52,686 bases of DNA from a virus (lineage: Duplodnaviria > Caudoviricetes). A program made the position numbers and the translations under genes. Shown piece by piece: positions 1 to 52,686 of this stretch. Under the pieces are notes generated by a model. That model ran no database searches. It was not told the origin of the DNA and saw only the letters and a program-made list of their open reading frames with translations. The stretch is from the IMG/VR virus record IMGVR_UViG_3300030333_003828, positions 1 through 52,686 of that record; one strand, written 5' to 3'. The number at the start of each line of letters is the position of its first letter. Position 1 is the stretch's first letter.

Positions 1-100
1 CATCAGCTTCTTTACCTTCTTTAGCTACTATAATTCCATTTACAAATACATAAAAGGGAGCTCTATTTGTTAAATTATTAGGATTACCCGCTTCCCAAGC
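1..100. repeat. Direct terminal repeat, left copy (circular assembly overlap)
   Basis: 1-100 matches 52587-52686 except at one base (G99 vs C); the minus-strand ORF stays in frame across the junction. Confidence 0.95.
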
Positions 101-3100
101 ACCATTAGAAGTATGGTCTCCAATGTTTGTAGTTTGTGACTCTTCTCTATCATGGTCAAACGTAACAGCATAATGAATCCATTCATCTACAGGACCATTT
201 GGATATTGATTAATACCTACATTACCATCCATGTCAGTTTGAGTCCCATTCCATTCCCCATCAGTTCCAAATGAATGAGGATTGGCAACAGTTGAATTAT
301 TTAGGTTACCTAAAGCGAAATCAGTATATATAGATTCCGAAGCACTAGAGCCCCAAGTAACATATGTATAAAGTATATTGTTGTGATTTATTTGTACCCT
401 TAGTCCTTGTTTGGAAGTACTTTGAGAATCATCAAATACCCTAACACCTTGAGTAGAACTGAGAATATCAGTTGGGTTTGAAGTAAGTTTCATCCAAAAT
501 GCTAAAGAGAAATTGGTAACAGTGCTTGATGCATTTGGTACTGGAGCTTTAGGAACCCATACATAGGGGCCAGAATTACTACTTCCACGTACCCCACTAG
601 GCTCTTCTGGTAAATTTAATGCATTAGTATCCTTCTGCCTATTCATTATAAAACCTTGAGTATCTCTAGAAGCATCTACTCCTGCTGGAATTAGTATAGT
701 CTCAGAAACATTATTAACCGTTCCGTCATTACTATTCTTCAAATCTTTCCAAGTTGCCAGACCATTATTTCTCCAATATGCTTTTAGGTTTGAACTGGCA
801 AGAGAATGGGTTAAAGCATCTAATGCCTTACCATCATTATACAATTCACCAACTTGAGCTGTTGATAAACCTGTATCCCATAAAGATACTTCTGTTATAG
901 CCCCACCAAATGGTCTAGTCCCAGCATGAGAATTTCCTATTAAAAAGTCTCTTGATGCGTCAGTATTATAACTACTACCACCACTAGGGGTTTCATTTTC
1001 AGTTATAGCTACAGATTCTCCATTTACAAATATAGTAGGATTATTATCAGTGCTATCATCATTCCAATTAACTGCAATATGATTCCAAGCTCCTTGTTTT
1101 ATTTCTCTATTAGTACTATCCCAACGTCCATTACTAGCACCGTCAAAAGATGCATCAAGCCTTATAACATAATTATCGCTAGAAAGATTTTGTATACCTA
1201 CATACCATCCAGAATCAGGAGCTGTACCATGTCCCTTGTGTAAAATAATCATATTATTAGGACTAGATGAGCCAGTAGGATAAATCCAAGCTGATACAGT
1301 ACCACCTCCATTAAAAATATCATCTATAGTAGAATCTGAACCACAATTAATATCAAAATCAGTGCCAGAATCTGTTCCAGGAAACCAAGCTAATTGATTA
1401 TAAGATTGCAATGCTGGTTGAGGTATATCTAGTTGTTGGTCTGCTTCTGACCATCCATCAGCTGTGCCTACTTCTTTAATAGATATGTTGTCCACATAAA
1501 AAATATCATCATTGCAATTAGTTCCAGAACCACCTTGTATCCTAAAAGGAACATCAGCATCATCATCTACGAATTCTCCATTTAAAGTAACCCATTCCCC
1601 TGTAGTCGTAGTGGTTTCTAATGCAGTACCACTCCCCGAGCCATCCGTAGTATATAATGTAAGACTAGTCATTCCTTGACTGGCAGGCAAATACACATCA
1701 GCAGATACAGCATAGGTTCTCCCTGCAACTAATCCTAAGTCACTACCATCTGCATTACTAGCATCCCCATTAACAAATTTAATATTAGGAGTAGAAGAGA
1801 TTGAATCTGCAGTCACTTTAATTGATTTACTTCCCCCATTAGCTTGCTCATCACTCAATGCAATAGTAGCCACATCATGCGTCCCATTCCCATTGAGACC
1901 TAAACTATTAACAGTAGGAGCAGCGGATTCACAATCACTATTAGTTACTAATTCATCACCATAAAATACAGTAGTTGCATGATGTTTGTCGTTTACAGGA
2001 TAAATTGAAATATTATCATATATACCTTTAGTCCCTGTACCAGATGTAAAAAGTCTTATATTAGAACCTCCTGTTTCTTGAGATGTATAATAATAGCTTT
2101 TAGTTTCAAAATCAGTTGAACCAAATGAAAGAACATTTGTTGATGTTCCTATAACATCAGACAATAATCTAACATAAGCATATCCACTCCCTTCAATTTT
2201 ACAAGTTACAGTAAGCTTATATGTTACTCCAGATACATGTGTTATACCTTGTTGTACTAAATCATTTGCATCACCCCCAGTAACCCCTTGAGCATATCCA
2301 GTCACTCCAGTTTCTTTACTTAATACAGGAGGAGTGTCTGAACTAGATAATTCCCAGTCTTCAGCTATAGTATCACTTGTATGCCATGTTCCTTCCATGC
2401 TACCATTAGTAATAATATCTCCAGTTACTATTCCTGTATTAGCTCCATCCATTATAAAATGTTTACCATCATTAACTCCATCACTCCCTCTTTGTCCATC
2501 TTGCATAGGATACCAGAGTTTTAGATTAGACTCTGTAAGTGAAGTGCCACTATTATTTAATGCTAAAGATTCAGGATTAAGGTAGTCATATAATGCGTCA
2601 GAGGCTGACCATGCTCCTTGCCAAGCTTGTAGGTCAGACATTTTTCCAGCAAATATTCTCGGAGTAGCTTCGGTAGGGTCCCAAACACCTATATATCTAA
2701 ATGATAGGTCTGGGTCATTGCCAGATGTTCCTAAAGTTGCTGTTCCATCTGCAACTCCATTTAAATAAAATGTAAGAGTACCATCACCATCATAACTCCA
2801 TACAGCCCTATACCATGTTAATGGCTGTAAAGTAGTATTTGCATTTCTTCCTGTACTAGCTCCTTGGTCATATATATATAATTTCTCATCTCCAGTAACT
2901 CCTCCACTAATACCAATAGTACCAGATGAAATTCCATTATCTGCTCCTATAATATTTTGACGCGTTTCTCCAACAGCATCATAATTAATCCATGCAGCTA
3001 CTGTCCAAGCTTTCTCTGCAGTAGTAGATTGTTCGCTGGAATCTATAAATAAAGTATCTGCTCCTAAATCTAAATAATCACTAACACCATCAAACTCTAA

Positions 3101-3655
3101 TGCTCTGCCTGAATATATCTGTCCATGATTATTGTTGCCTATAGATTCTAGTTTATAAACAGATACTTCTGATACTGATATCACAGCATCTGTACTTGCA
3201 AGGATATGAAAGTTACCTTCACCCGTTGCTGGTGAAAAATCAAAAGTCCAAGACCCATCAGGACTATTTCCAGATGTACTATTAATAATATATCCAGTAG
3301 CATAAGAACCTGTATGAAGTCTTAATTCTCCAGATGTATAGTCAGAAACTACTATTTTAACTCTATATCTATCTGTTACAGGAAGAAAAGGACCAACACT
3401 TACGTCTTGTAACTTTCTTGTTTTGGTTGTTGTAACACTAGCCCAAACAGCTTTGCCGCCAGTTATTGAAAGACCTAAATCACTAACTGTCCAGTGGTCG
3501 CCTGCTCTAGTCCTATCATCAGCATCTGCTTCAGCTAAAGCTACATCAAAACTAGGGTCTTCAAGTAATTGTTCTCCTACTATCTGTTCTGACGTAGAAG
3601 TATCTACTGCTCTGTATTTAGTTGGTTTTAATATTTTTTGTATAGTAGCAGTCAT
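1..3655 (-). CDS. Large LamG/concanavalin-A-like lectin-domain virion protein, 5' part (continues across the origin to 52378; ~1287 aa in total)
   Basis: Not in the ORF track. The ATG at 3655 overlaps the TAA of the 3655..4425 ORF and reads MTATIQKILKPTKYRAVDTS..., with LamG-type motifs (GRALEFDGVSDYL, WTVAAWI, FYLNG). Frame arithmetic joins it to the C-terminal piece ending at 52378. I spot-translated it rather than checking every codon. Confidence 0.8.
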   Translation of the reverse strand, partial: MTATIQKILKPTKYRAVDTSTSEQIVGEQLLEDPSFDVALAEADADDRTRAGDHWTVSDLGLSITGGKAVWASVTTTKTRKLQDVSVGPFLPVTDRYRVKIVVSDYTSGELRLHTGSYATGYIINSTSGNSPDGSWTFDFSPATGEGNFHILASTDAVISVSEVSVYKLESIGNNNHGQIYSGRALEFDGVSDYLDLGADTLFIDSSEQSTTAEKAWTVAAWINYDAVGETRQNIIGADNGISSGTIGISGGVTGDEKLYIYDQGASTGRNANTTLQPLTWYRAVWSYDGDGTLTFYLNGVADGTATLGTSGNDPDLSFRYIGVWDPTEATPRIFAGKMSDLQAWQGAWSASDALYDYLNPESLALNNSGTSLTESNLKLWYPMQDGQRGSDGVNDGKHFIMDGANTGIVTGDIITNGSMEGTWHTSDTIAEDWELSSSDTPPVLSKETGVTGYAQGVTGGDANDLVQQGITHVSGVTYKLTVTCKIEGSGYAYVRLLSDVIGTSTNVLSFGSTDFETKSYYYTSQETGGSNIRLFTSGTGTKGIYDNISIYPVNDKHHATTVFYGDELVTNSDCESAAPTVNSLGLNGNGTHDVATIALSDEQANGGSKSIKVTADSISSTPNIKFVNGDASNADGSDLGLVAGRTYAVSADVYLPASQGMTSLTLYTTDGSGSGTALETTTTTGEWVTLNGEFVDDDADVPFRIQGGSGTNCNDDIFYVDNISIKEVGTADGWSEADQQLDIPQPALQSYNQLAWFPGTDSGTDFDINCGSDSTIDDIFNGGGTVSAWIYPTGSSSPNNMIILHKGHGTAPDSGWYVGIQNLSSDNYVIRLDASFDGASNGRWDSTNREIKQGAWNHIAVNWNDDSTDNNPTIFVNGESVAITENETPSGGSSYNTDASRDFLIGNSHAGTRPFGGAITEVSLWDTGLSTAQVGELYNDGKALDALTHSLASSNLKAYWRNNGLATWKDLKNSNDGTVNNVSETILIPAGVDASRDTQGFIMNRQKDTNALNLPEEPSGVRGSSNSGPYVWVPKAPVPNASSTVTNFSLAFWMKLTSNPTDILSSTQGVRVFDDSQSTSKQGLRVQINHNNILYTYVTWGSSASESIYTDFALGNLNNSTVANPHSFGTDGEWNGTQTDMDGNVGINQYPNGPVDEWIHYAVTFDHDREESQTTNIGDHTSNGAWEAGNPNNLTNRAPFYVFVNGIIVAKEGKEAD

Positions 3656-4425
3656 TATACTAGTGTCCCATTGTTTGAACCATGTGAATCGTTAGCATTT
3701 GTATCTAAATTCCACCATGATACTAAACTACCTTTTTCACTAGTTGATAAATCTGCATACTGTTTCCACATAATTGATTTGACTTCTGCTTGAGTTAATT
3801 CTCTAGAGTACAATGAAACATTAGAGGCATATCCTTTTAAAGCTGAATCAGTGCCATTTATTCCTACTGATTTTCCTATCGTAAAATTTGTAGTAGAATG
3901 ATTTGATTCAAAATTAACATCTGTATCTGTAGCTTGAAGGACTCCATTTATATAACCTTTCGAGGTTAACGAACCTGTCGTTCCACTTGACAATGTTACA
4001 TATATATGTGACCAACTGTCCTTATATCTTAAAGTAGTTAAAAAATCTGAATCTATACTTTTTATATCATCTACTCCATTAGTATTATCCCCAAATGACA
4101 TTTGTAAAGCATTATTATTAAGTCTTAAAAGAGCTCCCTCTACATGGTCTGTATCCCAACCTGCTTGACCTATCAAAGTTGCAAATTGGTCTCCTTGCGT
4201 TGAACTAATCCAAAACCATCCACCGAAACTAAGTCCTGAAGTACCTAAATTTATAGCACCACAATCAATATAATCATCAACAGTATTTCCTCCAAAATAT
4301 ACAGCACCATCACTTAGTGGCTGTACTGCTCCTGCAGGATACATATGTTTCATAACTAGGCTATCTGTAACGATGCCTGGAGTAACTATTTTTGACTTAG
4401 TTAGTTTAGTTCCTAAACCTAACAT
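3655..4425 (-). CDS. LamG/ConA-like domain virion protein
   Basis: LamG signature DDYIDCG...SFGGWF...WSHIYVT...GYING...FTIG...LYSRELTQAEV...NDSHGSNNGTL. Confidence 0.8.
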   Translation of the reverse strand: MLGLGTKLTKSKIVTPGIVTDSLVMKHMYPAGAVQPLSDGAVYFGGNTVDDYIDCGAINLGTSGLSFGGWFWISSTQGDQFATLIGQAGWDTDHVEGALLRLNNNALQMSFGDNTNGVDDIKSIDSDFLTTLRYKDSWSHIYVTLSSGTTGSLTSKGYINGVLQATDTDVNFESNHSTTNFTIGKSVGINGTDSALKGYASNVSLYSRELTQAEVKSIMWKQYADLSTSEKGSLVSWWNLDTNANDSHGSNNGTLV

Positions 4426-4426
4426 G

Positions 4427-4786
4427 TTATCCTAAATATAAAAATGCTGAGCCACTATCTAAAGCAACTGTTTTCCATCTTCCATAAATTGTTAATCCAG
4501 CAGGTAATGTTGTACTTCCTATAGCATCATCATTTGTAGAAGGACCTGCCTGAGCTCTTGTACTCCAATTGGAATCTGCAGTAGTGCCTGCGCTATCTAA
4601 GACAGCATCTTCTACTATTTGTATAGCTACAACAACCATCCCATCAGGAGGAGTTATAGTATCTGTTGTTCCACTTGCAATAAAAGACACACCATTACCG
4701 CCCAAATCAACACCTTTGGCGGCTGGTCCAGTTTCATCTCTAGTCTGCACTGTTCCTGCATGTGTTATTGTTAAATTACTACTCAT
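4427..4786 (-). CDS. Small beta-rich virion structural protein
   Basis: ORF with a GGAG RBS in the structural operon; beta-sandwich-like pattern (TLPAGLTIYGRW). Confidence 0.6.
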   Translation of the reverse strand: MSSNLTITHAGTVQTRDETGPAAKGVDLGGNGVSFIASGTTDTITPPDGMVVVAIQIVEDAVLDSAGTTADSNWSTRAQAGPSTNDDAIGSTTLPAGLTIYGRWKTVALDSGSAFLYLG

Positions 4787-4808
4787 TATTTCTCCATTTA
4801 AAAGTTAT

Positions 4809-4835
4809 GTTAAGGGGCCATAAAGACCCCTTAAC
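4809..4835 (-). terminator. Hairpin/terminator after the capsid genes
   Basis: GTTAAGGGG/CCCCTTAAC 9-bp stem, followed on the minus strand by an AT/T-rich tail, downstream of the MCP and decoration genes. Confidence 0.55.
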
Positions 4836-4848
4836 TATTATTACATCA

Positions 4849-5313
4849 CTATGATGGGTCAGAACCTATACCGCCTACAGTTAAAGTTTCGTCTTCATTT
4901 TGAAGTTGAGTAACTATAACTCTGGCATGATTACTACTCTCATTACCAGTAGAGGTGATAGCGATTTTAAAATATTGCCAAGGCAAATTCGTCAAATCAA
5001 CAGTACCACTAGTATAAGTATTAGCCCCTGCACTACCAGCCACTGAAGCTGCTACATCATCTGATACTTTAGCAAAAGTACCTCCAGATGTATTTGAAGC
5101 ATATAAGTCGACAACATTAGTATTAGCTGGGTCATCATCATACTCAACAGTTACCCCTATAATACCTCTTTTAAAGTCAACTCCTACTTCGAATTCATCA
5201 CTTTGTGCAGTTCCCGCGTTAGTAAGAGCTAAACCATTAGCATTTAAAGTAGTGCCTAGCGCTAGATTATAATATCTAACCATACCATTTACTTTATCTT
5301 TAGTCCAAGCCAT
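4849..5313 (-). CDS. Putative capsid decoration/auxiliary capsid protein
   Basis: Directly downstream of the MCP with a strong AGGAGG RBS; beta-rich; followed by a terminator-like hairpin. Confidence 0.55.
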   Translation of the reverse strand: MAWTKDKVNGMVRYYNLALGTTLNANGLALTNAGTAQSDEFEVGVDFKRGIIGVTVEYDDDPANTNVVDLYASNTSGGTFAKVSDDVAASVAGSAGANTYTSGTVDLTNLPWQYFKIAITSTGNESSNHARVIVTQLQNEDETLTVGGIGSDPS

Positions 5314-5326
5314 AATCTACCTCCTA

Positions 5327-6736
5327 TTAAGTGAATCTAAGTATTGCGTGAGTTTCAGGAAGACTAATCTCAAGACCAGCTTCAGTGATGATTTGGTCTT
5401 GTCGACCATCAACACCATTGTCTTGTACGTTAGTTTCAATAAAGGTATCTCGACTAATACCGTTACCCACTAGTGGTCTATAAGCTACATTCTTCATATC
5501 AATAGCTATACAATAATCTTCCCATATACCTCTTAATAGAGGTTCAGCAACAAAATGTAAATTACCGAAAATAGTATTTACAACTGTTACCTGATGCCCA
5601 AAAGCACCTTTGATAGATTGTATATCTAATCTATATTGAGATGAGCCTATAGAGTTATTCAAGAAAGAGCCATTACCTAATTTATTAAGATAAGTAATTA
5701 CTTTTCTTGAAGCAAGAACTAGCTTATTTCCAGAATTACCACTTTCAGGCGCGAAGAAATCTTCCATCGCATCTAAGAAAGCATCATAACCAGAAGAAGC
5801 ATAACTCATAGTATATATTTTACCATTTTGCTCTGTGTATGGAAGCATCCCCCAAGATTGTCTGGTTGGAGTTCCTGAAGTTTCGTTAGAAGCAGAACCT
5901 ATCCCAAACAACATTGCTTGTTCAATATCCATTTTATGCTCCATAAGTTTATCTTGCCAGATTCTTTGAAACTCATTTTTAATACCTCTATATTCAGTAG
6001 CAAGAGCTGTATTAGAAAAGATATTCATACCAGTTTTGAAGATTTGACAATATCCTTCTCTGTCCCATAATTTATCTTCCCAACCAGTAGGAGTATCAGT
6101 TCCTTCAGCCCATGATGTTCCAATTACTTGGCCTCTATCGCCATCAACATAGTGAATCTTACCATTTGAATTAGTAAAATCACCTGCTGCGTACGCAGCA
6201 CCTGTTGCTGCATTTACAATTGATAAAACATCAGCCTCTATAGGGGTACCATTACTAGCCTGTGCATCTACAGCTGTGATTTTTAATGTTACTCTCACAT
6301 CAGTATGTTCAGCATCAGAACCAGTAAAATCTGCTTCTGCCTCTACTACAATTACTTGTCCAACAAGTAAAAAGTTTGGAGCTGTATCAGTCCCAGTTAT
6401 TTTTCCATATTGGTCATATGCACAAGTTAAAGATAGTTCTGAACTATTTGCTGGAGCAAAATCAGATAATGCTGCTGTGCCACCTGCAGTTTTATCTAAT
6501 CCTGTTCTAACTGTAAAATTACGTCTTTGCCACTGATGTCTCTGTTCTAAAAACTTAAAAACAGGGTCATTAGTAACCTTTTTTGCTACTTTGTTAAGAT
6601 ACACGAAGAAAGGACTTTGCTGAGGAGCAAGTTCGGCAACCCTATCACCAAAATCAAACTTTCTACGAGTATCGTCAATAGAAACACCTTGGGCTGTCCC
6701 AGATGCCACATTACTAAACACTGTTGCGTTAGCCAT
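5327..6736 (-). CDS. Major capsid protein (HK97 fold, SU10/DUF5309-like, with insertion domain)
   Basis: Follows portal and scaffold; motifs QSPFFVYL, EGYCQIFKT, EHKMDIEQAMLFG and EAGLEI..PETHAIL typical of this MCP family. Confidence 0.85.
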   Translation of the reverse strand: MANATVFSNVASGTAQGVSIDDTRRKFDFGDRVAELAPQQSPFFVYLNKVAKKVTNDPVFKFLEQRHQWQRRNFTVRTGLDKTAGGTAALSDFAPANSSELSLTCAYDQYGKITGTDTAPNFLLVGQVIVVEAEADFTGSDAEHTDVRVTLKITAVDAQASNGTPIEADVLSIVNAATGAAYAAGDFTNSNGKIHYVDGDRGQVIGTSWAEGTDTPTGWEDKLWDREGYCQIFKTGMNIFSNTALATEYRGIKNEFQRIWQDKLMEHKMDIEQAMLFGIGSASNETSGTPTRQSWGMLPYTEQNGKIYTMSYASSGYDAFLDAMEDFFAPESGNSGNKLVLASRKVITYLNKLGNGSFLNNSIGSSQYRLDIQSIKGAFGHQVTVVNTIFGNLHFVAEPLLRGIWEDYCIAIDMKNVAYRPLVGNGISRDTFIETNVQDNGVDGRQDQIITEAGLEISLPETHAILRFT

Positions 6737-6796
6737 GTCTATACTCTCCTAATTAACTCTCTCTCAGCTGTCGTGGGACCTTCGAGTAGAGTATGG

Positions 6797-7744
6797 TTAC
6801 CACGGATTTTTTTTATTAAAATCCGATATCATATTATCCATAATCTTGTCAGAATCACTTCTTGCATCGTTTCCGCCACCCTGACCTGTCTGCACTCCCA
6901 TCGGAGATGGAATTTGCTGAGCTCTTTGAGTTTGTTGAAACTCAGGGCTCGGTCCAGCATTAGGATTTGGTTGGCCTTGGCCTTTCTGCAATCTGTATAA
7001 CTGTACAAGATTATCTAAATTTAATGAATTAGGGTCAGACATCTGTTGAATAAACTCTTGAGCTTCAGTTTGTTCAAAGCCATAATGACCTTGAAGATGA
7101 GAACTAACACTCTGCATTTGCTGTCTTTCTTGCGCATATGCTTGTTGTCTTTGAATCTCTTCTTGCCTCTGTTTCTCTTGAGCATCTAACTTTGATTGCA
7201 TCTGAGTTACAGTATACTCTTGTTTAAGAGTATTGTATTCAGACATATCATCACGCCATTCCTCATATTCATCTAAATACCTAGCACTTTCGCTATTAGG
7301 GTCAGCATACGCCTCTTCCCTATTAAAGGTTCTAGGTTTTTTGGGCTTACTTGGAGGTGCAGGAAATTCCTCTACAGGTTCTGCTGCCTTCGCAGGAGCT
7401 GTTTGCATTTGTTGCATCTGAGCTTGTAACATCTCATTCTGCTTCTGTAATTCTGATAATTGATTATTAGTCTGAGCTGCCTGACTTTGCCAGTACTCAA
7501 AACGTTTTTCATCATTTTTAGCAGAATACTCTTGTGCTTGCTCTTGTATAGGTGCAGGTTCAGGGGTCGCAGTTTCTACTGGAGCCTGTTCCTGTGTTTC
7601 TGTTGTTTCCTGGCTGCCAAAAAAAGCATCCTCAACTGACGTATTATTACTATTAGAGTCCTCAGTTGGCCATGGTCCTTCAAACGCCTGATTAGCGTCG
7701 TTAGGATTAGCACTTTGAGGAGTGTCTACCGTATTATCTGTCAT
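6797..7744 (-). CDS. Capsid scaffolding protein
   Basis: Acidic, Q/E-rich coiled-coil protein between the portal and MCP. Confidence 0.75.
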   Translation of the reverse strand: MTDNTVDTPQSANPNDANQAFEGPWPTEDSNSNNTSVEDAFFGSQETTETQEQAPVETATPEPAPIQEQAQEYSAKNDEKRFEYWQSQAAQTNNQLSELQKQNEMLQAQMQQMQTAPAKAAEPVEEFPAPPSKPKKPRTFNREEAYADPNSESARYLDEYEEWRDDMSEYNTLKQEYTVTQMQSKLDAQEKQRQEEIQRQQAYAQERQQMQSVSSHLQGHYGFEQTEAQEFIQQMSDPNSLNLDNLVQLYRLQKGQGQPNPNAGPSPEFQQTQRAQQIPSPMGVQTGQGGGNDARSDSDKIMDNMISDFNKKNPW

Positions 7745-9960
7745 TTCTTTTTACTCTCTTTCGACTTGCCCTTGCTGCCGCCTGAAGGGGTAGAAGTCTC
7801 TTTTTTTATTGAATCAGCGATATCACGCTTGATTACGGCCAAGTTGTCATCAAGTCGTTTTTCATAAACGTTGCCTGCAGCTTTTGCTTTATTGCTAACC
7901 TGGTCAAGCTCGTTTTTAAACTTCTCAACTTCAACTCTTTTTCTAAGGTTAACAGACTCTCTATCTCTTGTCTGAATATCACCTTTTAATTTTTTAATTT
8001 CTTCAGTAGCTTGTTGTAATTGTGCTTGAAGCTGACCAACTTCATCAGTTCTTTGAAGCACACCTTCCATGTCAAATACTTCTGTTTTCTTAAGAACTTC
8101 AACTCTATCAACAAGTCCTTTCTGATATGCATCCATATAAAATTCAAGTTCTGCATATCTATTAGAAGGTAATGTGCTACCTGATAGATAAATTACATCA
8201 TATTTTCCAATTGTAATATCATTAAATACACTAATTTCACCTGTTTTATCGTCAATGAGTCTTTTATTAATTACAAATTCACTCAAAGAATTGTTTGGCT
8301 GTATAACTCTAAACACCTTTTCTTGTGTATACAACTGTTGCATTAAAGGTAATGCAACTTCTGCAACCTTTGTCAAGCCAGCCTCTATATCAGCTAGTTT
8401 AGATTTAATTTTTCTTTGTCCAAATTCATCCAAGCTAATAGTAGCTTTATAAGTTTGGGGTGCAGCCTGAGAATTACCCATCATCATTTCATATAATCCA
8501 AGTTGATGGTCTATATCTTGCTTTGCTACTTGCTCTCCACTGTACAGTTCATTTGGTAGTGGAGAGGGTTGAACAGGCATTGGTGCTCCATCTGTTGGGT
8601 CATATGGAATTGCTACCCCAGGCTGAGCCCATTTTTGCTCAAACTCATTCATATCTACACTACCCTCGGGAACAAGTATCTTTGTATTAGTACTTGTTGT
8701 TGCATGAGCTACTATTAATGAACGCATTTTATTGATGTATTCTTGTAATCCCTTAATCATTCTAACATCAGACTGAGGATATGGAGTTCTAGTGTGCAAA
8801 CTCATAAAAGGAATTATTGGATAATCCTCAATAGGCAATTCCCTTGAGTATAAGTGTTTATCACCTATGATTACACACATATGCACTCTTTTAACCTGAG
8901 TAGTAACTACCTGTATAATTTTCCTCTCAACAAGTTCTGCATAATTAAGCTGCTCAACCTCCATAGGCTGAGGCATCATTGGAACTTCAGCATTTTCTTC
9001 GAGTCCCATGTCCATCATTTGCATTTTCATTTCAGCTTCATACTGAGCTCTTTGCTGTTCCATCTGAGACATAAGCTCTTTTGCTTTCTGTTCATCTGAA
9101 ATAACCTGGCCATTAATTATCCATGCTGGACTTGCAAGATAACCTTCAAATTCTTCCTCATTTAGTAGAAGTTCTTTCTTGCTAAATGTTTCGTAAATTC
9201 TAAATCTATCAACTACTGTCTTATAATACCTCTCATATCCTCTTAGATATTCAGTATTATTAGTTCTATCAATATCTTCTGGAAAATGAGTAGCAAAATC
9301 ATTAGACCTGCCTGTCTCTGGCCTATCATGGTCAAAATCAGCTGTATTATTATCTGCATTTCTTATAGCCTTTTCATACATAGGATATAATTGAGCAGCC
9401 TGGTCTCTAGTAAATAATCTAGATATTATTATATTTTCAGCATCATTAAAAAACTTATCCCTAGAATTAGGGTCAACATATACATCTAATGGGTCAACAT
9501 CATGAAAGCACACCTCTCCTTTACCCATATCCATCATAGGGTCCTGGTATACATGAATATAACCAAGTCCCATTACATAATAGTCATCAATCATTTGACG
9601 AACTACAGTTCTGCCATCAGATATATCATACATATATGCCAATAAAGAACTCATCACCTGAGCAACTTTATTGTCAGAATCTTCTCTAGGAGCCACCCTA
9701 AACGATGGTCTGTTTGCAGACATCATAGATTTAGCAGCTTCAACTGCTGGATGCACCCTATTAACAACAATAGGGGCTTGGCCCCTAGCTGTTAAAATAT
9801 CTTCTTGTTCTTGCGTCCATTGTCTACCAAGTCTAAATTCTTTATCCTCTTTTGCATGTTTAGCCCAGTTATCTCTTTTTGAACCGTATTTCTGCCAAAG
9901 GTCTAAAGTCTCATCGACTAAGGCTTTCCCTGAAAGTTTCTTTTTTGCGGTATATGCCAT
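7741..9960 (-). CDS. Portal protein (P22-like, long C-terminal coiled coil)
   Basis: Directly after TerL; G.QW, PIVVNRV, DPLDVYVDP, YPIIPF and LQEYINKMRS motifs. Confidence 0.9.
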   Translation of the reverse strand: MAYTAKKKLSGKALVDETLDLWQKYGSKRDNWAKHAKEDKEFRLGRQWTQEQEDILTARGQAPIVVNRVHPAVEAAKSMMSANRPSFRVAPREDSDNKVAQVMSSLLAYMYDISDGRTVVRQMIDDYYVMGLGYIHVYQDPMMDMGKGEVCFHDVDPLDVYVDPNSRDKFFNDAENIIISRLFTRDQAAQLYPMYEKAIRNADNNTADFDHDRPETGRSNDFATHFPEDIDRTNNTEYLRGYERYYKTVVDRFRIYETFSKKELLLNEEEFEGYLASPAWIINGQVISDEQKAKELMSQMEQQRAQYEAEMKMQMMDMGLEENAEVPMMPQPMEVEQLNYAELVERKIIQVVTTQVKRVHMCVIIGDKHLYSRELPIEDYPIIPFMSLHTRTPYPQSDVRMIKGLQEYINKMRSLIVAHATTSTNTKILVPEGSVDMNEFEQKWAQPGVAIPYDPTDGAPMPVQPSPLPNELYSGEQVAKQDIDHQLGLYEMMMGNSQAAPQTYKATISLDEFGQRKIKSKLADIEAGLTKVAEVALPLMQQLYTQEKVFRVIQPNNSLSEFVINKRLIDDKTGEISVFNDITIGKYDVIYLSGSTLPSNRYAELEFYMDAYQKGLVDRVEVLKKTEVFDMEGVLQRTDEVGQLQAQLQQATEEIKKLKGDIQTRDRESVNLRKRVEVEKFKNELDQVSNKAKAAGNVYEKRLDDNLAVIKRDIADSIKKETSTPSGGSKGKSKESKKK

Positions 9961-9975
9961 CTTGCAATTTAACTC

Positions 9976-11472
9976 CTACATGGTCATCCAATCAAGGAAT
10001 TTCTTTTTCTTTTTAGTTTTTTTATTTTCTTCAGAATATTCCTTAATTCGACATGGTTTGCAGCCATCAAGCGCAGTCCATATAGCATCCATGACATCAT
10101 CATGCTTTCCTCTAGGATACGATAAGAATTCTTGTTGAGGCTTAATATCTTCTGGTCTAAAATAAAACTGATTCCTAGCAAACATCGGAACCATAGATAG
10201 TAATCTTTCTGATTTCCTAGTTCTCGGCTTAACTCCTTTTTCAATGCCAGGTATGTATAGACCCTTTTCTTTCATTAAATCTCTAACACCGACCCTCAGT
10301 GCTTCCTGATAGCCAGTAGTCTCAATCTTCATTCTACGAGGCTTGTATTTAACATAAGTATCTATTATTCTTTGTGGTTGCTCTGATGGAGATATCCTAT
10401 TTCTAAATATATCTATAACGTACTTATTGTTTTCATGGTCTACTCCTATAGTAGCTATAACAAAATAGTCAGCACGTACTGACAAAGATGACGCTGGGTC
10501 TACCCCAGTATAAACATCTACGGGTATAATCTTCTCTTCATCATCCACCTTTTTAACTAAACATCCCTGTCCATTACGTATTTCAAAATCATTATGATGT
10601 AAATGTATCCATTCTGGCTTAAAAGGAGCGTTATCAGGTGATTGAGCAATATTCATATACTCCTGGTAGAATCCATTTAAGTTACCGATACTAGCAAACT
10701 CTTCTTTTATCTGCAGTATCCTTTCATGTGGAAATCTTTCAGGCCAGAGGCTCTCTTCATCATCATCCCATATACTATACCATAATACATTCCAGGCTTT
10801 TGAGTTCTTTATCCAATATAAAAAGCAATCCTCAGATATAACAGTACCTATCATCACTACTTTACCATCGTCTGACAAAGAAGGTATTACCGCTTCAGTC
10901 ATCCATTTCTTATTCTTAGCCCTAGCTTCTGGCGTATACGCATTAAGTTCTGACTCAAAATCGTCTACAATAATAAGATTAGGACGAGTATCGCCCTCAA
11001 TAAAACCCCTAACTCTCTGTCCCGTACCCACAGCTATCATTCTAGTACCATTAGCTAGGATAATATCATTATTCGTCCACCTCTTTGCAGTTTCTGGCCC
11101 CATCTCTCCAAATAACTCTCTAAAAGTATCAGAATGAGATAGATGGTACTTTATTCTAGATAAAAAGTTTATAGACTGAGTTTGTGACTCTGATATAATA
11201 ACAATAAACAAATCCTCGCCACTTGGTTTAAACGCAGCCTTCCACAATGGATATATAAGAGACGTCGTCGTACTCTTGGCTGTGCCCCGAGGGGCCGCTA
11301 TTGCGACCCTTCGTTGCTCGTTATCTGCTAAGGATTTGTATATATCGAAGTGGAAAGGAGGTATCTCCTTTCGGAGGGCTGTTGGGAAGCAGTACCTTCC
11401 AAACAATGCCATGTTATGATATAACTTCTTTAACGCTTGCTGTTGAGCATAGCGTTCTTCGTAATCACTCAT
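9976..11472 (-). CDS. terL: Terminase large subunit
   Basis: Walker A APRGTAKST, Walker B LIIVDD, nuclease GVDPA and C-terminal HDDVMDA. Confidence 0.95.
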   Translation of the reverse strand: MSDYEERYAQQQALKKLYHNMALFGRYCFPTALRKEIPPFHFDIYKSLADNEQRRVAIAAPRGTAKSTTTSLIYPLWKAAFKPSGEDLFIVIISESQTQSINFLSRIKYHLSHSDTFRELFGEMGPETAKRWTNNDIILANGTRMIAVGTGQRVRGFIEGDTRPNLIIVDDFESELNAYTPEARAKNKKWMTEAVIPSLSDDGKVVMIGTVISEDCFLYWIKNSKAWNVLWYSIWDDDEESLWPERFPHERILQIKEEFASIGNLNGFYQEYMNIAQSPDNAPFKPEWIHLHHNDFEIRNGQGCLVKKVDDEEKIIPVDVYTGVDPASSLSVRADYFVIATIGVDHENNKYVIDIFRNRISPSEQPQRIIDTYVKYKPRRMKIETTGYQEALRVGVRDLMKEKGLYIPGIEKGVKPRTRKSERLLSMVPMFARNQFYFRPEDIKPQQEFLSYPRGKHDDVMDAIWTALDGCKPCRIKEYSEENKKTKKKKKFLDWMTM

Positions 11473-12223
11473 CTAATGGCTTAGTAGTAGTCCTAGAAGC
11501 CTCTATCTGAGACTCCTCTTTGACTATATCATCAATCATAGTAACAGATTTAGACTCTATTTTGTCTACAGTCTTCTCCATATGCTTCTCTTTCATACCA
11601 TGCATGTCCTGTAAATTCTCTACAGCACGTAGTATATTCGAAACATCCTTCTTTTCTTTGGCTATTTTAATACCTTCTTCAAGTAATTCAAGGGTGTAAC
11701 CCTCAGTTAAGCCATGTTCTTGTAGAAGTTTCTGTCTTTCTTCTCTTACCATCTTCTTAAAAACCTCCGTTTTCATTGTTCTTTTCCATTTTCGTCTCTG
11801 AGAACTAGTAACAGCTCCCAAAGCCCACTCAATGGCTAAGTCGTAATCAGGCTTCAATGCAAACATCTCAGCCAAATTCTTCATTTTGTCTTGTCCAGAC
11901 TGAACTTCTATATAACTCTTACCTGTAAAGGTTACATTAGTCTTTCGACCAGCAACCACAAGCTTCTTAGAAGCATACTTAGGATTGTAAAAGGTATAAC
12001 CCCAAGGAAAACGCATATATACACTAGTACGGCCATCTTCCGCAACATAACTCCTCTTTGTGATGACCTTTGCAACATAATCGTCATCAGAGACGGCATA
12101 ATCCCCTTCACTTGCTTCTTTCCAGTATTTATACGGGATTTTATCCTCATCTGCCTCATTTTTTCTGTATACAGTATATACGACCAGACCCTGGTCTCTA
12201 TGCTTAATCTCTATTTCATACAT
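11465..12223 (-). CDS. Putative terminase small subunit / DNA-packaging-associated protein
   Basis: Immediately upstream of and overlapping terL; helical C-terminal half. Positional inference only. Confidence 0.45.
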   Translation of the reverse strand: MYEIEIKHRDQGLVVYTVYRKNEADEDKIPYKYWKEASEGDYAVSDDDYVAKVITKRSYVAEDGRTSVYMRFPWGYTFYNPKYASKKLVVAGRKTNVTFTGKSYIEVQSGQDKMKNLAEMFALKPDYDLAIEWALGAVTSSQRRKWKRTMKTEVFKKMVREERQKLLQEHGLTEGYTLELLEEGIKIAKEKKDVSNILRAVENLQDMHGMKEKHMEKTVDKIESKSVTMIDDIVKEESQIEASRTTTKPLDE

Positions 12224-12612
12224 TATCTTAGCTCAAAATGGGGGAAATCATCGAACCTATTGTCCTTTACTTCAAAGTCCTGGTCCCAATCTCCACCCCA
12301 ACGCAGATTAATACCCATTTGATTGGCTATACCTAAGACAAAACCTGCAAAAAGTGTCTGGCGCTCTCTATCAGCCCAATCAACAGGATAAGGAGTAACA
12401 TCAACAGCCCTACTGGGACTAGCATTATGACGACCGTTTGGATATTTAACCTTGGTCTTACCTTCATCAAATAGCTTATCTTGTCTCTCAGCACTCCTGT
12501 GTCCCTCCAATATACTACAATCTACGTGTTTAATAACTTCATTAAAGACCATTTGTAGGTCTTTCTCGCAAGTAGCGAGTCTTTCTCTTGACCTTCTTCC
12601 GAATTTAGGCAT
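12223..12612 (-). CDS. Endolysin, M15 family L-Ala-D-Glu peptidase
   Basis: EGHRS..RQ..L, SRAVD, LRWGGDW and DFPHFEL motifs. Confidence 0.9.
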   Translation of the reverse strand: MPKFGRRSRERLATCEKDLQMVFNEVIKHVDCSILEGHRSAERQDKLFDEGKTKVKYPNGRHNASPSRAVDVTPYPVDWADRERQTLFAGFVLGIANQMGINLRWGGDWDQDFEVKDNRFDDFPHFELR

Positions 12613-12719
12613 TATACTCCTTTAGAATGCATTGGATTACCAATTGAAACAGTAAATACCGTAGCATACTTCTTTGGCTTCTTTTTCTTTTCTTTCTTCT
12701 TTTTCTTCTTTTTAGGCAT
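12612..12719 (-). CDS. 35-aa polylysine micro-protein
   Basis: Not in the track. MPKKKKKKKEKKKKPKKYATVFTVSIGNPMHSKGV, with a GGAGG RBS; its TAA overlaps the endolysin ATG (TAATG). Confidence 0.7.
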   Translation of the reverse strand: MPKKKKKKKEKKKKPKKYATVFTVSIGNPMHSKGV

Positions 12720-12767
12720 ATTATCCTCCGTAAAAATCATCTACTGCGCTTATCCCATACTACCCTA

Positions 12768-13166
12768 TTAAAAATCCTCATACATTGAAGGCTTCCAATC
12801 CTCACCGCTTCTTCGTATGCCAGCTCTACTTACACGAGGAGAAAGTTCACCCCTACGCAAAAGAGCTTCCATTCGCCTTACTTGATTTAAAGTGCCAGAG
12901 GTTAAACCACCAGCCATTATACCACCAAGCTCATATGTTTCTAATGCCTCTAATTCTCTAGCGCTTCGTTTTAATTCTCTTAGTCCCTTCCTCTGTTGAA
13001 AGGTACCACCCTTTTTATAAGGGGATTTTGGTACTTTAATGTTTTTGTAAGCTGATTTAATGTCTTTATTTCTAAACCCAAGCTTCTGCGCCATACTAGT
13101 ACCACGGGCTACTCCATGCCTTTTAAATAAACCCATTATAACCTTTGCTACTGCACTAACTGCCAC
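12768..13166 (-). CDS. Basic hypothetical protein, first gene of the leftward arm
   Basis: GTG start preceded by AAGGAGGT; K/R-rich. Confidence 0.7.
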   Translation of the reverse strand: MAVSAVAKVIMGLFKRHGVARGTSMAQKLGFRNKDIKSAYKNIKVPKSPYKKGGTFQQRKGLRELKRSARELEALETYELGGIMAGGLTSGTLNQVRRMEALLRRGELSPRVSRAGIRRSGEDWKPSMYEDF

Positions 13167-13721
13167 TGCGACCTCCTTTTTTACGTCATAACTTAAGCAA
13201 AGTCAGACACATTTCCTATAGCTACTTATGTAGCTACTAATGTAGCCTCTTATGTGGCTAGCGGTCTGACCTTGAAATATTGAGTGAGGTTACTACTTGA
13301 TTTCGTACATGATGTACTACTGTAGTTACTATAGTAGGGGGAATTTATTGTAAATATAATGACAAATACAAGTGTTTTTGAAAAAAAATTCAAAAAAAAT
13401 ATTTTAGAATGCGTGCACCTGATATACCATTGATACCCCGTGCTTGATTTTACGCCCATAGGGGGTCGCTTTATGTTGAAACTACTTCCAGCTCCCCCAG
13501 CTATGGCACAATAGCTCAACCTAACGCACAAACTACTGTCGTACTACTTGATAGCTCTACTTTCTTTTGTGTTTGTGCTTATATTAGGTTGACTATTGTG
13601 TTGTGTTTATTATCTTTTACTACACATACATCCATAAACACAAGCCTTGCACTCAACCACTCTGGTATCAATTTGCCTCTTCTATTCTTGATAAATCAAT
13701 AATAACATAAGGAATAATGAA
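13167..13721. promoter_or_regulatory. Divergent control region (promoters; possible origin, packaging site or genome end)
   Basis: 555 bp between the divergent arms with A/T tracts, repeated TACTAC, and weak sigma70-like boxes: TTGACT-16-TATCTT at 13589-13616 on + and TTGTAT-18-TAAATT at ~13342-13371 on -. Confidence 0.55.
13202..13270. repeat. Tandem 12-bp repeats flanked by an inverted repeat
   Basis: TAGCTACTTATG/TAGCTACTAATG/TAGCCTCTTATG/TGGCTA at 13219-13260, bracketed by GTCAGAC (13202-08) and GTCTGAC (13264-70). Confidence 0.75.
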
Positions 13722-14057
13722 ATGAAGAAAGTATTACAATTATTAAAAGATTCTGGCTTGACACAAGCCGTTTATGATTTTGTAACTTCTAATGCTTCTT
13801 ATAGGATAGGAGAATCCTCAAAGAAGAACGGCTTGAATATCTTCGGAATAAAAGCTTTTAATATGGCTGACATCAATCAGAACTATCCTGATGTTAAACA
13901 ATTAGTAGATAGCCTAAAATCCGCAGATATTAATGTTTCATATCTTAGAGATGAGAAGAATGAAACATACAAGTCAGGCATCTTGTACATTTCAGCTGGT
14001 CAAACAGATGATGATGTAGCAGATATGCTTGGGATGCAAATTGATAGCAATTCATAA
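13722..14057 (+). CDS. Early hypothetical protein
   Basis: TAAGGA RBS; first gene of the + arm; followed by a terminator. Confidence 0.75.
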   Translation: MKKVLQLLKDSGLTQAVYDFVTSNASYRIGESSKKNGLNIFGIKAFNMADINQNYPDVKQLVDSLKSADINVSYLRDEKNETYKSGILYISAGQTDDDVADMLGMQIDSNS

Positions 14058-14079
14058 GAATAGCAATCAAATAGCATTA

Positions 14080-14108
14080 AAAGGGAACTTATGTTCCCTT
14101 TATTTTTT
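14080..14108 (+). terminator. Rho-independent terminator
   Basis: AAAGGGAAC-TTAT-GTTCCCTTT followed by ATTTTTT. Confidence 0.8.
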
Positions 14109-14165
14109 AATGTTTAATTAGTGGTGGTTATGTAACAGTAGCCACCACATAACTATGAGGTAATT

Positions 14166-14498
14166 ATGAATAGATTAGATGTTATTGTAAGTAGTATAGG
14201 AATATTTTTATTATCTATACTAACTCTTAATCATTGGTATCGTGGCTTATATTATGAGCCTTTGGCTCTCTTGTTGTTAATTGTTATAAGCCCGACTATA
14301 TATCATTTAATGCGACTATTTTCTTCGGCTTTTCTCAATAATAAAAAGTCAGAAACGCAAACTCTACCAACTTCATTTGATGAGTATAAAGAAGAATGGA
14401 CAGAATATGTTCATCACGATTTTTGTAATACTTGTGGTTATGCTATGCAAGGTTGCGTATGCAAAGCCGTAGTAAATGAACCGACTGATAGTCAATGA
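14166..14498 (+). CDS. Early membrane protein with Cys-rich C-terminus
   Basis: GAGG RBS, two hydrophobic segments, CNTC...CVC. Confidence 0.7.
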   Translation: MNRLDVIVSSIGIFLLSILTLNHWYRGLYYEPLALLLLIVISPTIYHLMRLFSSAFLNNKKSETQTLPTSFDEYKEEWTEYVHHDFCNTCGYAMQGCVCKAVVNEPTDSQ

Positions 14499-14635
14499 AA
14501 GGAGAAAAGGATGAAAGCGTAATGTATGGTAAATGTTTCTATTGTGAAGAATATGGCGAGGGAATACTAATTATTCATTTAACATCGGAAGATGATGGAT
14601 ACGAAGTATTCTCTTGTCATAAATGTAATGATTAA
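14495..14635 (+). CDS. Small zinc-finger protein (start at 14495 or 14522)
   Basis: Not in the track. ...MYGKCFYCEEYG...FSCHKCND (CxxC...CxxC); ATGA overlap with the upstream stop. Confidence 0.65.
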   Translation: MKGEKDESVMYGKCFYCEEYGEGILIIHLTSEDDGYEVFSCHKCND

Positions 14636-14656
14636 ACAATGAAAGTGAGGTATATA

Positions 14657-14800
14657 GTGAAGTATAAAGTAATAAATCTATTAAATGGTGCGGTAACTGT
14701 AATCATAGCAAAAAATCTTTACCAAGCATCCAGAAGAGGTAAACGATATTTTAGTGAGCCTAACAGGGATAAAATACCTGTTCAAATAGTGAGTAATTAA
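14657..14800 (+). CDS. Small hypothetical protein (47 aa)
   Basis: Not in the track. GTG start with GAGG RBS: MKYKVINLLNGAVTVIIAKNLYQASRRGKRYF... Confidence 0.55.
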   Translation: MKYKVINLLNGAVTVIIAKNLYQASRRGKRYFSEPNRDKIPVQIVSN

Positions 14801-14801
14801 G

Positions 14802-14930
14802 ATGGATACATTATACGAAGTCTTATTTGCTCTTGATAGTATTATAACCATTATTTTGAAGATAATAGCAATTATAGCTTTAAATATATGGATTATTTAC
14901 TATAAAACTAGGTCTAAGACAGATGTTTAG
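14802..14930 (+). CDS. Small single-pass membrane protein (42 aa)
   Basis: Not in the track. MDTLYEVLFALDSIITIILKIIAIIALNIWIIYYKTRSKTDV; starts 1 nt after the upstream stop. Confidence 0.5.
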   Translation: MDTLYEVLFALDSIITIILKIIAIIALNIWIIYYKTRSKTDV

Positions 14931-14940
14931 GTCTAGGAAG

Positions 14941-15345
14941 TATTGCCCATATAAAACAAGATACGAATTGTTGGAATGGGCTAATAAGAGGTATCCTGAA
15001 ACCTCATTTAGTAAATGGTCAAAGAAAAGACTATTTGCACTTTACTATAATAGTTAATTCAGGTAGGCTACATAAAGCCATATATCCGCGGGCAAGTGTT
15101 ATTCCTCTATCATCCATTCGTATCTTGATAATGCATTTGTCCGCACAATTTTAAATGAGAGAGTTACGGCTAAAACCACCATTCGTTAAGAGGTTAATAA
15201 CAGTAATCTGATTAATCACCCTCAAGCGTGGTCTCTCTCATAGTTTTAAACTATGTACCTCATAGAATGTGGTAGATATTGACAGGCGAGTTTAGACAGC
15301 TTCCGCTAAAGGTTAAGCCAACTAACGAGGGTCAAGCTACCACAT
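14941..15345 (+). ncRNA. Candidate large structured RNA (unknown family)
   Basis: Continuous run of stems with G-U pairs that favour the + strand, plus two long-range pairings from hairpin loops (14957-68/15116-27; 14995-15000/15058-63). No long ORF. Confidence 0.6.
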
Positions 15346-15401
15346 AAATTTAAATGTTAACAGATAACAAGATAACGATAAAAAAAGGAGGGTTTGGTCA
15401 T

Positions 15402-15665
15402 ATGGCAAACTCAACAAGTAGTAAAAAGATAATGTATAATGATAATGGTGCTTGGGAAGAAAAGATAACTGAAGCAAAGACGGTAGGCGAGCTTAAAGTT
15501 GAGCTAAATATTCCTGATAATACTATTATTCAAATTACATCAGGAGTTGGAGATGATGCAACTGATGTAGCTTTAAGTAATAATACTGATTTATTACCAG
15601 ATGGTGGGGATAATCCAATGTATGTTGCTTGGCAAACAAATAATAAGACAGGCGGTAAAAAGTAA
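15402..15665 (+). CDS. Ubiquitin-like (beta-grasp) protein precursor ending GG-KK
   Basis: Start revised to 15402 (AAGGAGG RBS); 87 aa; AKTVGELKVELNI helix typical of Ub/ThiS folds; C-terminus NKTGG|KK; JAB and E1 genes lie downstream. Confidence 0.75.
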   Translation: MANSTSSKKIMYNDNGAWEEKITEAKTVGELKVELNIPDNTIIQITSGVGDDATDVALSNNTDLLPDGGDNPMYVAWQTNNKTGGKK

Positions 15666-15675
15666 AGTAAAATAA

Positions 15676-15821
15676 TTTAATGGGGGCAATAACTGGTCCT
15701 CAGTACGGTGATAGACTTTGAAGTCTGGACTACGATACTGGAAAATAAGCCCTATGTGAAGACAGGTGGTCTACACCGTAGACAGCAACATAGGCAAAGG
15801 AATATGTGAGTCCCCATTAAA
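15676..15821 (+). ncRNA. Candidate multi-stem structured RNA between the Ubl and E2-like genes
   Basis: 12-bp closing stem TTTAATGGGGGC/GTCCCCATTAAA enclosing the hairpins CAGTA..AGACT/AGTCT..TACTG and CCTATGT..GTCTAC/GTAGAC..ACATAGG. Confidence 0.6.
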
Positions 15822-15839
15822 ATGTAAAGGAAAAATAAG

Positions 15840-17465
15840 ATGAATTTAGAACTCGACTTAAAAGTAAAAGAAAATCCTTATTTGCAGTTTAGTAAGCCAC
15901 CATTTGAGAATAATACTATATACAATATGTATGATTATGAAATTGATAGTATGAATAACTTTTCATTACAGTCTATAGAAGATTTATTAGAAGAAATAGA
16001 TTTCAATGAATTTGTTAAGTATACTACGATGAAAGAAGTTATTGAGTTTAACAGTCAATTAGAACATATCAAAGACCATTACTCTTCATATTTCAATGAT
16101 TATGAATTAGAAGTTACTAAGGCATATAATTGGAAGCGAGGACTGTATGACGCTTTAAAACATTGGTATACTTTAAATGCTGACTTTCATAAAAGAAATA
16201 GTGGCGTAAGTACTTTCTTTAGAAGAATAGAATATAATAAATGGTCTTATAACAGGTTTAAAGATGCATTTATTAAACTAGACCTTCAAAGAATAAAAGC
16301 TAAGAAGTCTGTTGGACAAGTAGTAGATAATTTAGAAGAATTAATTGAGCGAAATCAGGAACAAATCGTTAAGATTAATGAAGAAACTGAAAAAGCTAAT
16401 AACTTCTCTCCATTATATACTATTAGTAATCACATAAAATGCAGAAGAGTCAACAATGAATCAGATTATACTAGGATGAGGTTAGTTACAGTAGTTATTG
16501 CTAAAGCAAAAACAATGTCTGTAATTGATAATAACAATAATGTATTGTACAAACTCCCTGTTCCTAAGTCATATTTATATTTTGACAGACCCTTTTATAA
16601 GGCGTTGAATTATAACTATAGAAATAGGTCTGATATTAGAACTTTTGCATCTTCTCCAGGTGGAAAACATCCATACATACAAATATATGGTAGATATCCT
16701 TATTACCAGCGAGGTATTACATCAAGAAGGAATGAATCTAGATTGCATGATATGAGTACTGGTACATGGAGCACATTGTGTTTATCAAACTTTGCTGATG
16801 ATATTTTAAATGCATTAAATAAAAATGATTATTTATCATTTGTTCATTCAATATCATCATGGAATGGTATATACAATAAAGATTACACTACTCCATACAA
16901 TTCACCAATGACATCTTTTTATATTACAGGTATTCCTAATAATGATGATGCTGAAAGCATCAGAAGATTATCTGGCTTTAAAACAAGAGATTGTTTTATA
17001 GATAATTTAAAAAGAAGACAAATCGTAGAGTCTGATAATCATATAAGAGAAATATATAACACTCGTGTAGAATTAAATATGTTCTTATATGGTAATGATG
17101 TTGCTCAAGAATGTGATGCTAAAAAGTGTCCATTTAGAGAGAGTTGTACTGGATATAAATCATTAACAGAAATAGATGATGATTACTATTTTAGAATAGA
17201 ATCTTTAGTTGGAGCTATGGAAGAAAGTAATTTAGCTACAACTAATATAGAGTCAAGCTCACATATTACTAGATTAACTAGAGTATACTATGATACAGTA
17301 TCTACTTTAATGAGATGGGAGCATGATGTTGATGATTTAATAGTTCAATATCTAGAAAACATAGAATACTGGGGTAAACCTAAACCATTAACTGCAGAAG
17401 AAAGAGCTAATTTATGGATGGCGAGCAATTCTGAACATCCTAGCTCTCAACCTGCTAACCAATAA
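15840..17465 (+). CDS. Putative prokaryotic E2-like conjugating enzyme (multi-domain)
   Basis: HPY (H277) ... STLCLSN (C314) followed by amphipathic helices and PYN, resembling the prokaryotic E2 HP..CLG pattern; lies between the Ubl and JAB genes. Confidence 0.5.
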   Translation: MNLELDLKVKENPYLQFSKPPFENNTIYNMYDYEIDSMNNFSLQSIEDLLEEIDFNEFVKYTTMKEVIEFNSQLEHIKDHYSSYFNDYELEVTKAYNWKRGLYDALKHWYTLNADFHKRNSGVSTFFRRIEYNKWSYNRFKDAFIKLDLQRIKAKKSVGQVVDNLEELIERNQEQIVKINEETEKANNFSPLYTISNHIKCRRVNNESDYTRMRLVTVVIAKAKTMSVIDNNNNVLYKLPVPKSYLYFDRPFYKALNYNYRNRSDIRTFASSPGGKHPYIQIYGRYPYYQRGITSRRNESRLHDMSTGTWSTLCLSNFADDILNALNKNDYLSFVHSISSWNGIYNKDYTTPYNSPMTSFYITGIPNNDDAESIRRLSGFKTRDCFIDNLKRRQIVESDNHIREIYNTRVELNMFLYGNDVAQECDAKKCPFRESCTGYKSLTEIDDDYYFRIESLVGAMEESNLATTNIESSSHITRLTRVYYDTVSTLMRWEHDVDDLIVQYLENIEYWGKPKPLTAEERANLWMASNSEHPSSQPANQ

Positions 17466-17474
17466 GGAGTAAAT

Positions 17475-18419
17475 ATGGAATTTATTATTAGTCAGAAAGC
17501 ATGGGATACCATGCAACAGTACGCTGGGATAGCTCATTCAAAAGATGGTAATGAGATATCTGGCATGTTAATAGTAAAGAAAGCAAAGCATCCAGTCACA
17601 AATGACGATGTATTTGAATTATGCGAACCTTCAATACTAAAACAAGAAAATACAGGTACTAGTACGGAATTAGATGCTGATGCTCTACGTAAATATTATA
17701 TAGAGACAGTAAAAAAGCATGGTTCTGATATTAGATATTGTTGGTGGCATTCACATCATACAATGGATGCGTTCTGGAGTACAACAGATGAAAAAGAAAT
17801 TAAAGCATGGAAGAATAAGTCATGGTCTTCTGCTTTAGTTATTAATTTAAGAGGCGAATACCTCTTAAGAATATCTGTTTGGAATCCAATTGAATCACAT
17901 GAAGATGTTCCATTAGAAATAATAAGAGATATTGCTGAGCCAAGCAAGAAAATGCTTAAAGAATATGAAGAATTATGCTCTAAGAAAACTTATGTATCTC
18001 CTGTTGTTACTAATGGATATGGACGTACTAGGAACTGGCAACAAAAAACTTTGTTTACTGCACAAGTCAATCCACTAGAAGATACAACAAAGCTTGAATG
18101 GAACGCATCTGATAGTCCAGAGATGTATTCTGAATTATTAGATGCTGTAGATTCAGAGCTGGAAAGATTGCATTCGTCTTTAATTAAGGGTGAAAAGAAG
18201 TTTAATGAATATAAAAATGAAGTAAAAGCTTTGAATGCACACTTAAAGAAAAGAAATGCTAAGTTTTCTATTAAATCCATAACAAAAAGTAAGATAGATG
18301 ATATTATGTTTAATGTATCAAGAGATTATATTCAATTTGATGATGCGCAGACAGAAGCATTATATGACCAAGTTGATGGATTAGTAAACTATGGAGGATA
18401 TAACTATGGCTGGCATTAA
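17475..18419 (+). CDS. JAB/MPN+ (JAMM) metalloprotease
   Basis: N-terminal E (NEISG) and an exact HxH-x7-S-x2-D motif, WWHSHHTMDAFWSTTD. Confidence 0.9.
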   Translation: MEFIISQKAWDTMQQYAGIAHSKDGNEISGMLIVKKAKHPVTNDDVFELCEPSILKQENTGTSTELDADALRKYYIETVKKHGSDIRYCWWHSHHTMDAFWSTTDEKEIKAWKNKSWSSALVINLRGEYLLRISVWNPIESHEDVPLEIIRDIAEPSKKMLKEYEELCSKKTYVSPVVTNGYGRTRNWQQKTLFTAQVNPLEDTTKLEWNASDSPEMYSELLDAVDSELERLHSSLIKGEKKFNEYKNEVKALNAHLKKRNAKFSIKSITKSKIDDIMFNVSRDYIQFDDAQTEALYDQVDGLVNYGGYNYGWH

Positions 18420-19077
18420 CATGCGTAGTGAAGGTTTAGTAAACAATCTTCATGAATATACATTTCATATCTTAGGTTGCGGAGCTATTGGTAGCTCTGC
18501 AGCCACTCAATTAGCAAGAGCTGGAGCAGAAAAGTTCTTGCTATATGATATGGATGACGTAGCAACAGAAAATATCGGAGTATCACAGTATTCTGGCGAA
18601 CATATAGATATGAAGAAAGTAGAAGCTCTTAATGAAATTCTACTTGGGATTAACTATAAGTGTAATATTATGATGTATCCAGAATATTATAATATGTTTC
18701 GATATCAAGACAATAATGATATTGTAATTCTAGGCTTTGATTCTATGAAATCTAGAAAAGAAGCTGTAGAAGATATATGCAGTAATAAGCGTACCAAACC
18801 TTATTTACTCATAGATGGCAGAATGGGTGGCGAACATTATCAGCAATACGTATTTACAAATGTAACACTAGCTAATTATCTTAAAACGTGGTATTCTGAT
18901 GAGGATGGCGACCCAGAGCCATGCAATGTCAAGGCAACAACATATTGTTCTAATATGGCAGGTTCTTTCATTGTAAATGCTATCAGGAAAATAGTGACTA
19001 AAAGTCCTTATGAAAAGGAATTGACATTTAATTTTCCTAGCATGACACTACAAAAAAATACTTGCTTACCAGTATGA
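18406..19077 (+). CDS. ThiF/E1-family adenylyltransferase (Ubl-activating enzyme)
   Basis: GCGAIG, LYDMDDVATENIGVSQY, KKVEAL, GFDS and IDGRMGG motifs; candidate catalytic Cys in PEPC. Start moved from 18391 to 18406 (GGAGG RBS). Confidence 0.92.
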   Translation: MAGINMRSEGLVNNLHEYTFHILGCGAIGSSAATQLARAGAEKFLLYDMDDVATENIGVSQYSGEHIDMKKVEALNEILLGINYKCNIMMYPEYYNMFRYQDNNDIVILGFDSMKSRKEAVEDICSNKRTKPYLLIDGRMGGEHYQQYVFTNVTLANYLKTWYSDEDGDPEPCNVKATTYCSNMAGSFIVNAIRKIVTKSPYEKELTFNFPSMTLQKNTCLPV

Positions 19078-19090
19078 CATAACGTATATT
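19062..19090 (+). promoter_or_regulatory. Sigma70-like promoter for the replication module
   Basis: TTGCTT-17-TATATT with an upstream A-tract. Confidence 0.55.
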
Positions 19091-19125
19091 GATAGTTCCC
19101 TAGCAACCTCTGTTAGGGAATTATC
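19091..19125 (+). other. 15-bp hairpin between the E1 and AAA genes
   Basis: GATAGTTCCCTAGCA-ACCTC-TGTTAGGGAATTATC (two G-U pairs). Confidence 0.7.
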
Positions 19126-19151
19126 GTTATCTAAAATGCAAAGGAAAAACA

Positions 19152-19826
19152 ATGAAACTAAAAAAAGAAAAGAGGAAAGCTGTGTCTATTAATCCTTCCA
19201 CTCTTTTACTATACGGAGCTCCAAAAGTAGGTAAAACTACTATGTTATCTCAGTTAGATGATTGTCTAATTATAGATACTGAGAAAGGTAGTCGTATGGT
19301 AGAAGGTTACATACAGGAAGTGAATAGTAGAGACGAGCTCATAGAAACTCTTATAGCAATAAAAGAAAGTAAAGATGTTAAGTATAAGTATATAGCTATA
19401 GACACTATAGATAAAGTAGCTGAATGGGCTGAAAGAAGAGTCTGTGAGGAAGAAGGTGTTAATTCTATAGCAGACTTAGCTTTTGGTAAAGGTTATGGAT
19501 TAGTAAGAGAAAAAGTAGCTAAAACTATATCTCACTTTAAAGAAGTAGCTGAACATCTTATCATTATTGGACATAGAAAAGTAGCTTATGCAGTTACAGA
19601 AGGCAATCCTATAGTTATACCAGAATCATTAGATTTAACTGGTAAACTAAAGAATGTTATCATGGCTGGATGTGATGCTATTGGTTATGTTTATCGTAAT
19701 GACAAAGAAGAGCTAATGGTATCATTTAAAGCAAATGATGCTATAGAGGCTGGTAGTAGATGTCCTCACTTAAAAGGTAAGGATGTTAAATTTCAATGGA
19801 ATAATATATATAAGGAGAAAAAGTAA
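19152..19826 (+). CDS. AAA_24/Sak4-like phage NTPase (recombination)
   Basis: YGAPKVGKTT, IDTEKGS, IAIDT and CDAIGY motifs. Confidence 0.85.
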   Translation: MKLKKEKRKAVSINPSTLLLYGAPKVGKTTMLSQLDDCLIIDTEKGSRMVEGYIQEVNSRDELIETLIAIKESKDVKYKYIAIDTIDKVAEWAERRVCEEEGVNSIADLAFGKGYGLVREKVAKTISHFKEVAEHLIIIGHRKVAYAVTEGNPIVIPESLDLTGKLKNVIMAGCDAIGYVYRNDKEELMVSFKANDAIEAGSRCPHLKGKDVKFQWNNIYKEKK

Positions 19827-20414
19827 ATGGCTATTTTTAGACCAGAAGAAAAGAAATCTTCAGGAAGTCCCTATTTGGGAGTTATTGAAGTAGGTATTAT
19901 TGGGTTTAGTAACAGAGCAAAAGAATTTGACTTTGCTGATATTTTTATAGAAGTTGAATTGTCTGTTAAAGGTAGTGAATATAGCAATAAAATGGCTATT
20001 CTGGGAAGTTTAGATAAAGATGCATCTGGCAATATTACAGGTGGGTCTGTCTTAAATAGAATGTATAAGTTATTTGATGCTATTGGTTGTAATGCAGGTT
20101 TAAATGTGCAGGGTGTATTTGAGGATGAGAATGGAAACACAATTGATGATATAGCTACATATTTAAACGAAAGATTCACGACTACAGGCGAACAATATTC
20201 AGCTTATTCATATAAGAAAAAGCCAAAGCCAGGTAAGAAGATATATACTGAGATTTATCCAAGGTTATATCCTAATACAGCAGAAGGTAAGGCTCAATGT
20301 CAGCAAGATACAGATTGGTTAAAGGGTAAAGGTGTTATTAAAGAAGCAGATGCGAGTGATATGCCTCAACAGAATGATACTCCTTTAGCAGCTAATGCAT
20401 TGAACAATCTGTGA
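19827..20414 (+). CDS. Putative single-stranded DNA-binding protein
   Basis: Between the Sak4-like ATPase and the primase-helicase, the usual SSB position; flexible C-terminal tail. Confidence 0.5.
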   Translation: MAIFRPEEKKSSGSPYLGVIEVGIIGFSNRAKEFDFADIFIEVELSVKGSEYSNKMAILGSLDKDASGNITGGSVLNRMYKLFDAIGCNAGLNVQGVFEDENGNTIDDIATYLNERFTTTGEQYSAYSYKKKPKPGKKIYTEIYPRLYPNTAEGKAQCQQDTDWLKGKGVIKEADASDMPQQNDTPLAANALNNL

Positions 20415-22180
20415 ACTACGTAGAGATAGCAGTGGGTTCCCCTAGGAGTAGGGGAACTCTGGTATTGAAGTCTGAACTTCACAAATATATACCACTTGAT
20501 GGTACGGCATTGTATCGTTCTGTTTATCTCTATGATAAGGATGCGAAAGAATACGCAGACTCAAAAGGTACTTTAAAAGGCTACCAGGGAGAACGAGGTA
20601 TTGACAATGTTTTAATTGATATAGACAGAAAAGATAATTCTGACGACTATACACTAGCTAAATTAAGAGAAACTCTTAATCATCTAGATATACTTGAAGT
20701 GCTTGACGAGAGCATTCAATGTTATTTTAGTGGCACAGGATATCATATCGTTATATCAAATAAAGTATTTAATTTTGTTCCTTCTGGTAGTTTACCTTAT
20801 CAAGTAAAAAGAACAATGTCGTCATTGTTCAATAATATTGATACAAGTATCTATATGAGAAGTGGAATATATAGAGTTGCACATACTAAGAATCAAAAAA
20901 CAGGACTCTATAAAATTCCAATAACATTGCGAGAATCAAAATCCTTATCATCAAAAGAAATACATAAATTAGCTACTGAACCCAGATTTGAATATCCATA
21001 TGAATTATTAGATGGAGATGGGGAGTTAGAAACAGCTGTTTGCACAGAAACGCCCAAAGTTGCCGAATTTACAAAGATTTCCGAGCCAACCAAGGTAGTA
21101 CCCTGTGTACAAACAATGTTGCGAAATGGCCCCATAGAGGGCTCTAGACACAATACTGCCCTTAGAATCATTAGTCACTTTAAAAGACATGGGATTCCAA
21201 GTGAGTATGCAAAAGTAGCTTTATTACATTGGAATAACAATACATTAAACGAGCAAAAAATGATTGAAAAAGTAGAATCCGTATACAATGGAAACTATAA
21301 TTACGGATGTCAAGATGTGCTTATGAAGAAGTATTGTCAGACAAAATGTAATTTCTTTAAAAACAAGGATTATCACATACATGTTAAAGATGCAGATGAA
21401 CTACAAAAAGAGTTTCAGGAAAGAATAGAAACTAATTTTGTAGGCAGAGCAATCCCATTGACAGAAATGTTTGGGTTAACAAACTATGATACTCAGATAT
21501 ATCCAGGAGAGTTAGTAACTATATTTGGGCCCACAGGCTCAAATAAGACTACTTTAGCTCAAAACTTAGCACTAGGAGTTGATTTTAAAAATGACAGAAT
21601 CAACAAGAAGTGGCAACTACCAACGCTGTTCCTATCTTTAGAGTTATCTGCCTGGTATATGCATAGAAGACATTTGCAAATCGTCTCTGGTTTATCCAAA
21701 GATGAAGTAAATGATAATTATAAAGAAATTTATAATGATTATGCAGACCAATTAAGGCATTTACAGATACAAACAGTTTCTCCAACTTTATCTTCTATAC
21801 AAAATAAGATAAAAGAATTAAATCCAGCTGTTGTTATAGTGGATTACATAGATTTAGTAGAGACACCTCAGAATATTAGAGGAGAATACGAACAAATAAA
21901 GTTTGTCTCTCATAGCTTATCTAGTTTAGCTGTAAATCTTGATGTAATAATAATTCAAATATCTCAAGTTAGTAGAGAGTATAGTAGAAATGAAGTACTT
22001 GATTTATATGCAGGTAAAGGCTCAGGAGCCATAGAAAATGCGTCACGTAAAGTGATTGGATTAAATGGACAAGCAAATAGTGACATAAAGCATATACATA
22101 TGTATAAAAATACAGATGGAGAATTATTCGATACAAAGGTTGAATGGCGAGAAAGCTTTAGATTAAGGAGAGTCGAATGA
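20411..22180 (+). CDS. AEP primase-polymerase fused to a DnaB-like helicase
   Basis: IDID, FSGTGYH, IYRVAHTKN, PCV/EGSRHN; C-terminal GPTGSNKT, LSLEL, VDYIDL, ISQVSR and SGAIEN. Confidence 0.88.
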   Translation: MNYVEIAVGSPRSRGTLVLKSELHKYIPLDGTALYRSVYLYDKDAKEYADSKGTLKGYQGERGIDNVLIDIDRKDNSDDYTLAKLRETLNHLDILEVLDESIQCYFSGTGYHIVISNKVFNFVPSGSLPYQVKRTMSSLFNNIDTSIYMRSGIYRVAHTKNQKTGLYKIPITLRESKSLSSKEIHKLATEPRFEYPYELLDGDGELETAVCTETPKVAEFTKISEPTKVVPCVQTMLRNGPIEGSRHNTALRIISHFKRHGIPSEYAKVALLHWNNNTLNEQKMIEKVESVYNGNYNYGCQDVLMKKYCQTKCNFFKNKDYHIHVKDADELQKEFQERIETNFVGRAIPLTEMFGLTNYDTQIYPGELVTIFGPTGSNKTTLAQNLALGVDFKNDRINKKWQLPTLFLSLELSAWYMHRRHLQIVSGLSKDEVNDNYKEIYNDYADQLRHLQIQTVSPTLSSIQNKIKELNPAVVIVDYIDLVETPQNIRGEYEQIKFVSHSLSSLAVNLDVIIIQISQVSREYSRNEVLDLYAGKGSGAIENASRKVIGLNGQANSDIKHIHMYKNTDGELFDTKVEWRESFRLRRVE

Positions 22181-22380
22181 AAGGTTGGGTTTTAAGTATA
22201 ATAATAGAAGAGAATTTGTTTATGTTAGAATTTTTCAAAACATTTAGAGTGGGATTAGCTGCAATAAATGATTTATCTGGTAAAGCTATGTCAGTTATAA
22301 TTGGAATATGGAAAGCAGAAACAAATATTACCTTAGCTATAAGAAAAAAGCTAGAGTGGCACGATGTCGGTGAAGCGTAG
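22177..22380 (+). CDS. Hypothetical protein
   Basis: ATGA overlap with the helicase stop; AGGAG RBS. Confidence 0.6.
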   Translation: MKGWVLSIIIEENLFMLEFFKTFRVGLAAINDLSGKAMSVIIGIWKAETNITLAIRKKLEWHDVGEA

Positions 22381-22837
22381 AACCACTAAGCGTATGAAGT
22401 TTTGGGAAGACAAGTTCTTCCCAAAGCTTAAAAAACATCATGGAAATAGAGCGAAAGGGATATTTCATAGGCTTATGAAAAAATCATCGACTCTAAGAAC
22501 ATCATTAAAAAGGAGGAGTAGAGAGTATGAAGTGGTTTTTAATATCAGCCTTAAGGAAATTAGAAATCTTATATATTCCGAGTATGGAAGAAAATGCAAG
22601 TATTGCAAAGATATTCTTAAGATTAACAATATGGTATGTGACCATTGTATTCCTATTAGCCATGGCGGTGATTCTACTCCTAAAAATCTTCAAATGATAT
22701 GTTCAAGATGCAATACAAGAAAAGGTCCTTTGACAGACAAGGCTTATATTAAGTTATTAGCTTGGTTAAAAAGGCAGAATAAAAATACAAGAGACTATAT
22801 TTTAAGAAAATTAGCAAGAAGTGATGTATTTAAATAA
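22364..22837 (+). CDS. HNH endonuclease
   Basis: CKYC...DHCIPISHGG...NLQMICSRCNTRK. Confidence 0.9.
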   Translation: MSVKRRTTKRMKFWEDKFFPKLKKHHGNRAKGIFHRLMKKSSTLRTSLKRRSREYEVVFNISLKEIRNLIYSEYGRKCKYCKDILKINNMVCDHCIPISHGGDSTPKNLQMICSRCNTRKGPLTDKAYIKLLAWLKRQNKNTRDYILRKLARSDVFK

Positions 22838-22846
22838 GGAGATACT

Positions 22847-23029
22847 ATGATAAGCAAAATATATGGACAAACTAAATACAAAAGTATGTTTCAGGCTGGT
22901 AAAGGAAAAGGAAGAAAAAGACCAAATTTAAGTAAAGCATATAAAGAGGCAATAGCAATGTCTAGATTAACACCTTCCATTAAGAGGGTTGTAACTTATA
23001 AAATTAAGAAAAAAATTAATGAGCAGTAG
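22847..23029 (+). CDS. Small basic hypothetical protein
   Basis: AAGGAG RBS; K/R-rich. Confidence 0.6.
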   Translation: MISKIYGQTKYKSMFQAGKGKGRKRPNLSKAYKEAIAMSRLTPSIKRVVTYKIKKKINEQ

Positions 23030-23250
23030 AGAGCCGAGTAGGTGTTATTTTACTTACAGTTTGTTTGCACCGAAATGCGTGAGCACGGACGAGGTTTTTC
23101 GGGTTTTCCTATTACCCACTTATTGGACCTATTTGACACTGCTCATTACTTTATAGGTAACAGACTATGGATATAGGATGTTATCTCGTCGAAAAGAGAA
23201 CGGGGTGGTCAAGGAGCTTAAAAGTTGCTTGGTGCAAAACCACCCCTGAC
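23017..23250 (+). ncRNA. Candidate structured RNA with pseudoknot
   Basis: TAATGAGCAGT/ACTGCTCATTA closing stem, inner CGAGTAGGT/ACCTATTTG, loop CCGAAA complementary to TTTCGG, then two more hairpins. Confidence 0.55.
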
Positions 23251-23264
23251 TCGGAAGGAGATGT

Positions 23265-23363
23265 ATGGACTATCAGAGAATACTAGCATGGTGGAGCATT
23301 ATAATATTTGGTTTCATTTTTTGGTATGCAATATACCAAGCAATTAGAAACTTATTATTTTAA
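23265..23363 (+). CDS. 32-aa membrane peptide
   Basis: Not in the track. AAGGAG RBS; MDYQRILAWWSIIIFGFIFWYAIYQAIRNLLF. Confidence 0.6.
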   Translation: MDYQRILAWWSIIIFGFIFWYAIYQAIRNLLF

Positions 23364-23381
23364 TCTACTAAAGGGGAAGTT

Positions 23382-23516
23382 ATGAACTGCAAATTAACAA
23401 GATTAGATAAACTTAATATTAAATTTAAAAGGTATATATTAAAATGGAAAGTGAAGGATATTGCAGAAAGATTCAAAGTAAACGTAAGGACTGTTTATCG
23501 AGTCTTAAAAGATTAG
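23382..23516 (+). CDS. Small helix-turn-helix DNA-binding protein (44 aa)
   Basis: Not in the track. VKDIAERFKVNVRTVYRVL is a classic Hin-like HTH; AAGGGG RBS. Confidence 0.75.
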   Translation: MNCKLTRLDKLNIKFKRYILKWKVKDIAERFKVNVRTVYRVLKD

Positions 23517-23585
23517 AGTTAATAAGGTATCAAGAGGAATTATATAATCTACGATACCGAAACGGAAAATGGATAAGGAGATACA

Positions 23586-23810
23586 ATGGCAAGAAAAAGC
23601 AGAAAAGTCGTTCTAGCTAAATTTGACGAACGTGCAGAAGCAGGTCGAAAGATAGCTATAGCGAAAATAAAAGCAAAAGCGAAGAATGATGGCTTAACAT
23701 CATCAGAAAGAAGAATAAAAAAGATAAAGAAAGTAGCAAATGGATGCTGGTGGGTAGAACAATATCTATTAGCAAATATGAACTATAGAGTTCGTAGGTT
23801 TGAAGAATAA
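23586..23810 (+). CDS. Basic hypothetical protein
   Basis: TAAGGAG RBS. Confidence 0.65.
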   Translation: MARKSRKVVLAKFDERAEAGRKIAIAKIKAKAKNDGLTSSERRIKKIKKVANGCWWVEQYLLANMNYRVRRFEE

Positions 23811-24183
23811 AGATAGTAAATGGGATATTGACCTGGCCTTTGGCGAAAAGTACGAAGATTCTTTAGCAGAAATTCTACAAATAGGTACTATAGAAGTGAA
23901 AACAGAACGTGATAAGTGGAAAGAAACAGGAAACATATATGTAGAAATGGCTTGTCGTGGGGCCTTAAGTGGATTAGTTACTACTAAGGCTGACTGGTGG
24001 GCAACGATATTAACCTTTGGAGGAGTCATAGAGGGGGTAGTATTGTTGCCCACAAAACTCATGAAGAAGAGAGTAAAGAATCTGATAAAAAATAATGTAG
24101 CTAAATATCCTACAGCAGGTGGAGATGATAATGATAGTGTAGGTGCATTAGTTCCAATTAAGGAGTTGTTATATGAAGAATAA
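23800..24183 (+). CDS. PD-(D/E)XK-type nuclease-like protein
   Basis: GEKYE...IEVKTER...TGNIYVE...TKADWW pattern. Confidence 0.7.
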   Translation: MKNKDSKWDIDLAFGEKYEDSLAEILQIGTIEVKTERDKWKETGNIYVEMACRGALSGLVTTKADWWATILTFGGVIEGVVLLPTKLMKKRVKNLIKNNVAKYPTAGGDDNDSVGALVPIKELLYEE

Positions 24184-24907
24184 AATAGAGCTATATAAAG
24201 AAAGCTTAGATGTTAGAAGACATGAATCTGGAGAAAGATGGTATGCTCCAAGAGGTTCATATGACTGGAAACCTTCAGTAACAACAATAATATCTAATAC
24301 TATAAGTAAAGGCGAAGGCTTTGAAAGATGGCTAGGAAATCATCCAAGCTATGATATAGCCTGTCAAGAAAGAGATAAAGCTGCAGCAAGAGGCACAGAA
24401 GTGCATGAGATGGCAGAACAATATATGCTAGGAGAACAAGTAGAGACAGACAAAGAGGAAATATCAAAACACATGATGTCCTTTGAAAAATTCTGGCTTG
24501 AGAATGAAGTACAATTAATTGATACTGAGTTGTTCATGTGGCATAAAGACGTACCATGGGCTGGTACATGTGATATAATAGCCAAAATTAACGGTAAAAA
24601 CTGGATAATAGACATAAAGACTGGTAACTATTATAAATCGCATGAAATACAGCTAAATATGTACGCAGAACTGCTACGCAAGATAACAGATGAGCCTGTA
24701 GATATAATAGCAGGTTTATACACAAAGGGTAGATGGATTAAAGAACCTAATTATCAATTGAAGAAATTTAAATTCAATTTAGATATAGCAATAGAAACTA
24801 CAAATCTATGGAAGTTTCTAATGGGTGGTAATCCTAAGCCGAAAATAAAAGTTAAATTAAAAACTAAATTTGAAATGAGAGGTAAAAATGAATACGACCT
24901 ATTGTAA
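24173..24907 (+). CDS. PD-(D/E)XK exonuclease
   Basis: PSVTTII, RGTEVH, AGTCD, IIDIKTG and QLNMY motifs. Confidence 0.85.
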   Translation: MKNKIELYKESLDVRRHESGERWYAPRGSYDWKPSVTTIISNTISKGEGFERWLGNHPSYDIACQERDKAAARGTEVHEMAEQYMLGEQVETDKEEISKHMMSFEKFWLENEVQLIDTELFMWHKDVPWAGTCDIIAKINGKNWIIDIKTGNYYKSHEIQLNMYAELLRKITDEPVDIIAGLYTKGRWIKEPNYQLKKFKFNLDIAIETTNLWKFLMGGNPKPKIKVKLKTKFEMRGKNEYDLL

Positions 24908-25142
24908 AGAAAAGATAGTAAGTCTTAAAAAGATTATAAAAGAAAAAGACGAAGAGATAAAACATCTTAAAAATGAACTATTTTTATGTGAAGAGTCTAA
25001 AAAGAAAGCTGGTATTATCTCTAAAGGCAATATGACAGCCACGCCTGTCCCAAAATTTAGCAAACCTGATATGAAAAAATTATTAAAAGGAAGAGCTAAA
25101 GCATTAGAAGCTTATGCTAAAAAACTAAATGAGGATAATTAG
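24888..25142 (+). CDS. Coiled-coil hypothetical protein
   Basis: GAGG RBS; overlaps its neighbours. Confidence 0.6.
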   Translation: MNTTYCKEKIVSLKKIIKEKDEEIKHLKNELFLCEESKKKAGIISKGNMTATPVPKFSKPDMKKLLKGRAKALEAYAKKLNEDN

Positions 25143-25386
25143 GCTCGTAACTATGCATAGCTTTGACCCCTGTGGTATGTGCAAGGATGTGAAGAGAGGG
25201 AAACGCTGGGAATATAAATCAGATTCATTGGTTCCCAGCTACACTCCAAAAATACTATTTGTATGTGAAAAGTGTATATACAGGGAGAATTATGGAAGTA
25301 AGTTTTATAGAAAAGCTATGAAAAAGAAACTATTTGAAAAATTAAACTATAACTTTGGCGATGAAACGCCAAGACTGGAGAAATAA
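25129..25386 (+). CDS. Zinc-binding hypothetical protein
   Basis: CGMC...CEKC. Confidence 0.6.
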   Translation: MRIIRLVTMHSFDPCGMCKDVKRGKRWEYKSDSLVPSYTPKILFVCEKCIYRENYGSKFYRKAMKKKLFEKLNYNFGDETPRLEK

Positions 25387-25640
25387 TGGCTCAGAAAAAG
25401 AAGTATAAAGATATTGGTAAGAAAGATATTATCGGTGTTATCAATCAATTAATAAGAAAAATGGAAGCAATAGAAATGACATTAAATATTCTTATTTTAA
25501 AGTCAGATGAATATAAAAATGAGGGGGTTCCTACATTTCAAGAATTTACAGAAGAAAAGCTAAAGGAGGGAGCAAATGACGCACCAACAGATGAAAAAGC
25601 TGATGGAGCTGGAGATACTGCCAGCGATAACAAGGACTAG
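25386..25640 (+). CDS. Hypothetical protein
   Basis: TAATG coupling; GGAG RBS. Confidence 0.6.
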   Translation: MAQKKKYKDIGKKDIIGVINQLIRKMEAIEMTLNILILKSDEYKNEGVPTFQEFTEEKLKEGANDAPTDEKADGAGDTASDNKD

Positions 25641-25881
25641 AGACGCAGGACAAAAGGAATATGCTCATGATGAAGATGATGTATTTGCAAATTTCAAAAG
25701 AGTTGCAAATGCATTAGATTCATCAAAAGAAAAGGTATTAATGGTGTATCTACTAAAGCACATAGATGGGATATCTGCCTATACTAAAGGACATAAATCA
25801 CAAAGAGAAGACGTAAGAGGAAGATTAACAGATGCTATAGTATATTTAATGTTATTGTGGGCTATGGTAATAGAGGAATGA
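25576..25881 (+). CDS. DUF1599/nucleotide-modification-associated (all-alpha NTP-PPase-like) protein
   Basis: KEYA..D.FANF...KH.D.I...RLTDAIVYL pattern; GGAGG RBS. Confidence 0.65.
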   Translation: MTHQQMKKLMELEILPAITRTRDAGQKEYAHDEDDVFANFKRVANALDSSKEKVLMVYLLKHIDGISAYTKGHKSQREDVRGRLTDAIVYLMLLWAMVIEE

Positions 25882-26117
25882 AATATTATTTTATTCTTTT
25901 GGTAACATTTCATAGTATAGAAGAAATATATACTTGCAATAATCCAAATACCTTAGGAAATGAAAATATACATATGCTTTGTAATTGGAATGATGATGAT
26001 TTTATACAATACCCCGACGGGGAAAGACTCTTAAGACCGAAAAGAAAAAAAGATAACTTTATTAAAGCTTATTATAGGAAAAAGTATTGGATTAATAAAA
26101 TGAAGTACCAGGAGTAG
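25878..26117 (+). CDS. Hypothetical protein with signal-peptide-like N-terminus
   Basis: Likely start MKYYFILLVTF (ATGA overlap, GAGG RBS); last + arm gene, overlaps the RNAP stop. Confidence 0.45.
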   Translation: MKYYFILLVTFHSIEEIYTCNNPNTLGNENIHMLCNWNDDDFIQYPDGERLLRPKRKKDNFIKAYYRKKYWINKMKYQE

Positions 26118-29100
26118 GAGCTGTATATCCCTCTTCCTTCCTTTTCTCTCTATCCTTTTTAGCCTTACTTAAACCAATCATTGGTAATCCAGTCCATTTA
26201 TCTATTACAGATAAAGGATTATCAATAAGGTTATTTTTAGAACCAAAATCTCTCGCTATCCTTCCAAATGGAAACATTGTATATATATAATAGTCAGATA
26301 CTCTTGACCAATCATCTTCTAGCATAGCTCTCATGGAAGCCATAGGCATTCTAGCGATAGGAGGTGTTATCATTTGCAATGGAGCTACAGCTGTAGGCCA
26401 TTGACCAAAGAAAGCTCTATTTCTTTCTTTTTCATCTCCAAATACCCAATCAGCTGTATCCTGGAACCAGTTCCAAGGAGCTGGCATTGCTGTTTCAAAT
26501 AAAGAATAAGCAAAAGCATTACCAAGAGAGAATACAAATAAGTCCATTTGCATCATTCTTGCAGCTCTTTCAGCTTCAGCTCCTCTAAATCCATACATTC
26601 TAGCTTGTCTTAATGCTTCTTTCCTAAATCTAACTGCATTCCATCCCCATAATTGAAATCTAGTCATAACTTTACCAAGAGCTGTTCTTGCAAACATTGG
26701 TCTATATGGAGCAGAATATAAAAACTGAGTTGCTGCTACACCTTTTTTTGCTAATTTAATTAAAATTGGATGGTCAAAGTCTTTAATAGCACCACCAAAT
26801 TTTCTATACCAATGTAAATAATGAGCCATAAAAGCATCTCTTCTCAAGGCTCTTTCAGGGACAGACATAAACTTAGCTGCAAATTCCATTACAGGTTTAG
26901 TAATTTCACTCTTTTTAGCCATATCAATGACAGACTTTTCACTAAGTTCAGGGTCAGCCCTTAACTTTCTAGCAACACCTTCAATAAATTCTTTATTTTT
27001 AGATGATTGATACTCACGCATCAATCCATATTCTTCCATCATTTGCTCTGGGAAAACACCGTGTTTTACAGCCATATTATCCCTACCCTGCTTAGTAGCA
27101 AATTCAGGGTTAATACTCTCCATATACTTGTTATTTCGGGCAGAACGCCATGTTTCAAAGCCAACAGACTGGATAGTATGCATAGTACCACCAAATATAT
27201 TAGCTACCATAGACTTTGGATGGGCCAATAGTGATGCTAACTCAAATTTAGCTTCAAGATTGCTCCAGTTCCTCATGTCTTCAGCAGTGAAACCTCTTAA
27301 TTCCTTTGGTAAGTCTTTATTTAAAACACCAATAGTTTCAGCAATCTTATTAACTCTGTCTCTAACTCTATTATCTGCCCACCAACCGTATGGAGTTGCT
27401 CTCATTTTCATTTTAGGGTCATTTAATATATGCTCAGGAACTATATCAGGATTCCCAATTGCACCTTGAACATATAATTTCATAAAAGTAGTCCAAGCTT
27501 CTTGCTGTTCTTTGGGAACTTTTCTTTTGTACATAGATTCACCAAATTTATCAATAGCATCTCTACTAAATACTTGAGCCATCTGCCTATAATATGAGTT
27601 AATAATAGATTTAGCATAAGCCATAGGCACTTGTCTATCTAGTGAATATCCTGGGATATGAGCTTCCCTTGACATAGTAGAGCCAGGCTTAGTGATATTA
27701 TTTATCCACCGTATTTTAGCTTCATTTTGCTCCTTTTTAGAGCCAATTTTAGCTTGAACCTCATCTAACCCTTTCCATCCTTCAATATCTTGAAAATTCC
27801 AATCTCCAGTAAGAGCATGATGTCTATATACTATCTTTTTAAGAACATCATTAGTTTCTTTTTCAGATAATTCAGAAGTTCTTAAATTTTTAGCATATTC
27901 TTTTAGACCTTTAAGTGCACTGCCTTTGTCAAAATGCATATGCATCCAATAATTCTCAAAAGGAATCCTACCAGTAGCAGAAGAAGGAGAGTTGTAAAGC
28001 AATTCCAATTCTTCTTGAGTTAAATCTTTATTTTTTCTGCCCATTTCAATCATCATAGAGCGAACAATTTTATTCATCCCATCAACACCAAATTTAGTTG
28101 GTATTGCATCTCCATGAGCAAAAGCTCTTTTCATATCATTAGAAAACTTTTCAATATCTATAATAGGATTTTGCTGCTTTTTATCGTAATAACCTGTTTT
28201 AAATTTCTTTGACAAGGGATGGTTAGGCTGTGTATTAATTAACATATAACCACTATTCTTTTTGCCGCTTGTAAAACCAGGAATACCCTCTATAATAGAT
28301 GTAGGAATAACAGCTACTTGTTCTTTTTTACCATCTATAGTCACTGTTTTAGTCATAGTCTGACCTCGAGCATCAAGTACAACATCACCACTTATATAAT
28401 CTTTAAACATTCTTTCAAAAAATTTAGTATAAGTATCATTAATTCGGTCAATTAATTGTTCTCCAGTAATTCTTTCTCTAACAGGTTGCCCTTCTTTTTC
28501 CACTGTAATATTATATATTTTATTTTTTAAACTTTTTTCATAATCATAAGCTTTAATAATATTATTGTATAAGTCTTTATAATGTTTGACTTCTGCAAAT
28601 TTCTTATTATTATCTTTAGATTTGTCAGACATTATCCTAGAAACTTCTCCAAGTTGTCTTTTTGCGACAGCAATTTCGTGCAGTCCTTTAGAATCTGAAA
28701 TTGTATCTAAAAATATTAAATCCTTTGCAAGTCTATGAACTTCTTCATCACCTTTACCAATAGCCGCATCATTAGTTAAAGACACTCCACTTTTAATCTT
28801 ATCCATGTACTGAGTTGGTGTAATAATTCTACCCATTTTGTTAATACCATCAGCAGTTAAAAACATTCCCTGTTCTTGCATTAAGACTATTTCATCCTTC
28901 ATTAATTCACGATTAATAGTCTCAGGAAACTGCATGTAATGTCTTTCTGATAATTTAGTAAATTCTCCTTTAGACAGACGTTGCCATAATGTCCCTCTCT
29001 TTACGTCATCTAGCCAATTTTTCAAAGCAAACCAATCTGCTTTATTTAGTATATTAATATCTTTACGCAATAGACTACGAACAATGCCACCAAATTCTTG

Positions 29101-32100
29101 CAATACTTTTTTGTTTTCTGTCTTTAAATGAGTTAATATATCATTAATATAACCCTTAGTCTCAGGGTCTAACTCTACTTTTTTAAACTCTTTTACACCT
29201 TCCCAGCCAGTACTTGTAGTGAATATACCTTCTACTTTTTCATTACCTTTCTCTGGGAATCCTTTTTCTATATTTTCTTGTTTCTGTGGTTCTTCAGTAA
29301 TTAATTTACCTTCTTTACGTATTTGCTCTGGAGCCCTCTGTTGAGATGTTTCGCTATAAATATTGAGCATTTCACCTAAAAATGCACTTCTAGACTCCTT
29401 AGGTATAGCAGCACTACCATAACCCAATCTTGAAGAATCTGTTCTAGCTGTTTCTTTGTATAAATCTTCTAATTCTTTCTGTTCTTTATCTGTAAGTTTT
29501 GTTTTTGCTTTTAATTGCTCTAGTCTCTTTAAGTTACCCCTATTTAAAGAGCCTAGCATTAAAGTATCAAATAATTGTTGTTCTAAGGCAGACTTGCCTC
29601 GCTTCCATTTTCTAATAGCGTTATCAATTTGAGCTTGGTCAGCATATTGAGTACCTTCAGTTTTCATCATCTTACGAATAAAAGATTTTTTAAATCGCTC
29701 TACATTAGTTGGGTCTGACTCATTCTTAGCATCTCTCATTAAGTAACTATTAATTTTTAAAGCTTGAACTTCAAAGTTTGTATCTCTAATGATTTTATTT
29801 ATAGCTGCATCAGATAGCTCGGGGTTAGCTTCTTTCATAGCATCAATAATACGAGAAACTCTAGTAACTGTTACAAGATTTTCAATATCTTTCATTACAA
29901 AGTCACCAGCCATTTCTTTTACTTGATTTAATGCTTCAATTCTGTCTTCTATTCGACTGTAATCTTTTTTCTTATCCCATTTAGTTCTTTTCCCACGCAT
30001 AGCACCACGAGTTTTTTCATATTCCATTGGAGTACCTTTAATAATATCATTAAAGATAGCTTCATTTTGTACAGCTCTATCAAATCCAGCAGGGCTTAAC
30101 AAGTCATGCTGGATTGATTTTAGTATATATTTCCCTGTAATAACTCTAAAAGTACTTCTTTGTAATGCCTGTTTAAGATAATCATACTTACCAATAGCTA
30201 AATCATATTGGTCAAATAACTCTTTAAAACGACCTTCAAATTGATTTGTTTTAGAATTATATCGTAAATCTACCTTTCTTAAAGCATTATCAGAATAATC
30301 TAATCCATGTAGCATTTTAGATATTTTAGGAGTAATAGTATTCAGCTGTTCGTCAGGCATTTCTGCCAATTCTTTAGTTAATTTTCTTCTTTCTTCCATA
30401 GACCATTGTCTGTCTTTGGTATAATCCTTACCATAAAAAGCAGAGTTAGCATCAGTTAAAGATTTAATAATACCATTATTCCTGATATAAGTCATTAGTC
30501 GCCCTGTTGGCACTCTCTTAGATGTTTCAATGTTAAAATGAGCATTAACTAGAGCTCGATACCAAAATTGATATCCTTTCATACCAGCATAATCCATTGG
30601 GTCAGAAGATAATCCAATCATTGCTCGAGAAAGTTTTCTAATGTAATCTTTTTGCTTAGCATTTGTCTTGGGCGTTATAGTAATGTCTATAGTATTACCA
30701 TATTTATCTTCTACAGAATATGTATCGCCACCTGTTTTAATCATCATATTGTAAGCAGCAGACAGTAAATTCTTTTGAGTAACAGCAGTACCTAATAAGC
30801 CTCTACCACCGACAGCAGCTTCTGACATCTGCATTCGTACATTAGGAGCATAAACAGCTTCTGGACTATCAATTAAATTCTTCTCTGCTGAAGAATATTT
30901 AGTAGTAAGTAAATCTATAGCCCATTGTGGTTTATTGCCCACTACCTTCCCTTGAGCATCATAATATTCTTCTTTATTGGCCTTAAACATATCCTTCCAT
31001 GACTTTTTAAAACCACCTTTTCCACCCATATAAAAATAGGCAGAATCTCCATCAAGGTCAGCACCGCCTAAAGCTTCCATCGCTCTAGAATGCATAAGTA
31101 TTCCATGTCCTTCTCTACCTGTAAACCCAGAGAACCTTAAAACCTGAGTACCAGATATAGAGTCCATAGGCACTCTCATTACGGCAGACCGAAATGTTTC
31201 TTCTAATTCTTCCTTTACTTCTTTGTTAGGCCTAGTAGAATTTTCGTTCTTTTCATACATCTCCCATAAATCACGTAACTTTTTACGACCAAAAGATTCT
31301 GTCTCTATAAACATATCTTCATAAGCTTTATCTAAAAAGAATAACTCATCATTTTTATCTAGCTCTTTTAATCTTTTATTTACCTTATCTAAGTCTTGCT
31401 TTAATCCTTCATCATAAGGTCTCATTCTTGCAGCACCAGAATTGACTATTTTAGGTTTTGTAGCTTGATTTAAAATATAACTAGACAATACTTTCTGTCT
31501 AAAAGAATTGATAAAGGGGTGAACATATATACCAGCTTCATTTTCTGGCTTATTCTTAGAAATAGCATCAGCTCTTGCGTCAGATATCATTCTATCAGCT
31601 AATGAATTATATTCTTCTAGCTCTTTATTTTGTGATTCATACTGCTTATCAGTTATATCTCCATTCTGATAATCCTCTTCTAAAGACCTTTTTTTATTTT
31701 TTAACATTTCCTGATAGGCTTTATTGATAAATAATTGATTGCCTGATTTATTAAGTGCAGATAGAATTTTAGATAAACCTATACTATTAAAATCTAAAGC
31801 ATCTAACTCTTTAATTAATTCCTTATTTGATGCTGTAGGAAGTTTTTCTAAATACTTTTCAAGTGCTTCATTTCCTTCTTTTGTACCTCTAAATCTTGGT
31901 TCAATGACAGAATCAAAAATATCTTCAACAACTTTTTGCATTCCAGTTCCATCTTTTAATTTAGGACTAAATGCTAAAGCTTCAACGAGGTTGGTAAGTA
32001 TTTGCTTTTTAATAGTCTGAGGCTTAATCATATCTGCCCCTTGCTTTACGCCATAGCTAAATCTAATATGCTCGGGATTTAATTCATATTCAGTGTAAAA

Positions 32101-34677
32101 TTCTCTAGTTCCTTTTTGCTTAACCCCAGATTCATACATATATATATGATGTCCATCAGCTCTCATTTGAGCACTTTGTGCTTTGCCTGCTGGGTGAAAC
32201 ATAAATTTACCTAATAATGCACCATGTTGATTGTGAGGAGATATAATAAATGATTTATTTTGTGTGATACCAGCAAATGTACCAGCATCTAAATTCATAC
32301 TCTCTAGAACATCATCTCTTACTATAAACGCACCATCTGTATCTTGAGGCATCTCAGAGCTTTTCATTTGTTTAGATATTTCTTTTTTAAACTGAGGGTC
32401 TTTTAATATCTGATATATAAAATTACCATCTTTTGATAAGTCATTTATCTTATTTTGATAAAATTCCTTTTCTCCTGGATATGAATCTGTCATCCATACT
32501 TGACTTCTTTTATTCCATGCAACAGCATTATTAATAAAATCTTTAGATAAAAGTTTTCTTACATTGGCAGGACTATAATCTAATCCATTAAGGGACAGAT
32601 TCCATAGTATATTAGACTTAAAAGCTCTATTAAAGTAATCTTTATCTATTCCTTTGAATTTGTTATTAAAATCTAATCTCAATTTATCTATTGTAGCTCT
32701 ATTCAGTCCTAATGTGAGTTCAGACATACTACGTCTGTCTGTTTCAGGGTGAAACTTAGTAAATACAGCATCATCTTTAGCTCCTTTACCTCCAAAATAA
32801 TAAAAATTTTCACCTTTCATAATTTTCATTACATTAGTCAGAGTTTGTCTATAATCTGCTTCTCCCCCAAATTCATTCTTATAAAATGGTTCTTTTCTTA
32901 CTTGACTTAAGTTTAACGCTCTATTATTACCATTCTTATCTTTAATTATTATTTCATCTAATATAGCAGTAGCACGCTCTCTATTCCCAGTAAGACCATA
33001 CAATACATCATCTATAATCTTATATGGTTCAAATCTTAACTTCTTATCACCTGCTAAATTTGAAGGATTATCTTTCCCAATAAACTTTAATCCAGTTCCA
33101 TCTTGATTAATTGTTATTATTTTAACAGGCTGGTCTTGATTTCTTCTAGAAACCCATTGCCTTGCATTTAATTGTAAATTTGATTCGTCTTTAGGATTAA
33201 TAGTAAAGTTATATTCATCCTTTAGCATTTTCTTTAAATCTTTTACAAAAGCTTCGGATTCATTCTGAGCGATTCCAGTCTCTTTTGTTAAAGTATTTTT
33301 AAGAAGGCCACCAATTATTTCTGACAATTCTTTAGTCTTAGAAACTAGCTCTGTTTCACTCGTAATATCTTTAAATATATCTAAACCTTCATTGAGGTTT
33401 CTTTTATTACGTATATGGTTTTTAATTATATTTAACGATTGACCTCCAAGCCTAGCTTGCTCTCCAGATACAGTATCAATCTCTAAATCACTTGTATTTA
33501 ATTCATTTAATTCTTCAAGCTCTTTAATGTCTAATTCTCGAAGCTTTTCAATAGACTTAGTGATTCTTTGACCTTCAGGAGATTCTGGCTTAATACCCAT
33601 TGCTTCTAAGTCCACACCACCCTTTAATGCAAACTCTAGTATAGCAGCTTCATTTTGAGCTCTAACACCCAATTCTTTATTGAACATTTCTTTTACTACT
33701 GTTTTTACTTCGGGAGGTAGTTTTTCATATTTGGGATGCATAGATGGGTCATAAAATCTTTCTAAAGCTTCATTCCCATCTTTTTTCATATCTTTATTAA
33801 ATTCTTCTCTGAATTTACCAGCTTTAGCAATAGTCCATGGCTTTTCCTGTCCTCCAAACCATGCACCCATAACATATTCATATACTTGCTCAGGAGTAGT
33901 CGCTCCTCTCATAGTAGCAGGCAGACCCATAAATAAAGAACCTGCAAGGCTTCTAGCTACTTTAGTTCCAGCTTCACTTCCTGTATTGATAAAGTTACCT
34001 ATACCTCTAAATACTGCACCAGCCTGTGCTCCACCAATAAAAGCAGACATCATTTCATCTATTCCACCTTGCCATGCAGAAACAGCAGATGCTGCTCCTA
34101 GATGAAAAGCACCTTCAGCAATATGTCTAGCTTGATTACCTAGCAAGAAATTTGTAGCCGTTTGAGTAGCCCCGAACTTACCTTTCTGACCCTTATCTAA
34201 GAAAGGACGTATATTCTTTTTCGCAAAATCAGTAGCTTTTTTAGCTGCAAACATAGGAACAGATTTATCATTAAGTTTTCGAGCCATTTGAGCAGCAGCA
34301 AGAAGTGAATTGGTTTGTGCACTAGCTCCAGCTAAACCAACTTTAGCCGCAGCTTTTCCAGCAGCTCCTAATGGAGCTCCAATAATACCAGGAGCAAATC
34401 CTGCTAAATGCCCTAAATTCCTAAATATAGCCTCATATTCATTGTCAGGGGTATCTCCTACATGAAGCGTGGTAAAACCTTCTATAAAACCAGCTCCTAG
34501 GTCGGTTAAAGCGTCAGATAAACTAAAGTCTCCCGCATAAAAGGGGATGTTGTGATATTCAGCATGTTGCTGTAAGGATTGTTTAAATGATTCGGGATAC
34601 GCTTTTGGATTCTTTTTGTAAGAATCTATTACTGTTCTTAGAGTATCAGCATCCCATTTTGGTTGGAATTCAGCCAT
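26092..34677 (-). CDS. Giant putative virion-packaged two-barrel RNA polymerase (crAss gp66-like)
   Basis: MRVP (R1168) ... ALGGADLDGDSAYF (D1207-D1211), upstream TDG (D781) and lysines in QNKSF/LLGKFMF. Gly/Ala-rich ejection-protein-like N-terminus; last gene of the structural arm. Confidence 0.8.
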   Translation of the reverse strand: MAEFQPKWDADTLRTVIDSYKKNPKAYPESFKQSLQQHAEYHNIPFYAGDFSLSDALTDLGAGFIEGFTTLHVGDTPDNEYEAIFRNLGHLAGFAPGIIGAPLGAAGKAAAKVGLAGASAQTNSLLAAAQMARKLNDKSVPMFAAKKATDFAKKNIRPFLDKGQKGKFGATQTATNFLLGNQARHIAEGAFHLGAASAVSAWQGGIDEMMSAFIGGAQAGAVFRGIGNFINTGSEAGTKVARSLAGSLFMGLPATMRGATTPEQVYEYVMGAWFGGQEKPWTIAKAGKFREEFNKDMKKDGNEALERFYDPSMHPKYEKLPPEVKTVVKEMFNKELGVRAQNEAAILEFALKGGVDLEAMGIKPESPEGQRITKSIEKLRELDIKELEELNELNTSDLEIDTVSGEQARLGGQSLNIIKNHIRNKRNLNEGLDIFKDITSETELVSKTKELSEIIGGLLKNTLTKETGIAQNESEAFVKDLKKMLKDEYNFTINPKDESNLQLNARQWVSRRNQDQPVKIITINQDGTGLKFIGKDNPSNLAGDKKLRFEPYKIIDDVLYGLTGNRERATAILDEIIIKDKNGNNRALNLSQVRKEPFYKNEFGGEADYRQTLTNVMKIMKGENFYYFGGKGAKDDAVFTKFHPETDRRSMSELTLGLNRATIDKLRLDFNNKFKGIDKDYFNRAFKSNILWNLSLNGLDYSPANVRKLLSKDFINNAVAWNKRSQVWMTDSYPGEKEFYQNKINDLSKDGNFIYQILKDPQFKKEISKQMKSSEMPQDTDGAFIVRDDVLESMNLDAGTFAGITQNKSFIISPHNQHGALLGKFMFHPAGKAQSAQMRADGHHIYMYESGVKQKGTREFYTEYELNPEHIRFSYGVKQGADMIKPQTIKKQILTNLVEALAFSPKLKDGTGMQKVVEDIFDSVIEPRFRGTKEGNEALEKYLEKLPTASNKELIKELDALDFNSIGLSKILSALNKSGNQLFINKAYQEMLKNKKRSLEEDYQNGDITDKQYESQNKELEEYNSLADRMISDARADAISKNKPENEAGIYVHPFINSFRQKVLSSYILNQATKPKIVNSGAARMRPYDEGLKQDLDKVNKRLKELDKNDELFFLDKAYEDMFIETESFGRKKLRDLWEMYEKNENSTRPNKEVKEELEETFRSAVMRVPMDSISGTQVLRFSGFTGREGHGILMHSRAMEALGGADLDGDSAYFYMGGKGGFKKSWKDMFKANKEEYYDAQGKVVGNKPQWAIDLLTTKYSSAEKNLIDSPEAVYAPNVRMQMSEAAVGGRGLLGTAVTQKNLLSAAYNMMIKTGGDTYSVEDKYGNTIDITITPKTNAKQKDYIRKLSRAMIGLSSDPMDYAGMKGYQFWYRALVNAHFNIETSKRVPTGRLMTYIRNNGIIKSLTDANSAFYGKDYTKDRQWSMEERRKLTKELAEMPDEQLNTITPKISKMLHGLDYSDNALRKVDLRYNSKTNQFEGRFKELFDQYDLAIGKYDYLKQALQRSTFRVITGKYILKSIQHDLLSPAGFDRAVQNEAIFNDIIKGTPMEYEKTRGAMRGKRTKWDKKKDYSRIEDRIEALNQVKEMAGDFVMKDIENLVTVTRVSRIIDAMKEANPELSDAAINKIIRDTNFEVQALKINSYLMRDAKNESDPTNVERFKKSFIRKMMKTEGTQYADQAQIDNAIRKWKRGKSALEQQLFDTLMLGSLNRGNLKRLEQLKAKTKLTDKEQKELEDLYKETARTDSSRLGYGSAAIPKESRSAFLGEMLNIYSETSQQRAPEQIRKEGKLITEEPQKQENIEKGFPEKGNEKVEGIFTTSTGWEGVKEFKKVELDPETKGYINDILTHLKTENKKVLQEFGGIVRSLLRKDINILNKADWFALKNWLDDVKRGTLWQRLSKGEFTKLSERHYMQFPETINRELMKDEIVLMQEQGMFLTADGINKMGRIITPTQYMDKIKSGVSLTNDAAIGKGDEEVHRLAKDLIFLDTISDSKGLHEIAVAKRQLGEVSRIMSDKSKDNNKKFAEVKHYKDLYNNIIKAYDYEKSLKNKIYNITVEKEGQPVRERITGEQLIDRINDTYTKFFERMFKDYISGDVVLDARGQTMTKTVTIDGKKEQVAVIPTSIIEGIPGFTSGKKNSGYMLINTQPNHPLSKKFKTGYYDKKQQNPIIDIEKFSNDMKRAFAHGDAIPTKFGVDGMNKIVRSMMIEMGRKNKDLTQEELELLYNSPSSATGRIPFENYWMHMHFDKGSALKGLKEYAKNLRTSELSEKETNDVLKKIVYRHHALTGDWNFQDIEGWKGLDEVQAKIGSKKEQNEAKIRWINNITKPGSTMSREAHIPGYSLDRQVPMAYAKSIINSYYRQMAQVFSRDAIDKFGESMYKRKVPKEQQEAWTTFMKLYVQGAIGNPDIVPEHILNDPKMKMRATPYGWWADNRVRDRVNKIAETIGVLNKDLPKELRGFTAEDMRNWSNLEAKFELASLLAHPKSMVANIFGGTMHTIQSVGFETWRSARNNKYMESINPEFATKQGRDNMAVKHGVFPEQMMEEYGLMREYQSSKNKEFIEGVARKLRADPELSEKSVIDMAKKSEITKPVMEFAAKFMSVPERALRRDAFMAHYLHWYRKFGGAIKDFDHPILIKLAKKGVAATQFLYSAPYRPMFARTALGKVMTRFQLWGWNAVRFRKEALRQARMYGFRGAEAERAARMMQMDLFVFSLGNAFAYSLFETAMPAPWNWFQDTADWVFGDEKERNRAFFGQWPTAVAPLQMITPPIARMPMASMRAMLEDDWSRVSDYYIYTMFPFGRIARDFGSKNNLIDNPLSVIDKWTGLPMIGLSKAKKDREKRKEEGYTAPTPGTSFY

Positions 34678-34686
34678 TTTATTTTA

Positions 34687-35598
34687 TTATTCATCACCAG
34701 TGTATTGTCTATATAAATCATAAGCAGGACCTGCTGCAAGCAATGGAGCAAGCCAACCTCCCCTTAATGATAGTCCTAGCATTCCTAAGTTACCTAAAGT
34801 TCTTGCATAAGGCCTAGCTTCTTCACCAGCAATGTATTCCCCTGCATTTTCAGCTTGAGACAATGCAGTATATCCTAAAATTCCCAAAGGAGATGTAGCC
34901 TTAATTTTTCCTTTTCCAAAACCTTTAGTCATTTTTTCCCATCTTGATTTAGGTTTTTCTGGCTTAGGAACTACGTCCTTAGCAGGTATTGGCAATGTAG
35001 TACCTTTAGGAGCTTTTGCCTTCTCATATGCTGCCTTATCTTTTTTATATTCCTTCATATCTTCTGCATCTGGCCTAGACAAGTATTGATATAGTCCAAC
35101 ACCACCAGCTAAAGCTGCACCTGGTATCATTTGTTTGAATGAGCTTGCTTCATCTCCTCCAAATTTTTCTATTAATGATTTTTTACTTTTTGGTAAAAAT
35201 CTCTCACCCATAGCAGCCATCATAATACCTTCTTCAGTACCAGAATTTTTACCTTCTGTTACTAAATCTAAAAGACTTTGATAGAGTTCGGGGTCATTCT
35301 TCACTTGGTTTTGTATTTTCTTGTCAGACATGCCTCCAAGAGATAGTTGCCCTAATCGGTTTAATTGCTTTTGATACCTACCTGACTTAACTTGAGCATA
35401 AGCAGATTCAAATCTCTGTAAGTCCTCAGGAGCCATTCTACCGCCCTTAAGTCTAGAAAATTCATTCCATAGTTGAGTTTTGCTTGGCATGGGGACAGAT
35501 AAATCATCTGTCATTGCAAATTGCAATAGATTATTAAAGAATCTTTCATCTCTAGCTTGTCTTACATTACCAATACTTTGAGCTAAATCAAATGCCAT
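34687..35598 (-). CDS. Putative internal virion/ejection protein
   Basis: Gly/Ala-rich hydrophobic segments; lies between the tail genes and the RNAP. Confidence 0.5.
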   Translation of the reverse strand: MAFDLAQSIGNVRQARDERFFNNLLQFAMTDDLSVPMPSKTQLWNEFSRLKGGRMAPEDLQRFESAYAQVKSGRYQKQLNRLGQLSLGGMSDKKIQNQVKNDPELYQSLLDLVTEGKNSGTEEGIMMAAMGERFLPKSKKSLIEKFGGDEASSFKQMIPGAALAGGVGLYQYLSRPDAEDMKEYKKDKAAYEKAKAPKGTTLPIPAKDVVPKPEKPKSRWEKMTKGFGKGKIKATSPLGILGYTALSQAENAGEYIAGEEARPYARTLGNLGMLGLSLRGGWLAPLLAAGPAYDLYRQYTGDE

Positions 35599-36356
35599 TA
35601 ATAACCTCCACCTTCTCTTGTTGGAGCTCCAAATATAGATTGTTTTACTTGAGTTCTAGATGGTAACATTCCATATAACCAAGAAGCTGCATCCATTGCT
35701 TTTCCACCTAGATAATCAGCTCCTCTTGCAGTATCTTTAATTACTCCACCCTCAGTTCCTGGAATCCAGTAATCTGCCGCCTCAGAAAAACTAGGAATAC
35801 TTCCTAATACATTCGAACCAGTTTCTTGTAAATTTTGACCTAATGTTTGTTGTGGCATAGTATTATAAAACCTTAAAAGATTTTGTAATTTTTCGTCCTC
35901 TGTTACAGTAGGTACAAAAGGGTCTGGCTGAATAGAAGGGTCCATGCTGCTTCCAATTTTATATTGCTCATCAAGCTCCCTATCATAATGCTCCTGAGAC
36001 ATAGTATCATATCCTGCATCAATAGAAGGGTCAATAGATTCGCCTGACCGAGCATCTGCAACACCATATTCATCTAAATCTTGCAAAGCAGTCATATCTT
36101 CTTCAGTAGAACCAGCTCTTTTGCCACCATATTTTATTTTGCTAATTAGATTTTTAATAGGATTGACAATTTTACCTCTAGCTGCCTCTCCCTTAGCTCT
36201 GGCTTCTTCAGGGGTTCCTTTAGCTCCAAGTCTACCTGCAAGTGCAGTTCCCAATAGACCCAATGCTGTACCTCTATTTTTAGCAGCTTGCATTTGAGCT
36301 TCAGCCGCAGCTAATTGCGCCCATTGATTATTAGACATATCAAATCTTAAAGCCAT
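35598..36356 (-). CDS. Putative internal virion/ejection protein
   Basis: Low-complexity Ala/Gly-rich sequence; TAATG-coupled. Confidence 0.5.
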   Translation of the reverse strand: MALRFDMSNNQWAQLAAAEAQMQAAKNRGTALGLLGTALAGRLGAKGTPEEARAKGEAARGKIVNPIKNLISKIKYGGKRAGSTEEDMTALQDLDEYGVADARSGESIDPSIDAGYDTMSQEHYDRELDEQYKIGSSMDPSIQPDPFVPTVTEDEKLQNLLRFYNTMPQQTLGQNLQETGSNVLGSIPSFSEAADYWIPGTEGGVIKDTARGADYLGGKAMDAASWLYGMLPSRTQVKQSIFGAPTREGGGY

Positions 36357-37054
36357 TATTGATTACCCCCCATGAATCCACCAAGCCATTGTCCAGTATT
36401 ATCCATAAATTGACCACCTTGCTCAGTACCCAACCAATCTGATACTTGATTGCCTAAGCCACTCCAGAAAGAACCTTGGTTAGCTTGTTGCATATTTTGC
36501 TGATTCATCATTGCTTGATTTTGAGCTATAGCAGATTGTGCTATATTTTCTGATATACCCAGCTGACCTTGGAAAGCTCTTCCTAATAATCCTTGTCCCA
36601 TCTGTCTATTACGGTCCATCTGAGCAGCATATTGGTCTCTTAGACTAGATGCTAAATTTCCTTGTCCAATTCTTCGTTGTGCCTGTAAAATTCCAGAATC
36701 AAGGCCAGACGCTGCAGCCTGTCTTTTATTCATTAAATTTTGAAGAGCCATTTGATTCATTCCCTGCTGTTCCATTCTAGCTCTTTGTTGAACATTAAAT
36801 TGACTATCAGGGTCCATATAAGATTGAGCTTGAGTTTGCATCTGGCTAATCATATCTTGTGCAGGCTTCATATATTCAGCTATTTGCTCTGGAGTAATGG
36901 GATTATATTTAGGTGCTTTTCTTCTTCCTCCACCAAATATAGTATTTATAGCTTTACCAGCCAAAGCTCCAGCTACCTGTCCCCAGAACTGCTTATCATT
37001 GCCAGAAGGACCTGATTGAGTCCAACCATTTATATCGTTTAGTAATTTATTCAT
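36356..37054 (-). CDS. Putative ejection/DNA pilot protein
   Basis: Q/M/N/G-rich helical protein with Gly-rich amphipathic termini. Confidence 0.55.
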   Translation of the reverse strand: MNKLLNDINGWTQSGPSGNDKQFWGQVAGALAGKAINTIFGGGRRKAPKYNPITPEQIAEYMKPAQDMISQMQTQAQSYMDPDSQFNVQQRARMEQQGMNQMALQNLMNKRQAAASGLDSGILQAQRRIGQGNLASSLRDQYAAQMDRNRQMGQGLLGRAFQGQLGISENIAQSAIAQNQAMMNQQNMQQANQGSFWSGLGNQVSDWLGTEQGGQFMDNTGQWLGGFMGGNQ

Positions 37055-37131
37055 AATTCTTTCCTTTTACAGAGAATATATCATTATAATATAACAACTT
37101 ATTTATTATTAAACCAACCATTTTATTAAAA

Positions 37132-39198
37132 TTACGAGCCATCATCTATAGTTTCAGGTAATGCTGTTGCCTTTACAATAAATGGTGGATAAGATACACC
37201 ATGAGAACTTCTATATCCATAAGCAAGATAAGCAGTTTTAGTACTTCCTGCCGTTGAAAATCCTATGTAAAATGTATTGCTCGAGCCGACAGATGCTAAT
37301 TCACTGGCACTTAATACCCATTTCACTGTAAGTATATCATCATCTGCCTCATCATCACTTAAGTACACACCAGCAAAATCATACTCAAATTGTCCGCCTA
37401 TAGAATTGTATGTACTACTATCACTAAGGCCAACATCTAAATTTGTGTCAGTAGATGTAACATTAATAAAACAACTTAATTCTATTTCTACATTTTCACT
37501 TGGCGGTGTTTTAAATGTTATTCTATGCACTGCATCTTCTACCGTCATTGAGTCTTGTATTTCAAATGTATCTGTCCCATCAGTAGGTTGCAAGTAGGTA
37601 TATCCCAATATCATACCTGCATAAGCACTGTTAGCTGCACTAAATTCGGTTCCACTCTTTTGAGCTATAAATTTTCCAGTTTCTGAATTTAAAGTAATAT
37701 CGCCATCGGCATTTAATGTAAAATCAGCACTATCTGAATCAGCATCAACAGTCGTTATTGTTGTAGCGCCAGCAGCCATTGTTGCAATTGTACAATAATC
37801 AGATGCATTAGCGGAGCTATGTATTTTAATATCTTCTCTACCAGTTGCTCCATCTGGGGTTGTAATAGCTAATCCCACATGGTCATCTGCCCCACTTACA
37901 TTTAATTCAATGCCTGTTGCAGTATGAGTTCCTGTAGTGGCTCCTACTACATCAATATCCATTCCTTTAACGCTAGAAGTACCCAAACTAGCAGAATTTA
38001 TATCTAAGTCAATACCTATATCATTATGAGCATTAGTGCCTGAAGAAGCGACCGTTCTGTCAAAATCAACTTGCAATCCTGTAGCATTTTCTGCGGCATC
38101 TCCAGAAGTATTTTTATCTATTGTTAATGCTCCTGCCATTGTATCATCAGCATCATTAGTAACATAATTTGTAGGCTGAGAATAATTACTTGCATGTATT
38201 GTCCCTGCACTTGATGCTGTCCAATCTATATGCTCATTAGCTACAAAGTTATTTAAACTATCATGGTCTATTTCGCCAGGAACTGCTGCAACTGTTATGG
38301 TAGTACCACTATTAGTAACTCCTGCACCATTTGCCCCTAATATAGAGAAATCAGCAGAACCTCCAGTATCTGTAGCAGCAGAGCCACCACCAGAGTCAGT
38401 AGTGATAGTTACTCCAGTAATATCTCCTGCAATGTCAGATGTCAAAGCAATAGTTCCACTTGCATCGGGACATTTTAAAGTTCTAGTCTGCCCATCAGTG
38501 ACTAAGCTTAAGTCAAAATCCATTCCTTTGCCAGTAGTAGAACTATTATAAAAAGCGAGATTATTATCTGCCATTTTTAATTTTAAACCTCCTGGCCCAG
38601 TATCTATGACACCAGAATCGTTCATCATAACTGTATGATAGGTAGCACTTCCATCATGAACGGTTAAGAATTTATTACCATGAGTAGAGTCAGAACCTTT
38701 TCCAATTTCATTAGTGGCAGATGCAACAGCAGAAACTTTAACTTTTTTAGCATGAACTATAGCATCAGAGGTATCAGTTGAATTTCTTACCTTTAATGTG
38801 CTTCCTTCATTTTTTAGGATAATTTTCTTTCTATTTGGTGATTGTAATAATACATTGCCTCTAGAGTTGTATTTTAACGCTTCTTTATTAGCAATGTGTC
38901 TTGAATTGCTTTGAGTACCTTCATTAGGTCTTAAGCCACGCTTATCAGCAGAAACCAAACAAGAATTAATATCTACCTGCCATCCTATATTTGTATACAT
39001 AGCTATAGATGTAGAGCCATCAGGATTATTTACATATGTAGTAGTTCCTATTGTTGGTGTTGATGTGGTAGAAGCAATATCCGTAACCTCAATAGGTTGT
39101 AATTCTTCTATCTTGTCGTATACATCATTTAGTGCATTATTTACTTCTGGAATGCTTACGGATTTTCTAGTTACCCTTTTATTGCGCTTAATAGCCAT
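37132..39198 (-). CDS. Tail fibre/spike protein
   Basis: T/S/A/D-rich beta repeats; TRTLKCPDASGTIALTSD fibre motif. Confidence 0.7.
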   Translation of the reverse strand: MAIKRNKRVTRKSVSIPEVNNALNDVYDKIEELQPIEVTDIASTTSTPTIGTTTYVNNPDGSTSIAMYTNIGWQVDINSCLVSADKRGLRPNEGTQSNSRHIANKEALKYNSRGNVLLQSPNRKKIILKNEGSTLKVRNSTDTSDAIVHAKKVKVSAVASATNEIGKGSDSTHGNKFLTVHDGSATYHTVMMNDSGVIDTGPGGLKLKMADNNLAFYNSSTTGKGMDFDLSLVTDGQTRTLKCPDASGTIALTSDIAGDITGVTITTDSGGGSAATDTGGSADFSILGANGAGVTNSGTTITVAAVPGEIDHDSLNNFVANEHIDWTASSAGTIHASNYSQPTNYVTNDADDTMAGALTIDKNTSGDAAENATGLQVDFDRTVASSGTNAHNDIGIDLDINSASLGTSSVKGMDIDVVGATTGTHTATGIELNVSGADDHVGLAITTPDGATGREDIKIHSSANASDYCTIATMAAGATTITTVDADSDSADFTLNADGDITLNSETGKFIAQKSGTEFSAANSAYAGMILGYTYLQPTDGTDTFEIQDSMTVEDAVHRITFKTPPSENVEIELSCFINVTSTDTNLDVGLSDSSTYNSIGGQFEYDFAGVYLSDDEADDDILTVKWVLSASELASVGSSNTFYIGFSTAGSTKTAYLAYGYRSSHGVSYPPFIVKATALPETIDDGS

Positions 39199-42100
39199 TA
39201 TTTGGGACTTTTATCTTTATACGTAACCCCTATTGAGTCTACATGTCCTTGCTGATTAAATAGCCTTATACTAAGTTTTCTGCCTTTTGTCCCACCAGCA
39301 AACTTGAATTTGGGAGAAACTACATATACAGAACTTCCTTGTGAGTGACTAGCTTTAGTGGTATTCATTTGAGCTCTTTTTACAGTAATAATAGTATGAT
39401 TAGTATCATTTTGTTCACCACTTACATACTCTAAACCAGTAACTAACATTATTTCATCATCTATTTTAATCAAATGACCTTTTCTAATAAAAGTTTGAAG
39501 CGTAGCTGAATTTCCAACAAAAGCAGTGACGCCCTCATTAGGTCTTTTTAAATTAATATTCAATTTAACTTTGATTTGTGTCGCTTCTGACAATACTGAT
39601 GTAGTTGTTATAGTATCACCTAAATCACTAATAGCATAAAACTTATTGTATACAGTTAAACTTATTGGTTTATCATCAACATATGCTTGGATAGAATTAA
39701 GTAAATTCGAATAAGCATTAAATTCATTAACATCCTTAAGATTATAATTATAGACAGATGGTGTTCCCGTAAAGGATAATGTCTTAAACACCTTATCTTG
39801 AGAAGAAGTTCCAATAATAATATCTTTACTTATCCATTCCCATGTCTCTCTGTTATATCCACTATATTGCTTAGTAATAGATGAAGTATAATCATATAAA
39901 TAACTGCCATCACTCACTAACAATTTAGACTCTTTTGATGGAGCTGCTGATTGTATGTGAGGAGCTTTCCATAAATCCCAACGCTTATGCTTTAAACTAT
40001 AAGCATATACTCTGCCTTGCGTTGACTCATCTGACAAACTAATAATAAATGCTTGTTTTTTACCTAGATAATGAATTGAAGGTCTTTTCCTTGAGTTAAT
40101 CGTTTCCTCTAATAACTCTTTAAATCCTTGTTGTAATCTAATATTTCCTTGAGTGCTTTCTTCTGTTGACTCTTGATGCTTTGATTTATTGTCAGATGCA
40201 TATAGTATTGGGTCACCAATAGGTCTAGGCATATTACCATCATGGAGATATATATTATTTTTATCAAAAAAGCATAATCCAAATTCAGTCTTAACAAAAC
40301 AATCTTTATTTAGTATGCTGACACCCTCAAATTCATCTTCAATTACCATTGTATGTGGATTTATTTTATATAGACTATTAAATCCCCATGCATACAATCT
40401 AGAGTTAAAACTTGCTAATGCAATTGGTTCTTCTGGCATAATCAAATAATCTTCTGCCCAATTAAATGCAAAATAGTTAAAAGGTTGAGACCTAAATATA
40501 TAATTTCTAACATCACCTAAATCTCTATTCCAAGCTTTAGCAACATACATATATCCTTGATGCACCTCACCAATACCATAGTTTAATGTAGTATTTGGCA
40601 ATGATTGAGGTAGTCCTGTAGTTGCTTCATATGTACCCATAGTATTATTGTAATCATATAAATCATATTTAAATGAGCCTGTACTACTATCCCACCACCA
40701 ACCTTTATTACTGAAATCAATCTGACCTAATAAATAGTAATCATCTATCTCCCTTCCATCTTTTCTCCTGTATACAGAGAGAGCTGTTACTCTTTTGTTG
40801 AAACCTTCAGCTACTTCAGGTTGTATACTAATATTTAACTTAATATATTCATACGGGTCAGCCCCATCAGCAACTGTAATTTCTTTTGGTATTGGCTCTC
40901 CAATATGCAATGGGGATTCGTACTGACCATCATATACCAAAGCAAATTTATAATAATAAGTACCATCATCAAATGGCCCTGTATCTACTTGATTCCCTAA
41001 AGAAAATTCTATAAATGCTTTTGTTCGTGATATAATAGTTGAATCTGAAGATGAAGTAATAATAGCTCCGCTATCAGTTGAATTATCGAAGGCACCTCCA
41101 TTTTCAAATCCATATTTGACAGAGCCACTACCTGCATCTGAATATACATCAGTAGAATAATAATTATCTTCATACCCCCAAAACTCATAAGCCCCATCAA
41201 TACTTCTAGTGTGTATATAAAAATCTAAAAGCAATCCATTTTGCTCCACTTGAGAAGTATTCATAAATTGAGGAGTCAGTCTATCATTAGGCATAACACT
41301 AACATTAGCATCGTGAGCAGTAACTGGTAAGAATTGTAATGCTGATGCTCTTAATCCAAGCGTTTGATTAGCATAAAAATCATTATTATCAAATAATTCA
41401 TAGTCAGATACGGTACTTGTTATTATAAATGATTCTAAAGCATGGGTATTAGTAGAAATCCTAGAATACAATGTATTAGCAACTCCATTTATATCAGTCT
41501 CAGCCATACTTCCTGGTAATCCTATATCATAAATTGGCATTAATGCTCTATGCCTAGGAGTTGCACCATCTGCAAAATTTTGCTCTATCTCTGTGTAGCT
41601 ACCATCATTAGCATTATATTGAGGACCAGCAATATTTGTAACAAATTTGTGATTAATGGTATCAAAATTATTTGATACAATTAACAATCCACCCTTGTAT
41701 GTATATGCTGAAGAAGGACTATCAGGCAATGCCTCTCTAAAGGTTACTCCGCACATGTATGCAGAAGTAAAATCATTTTCAACTCCATCAACTCCAGGGC
41801 ATCCTAATGTACTTCTCAATATAAAAGGAGCTGAATTATTTATTCTAACTATCTCATAATTACCATCATAAATATTAATTTTATGAAAAGTACAAACAGA
41901 ATCTGCTCTTCCTGAATTAACTTCTTCACGAGCAACTACAGACTCTAGAGCATGACTACTGCCAGCCAATCTCTTAGCTGGACCAAACCTTCCATTTTTC
42001 ATTGGTGCATGCTCTTCAGGCTTATAAGGGGTTGTCTCAACAGGGTTAAAGCCCGACACAGTATTCATACTATTATCCATTATAGAAGTAATAGAAAAAT

Positions 42101-45100
42101 TATTCCAACAGGCTGTATGTTTTTGATTGTTTCCTGCGCCATTATTAGTATTATCATATTGCCAGAAAGCATCATTAATAAGTCTTTGTGTATCATTCTC
42201 CAGAGCATCTGCACCTAATCGAAAATTACCATTTTGAGCATCTGAATAAGATATTCCATTTGTCCATTTTCTATTTATATAAACATAATTTCCAACACCA
42301 GCATTAAATAGATATGGTGGATGATAGCCATCCCAACCTTTATCAGTATCGTCTCCTTTAGGATGAACAGTATATGCAACTCCGTCTTCATCAGTTAAAC
42401 CTTCCACGGAATGAGCACTTGGAAATGCTGCACCTCCATTTACACTACTATAACATCCCACTTCAAGATGGTAGTTTTGAGTGTTGTCTGCAAGCTCTTG
42501 ACTTAATTGGCTAGTGCCTCCCCAGTCAGAGCATTTTATCCACTGTGATTTTACTTTATTTCTAGGATTATGAATTTCATTTCCACCAAAATTAGGAGTA
42601 AATTTTTGACCTCCGGTACCAGCCCAAAAATAACCATCAATTTTCTTTGTTGGGTCTGTATACTTTCCAGCTAATGCACCTCCATTTGCCACTTCACCAT
42701 CATCTTCGGTCTGTGCATAATTTACAAATCCAGTGTGTCCCGACCAATCATCTACACTCATCATAACATAATCGTTATCATATTTTTGTAGAGTATCTGG
42801 AGTTTCATTACTTCCAACTGTATTAAAATATTTATACGCCTCAGGGTATAGGGATGTATTGGCATTTAAACCTATAGAATCTTGAGACCATAAGCTAGCA
42901 TCAAAATCTCCATTCTCCAAAAGATAGTGCTCATTCCAAAAAGCATCTCCAACCCTAGCATAGCCTAATGTCCCAACAAAAGTACCTGAAATATTACTAA
43001 TAAATGACACTGCATGCTTAACTCTATTGAAACTATTACTAGATGTAGTATCAGAATCAATACCTGCATATCTCTTACCAGCATAAAATAATCCTGCATT
43101 GTATGTGGAACTATATTGAACTTGAGGATGCAAACTTCCTGCTACTGGTTTTGTTTTTCTAGTATCATAAAAGGCCCATCCTATATTATCCCCAAAGGGT
43201 TTCCACCTATTCTCATATGGTATCTTATCCTCTTCATGTCCTGATAAATTGCCAAGACCGCATATAGACCGCCGTAGAGACCCTTCTAGACTAGTACCAC
43301 CCTCTTGAATTGCATCTATAGGGCTAACCCATTCACCGCCATTAGGAGTCCAATGCCCTGTCTTATCATATATTCCAAAGAATGCATGCCTGCATCCCAT
43401 TCTGGGGTAACCCTGATGTGAATTATCTAAATCAAATCCATCTAAAGAGCCATTAGGCTCTGTATCAATTTCCCACTGAGTAACATCAGCTAAAATTTCA
43501 CCAGGTTCTGGAACTCCACCTATATTATAAGGATATCCTAACCAGTCCCCACCTAAAGAATTTCTTGGCTGTATCCCTCGTCCCATTCCCCATCCAAGTT
43601 CATCTAAAGCAACCTCCCCTGAAATAGGGCTGCCATCAGGGAAATTAGGAAATCTACTAGTCATTATAAAGGCAGAATCACCTGGATACCATATCCTAGG
43701 ATATATAACATACTCATCATCAGTACCTGCAGGGCCACTTTCAAAGGACCAATCGCCTGTATGCAATCCTTCTCCTTGTATTCCTGCAAAATCATTATAA
43801 ACAAGTTGTCTTTTGGTTGCCTGATTGTATCTAGCTTGAGCAAATGCTGGTGTCCTATCTGCCATTACTAAATTTTTATATGATGATGATTCTAATACAT
43901 TAGCATTATATGTAAATAAATCCCAATCCTTAAATGAATCATTGTCAGATATTTTTCGATACATCAACCAAACTTTACCATTCCACCACATTCCAGTCTC
44001 GCCTGCTTGAAATGCTGGGGCATCAGCAGAATCAATAATGCTCGACTCTGCCTCTGTTCTATATACAGTGTGCGGTTGATTATTAAAATTGGCTGATGAT
44101 GTATTTAAATTCATAAATTTGATTTTATCACCAGTACTTAATCTTGGTTGTCTTTGATGCTTTATTGCTCTAGCATTATGATTATTATACCAACTAGTCA
44201 TATCTTGAACCTGGTTTCTTATTTCACCATAATCAAAAGTTTCACAAATACCAACAATAATGGCATCCTTGGGATATCTATCCCATCCTGCAAATTTTGG
44301 ATTATAAACATAAGCTGTTTCTTGCCAGTTCCCATCAACAGTGCCAGATTCCCCCGAAGGTGTTTTATCAACTACTGTACCAGTATTTAACAAATCACAC
44401 ATTGTCATTCTAATCATTCCATCTTCATCTTCAGCCTGCAATTGCCTTGGAATCTTACTAAAATCAAGAGAAATAGCTTCAAATTTTGCATTGTCAGATA
44501 AGTTATCAAAATCAATAAGGTTTATTCTATATAATACTGTACTATTGTTTCCAGCACTCATCCAAAAAACATTATGTCTATAATATATTTTTAAATGTCC
44601 ATTATTGTAAAATAACTCTCCATCTGATTCCCATGGATTTCCACTTTCACCTGCAAGGCCTATATCATTATGAAACAGGGGAGTTCTGCAATACGCCAAT
44701 GCATTTATTTTTCGACTGGTAGGCCAAGTATTAATTGAGTTCATTTTAAATGTTTCAATTCTTTTTCCAGTATTAGTTAAATTATAATCAGCTCCACTTT
44801 CATCCTTCACGTCAACTGAGGTAGTTCCATCAAACGCTGTATCATTAGAATAGTTACCCGTACTTGTTAAACTAATTCTATATATATTCATTTCATTTTT
44901 CTTTATAGCGTATGCAAAGGCAGGCGTTCCACCATAATGTTGACTAATTTTACCTATGTAGTTTAAAATTGGAACAGTTCTATTTTTTACATATCCGCAA
45001 AACATAAATAGGTCAGACTCATTTGATGCGTGACCTACTACAGCAGAAGCAGTAGCATCATAATTATACTTTTTCCATTTAACCATAGCACCATCACTAA

Positions 45101-46838
45101 AATCTGTAGTATGACTGCATTTAAATACTTGCCCTACTTTTATTCCAGCAATATTAGAACCAGAGCCCGTTTTAACAGCGGCTGCTAATGTTCTACTGGA
45201 AGGGTCTGTCTCTAGAACAAAATCATAATCAAGGCGAATGGCATCAGCAAAGCTATCATCCTTAGATATAACTCCCTCTGTAGCATTTGAAGCTAAAAAT
45301 CCATGTATCTCTGGCGTTATATAATGTGAGTAATTTGTTGCTAAATCTAATGTATCAAGTGGTTTTAATTCAGCGTCATAAATATTAAATTCTTCTATAG
45401 AGTCTCCAGCCAATGGATTTAATTTATTTTTTAATCCTACCTTTGAAACTCCAAAGTCCATTCCTCCTAAGCCTATTAATACTTTATCATCAATTGCCTC
45501 TAAGTGATATTCGTGTTTCTTACCTAAAACTGATTTTAATATAGTTTGATTTCCAGGACGCCCATGTATATCTTGAACCATACTAACAAAAGACGGTACT
45601 CCTTCTTTATTTTCTTTTATTCCAACTAAATTAATTTGAGTTTCGTCAGATGTGCTTTCAGCTACTACAAATGAATGTATATCAACATCAATTGGAGAAT
45701 TTGGGCCAACACTAACATTATCCTCAAAAGTCCATTTAGCACTACCGTCTACTCTTTTAAATGGTCTATCTAATACTGGGTGACCCATCGATGATACTCT
45801 TGTCTTAAATTGAAACTGCTCTACGTCCCCTTTTTGAAAGCTAATTAATAAAGATTCTCCGCTTATAGTTGTTTCGCTAATTATATTGTCAAACTCACTC
45901 CTATCTAGCAAGCCTTTCATCCCAGTCAACAACTGAGTACGTAAATTGGCAGATGTATCAACAGATAAATCAACAGACTGTTCATAACCACTATTTAAAG
46001 CTCCCGAAAGAGATGAGGAGCCAAATATAGAATTTGGAGGGATTGGAGGATTGAAATGATTTTCAGTATTTTTAATATAGCAAAATCCACCCATTCTACC
46101 ATAAACTTTTGATTGAAATCCAAAATTAAAACTTGTAAAAGGATTTAAAACTTTAGTCTCTGCATAAAGATATGCGTTCGCTCCACTTGATGCTACACCA
46201 AAAGTAGTATTATTGTCAAAAAATGTATCAGGATGCGTATCAAATTTCAGCCTCATTACAGTAGAAGAAGGTTGAGATTCCCACATCAATCCTTGTATAT
46301 AATGCTGGTATCCAGAATCATCAAAGAATATATAGCCAACCTTGCTTCTTCTATCACTCATAAAAAGAAGCAGTGCTTTATCGTGAGAATTACTTAAATC
46401 AATATCAATATACCTAGCGTCAACAAAAGTATTAGTAGTTGTGACGCCATCTGATTTTAATAGCTGATGCAATTTAAGGTACATATCATATTCATGAAAT
46501 ACAACATCAGAAAGCGGGGATTGATATTGGGTTAATACTGTTTTAGTGTTACTGGCACTAGTACCATAATTTTGATATGAAGTTCTGTTAGTATCATTAA
46601 AAGATAATTCAATACTTACTATATAAGGATTAACCTCATCGCCTCCAATATTTTTTACAACTTGGAATCCATCAACAGTTAGAATTTCAGTTTTATCAAT
46701 ACCTTGAAGCCTACCTATAGACTCAGATGGCTCTACATTCAATGAATAGGATGCTGATTCTGGATTTGTATCTGTTCCAGATACAGTACTATTAATACCT
46801 TGACTAAACTTATTTATTTCTAATACTTTTTTAGGCAT
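39198..46838 (-). CDS. Giant tail nozzle/stabilisation-like protein with large central insertion
   Basis: N-terminal MPKKVLEINKFSQGIN and a C-terminal propeller-like segment (WEWISKD...KVFKTL), as in podovirus tail stabilisation proteins. Confidence 0.6.
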   Translation of the reverse strand: MPKKVLEINKFSQGINSTVSGTDTNPESASYSLNVEPSESIGRLQGIDKTEILTVDGFQVVKNIGGDEVNPYIVSIELSFNDTNRTSYQNYGTSASNTKTVLTQYQSPLSDVVFHEYDMYLKLHQLLKSDGVTTTNTFVDARYIDIDLSNSHDKALLLFMSDRRSKVGYIFFDDSGYQHYIQGLMWESQPSSTVMRLKFDTHPDTFFDNNTTFGVASSGANAYLYAETKVLNPFTSFNFGFQSKVYGRMGGFCYIKNTENHFNPPIPPNSIFGSSSLSGALNSGYEQSVDLSVDTSANLRTQLLTGMKGLLDRSEFDNIISETTISGESLLISFQKGDVEQFQFKTRVSSMGHPVLDRPFKRVDGSAKWTFEDNVSVGPNSPIDVDIHSFVVAESTSDETQINLVGIKENKEGVPSFVSMVQDIHGRPGNQTILKSVLGKKHEYHLEAIDDKVLIGLGGMDFGVSKVGLKNKLNPLAGDSIEEFNIYDAELKPLDTLDLATNYSHYITPEIHGFLASNATEGVISKDDSFADAIRLDYDFVLETDPSSRTLAAAVKTGSGSNIAGIKVGQVFKCSHTTDFSDGAMVKWKKYNYDATASAVVGHASNESDLFMFCGYVKNRTVPILNYIGKISQHYGGTPAFAYAIKKNEMNIYRISLTSTGNYSNDTAFDGTTSVDVKDESGADYNLTNTGKRIETFKMNSINTWPTSRKINALAYCRTPLFHNDIGLAGESGNPWESDGELFYNNGHLKIYYRHNVFWMSAGNNSTVLYRINLIDFDNLSDNAKFEAISLDFSKIPRQLQAEDEDGMIRMTMCDLLNTGTVVDKTPSGESGTVDGNWQETAYVYNPKFAGWDRYPKDAIIVGICETFDYGEIRNQVQDMTSWYNNHNARAIKHQRQPRLSTGDKIKFMNLNTSSANFNNQPHTVYRTEAESSIIDSADAPAFQAGETGMWWNGKVWLMYRKISDNDSFKDWDLFTYNANVLESSSYKNLVMADRTPAFAQARYNQATKRQLVYNDFAGIQGEGLHTGDWSFESGPAGTDDEYVIYPRIWYPGDSAFIMTSRFPNFPDGSPISGEVALDELGWGMGRGIQPRNSLGGDWLGYPYNIGGVPEPGEILADVTQWEIDTEPNGSLDGFDLDNSHQGYPRMGCRHAFFGIYDKTGHWTPNGGEWVSPIDAIQEGGTSLEGSLRRSICGLGNLSGHEEDKIPYENRWKPFGDNIGWAFYDTRKTKPVAGSLHPQVQYSSTYNAGLFYAGKRYAGIDSDTTSSNSFNRVKHAVSFISNISGTFVGTLGYARVGDAFWNEHYLLENGDFDASLWSQDSIGLNANTSLYPEAYKYFNTVGSNETPDTLQKYDNDYVMMSVDDWSGHTGFVNYAQTEDDGEVANGGALAGKYTDPTKKIDGYFWAGTGGQKFTPNFGGNEIHNPRNKVKSQWIKCSDWGGTSQLSQELADNTQNYHLEVGCYSSVNGGAAFPSAHSVEGLTDEDGVAYTVHPKGDDTDKGWDGYHPPYLFNAGVGNYVYINRKWTNGISYSDAQNGNFRLGADALENDTQRLINDAFWQYDNTNNGAGNNQKHTACWNNFSITSIMDNSMNTVSGFNPVETTPYKPEEHAPMKNGRFGPAKRLAGSSHALESVVAREEVNSGRADSVCTFHKINIYDGNYEIVRINNSAPFILRSTLGCPGVDGVENDFTSAYMCGVTFREALPDSPSSAYTYKGGLLIVSNNFDTINHKFVTNIAGPQYNANDGSYTEIEQNFADGATPRHRALMPIYDIGLPGSMAETDINGVANTLYSRISTNTHALESFIITSTVSDYELFDNNDFYANQTLGLRASALQFLPVTAHDANVSVMPNDRLTPQFMNTSQVEQNGLLLDFYIHTRSIDGAYEFWGYEDNYYSTDVYSDAGSGSVKYGFENGGAFDNSTDSGAIITSSSDSTIISRTKAFIEFSLGNQVDTGPFDDGTYYYKFALVYDGQYESPLHIGEPIPKEITVADGADPYEYIKLNISIQPEVAEGFNKRVTALSVYRRKDGREIDDYYLLGQIDFSNKGWWWDSSTGSFKYDLYDYNNTMGTYEATTGLPQSLPNTTLNYGIGEVHQGYMYVAKAWNRDLGDVRNYIFRSQPFNYFAFNWAEDYLIMPEEPIALASFNSRLYAWGFNSLYKINPHTMVIEDEFEGVSILNKDCFVKTEFGLCFFDKNNIYLHDGNMPRPIGDPILYASDNKSKHQESTEESTQGNIRLQQGFKELLEETINSRKRPSIHYLGKKQAFIISLSDESTQGRVYAYSLKHKRWDLWKAPHIQSAAPSKESKLLVSDGSYLYDYTSSITKQYSGYNRETWEWISKDIIIGTSSQDKVFKTLSFTGTPSVYNYNLKDVNEFNAYSNLLNSIQAYVDDKPISLTVYNKFYAISDLGDTITTTSVLSEATQIKVKLNINLKRPNEGVTAFVGNSATLQTFIRKGHLIKIDDEIMLVTGLEYVSGEQNDTNHTIITVKRAQMNTTKASHSQGSSVYVVSPKFKFAGGTKGRKLSIRLFNQQGHVDSIGVTYKDKSPK

Positions 46839-47047
46839 TACTTATCATACCATTTTTTTTGAATAGGAGGTGCAAATGTGCCACGCAAGTTCTTTTTAAT
46901 CTTCTCGATTGCTTCTGTATTTTTTTTAACTTGCTTATCCGTTTCATTATCTTCAAAAACATATTTATATACCTTTTCTAGCTTATCTAATTTAAACTGT
47001 TTTACTAATAATTTTAAAGCTAATTTTACTACTTTATCTGCCAACAT
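46838..47047 (-). CDS. Small hypothetical protein (lysis-module associated)
   Basis: TAATG-coupled on both sides. Confidence 0.6.
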   Translation of the reverse strand: MLADKVVKLALKLLVKQFKLDKLEKVYKYVFEDNETDKQVKKNTEAIEKIKKNLRGTFAPPIQKKWYDK

Positions 47048-47355
47048 TAATACTCGTAATCTCCCCTGCGTTTTTTAACAAATTTCTCTTTAAGCCCATT
47101 TCCGCTTAAACTAGCCAATATTTCTACGATAGCGTGGTAACTAGCCTTAATGTCTTTTTGATTCAATTGCATCTGTTTTTGGGCGTCTATGAGCTTAATA
47201 AGAATTCCCTCTAATCTCGTAAACGATTCTCTCAACTCAGTTTGCAATTCATTTTGAATCCAAGTATTTTGAGCTTTTACATACCAACCCAATGCAACTA
47301 CCATTGCAACTGGTAGTCCAAATCTCTCTAAAACTTCAAATATACCCATTTCCAT
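47047..47355 (-). CDS. Holin-like membrane protein
   Basis: N-terminal TM segment (FGLPVAMVVALGWYV) plus coiled coil. Confidence 0.55.
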   Translation of the reverse strand: MEMGIFEVLERFGLPVAMVVALGWYVKAQNTWIQNELQTELRESFTRLEGILIKLIDAQKQMQLNQKDIKASYHAIVEILASLSGNGLKEKFVKKRRGDYEY

Positions 47356-48140
47356 TACTTCTTCTTACCTTTTATTAGCTCTCCCCATAGGGATGCGCTT
47401 CCGTTTATTATTTGGACGACGTGTACGGTAAAATGACCACGGGCGAAAAAATCTACTACGCCAAAAGCGTGGGCCCATTTATGTTGTCTACCTCCTAACC
47501 ATTTATTCTTTTTATCTGACATATCTTTAAGGCAACCTAAAGACCAAGCAGACTTTGGACCATCCATATGAGTCACAGAATCTTGCTGTAAACTATGATG
47601 ATGTCCATACATTATATTGCATCCTAACTTTCTTAAATGATTAGATGTATGATATTGACCACTAAAATGATGGCCATGATAAAAGAACATTTTACCTATT
47701 TTAAGGTACTCTCCTGGCCTATGATAGGTATACCCCCTACTGTCAGCTTTTATTGCCTTTTTGAACCCATATTGGCTCAAATAAGGGTATTCCATAACAA
47801 AATGGTCTAACCATTCATCATGATTACCAGCAGTTATATGCCTTTTTTTACACCCTGCTTTATCCAAAGAACTATCTATTCTATCAAGAAACAAATTAAC
47901 AGCATCCACCTCTTTCTCTAGATTAGGCAGAATATACTCTAGTGGTGGTTTCTTTTTTCTTTTCCATTGCCAATGAGATACACTACCCCATTCTCCTAAG
48001 TCTCCAAGGTCTATATATATATCAGGCTTAATTATTTCGATTGCCTGTAATACTACGCTTGTAGCTGCGACATCATGGAGAGGTACATGCTTGTCTGGTG
48101 TGACAATAGCACGTTTTACTACACCTTTATCTTTACTCAT
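47355..48140 (-). CDS. Calcineurin-like metallophosphoesterase
   Basis: PDKH, LGD, GNHD, HG and GHHH motifs. Confidence 0.9.
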   Translation of the reverse strand: MSKDKGVVKRAIVTPDKHVPLHDVAATSVVLQAIEIIKPDIYIDLGDLGEWGSVSHWQWKRKKKPPLEYILPNLEKEVDAVNLFLDRIDSSLDKAGCKKRHITAGNHDEWLDHFVMEYPYLSQYGFKKAIKADSRGYTYHRPGEYLKIGKMFFYHGHHFSGQYHTSNHLRKLGCNIMYGHHHSLQQDSVTHMDGPKSAWSLGCLKDMSDKKNKWLGGRQHKWAHAFGVVDFFARGHFTVHVVQIINGSASLWGELIKGKKK

Positions 48141-48148
48141 TTATTCTC

Positions 48149-48469
48149 CTACGAGAACTCTGAACGCTCCATAAATCCCCAATCATCTGGATTTGTATAA
48201 GTTTCTTTTACTGCATCAAGCATTTTCTCTGTTCTCTTTATACTAAACCTTCTTAAAAGGTTTCCACATTCAAGACAGCCCCATATAATGGGGCCGTCAT
48301 AAGCTCCTAAGATTTCAATGCCTCTAACAGAGTGGCTATTACACTCGGGGCATTCCTTAGGTCTATTTCTAAAAGCATTATACTTATCGTTAATGCCTAT
48401 GTCCGATAAAATGTTGCCTGAATGACCTTCAATCAAATCTTCAAAGACAATCATTTTATTTCTTAGCAT
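48149..48469 (-). CDS. Zinc-ribbon protein
   Basis: CPEC...CLEC. Confidence 0.7.
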   Translation of the reverse strand: MLRNKMIVFEDLIEGHSGNILSDIGINDKYNAFRNRPKECPECNSHSVRGIEILGAYDGPIIWGCLECGNLLRRFSIKRTEKMLDAVKETYTNPDDWGFMERSEFS

Positions 48470-48753
48470 TACTTATCTGACCTTAGACCATTTATAAATC
48501 CTCTTACTGCACCACCAACAACATTATCCACTAGGTCAATAAGCCAAGGTTCTATAGTTTTATTCCAAACACCTTTTGTTACTTTCCATTTAGACAGACC
48601 CAAAGTCATTGCGCTACCTAAACTCTCAAAAGCTGTTTCTACTATTGAACATATATGCTCGTTCGGAACTTTCTTCAAAACCCATAGAACTATTCCAGCA
48701 GTACCTCCACCAGCTAATAGTCCTAAGTTTCCTGTAATTAAAGATAAATCCAT
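48469..48753 (-). CDS. Small membrane protein (holin candidate)
   Basis: Hydrophobic N-terminus; GAGGAG RBS. Confidence 0.5.
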   Translation of the reverse strand: MDLSLITGNLGLLAGGGTAGIVLWVLKKVPNEHICSIVETAFESLGSAMTLGLSKWKVTKGVWNKTIEPWLIDLVDNVVGGAVRGFINGLRSDK

Positions 48754-48782
48754 GATTTCTCCTCTTTAGTTACTATAATTTA

Positions 48783-50198
48783 CTAAACTGTTCCCCATAA
48801 TTCAATGAGAAACTTACCACCAGTATATTCAGTATCAGTAGCATTTTCCCCAGTAATAAAATATAAATAATTATCTGCTGTTACCACTGTTCCAAATGCT
48901 TTAGTCATCCCTGCAGTCCATGCCTCTCCATTTGTTATCAATGCAGTAGATGAAGACAAGCTACCTGCTTCTGCATGAGTTGACTCATTATCAAAATGCA
49001 AATCAATATCATCAATGCTGGAATGTCCAGTTGGAGCTTCGATGCAAGTCATTCTTCCACCAACTATAGCTCCGCATACTGCAGTAGTTACTTGTCCTAA
49101 ATGACAATTTGCTGTTCCGCCGTCCTTACCAATTACTTTAGCATCTCCATTAGCTCTCAAGGTAGCAATATCAATATAAATACTAGTCTTAATCATATTG
49201 CCGTATCTTTCAACCCAGCTATTGTAAGTTTCTCCAGTAGCTGCTGTAATACCTGTTCCAGCTGTTAATCCAGTATTTCCACTACATAATACCTTACCAG
49301 TAAATGTAGTAGGTTGAGAAACTGCAATTGTATCAGTAATAAAAGCCATATAAGTCGAACCTCCAGAATCCTTGATTTCTAATCCATCTGAATCTGGAAA
49401 GATAATATCTCTAGCACCGCTAAATGTTACATTGCCCGATAGAGACAATGCCCCTGATAATGTTACAGCTCCACCTGATGCAACTGAAATTGATGTTGTT
49501 CCTGAAGTAGAAGACAGACCTGTTGTTCTTATCTGCCCAGGACATGATACATAAGAGCTACTAGCTGTTGCATGAGGTACAATTTCTAACATTGAGACAT
49601 AAGTCCCTGCTGAAGCTATATCATTACCTATTATCAGTCTTTGATTAGACTGGTTAACTAATAATTCCCATTCATCTCCAGCGTCATCTCCCTCATCACC
49701 CTTAAGTTTTAAACTTGCATTGCCACCTTCAGCACCTACGATATTTGCATCGCCACCATTTACAGTTAAATCACCTGTAATAGTAACATTATCTGATGTA
49801 TCTAATGTTATTGCTGTTCCACCGTCAGAGGCATATAATACATTATTTCCAAGCTTCACTCCTGCCGCAGCAGTAAGTAAAGCATCTGTCGTAATAGCAT
49901 TGGTAATATTTCCACCTGATATTGTTAAATCACCTGCTATTGTAAGATTTTCACTAGTATCTAAGGTTAATGTTGTTGTTCCTTCAGAATTATAAATAAT
50001 ATTATTATCTAATTCAATTCCAGCAGTAGCAGTAATTTTACCTGTAAATGTTAATGCTGTTGTTAATGTAGTCAGTTTAACATCTGCATCTGTCGATGAA
50101 TCTGTATAATATATATCACCAACGCCACTGCTAGTTTTATCTGTAAAGACTAAACTTTTATATGTTGTGGCAATTGGGTTTGCTGTTAATGTTCCCAT
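48783..50198 (-). CDS. Tail fibre protein with internal repeats
   Basis: GDLTISGG/GDLTVNGG triple-beta motifs and a duplicated ~50-aa unit. Confidence 0.7.
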   Translation of the reverse strand: MGTLTANPIATTYKSLVFTDKTSSGVGDIYYTDSSTDADVKLTTLTTALTFTGKITATAGIELDNNIIYNSEGTTTLTLDTSENLTIAGDLTISGGNITNAITTDALLTAAAGVKLGNNVLYASDGGTAITLDTSDNVTITGDLTVNGGDANIVGAEGGNASLKLKGDEGDDAGDEWELLVNQSNQRLIIGNDIASAGTYVSMLEIVPHATASSSYVSCPGQIRTTGLSSTSGTTSISVASGGAVTLSGALSLSGNVTFSGARDIIFPDSDGLEIKDSGGSTYMAFITDTIAVSQPTTFTGKVLCSGNTGLTAGTGITAATGETYNSWVERYGNMIKTSIYIDIATLRANGDAKVIGKDGGTANCHLGQVTTAVCGAIVGGRMTCIEAPTGHSSIDDIDLHFDNESTHAEAGSLSSSTALITNGEAWTAGMTKAFGTVVTADNYLYFITGENATDTEYTGGKFLIELWGTV

Positions 50199-50206
50199 AC
50201 TAACTC

Positions 50207-50488
50207 CTAAGTTGTCTCGCTATGTTTATTTCTATGCCACACAGCAACCTGTGATGTACTAAATTTTACTGAAGACATATCAGAATCATTAAATTTATCT
50301 GCTGTCTCAGTAAATACACTAAAATCAAAATCTCCTGGTAGCTCTTTTTTCTTAGTATTAGGCAGATGACTTATACTCACTTCAGAATACCTTGTATTCT
50401 GTAATGTCGAAGAAGCAGCACCTTTTTTCTTGCCATATACTTTAGTTCTACCTTTAATATGAGTTCTTGTAAAAGTACTAGTAGGCAT
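50207..50488 (-). CDS. Hypothetical structural-region protein
   Basis: TAATG-coupled; GGAG RBS. Confidence 0.55.
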   Translation of the reverse strand: MPTSTFTRTHIKGRTKVYGKKKGAASSTLQNTRYSEVSISHLPNTKKKELPGDFDFSVFTETADKFNDSDMSSVKFSTSQVAVWHRNKHSETT

Positions 50489-50904
50489 TAAAACTCCACG
50501 GGTGAAACAATGCCAGTAGTAGTATAATTACTCCTAGAAAACTTCTTAGCTTCTTTTACATTTTTCTCATACTCATTATCAAAATATTGAGCCACATCTA
50601 ATTGTAGAGAAGGTGGTCTTTTGTAACCCATTGCAATTACTTTATTCACTAAAGCTTCGTGAAATTGAACAGGTATATCGCCTAAGGGACCTATTGTCGA
50701 ACTAGCATAGTCAGAATCTTTTATAAGGCTACCAGTAGTAAAATAATCAGCTCTGCATATAGCATGTATTACCAATGGCTTGGCTTCAGATATAGTAATA
50801 TATTCAGTCGTAACGCCATCTACAGTTGTAGTATTTGTCCCCTTCTCAACTAAAGCCAACCTATCATTACTAACATAATAAAATCTTTCTGGATTAGTAG
50901 CCAT
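50488..50904 (-). CDS. Head-tail adaptor/ring-like protein (C-terminal-type half)
   Basis: DIPVQFHEALVNKVIAMGY motif typical of podovirus adaptor C-termini. Confidence 0.55.
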   Translation of the reverse strand: MATNPERFYYVSNDRLALVEKGTNTTTVDGVTTEYITISEAKPLVIHAICRADYFTTGSLIKDSDYASSTIGPLGDIPVQFHEALVNKVIAMGYKRPPSLQLDVAQYFDNEYEKNVKEAKKFSRSNYTTTGIVSPVEF

Positions 50905-51200
50905 TACAATTCCTCCTCTGTAGTATCATCAATAGGAGGTTTCCCAATTAATCTCGATATCCTTACATTGTTTAAATATACTTCTCTAATTCTTAAAACT
51001 TCCTCAGGGATAGTATAGTATCTTTTATCTGCTGTAGTACTATCAGCAGAAGCATCTGACCCTAAAGAATATGAATCTTTTAATATTTCAGTTTTTGCAC
51101 AAAAATCGTCAGACGCTCTATTTAGAAGTACTCTAATTTCATTTTCTGTCATATCTGGATGATGCTGTTGAACCATCTCTATCATTTCAAGCAGTTTCAT
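50904..51200 (-). CDS. Head-tail adaptor/ring-like protein (N-terminal-type half)
   Basis: EIRVLLNRASDDFCAKT...YYTIPEEVLRIREV pattern. Confidence 0.55.
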   Translation of the reverse strand: MKLLEMIEMVQQHHPDMTENEIRVLLNRASDDFCAKTEILKDSYSLGSDASADSTTADKRYYTIPEEVLRIREVYLNNVRISRLIGKPPIDDTTEEEL

Positions 51201-51882
51201 TTTCTACCCCCATTGCTTTGTAAGGAAGTGCTAATCGTTGCATTTCATCTTGATAAGCTTTATCTAATACTCCTAATTGTGATTGAAGTATTTGAACCAA
51301 TTCAGCATCTTCATCGTCTTGAGCTGCTTCGCTTATCCTTGCATTTAATAATGCAATACTAGATTTTATACAGGATAAATGCATTGCACTTTCTGGAAAC
51401 CCTCTGCCAGAAGTTCCCTCAGCTATATCTTCAAAAGTAGTTAAAGTAGATATATCTTGACTAAAATACTCAAAGAAATAAACAATATAAATAGAAGAAC
51501 TTACCCTATTTGCAACATCAATATAATTTGTATTAGGATGAATTGTATATACTGGATTCCTTGTTCCTCCAGCATAGAAAATACTCCTAGTATCTTCTGC
51601 CTTTAAAAACTCATCAAAAGTTACTTCTCTAACAGTCCTTGTATCAGTACTTCCTTCACTTTGAGAAGTAACAATTAATATCTTCTTATCATGAGCTCTA
51701 TAACTTGCAGTTAAAGTATCGTTTTCTAAGAAACGACTTAACCATAATTCAGAGTCAGCAGGTATTAAATCTGCAATATAATTGAAGCTATCTCGTATAA
51801 TATCTTCGTAAGAAGTTACGACAGAAGCACTCATATCGCTTCCAATTAAGTCTTGTATTCTACTTGCTATCGTCGCTGCCAT
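51187..51882 (-). CDS. Head-tail adaptor/ring-like protein
   Basis: Helix-beta-helix layout (RIQDLIG...FPESAMHL) within the tail cluster. Confidence 0.5.
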   Translation of the reverse strand: MAATIASRIQDLIGSDMSASVVTSYEDIIRDSFNYIADLIPADSELWLSRFLENDTLTASYRAHDKKILIVTSQSEGSTDTRTVREVTFDEFLKAEDTRSIFYAGGTRNPVYTIHPNTNYIDVANRVSSSIYIVYFFEYFSQDISTLTTFEDIAEGTSGRGFPESAMHLSCIKSSIALLNARISEAAQDDEDAELVQILQSQLGVLDKAYQDEMQRLALPYKAMGVENETA

Positions 51883-52024
51883 CTTCTACTTCTTCTTCAT
51901 TATTTATTTGGTCTAGCACTTCTATTGCACCAAGAAGTTTTAATCTAAGTTGAGTTAATCTATCTAACTCCATAGTAACCTTTTTCAAATCTTCTTTTAA
52001 TGTTTCTAACTTTTCTTCTACCAT
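51860..52024 (-). CDS. 54-aa coiled-coil protein
   Basis: Not in the track. MVEEKLETLKEDLKKVTMELDRLTQLRLKLLGAIEVLDQI...; AGGAG RBS. Confidence 0.65.
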   Translation of the reverse strand: MVEEKLETLKEDLKKVTMELDRLTQLRLKLLGAIEVLDQINNEEEVEDGSDDSK

Positions 52025-52378
52025 TTATTCTCCTGTGAATGTTGAACTTCCTACTAAAGTCTGCGCTTCAGACCTGGTTAATATACTAAACTCTGGGTAA
52101 CTTTTACTAGCACCAAGTGCCATTAATTCTGACAGAACCCCTTCCTTCATAGACCACTCACCCTTGATAATACAATATGCTTTATCATGTGAATAAGCAG
52201 GAACTCCTACCTTACCTGCAAATATTATATCATGCCATGTAGGAGCTGATTTATATGTTACCTCTCCAGTATCTTCATCTACTGATTCCACTATTGGATA
52301 TAGTGCTTTAATTTTAGTCCCAACAGCACTATCGTATGCACTGCTAGGTATACAAAAATACATTTCATAATGTGCCAT
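52025..52378 (-). CDS. Hypothetical protein, partner of the LamG protein
   Basis: ATG overlaps the LamG protein stop; AGGAG RBS. Confidence 0.65.
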   Translation of the reverse strand: MAHYEMYFCIPSSAYDSAVGTKIKALYPIVESVDEDTGEVTYKSAPTWHDIIFAGKVGVPAYSHDKAYCIIKGEWSMKEGVLSELMALGASKSYPEFSILTRSEAQTLVGSSTFTGE

Positions 52379-52686
52379 TATCTATGACTCCTTTTACCTG
52401 CGTTATAAATTCTTAAAACTTCCTTTGCTGTTAATGTATCGCTATAAAATAATAAATCATCTATATATCCTGGGAATGTTGCTCCACTAGTACCAACTCC
52501 AGTTCCAGCTGTATTCATATCATTTCCAATCATCATTGGATTATTGCCTGCTTGCATTGCTCGAGAAGCAGCAGTTGCTTTATTATCATCAGCTTCTTTA
52601 CCTTCTTTAGCTACTATAATTCCATTTACAAATACATAAAAGGGAGCTCTATTTGTTAAATTATTAGGATTACCCGCTTCCCAACC
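52378..52686 (-). CDS. 3' end of the origin-spanning LamG protein
   Basis: ...PFYVFVNG...MMIGND...FPGYIDDLLFYSDTLTAKEVLRIYNAGKRSHR*; in frame with 1..3655. Confidence 0.8.
   Translation of the reverse strand, partial: GWEAGNPNNLTNRAPFYVFVNGIIVAKEGKEADDNKATAASRAMQAGNNPMMIGNDMNTAGTGVGTSGATFPGYIDDLLFYSDTLTAKEVLRIYNAGKRSHR
52587..52686. repeat. Direct terminal repeat, right copy
   Basis: 99/100 identical to 1-100. Confidence 0.95.

Follow-up and report, generated by a model that had tools for sequence, protein, structure and literature searches.

In HCV, 5BSL3.2 (SL9266) kisses a stem-loop of the 3′ X-tail through a helix of about 7 bp that has a role in replication. In MS2 and Qbeta, the long-distance Min Jou interaction pairs coding sequence of the upstream gene with a site farther downstream, which in MS2 is the ribosome-binding site of the replicase gene. 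In hok/sok-type mRNA, a fold-back (fbi-tac) between the 3′ end and the 5′ part locks the message of a small protein. We present here a structured RNA element from a marine virus for which these appear to be the closest architectures. It lies in a complete linear virus record of 52,686 bases (IMG/VR record IMGVR_UViG_3300030333_003828; 35% G+C), the whole of which was analyzed and is called the window below. Comparison with relatives supports well a domain of ~225 nt that comprises a 44-aa protein gene, orf44 (14923 to 15057, + strand), and two following hairpins, H0 and H1, joined by two long-range helices.

As in HCV, the loop of a coding-region hairpin would pair with the loop of a 3′ untranslated hairpin of the same RNA, in competition with translation. 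HCV is the genome of a eukaryotic RNA virus, whereas the element belongs to a dsDNA phage mRNA, with a helix of 9 to 15 bp, a span of about 150 nt, and no conceivable role in replication. MS2 and Qbeta offer a second likeness, an internal coding sequence that pairs with a distant downstream site, so that translating ribosomes open the pairing and alter downstream expression. The MS2 partner is a ribosome-binding site, whereas here the coding sequence pairs with a hairpin loop that lies about 60 nt beyond the stop codon and precedes the next start by about 275 nt (about 180 nt without a 95-nt insert). The resemblance to hok/sok is that of a small-protein message locked by 3′/5′ pairing, but hok is a membrane toxin with an overlapping antisense RNA gene, while the pairing here lies inside coding sequence, the orf44 peptide is basic and hydrophilic, and it has no known antisense gene. 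A hok/sok-like toxin mRNA was rejected, as the peptide, with its many Lys, Arg, Tyr, and Trp residues, is not a hydrophobic membrane peptide. SgrS/SgrT and RNAIII also combine, in ~230 nt, a ~40-aa protein with selected RNA structure; these are stand-alone small RNAs with trans targets, whereas the element sits in an operon-like row and its only supported target is itself. By this analogy, the element would work much as HCV, MS2, and hok do while being a member of none of these groups.

Literature searches on phage kissing-loop and long-range coding-sequence structures found nothing alike for dsDNA phages among the matches listed. Fremin et al. (2023) reported 10,006 candidate structured RNAs from IMG/VR, identified by covariation in viral intergenic regions (PMC10690425). 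As far as its abstract and outline tell, that catalogue shares our data source and our type of evidence and may include parts of the element region; since it screened intergenic regions, a half-coding fold may have been missed. Compared with that abstract and outline, the element appears to be an undescribed RNA structure of a long-range type, half of it coding, and by our interpretation translation coupled.

Genome setting

The window encodes an SU10-type capsid protein, a P22-type portal, and a terminase. The portal shares less than 24% identity with any isolate (best 15 of 44 matching records). DNA of the window was found almost solely in marine metagenome runs, and a blastn search of 14800 to 15400 against 50,697 phage records gave no match. 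A search of genome contigs gave one match, which lies on a 10.7-kb MAG contig, and therefore no host is inferred. The one RNA run analyzed yielded a single 160-nt contig, spanning 14499 to 14655 only and thus outside the element. The genome is podovirus-like (52.7 kb) and holds two giant ORFs on the − strand, at 26092 to 34677 and 39198 to 46838 (2861 and 2546 aa), for which no PHROG family was found at an E value of ≤1e-5.

Every gene from 13722 to 22837 lies on the + strand. The gene at 13722 to 14057 is followed on its 3′ side by a canonical intrinsic terminator (14080 to 14101, +; 9-bp stem, 4-nt loop, and U-run) and then by a perfect hairpin at ~14121 to 14148. The element forms the end of a row of small ORFs, ~260 nt 5′ of a cassette (15402 to 19077, +) that encodes a putative ubiquitin-like (Ubl-like) protein of 87 aa, a 541-aa protein, a candidate JAB protein, and ThiF/E1. 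This location agrees with a preliminary description, made from the sequence alone, which had placed the element upstream of a Ubl cassette. The putative Ubl-like protein has its probable start at 15402, behind a strong ribosome-binding site, and a C-terminal Gly-Gly-Lys-Lys; no Pfam family matched it. The Cys-rich 541-aa protein belongs to no family; a search of 5.8 billion clustered proteins gave only four homologues (30 to 93% identity). ThiF/E1 is matched clearly (E value, 4.4e-20) and JAB weakly (E value, 5.7e-4; 20.2 bits, under the 25-bit cutoff).

A protein gene in the element

orf44 covers the first 117 nt of the element (14941 to 15057), and its RNA supplies the 5′ half of the fold. 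Its start overlaps the preceding ORF within the operon-like row. With the peptide as the query, tblastn found 13 distinct loci with identities down to about 50%, and a scan with the family alignment found 35 viral loci with amino acid conservation down to about 35 to 50% identity. An ATG-started ORF is intact in 13 of 13 sequences, with 44 to 54 codons in all but one, which has 91. Over 36 aligned codons and with the window as the reference, dN/dS is 0.04 to 0.39 in 10 of 11 measurable comparisons and 0.82 in L025; L060 is saturated and not computable. The corresponding dS values are about 1 or more, often >1. The closest relatives (L001, L003, and L004) differ from the window in orf44 mainly at synonymous sites. 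Family conservation, intact ORFs, and low dN/dS together identify orf44 as a real protein-coding gene, which these comparisons place under purifying selection.

Pfam and PHROGs searches with 12 members of the orf44 family gave no family below an E value of 0.03. The AlphaFold model of the protein has two short helices (pLDDT, 82.2), and a Foldseek search of this model against the PDB gave no match at an E value of ≤0.001 (best E value, 8.9).

The preliminary description had taken the element for a free-standing noncoding RNA. That reading fails, as 14941 to 15057 lie inside a conserved 44-aa gene under purifying selection, and the same comparisons give good support to the view that the element is a structured part of an mRNA rather than an RNA gene of its own.

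Fold of the element

All features of the fold are on the + strand. Hairpin A (14941 to 14950 / 14976 to 14986; core stem, 14945 to 14950 / 14976 to 14981) presents in its loop arm 1 of the kissing helix (14957 to 14968), which is made of codons 12 to 16 of orf44. Arm 2 (15116 to 15127), the exact complement of arm 1, is the 3′ half of the loop of H1 (15088 to 15144), a hairpin with a 12-bp stem (15088 to 15099 / 15133 to 15144) and a 33-nt loop. The conserved 5′ half of this loop (15104 to 15115) contains CCUC (15104 to 15107) and AUCAUCC (15109 to 15115). The second long-range helix is 6 bp long and pairs codons 25 and 26 (14995 to 15000) with the bases directly 3′ of the stop codon (15058 to 15063). 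Hairpin C (15011 to 15038), with a terminator-like stem of 10 pairs, lies within the coding sequence, and H0 (15066 to 15079) lies between the second helix and H1. These stems and pairings had been drawn in the preliminary description and were confirmed at these positions, including the extension of the arm complementarity to 15 of 17 nt, for which our repeat search gives 17 nt with 88% complementarity.

The minimum-energy fold of 14935 to 15150 contains hairpin A, the stems at 15011 to 15038 and 15066 to 15079, and H1. On the + strand, this region folds with −61.8 kcal/mol (z score, −5.17), and none of 200 shuffles is as stable; on the − strand, the z score is −1.05, and 26 of 200 shuffles are as stable. 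Arms 1 and 2 are the sole exact 12-mer inverted repeat within 250 nt across the window. In dinucleotide shuffles of the window, such repeats number 2.21 on average, and 79 of the 100 shuffles contain one or more. The 12-nt complementarity taken by itself is therefore no rarer than chance, and the case rests on relatives.

Searched with Rfam 15 at gathering thresholds, the whole window gave no match, in keeping with the earlier remark that the family was not recognized. At an E value of ≤10, the stretch from 14600 to 15500 gave four matches, all with E values of ≥1.8 and with 15.9 to 21.9 bits against thresholds of 55 to 88; no ribozyme family was among them.

Covariation in relatives

A search with the 541-aa protein gave L001, L003, and L004, which are near identical and too close for covariation, and a distant fragment, L005. 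The relatives usable for covariation came from the orf44 family scan. The subfamily with both H0 and H1 consists of the window, L004, L025, and L047 to L060; several of these loci are on the same contigs as L001, L014, L017, L018, and L044. Most relatives come from a few marine sample series and are not fully independent.

Across the subfamily, codons 11 to 16 of orf44 and the 3′ half of the H1 loop are complementary, although the sequences differ by lineage. Eight sequence variants of the arm pair, 9 to 15 bp long and some with G-U pairs, occupy equivalent positions. The helix has 12 bp in the window, 11 bp in L004, and 10 bp in L048, L056, and L060. With one G-U pair each, it has 12 bp in L025, L049, L052, L053, and L055, 15 bp in L054, and 9 bp in L050. 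Where amino acids differ at arm 1, the H1 loop is altered to match, and arm 2 lies within the H1 loop in all sequences folded. The stems of H1 are wholly different between lineages and retain their complementarity. As the dN/dS values are low at a dS of about 1 or more, the complementarity of the arms has outlasted saturating synonymous change.

The pairing was compared with two null models. When the arm 1 zone (alignment columns 25 to 52) was scored against 5,000 shuffles of the H1 loop of the same sequence, pairing was significant in 10 of 13 sequences (P ≤ 0.008) and not significant in L057 (P = 0.48), L058 (P = 0.99), and L059 (P = 0.80). When ORFs and flanks were permuted among 11 of the 13 sequences (near-duplicates L004 and L052 left out), several of which have similar arms, the matched helix-score sum was 109.5, against 93.9 ± 4.6 for permuted pairs, and 6 of 20,000 permutations reached 109.5.

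A MAFFT alignment of 13 sequences was made after near-duplicates (L047, L051, L053, and L055) and duplicate contig copies had been left out. In this plain alignment, which was not fitted to the structure and has some loops visibly out of register, 79.7% of the cells are paired, compared with 32 to 44% when partners are slid by one to three columns, and the covariation score is 0.290, compared with 0.189 for shuffled alignments (0 of 500 reach 0.290). Double-sided changes occur in 9 of 12 pairs of the H1 stem (88.4% of cells paired), 5 of 12 pairs of the kissing helix (73.1%), 3 of 6 pairs of the second helix (84.8%), and 4 of 4 pairs of H0 (79.5%). Hairpin C has double-sided changes in 1 of 10 pairs, with many G-U pairs (71.5% of cells paired), and its comparative support is weak. 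Hairpin A has such changes in none of 6 pairs (85.9% of cells paired); its stem consists of conserved Cys-Pro and Trp-Ala codons and therefore has no independent support at the RNA level. In L048-type relatives, as read from the alignment, the partner in the second helix is shifted and takes in the stop codon.

These compensatory changes, found in homologues upstream of Ubl cassettes as the preliminary description had proposed to check, bear out both long-range pairings and the secondary structure. By this comparative evidence, the kissing pairing NEVERTHELESS is under selection. Complementary loops are kept by compensatory change, as expected of a kissing loop, with the stem of hairpin A inseparable from coding constraint. 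Selection at the RNA level on the + strand, also part of the preliminary description, is upheld by the covariation and by G-U pairs in the kissing helix of the L049 type, L050, and L025; together with the one-sided fold stability, these G-U pairs point to RNA of the + strand and away from a DNA inverted repeat.

L003 is an exception of another kind. A deletion there fuses the 3′ two-thirds of orf44 in frame to another upstream ORF (L003 positions 1560 to 1810), so that arm 1 is lost while arm 2 is unchanged. No substitute for arm 1 was found in L003 within about 4.9 kb. The pairing therefore seems dispensable at least briefly.

H1 and the proposed switch

H1 was considered as a canonical intrinsic terminator. 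The 12-bp stem with its G+C-rich base fits, but the 33-nt loop and the weak U tail do not. The tail has four U's after a 4-nt spacer (two to five U's in relatives), and a terminator scan found six terminator-like sites, H1 not among them. A leader-peptide attenuator was likewise rejected, as the peptide is a conserved protein family and the partner of the ORF in H1 is the loop rather than the stem.

Of 13 H1 loops, all but that of L048 contain CCUC or an extended CCUCC, and AUCAUCC or a near variant stands immediately 5′ of arm 2 in most loops (both by eye). In sense, CCUC and CCUCC agree with the anti-Shine-Dalgarno end of 16S rRNA and could therefore pair with a ribosome-binding site. Gene order follows the hairpins. 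Among the 35 viral loci, a Ubl-like gene lies downstream in 13 of the 14 loci L047 to L060, which have H0 and H1, and the exception, L056, ends at the contig end; it lies downstream in none of L061 to L081, which have the small gene and no H1.

We put the probability at roughly 55% that the domain is a cis-acting, translation-sensitive mRNA fold that controls the translation or stability of orf44 and is probably coupled to the downstream operon. That the fold regulates, in which direction, and on which target is our interpretation of its arrangement. In the fold, the loop-loop helix of 12 bp connects the 3′ half of the H1 loop with codons 12 to 16, which hairpin A displays, and the second helix joins codons 25 and 26 to the bases just past the stop codon. 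A ribosome on orf44 must melt both helices, so that fold and translation would be mutually exclusive. When closed, the domain would limit the translation of orf44 and shield the 3′ side of the message; when opened by a ribosome, it would free the H1 loop, including its anti-Shine-Dalgarno-like CCUC, and the freed loop would couple orf44 translation to expression of the Ubl-like/JAB/E1 operon. The preliminary description had suggested a ribozyme, a decoy, or a regulatory leader. The last of these fits best, as the Ubl-like gene follows, whereas a ribozyme or decoy finds no support in an Rfam ribozyme match or in an invariant core beyond short loop motifs.

More specifically, the domain may be a translation-sensing kissing-loop switch in which ribosome traffic on orf44, or the protein binding its own kissing complex, gates the ubiquitin-like conjugation operon. 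The switch would be one module in a set of exchangeable structured RNA cassettes (H1, the 95-nt insert, and a motif at 15265 to 15347) that marine podophages shuffle between gene leaders. We give this fuller proposal a rather low probability.

Alternative explanations

The fold could act in trans, with H0-H1 released by processing or by termination at H1 as a 3′-derived small RNA whose loop serves as an antisense seed on the orf44 coding region. Such a molecule would resemble known antisense regulators in exposing its seed, arm 2, in the large apical loop of a stable hairpin, and both the covariation of the arms and the short U-containing tail behind H1 are consistent with it. We nevertheless regard it as unlikely. 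A sigma-70 scan gave 11 sites against 13.1 expected, none of them suitably placed, and no promoter or processing site could be assigned. The second helix, moreover, spans the stop codon and covaries too, which favors one continuous molecule.

H1 might instead be a mere hairpin for processing, stability, or weak termination between transcription units, with a loop complementarity of little or no function. The strong, covarying stem at a gene end would suit such a role, the L003 and L057 to L059 lineages manage without the arm pairing, and the chance expectation of a 12-mer repeat in the window is not low. Against this stand the eight different arm pairs, with P values of ≤0.008 in 10 of 13 sequences, which would be unexpected without selection given a dS of about 1 or more; H1 also has neither the short loop nor the U-tract of an intrinsic terminator. 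On balance, this explanation has a small chance of being right.

Long-distance pairings drive recoding in some plant RNA viruses, and the long-range helices here could likewise cause stop-codon readthrough or frameshifting. The second helix does bracket the stop codon, and a stable structure lies right 3′ of it. However, no slippery heptamer was seen before hairpin A (read by eye), and no extended frame is conserved past the stop codon, where the flank consists of covarying hairpins with indels that are not multiples of three. Recoding is thus very improbable. Just as hard to sustain is a free-standing noncoding RNA or ribozyme in which the ORF is incidental: dense structure, a strongly negative z score, and the lack of a known family match would suit it, but all 13 sequences retain the ORF, 10 of 11 measurable comparisons give a dN/dS well below 1, and no ribozyme family appears even at an E value of ≤10. 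Least probable of all is a DNA-level inverted repeat serving as a protein-binding or recombination site, to which the exact 12-bp inverted repeat might point, since the G-U pairs of the helix in several lineages are A-C mismatches on the other strand, the arms vary in length and register and lie in the loops of covarying hairpins, and good folding is restricted to the + strand.

Pairing of arm 2 with a copy of arm 1 in the Ubl leader (15367 to 15373, within 15366 to 15374) was also considered and rejected; this match is 7 to 9 nt long, occurs only in the window, L004, L048, and L052, and is absent where the arms differ.

Neighboring structured modules

Between orf44 and the start of the Ubl-like gene lie 345 nt that hold further structured modules, and those outside the element may belong to the same leader. 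The first is a hairpin of 95 nt (15149 to 15243, +) whose ends are inverted repeats of 8 nt and which is flanked by a direct repeat of 7 nt. The window and L004 carry this insert, and L001 and L003 lack precisely these bases. In two metagenome runs, contigs pass over it and show seven shared letters at the joint. Its conserved ends enclose other interiors in L011, L026 to L029/L034, L051, and L056. In one run, the word depth of its 5′ part is 545- to 970-fold, compared with about 10 in the flanks. The insert has the appearance of a mobile, MITE-like structured cassette.

The second module is a widespread phage RNA motif (15265 to 15347, +), a long hairpin with a covarying outer stem that is also present in loci L007 and L012 to L046. 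An exact two-part pattern found it in 36 viral stretches. The outer stem has double-sided changes in 6 of 7 pairs, and two asymmetric internal loops are conserved. The 12 + 16 nt of the core are invariant, partly as a consequence of the pattern-based retrieval. The apical insert is hypervariable, with 15 to 45 nt (about 55 nt in the second copy of L028), and identical apical inserts occur on different outer stems. At least a dozen different genes have the motif 10 to 60 nt upstream of their ribosome-binding sites. A covariance model found it once in the window and, as a rule, once per locus, and Rfam gave no match to the motif. A stretch of 18 nt is shared between the two modules: in the window (15193 to 15210), the 95-nt module has it as its tip, and in L003, L004, and L007, it is the tip of the 15265 to 15347 motif. 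The same tip on both indicates that apical inserts are exchanged between the two scaffolds.

In the window, L018/L048, L025, L044, and others, a small conserved hairpin with an anti-Shine-Dalgarno-like loop (15251 to 15265, +) is located between H1 and the widespread motif. The 10 nt of its core are exactly complementary to 14153 to 14162, where the gene that starts at 14166 has its ribosome-binding region. As a phage promoter, a 10-nt motif before 15266 was considered and rejected: it has two exact sites in all, and four sites were found at ≤1 mismatch where 4.74 are expected. The second of the exact sites is the complement of the ribosome-binding region. A hexamer within 15279 to 15284 was rejected as a −35 box, as no −10 box stands at a fixed distance in the variable inserts (by eye).

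In contigs of three metagenome runs, other short sequences (24 or 38 nt) take the place of the spacer between the Ubl-like gene and the gene for the 541-aa protein (15700 to 15798, +), and L001 has a different, longer insert there. The spacer is a third variable structured module between conserved ends.

Significance

Translation-sensing long-range RNA-RNA contacts are textbook knowledge in RNA viruses and, to our knowledge, are barely documented in the mRNAs of dsDNA phages. The element provides a compact case of ~225 nt, backed by covariation, in which a protein-coding sequence doubles as half of a selected RNA fold, and it is small enough for direct testing with compensatory mutants. With half of its structure inside a gene, it also calls for caution toward screens for structured RNAs that cover intergenic regions only. 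As the element stands in front of a phage Ubl/JAB/E1 cassette, it may show how this cassette is timed in infection.
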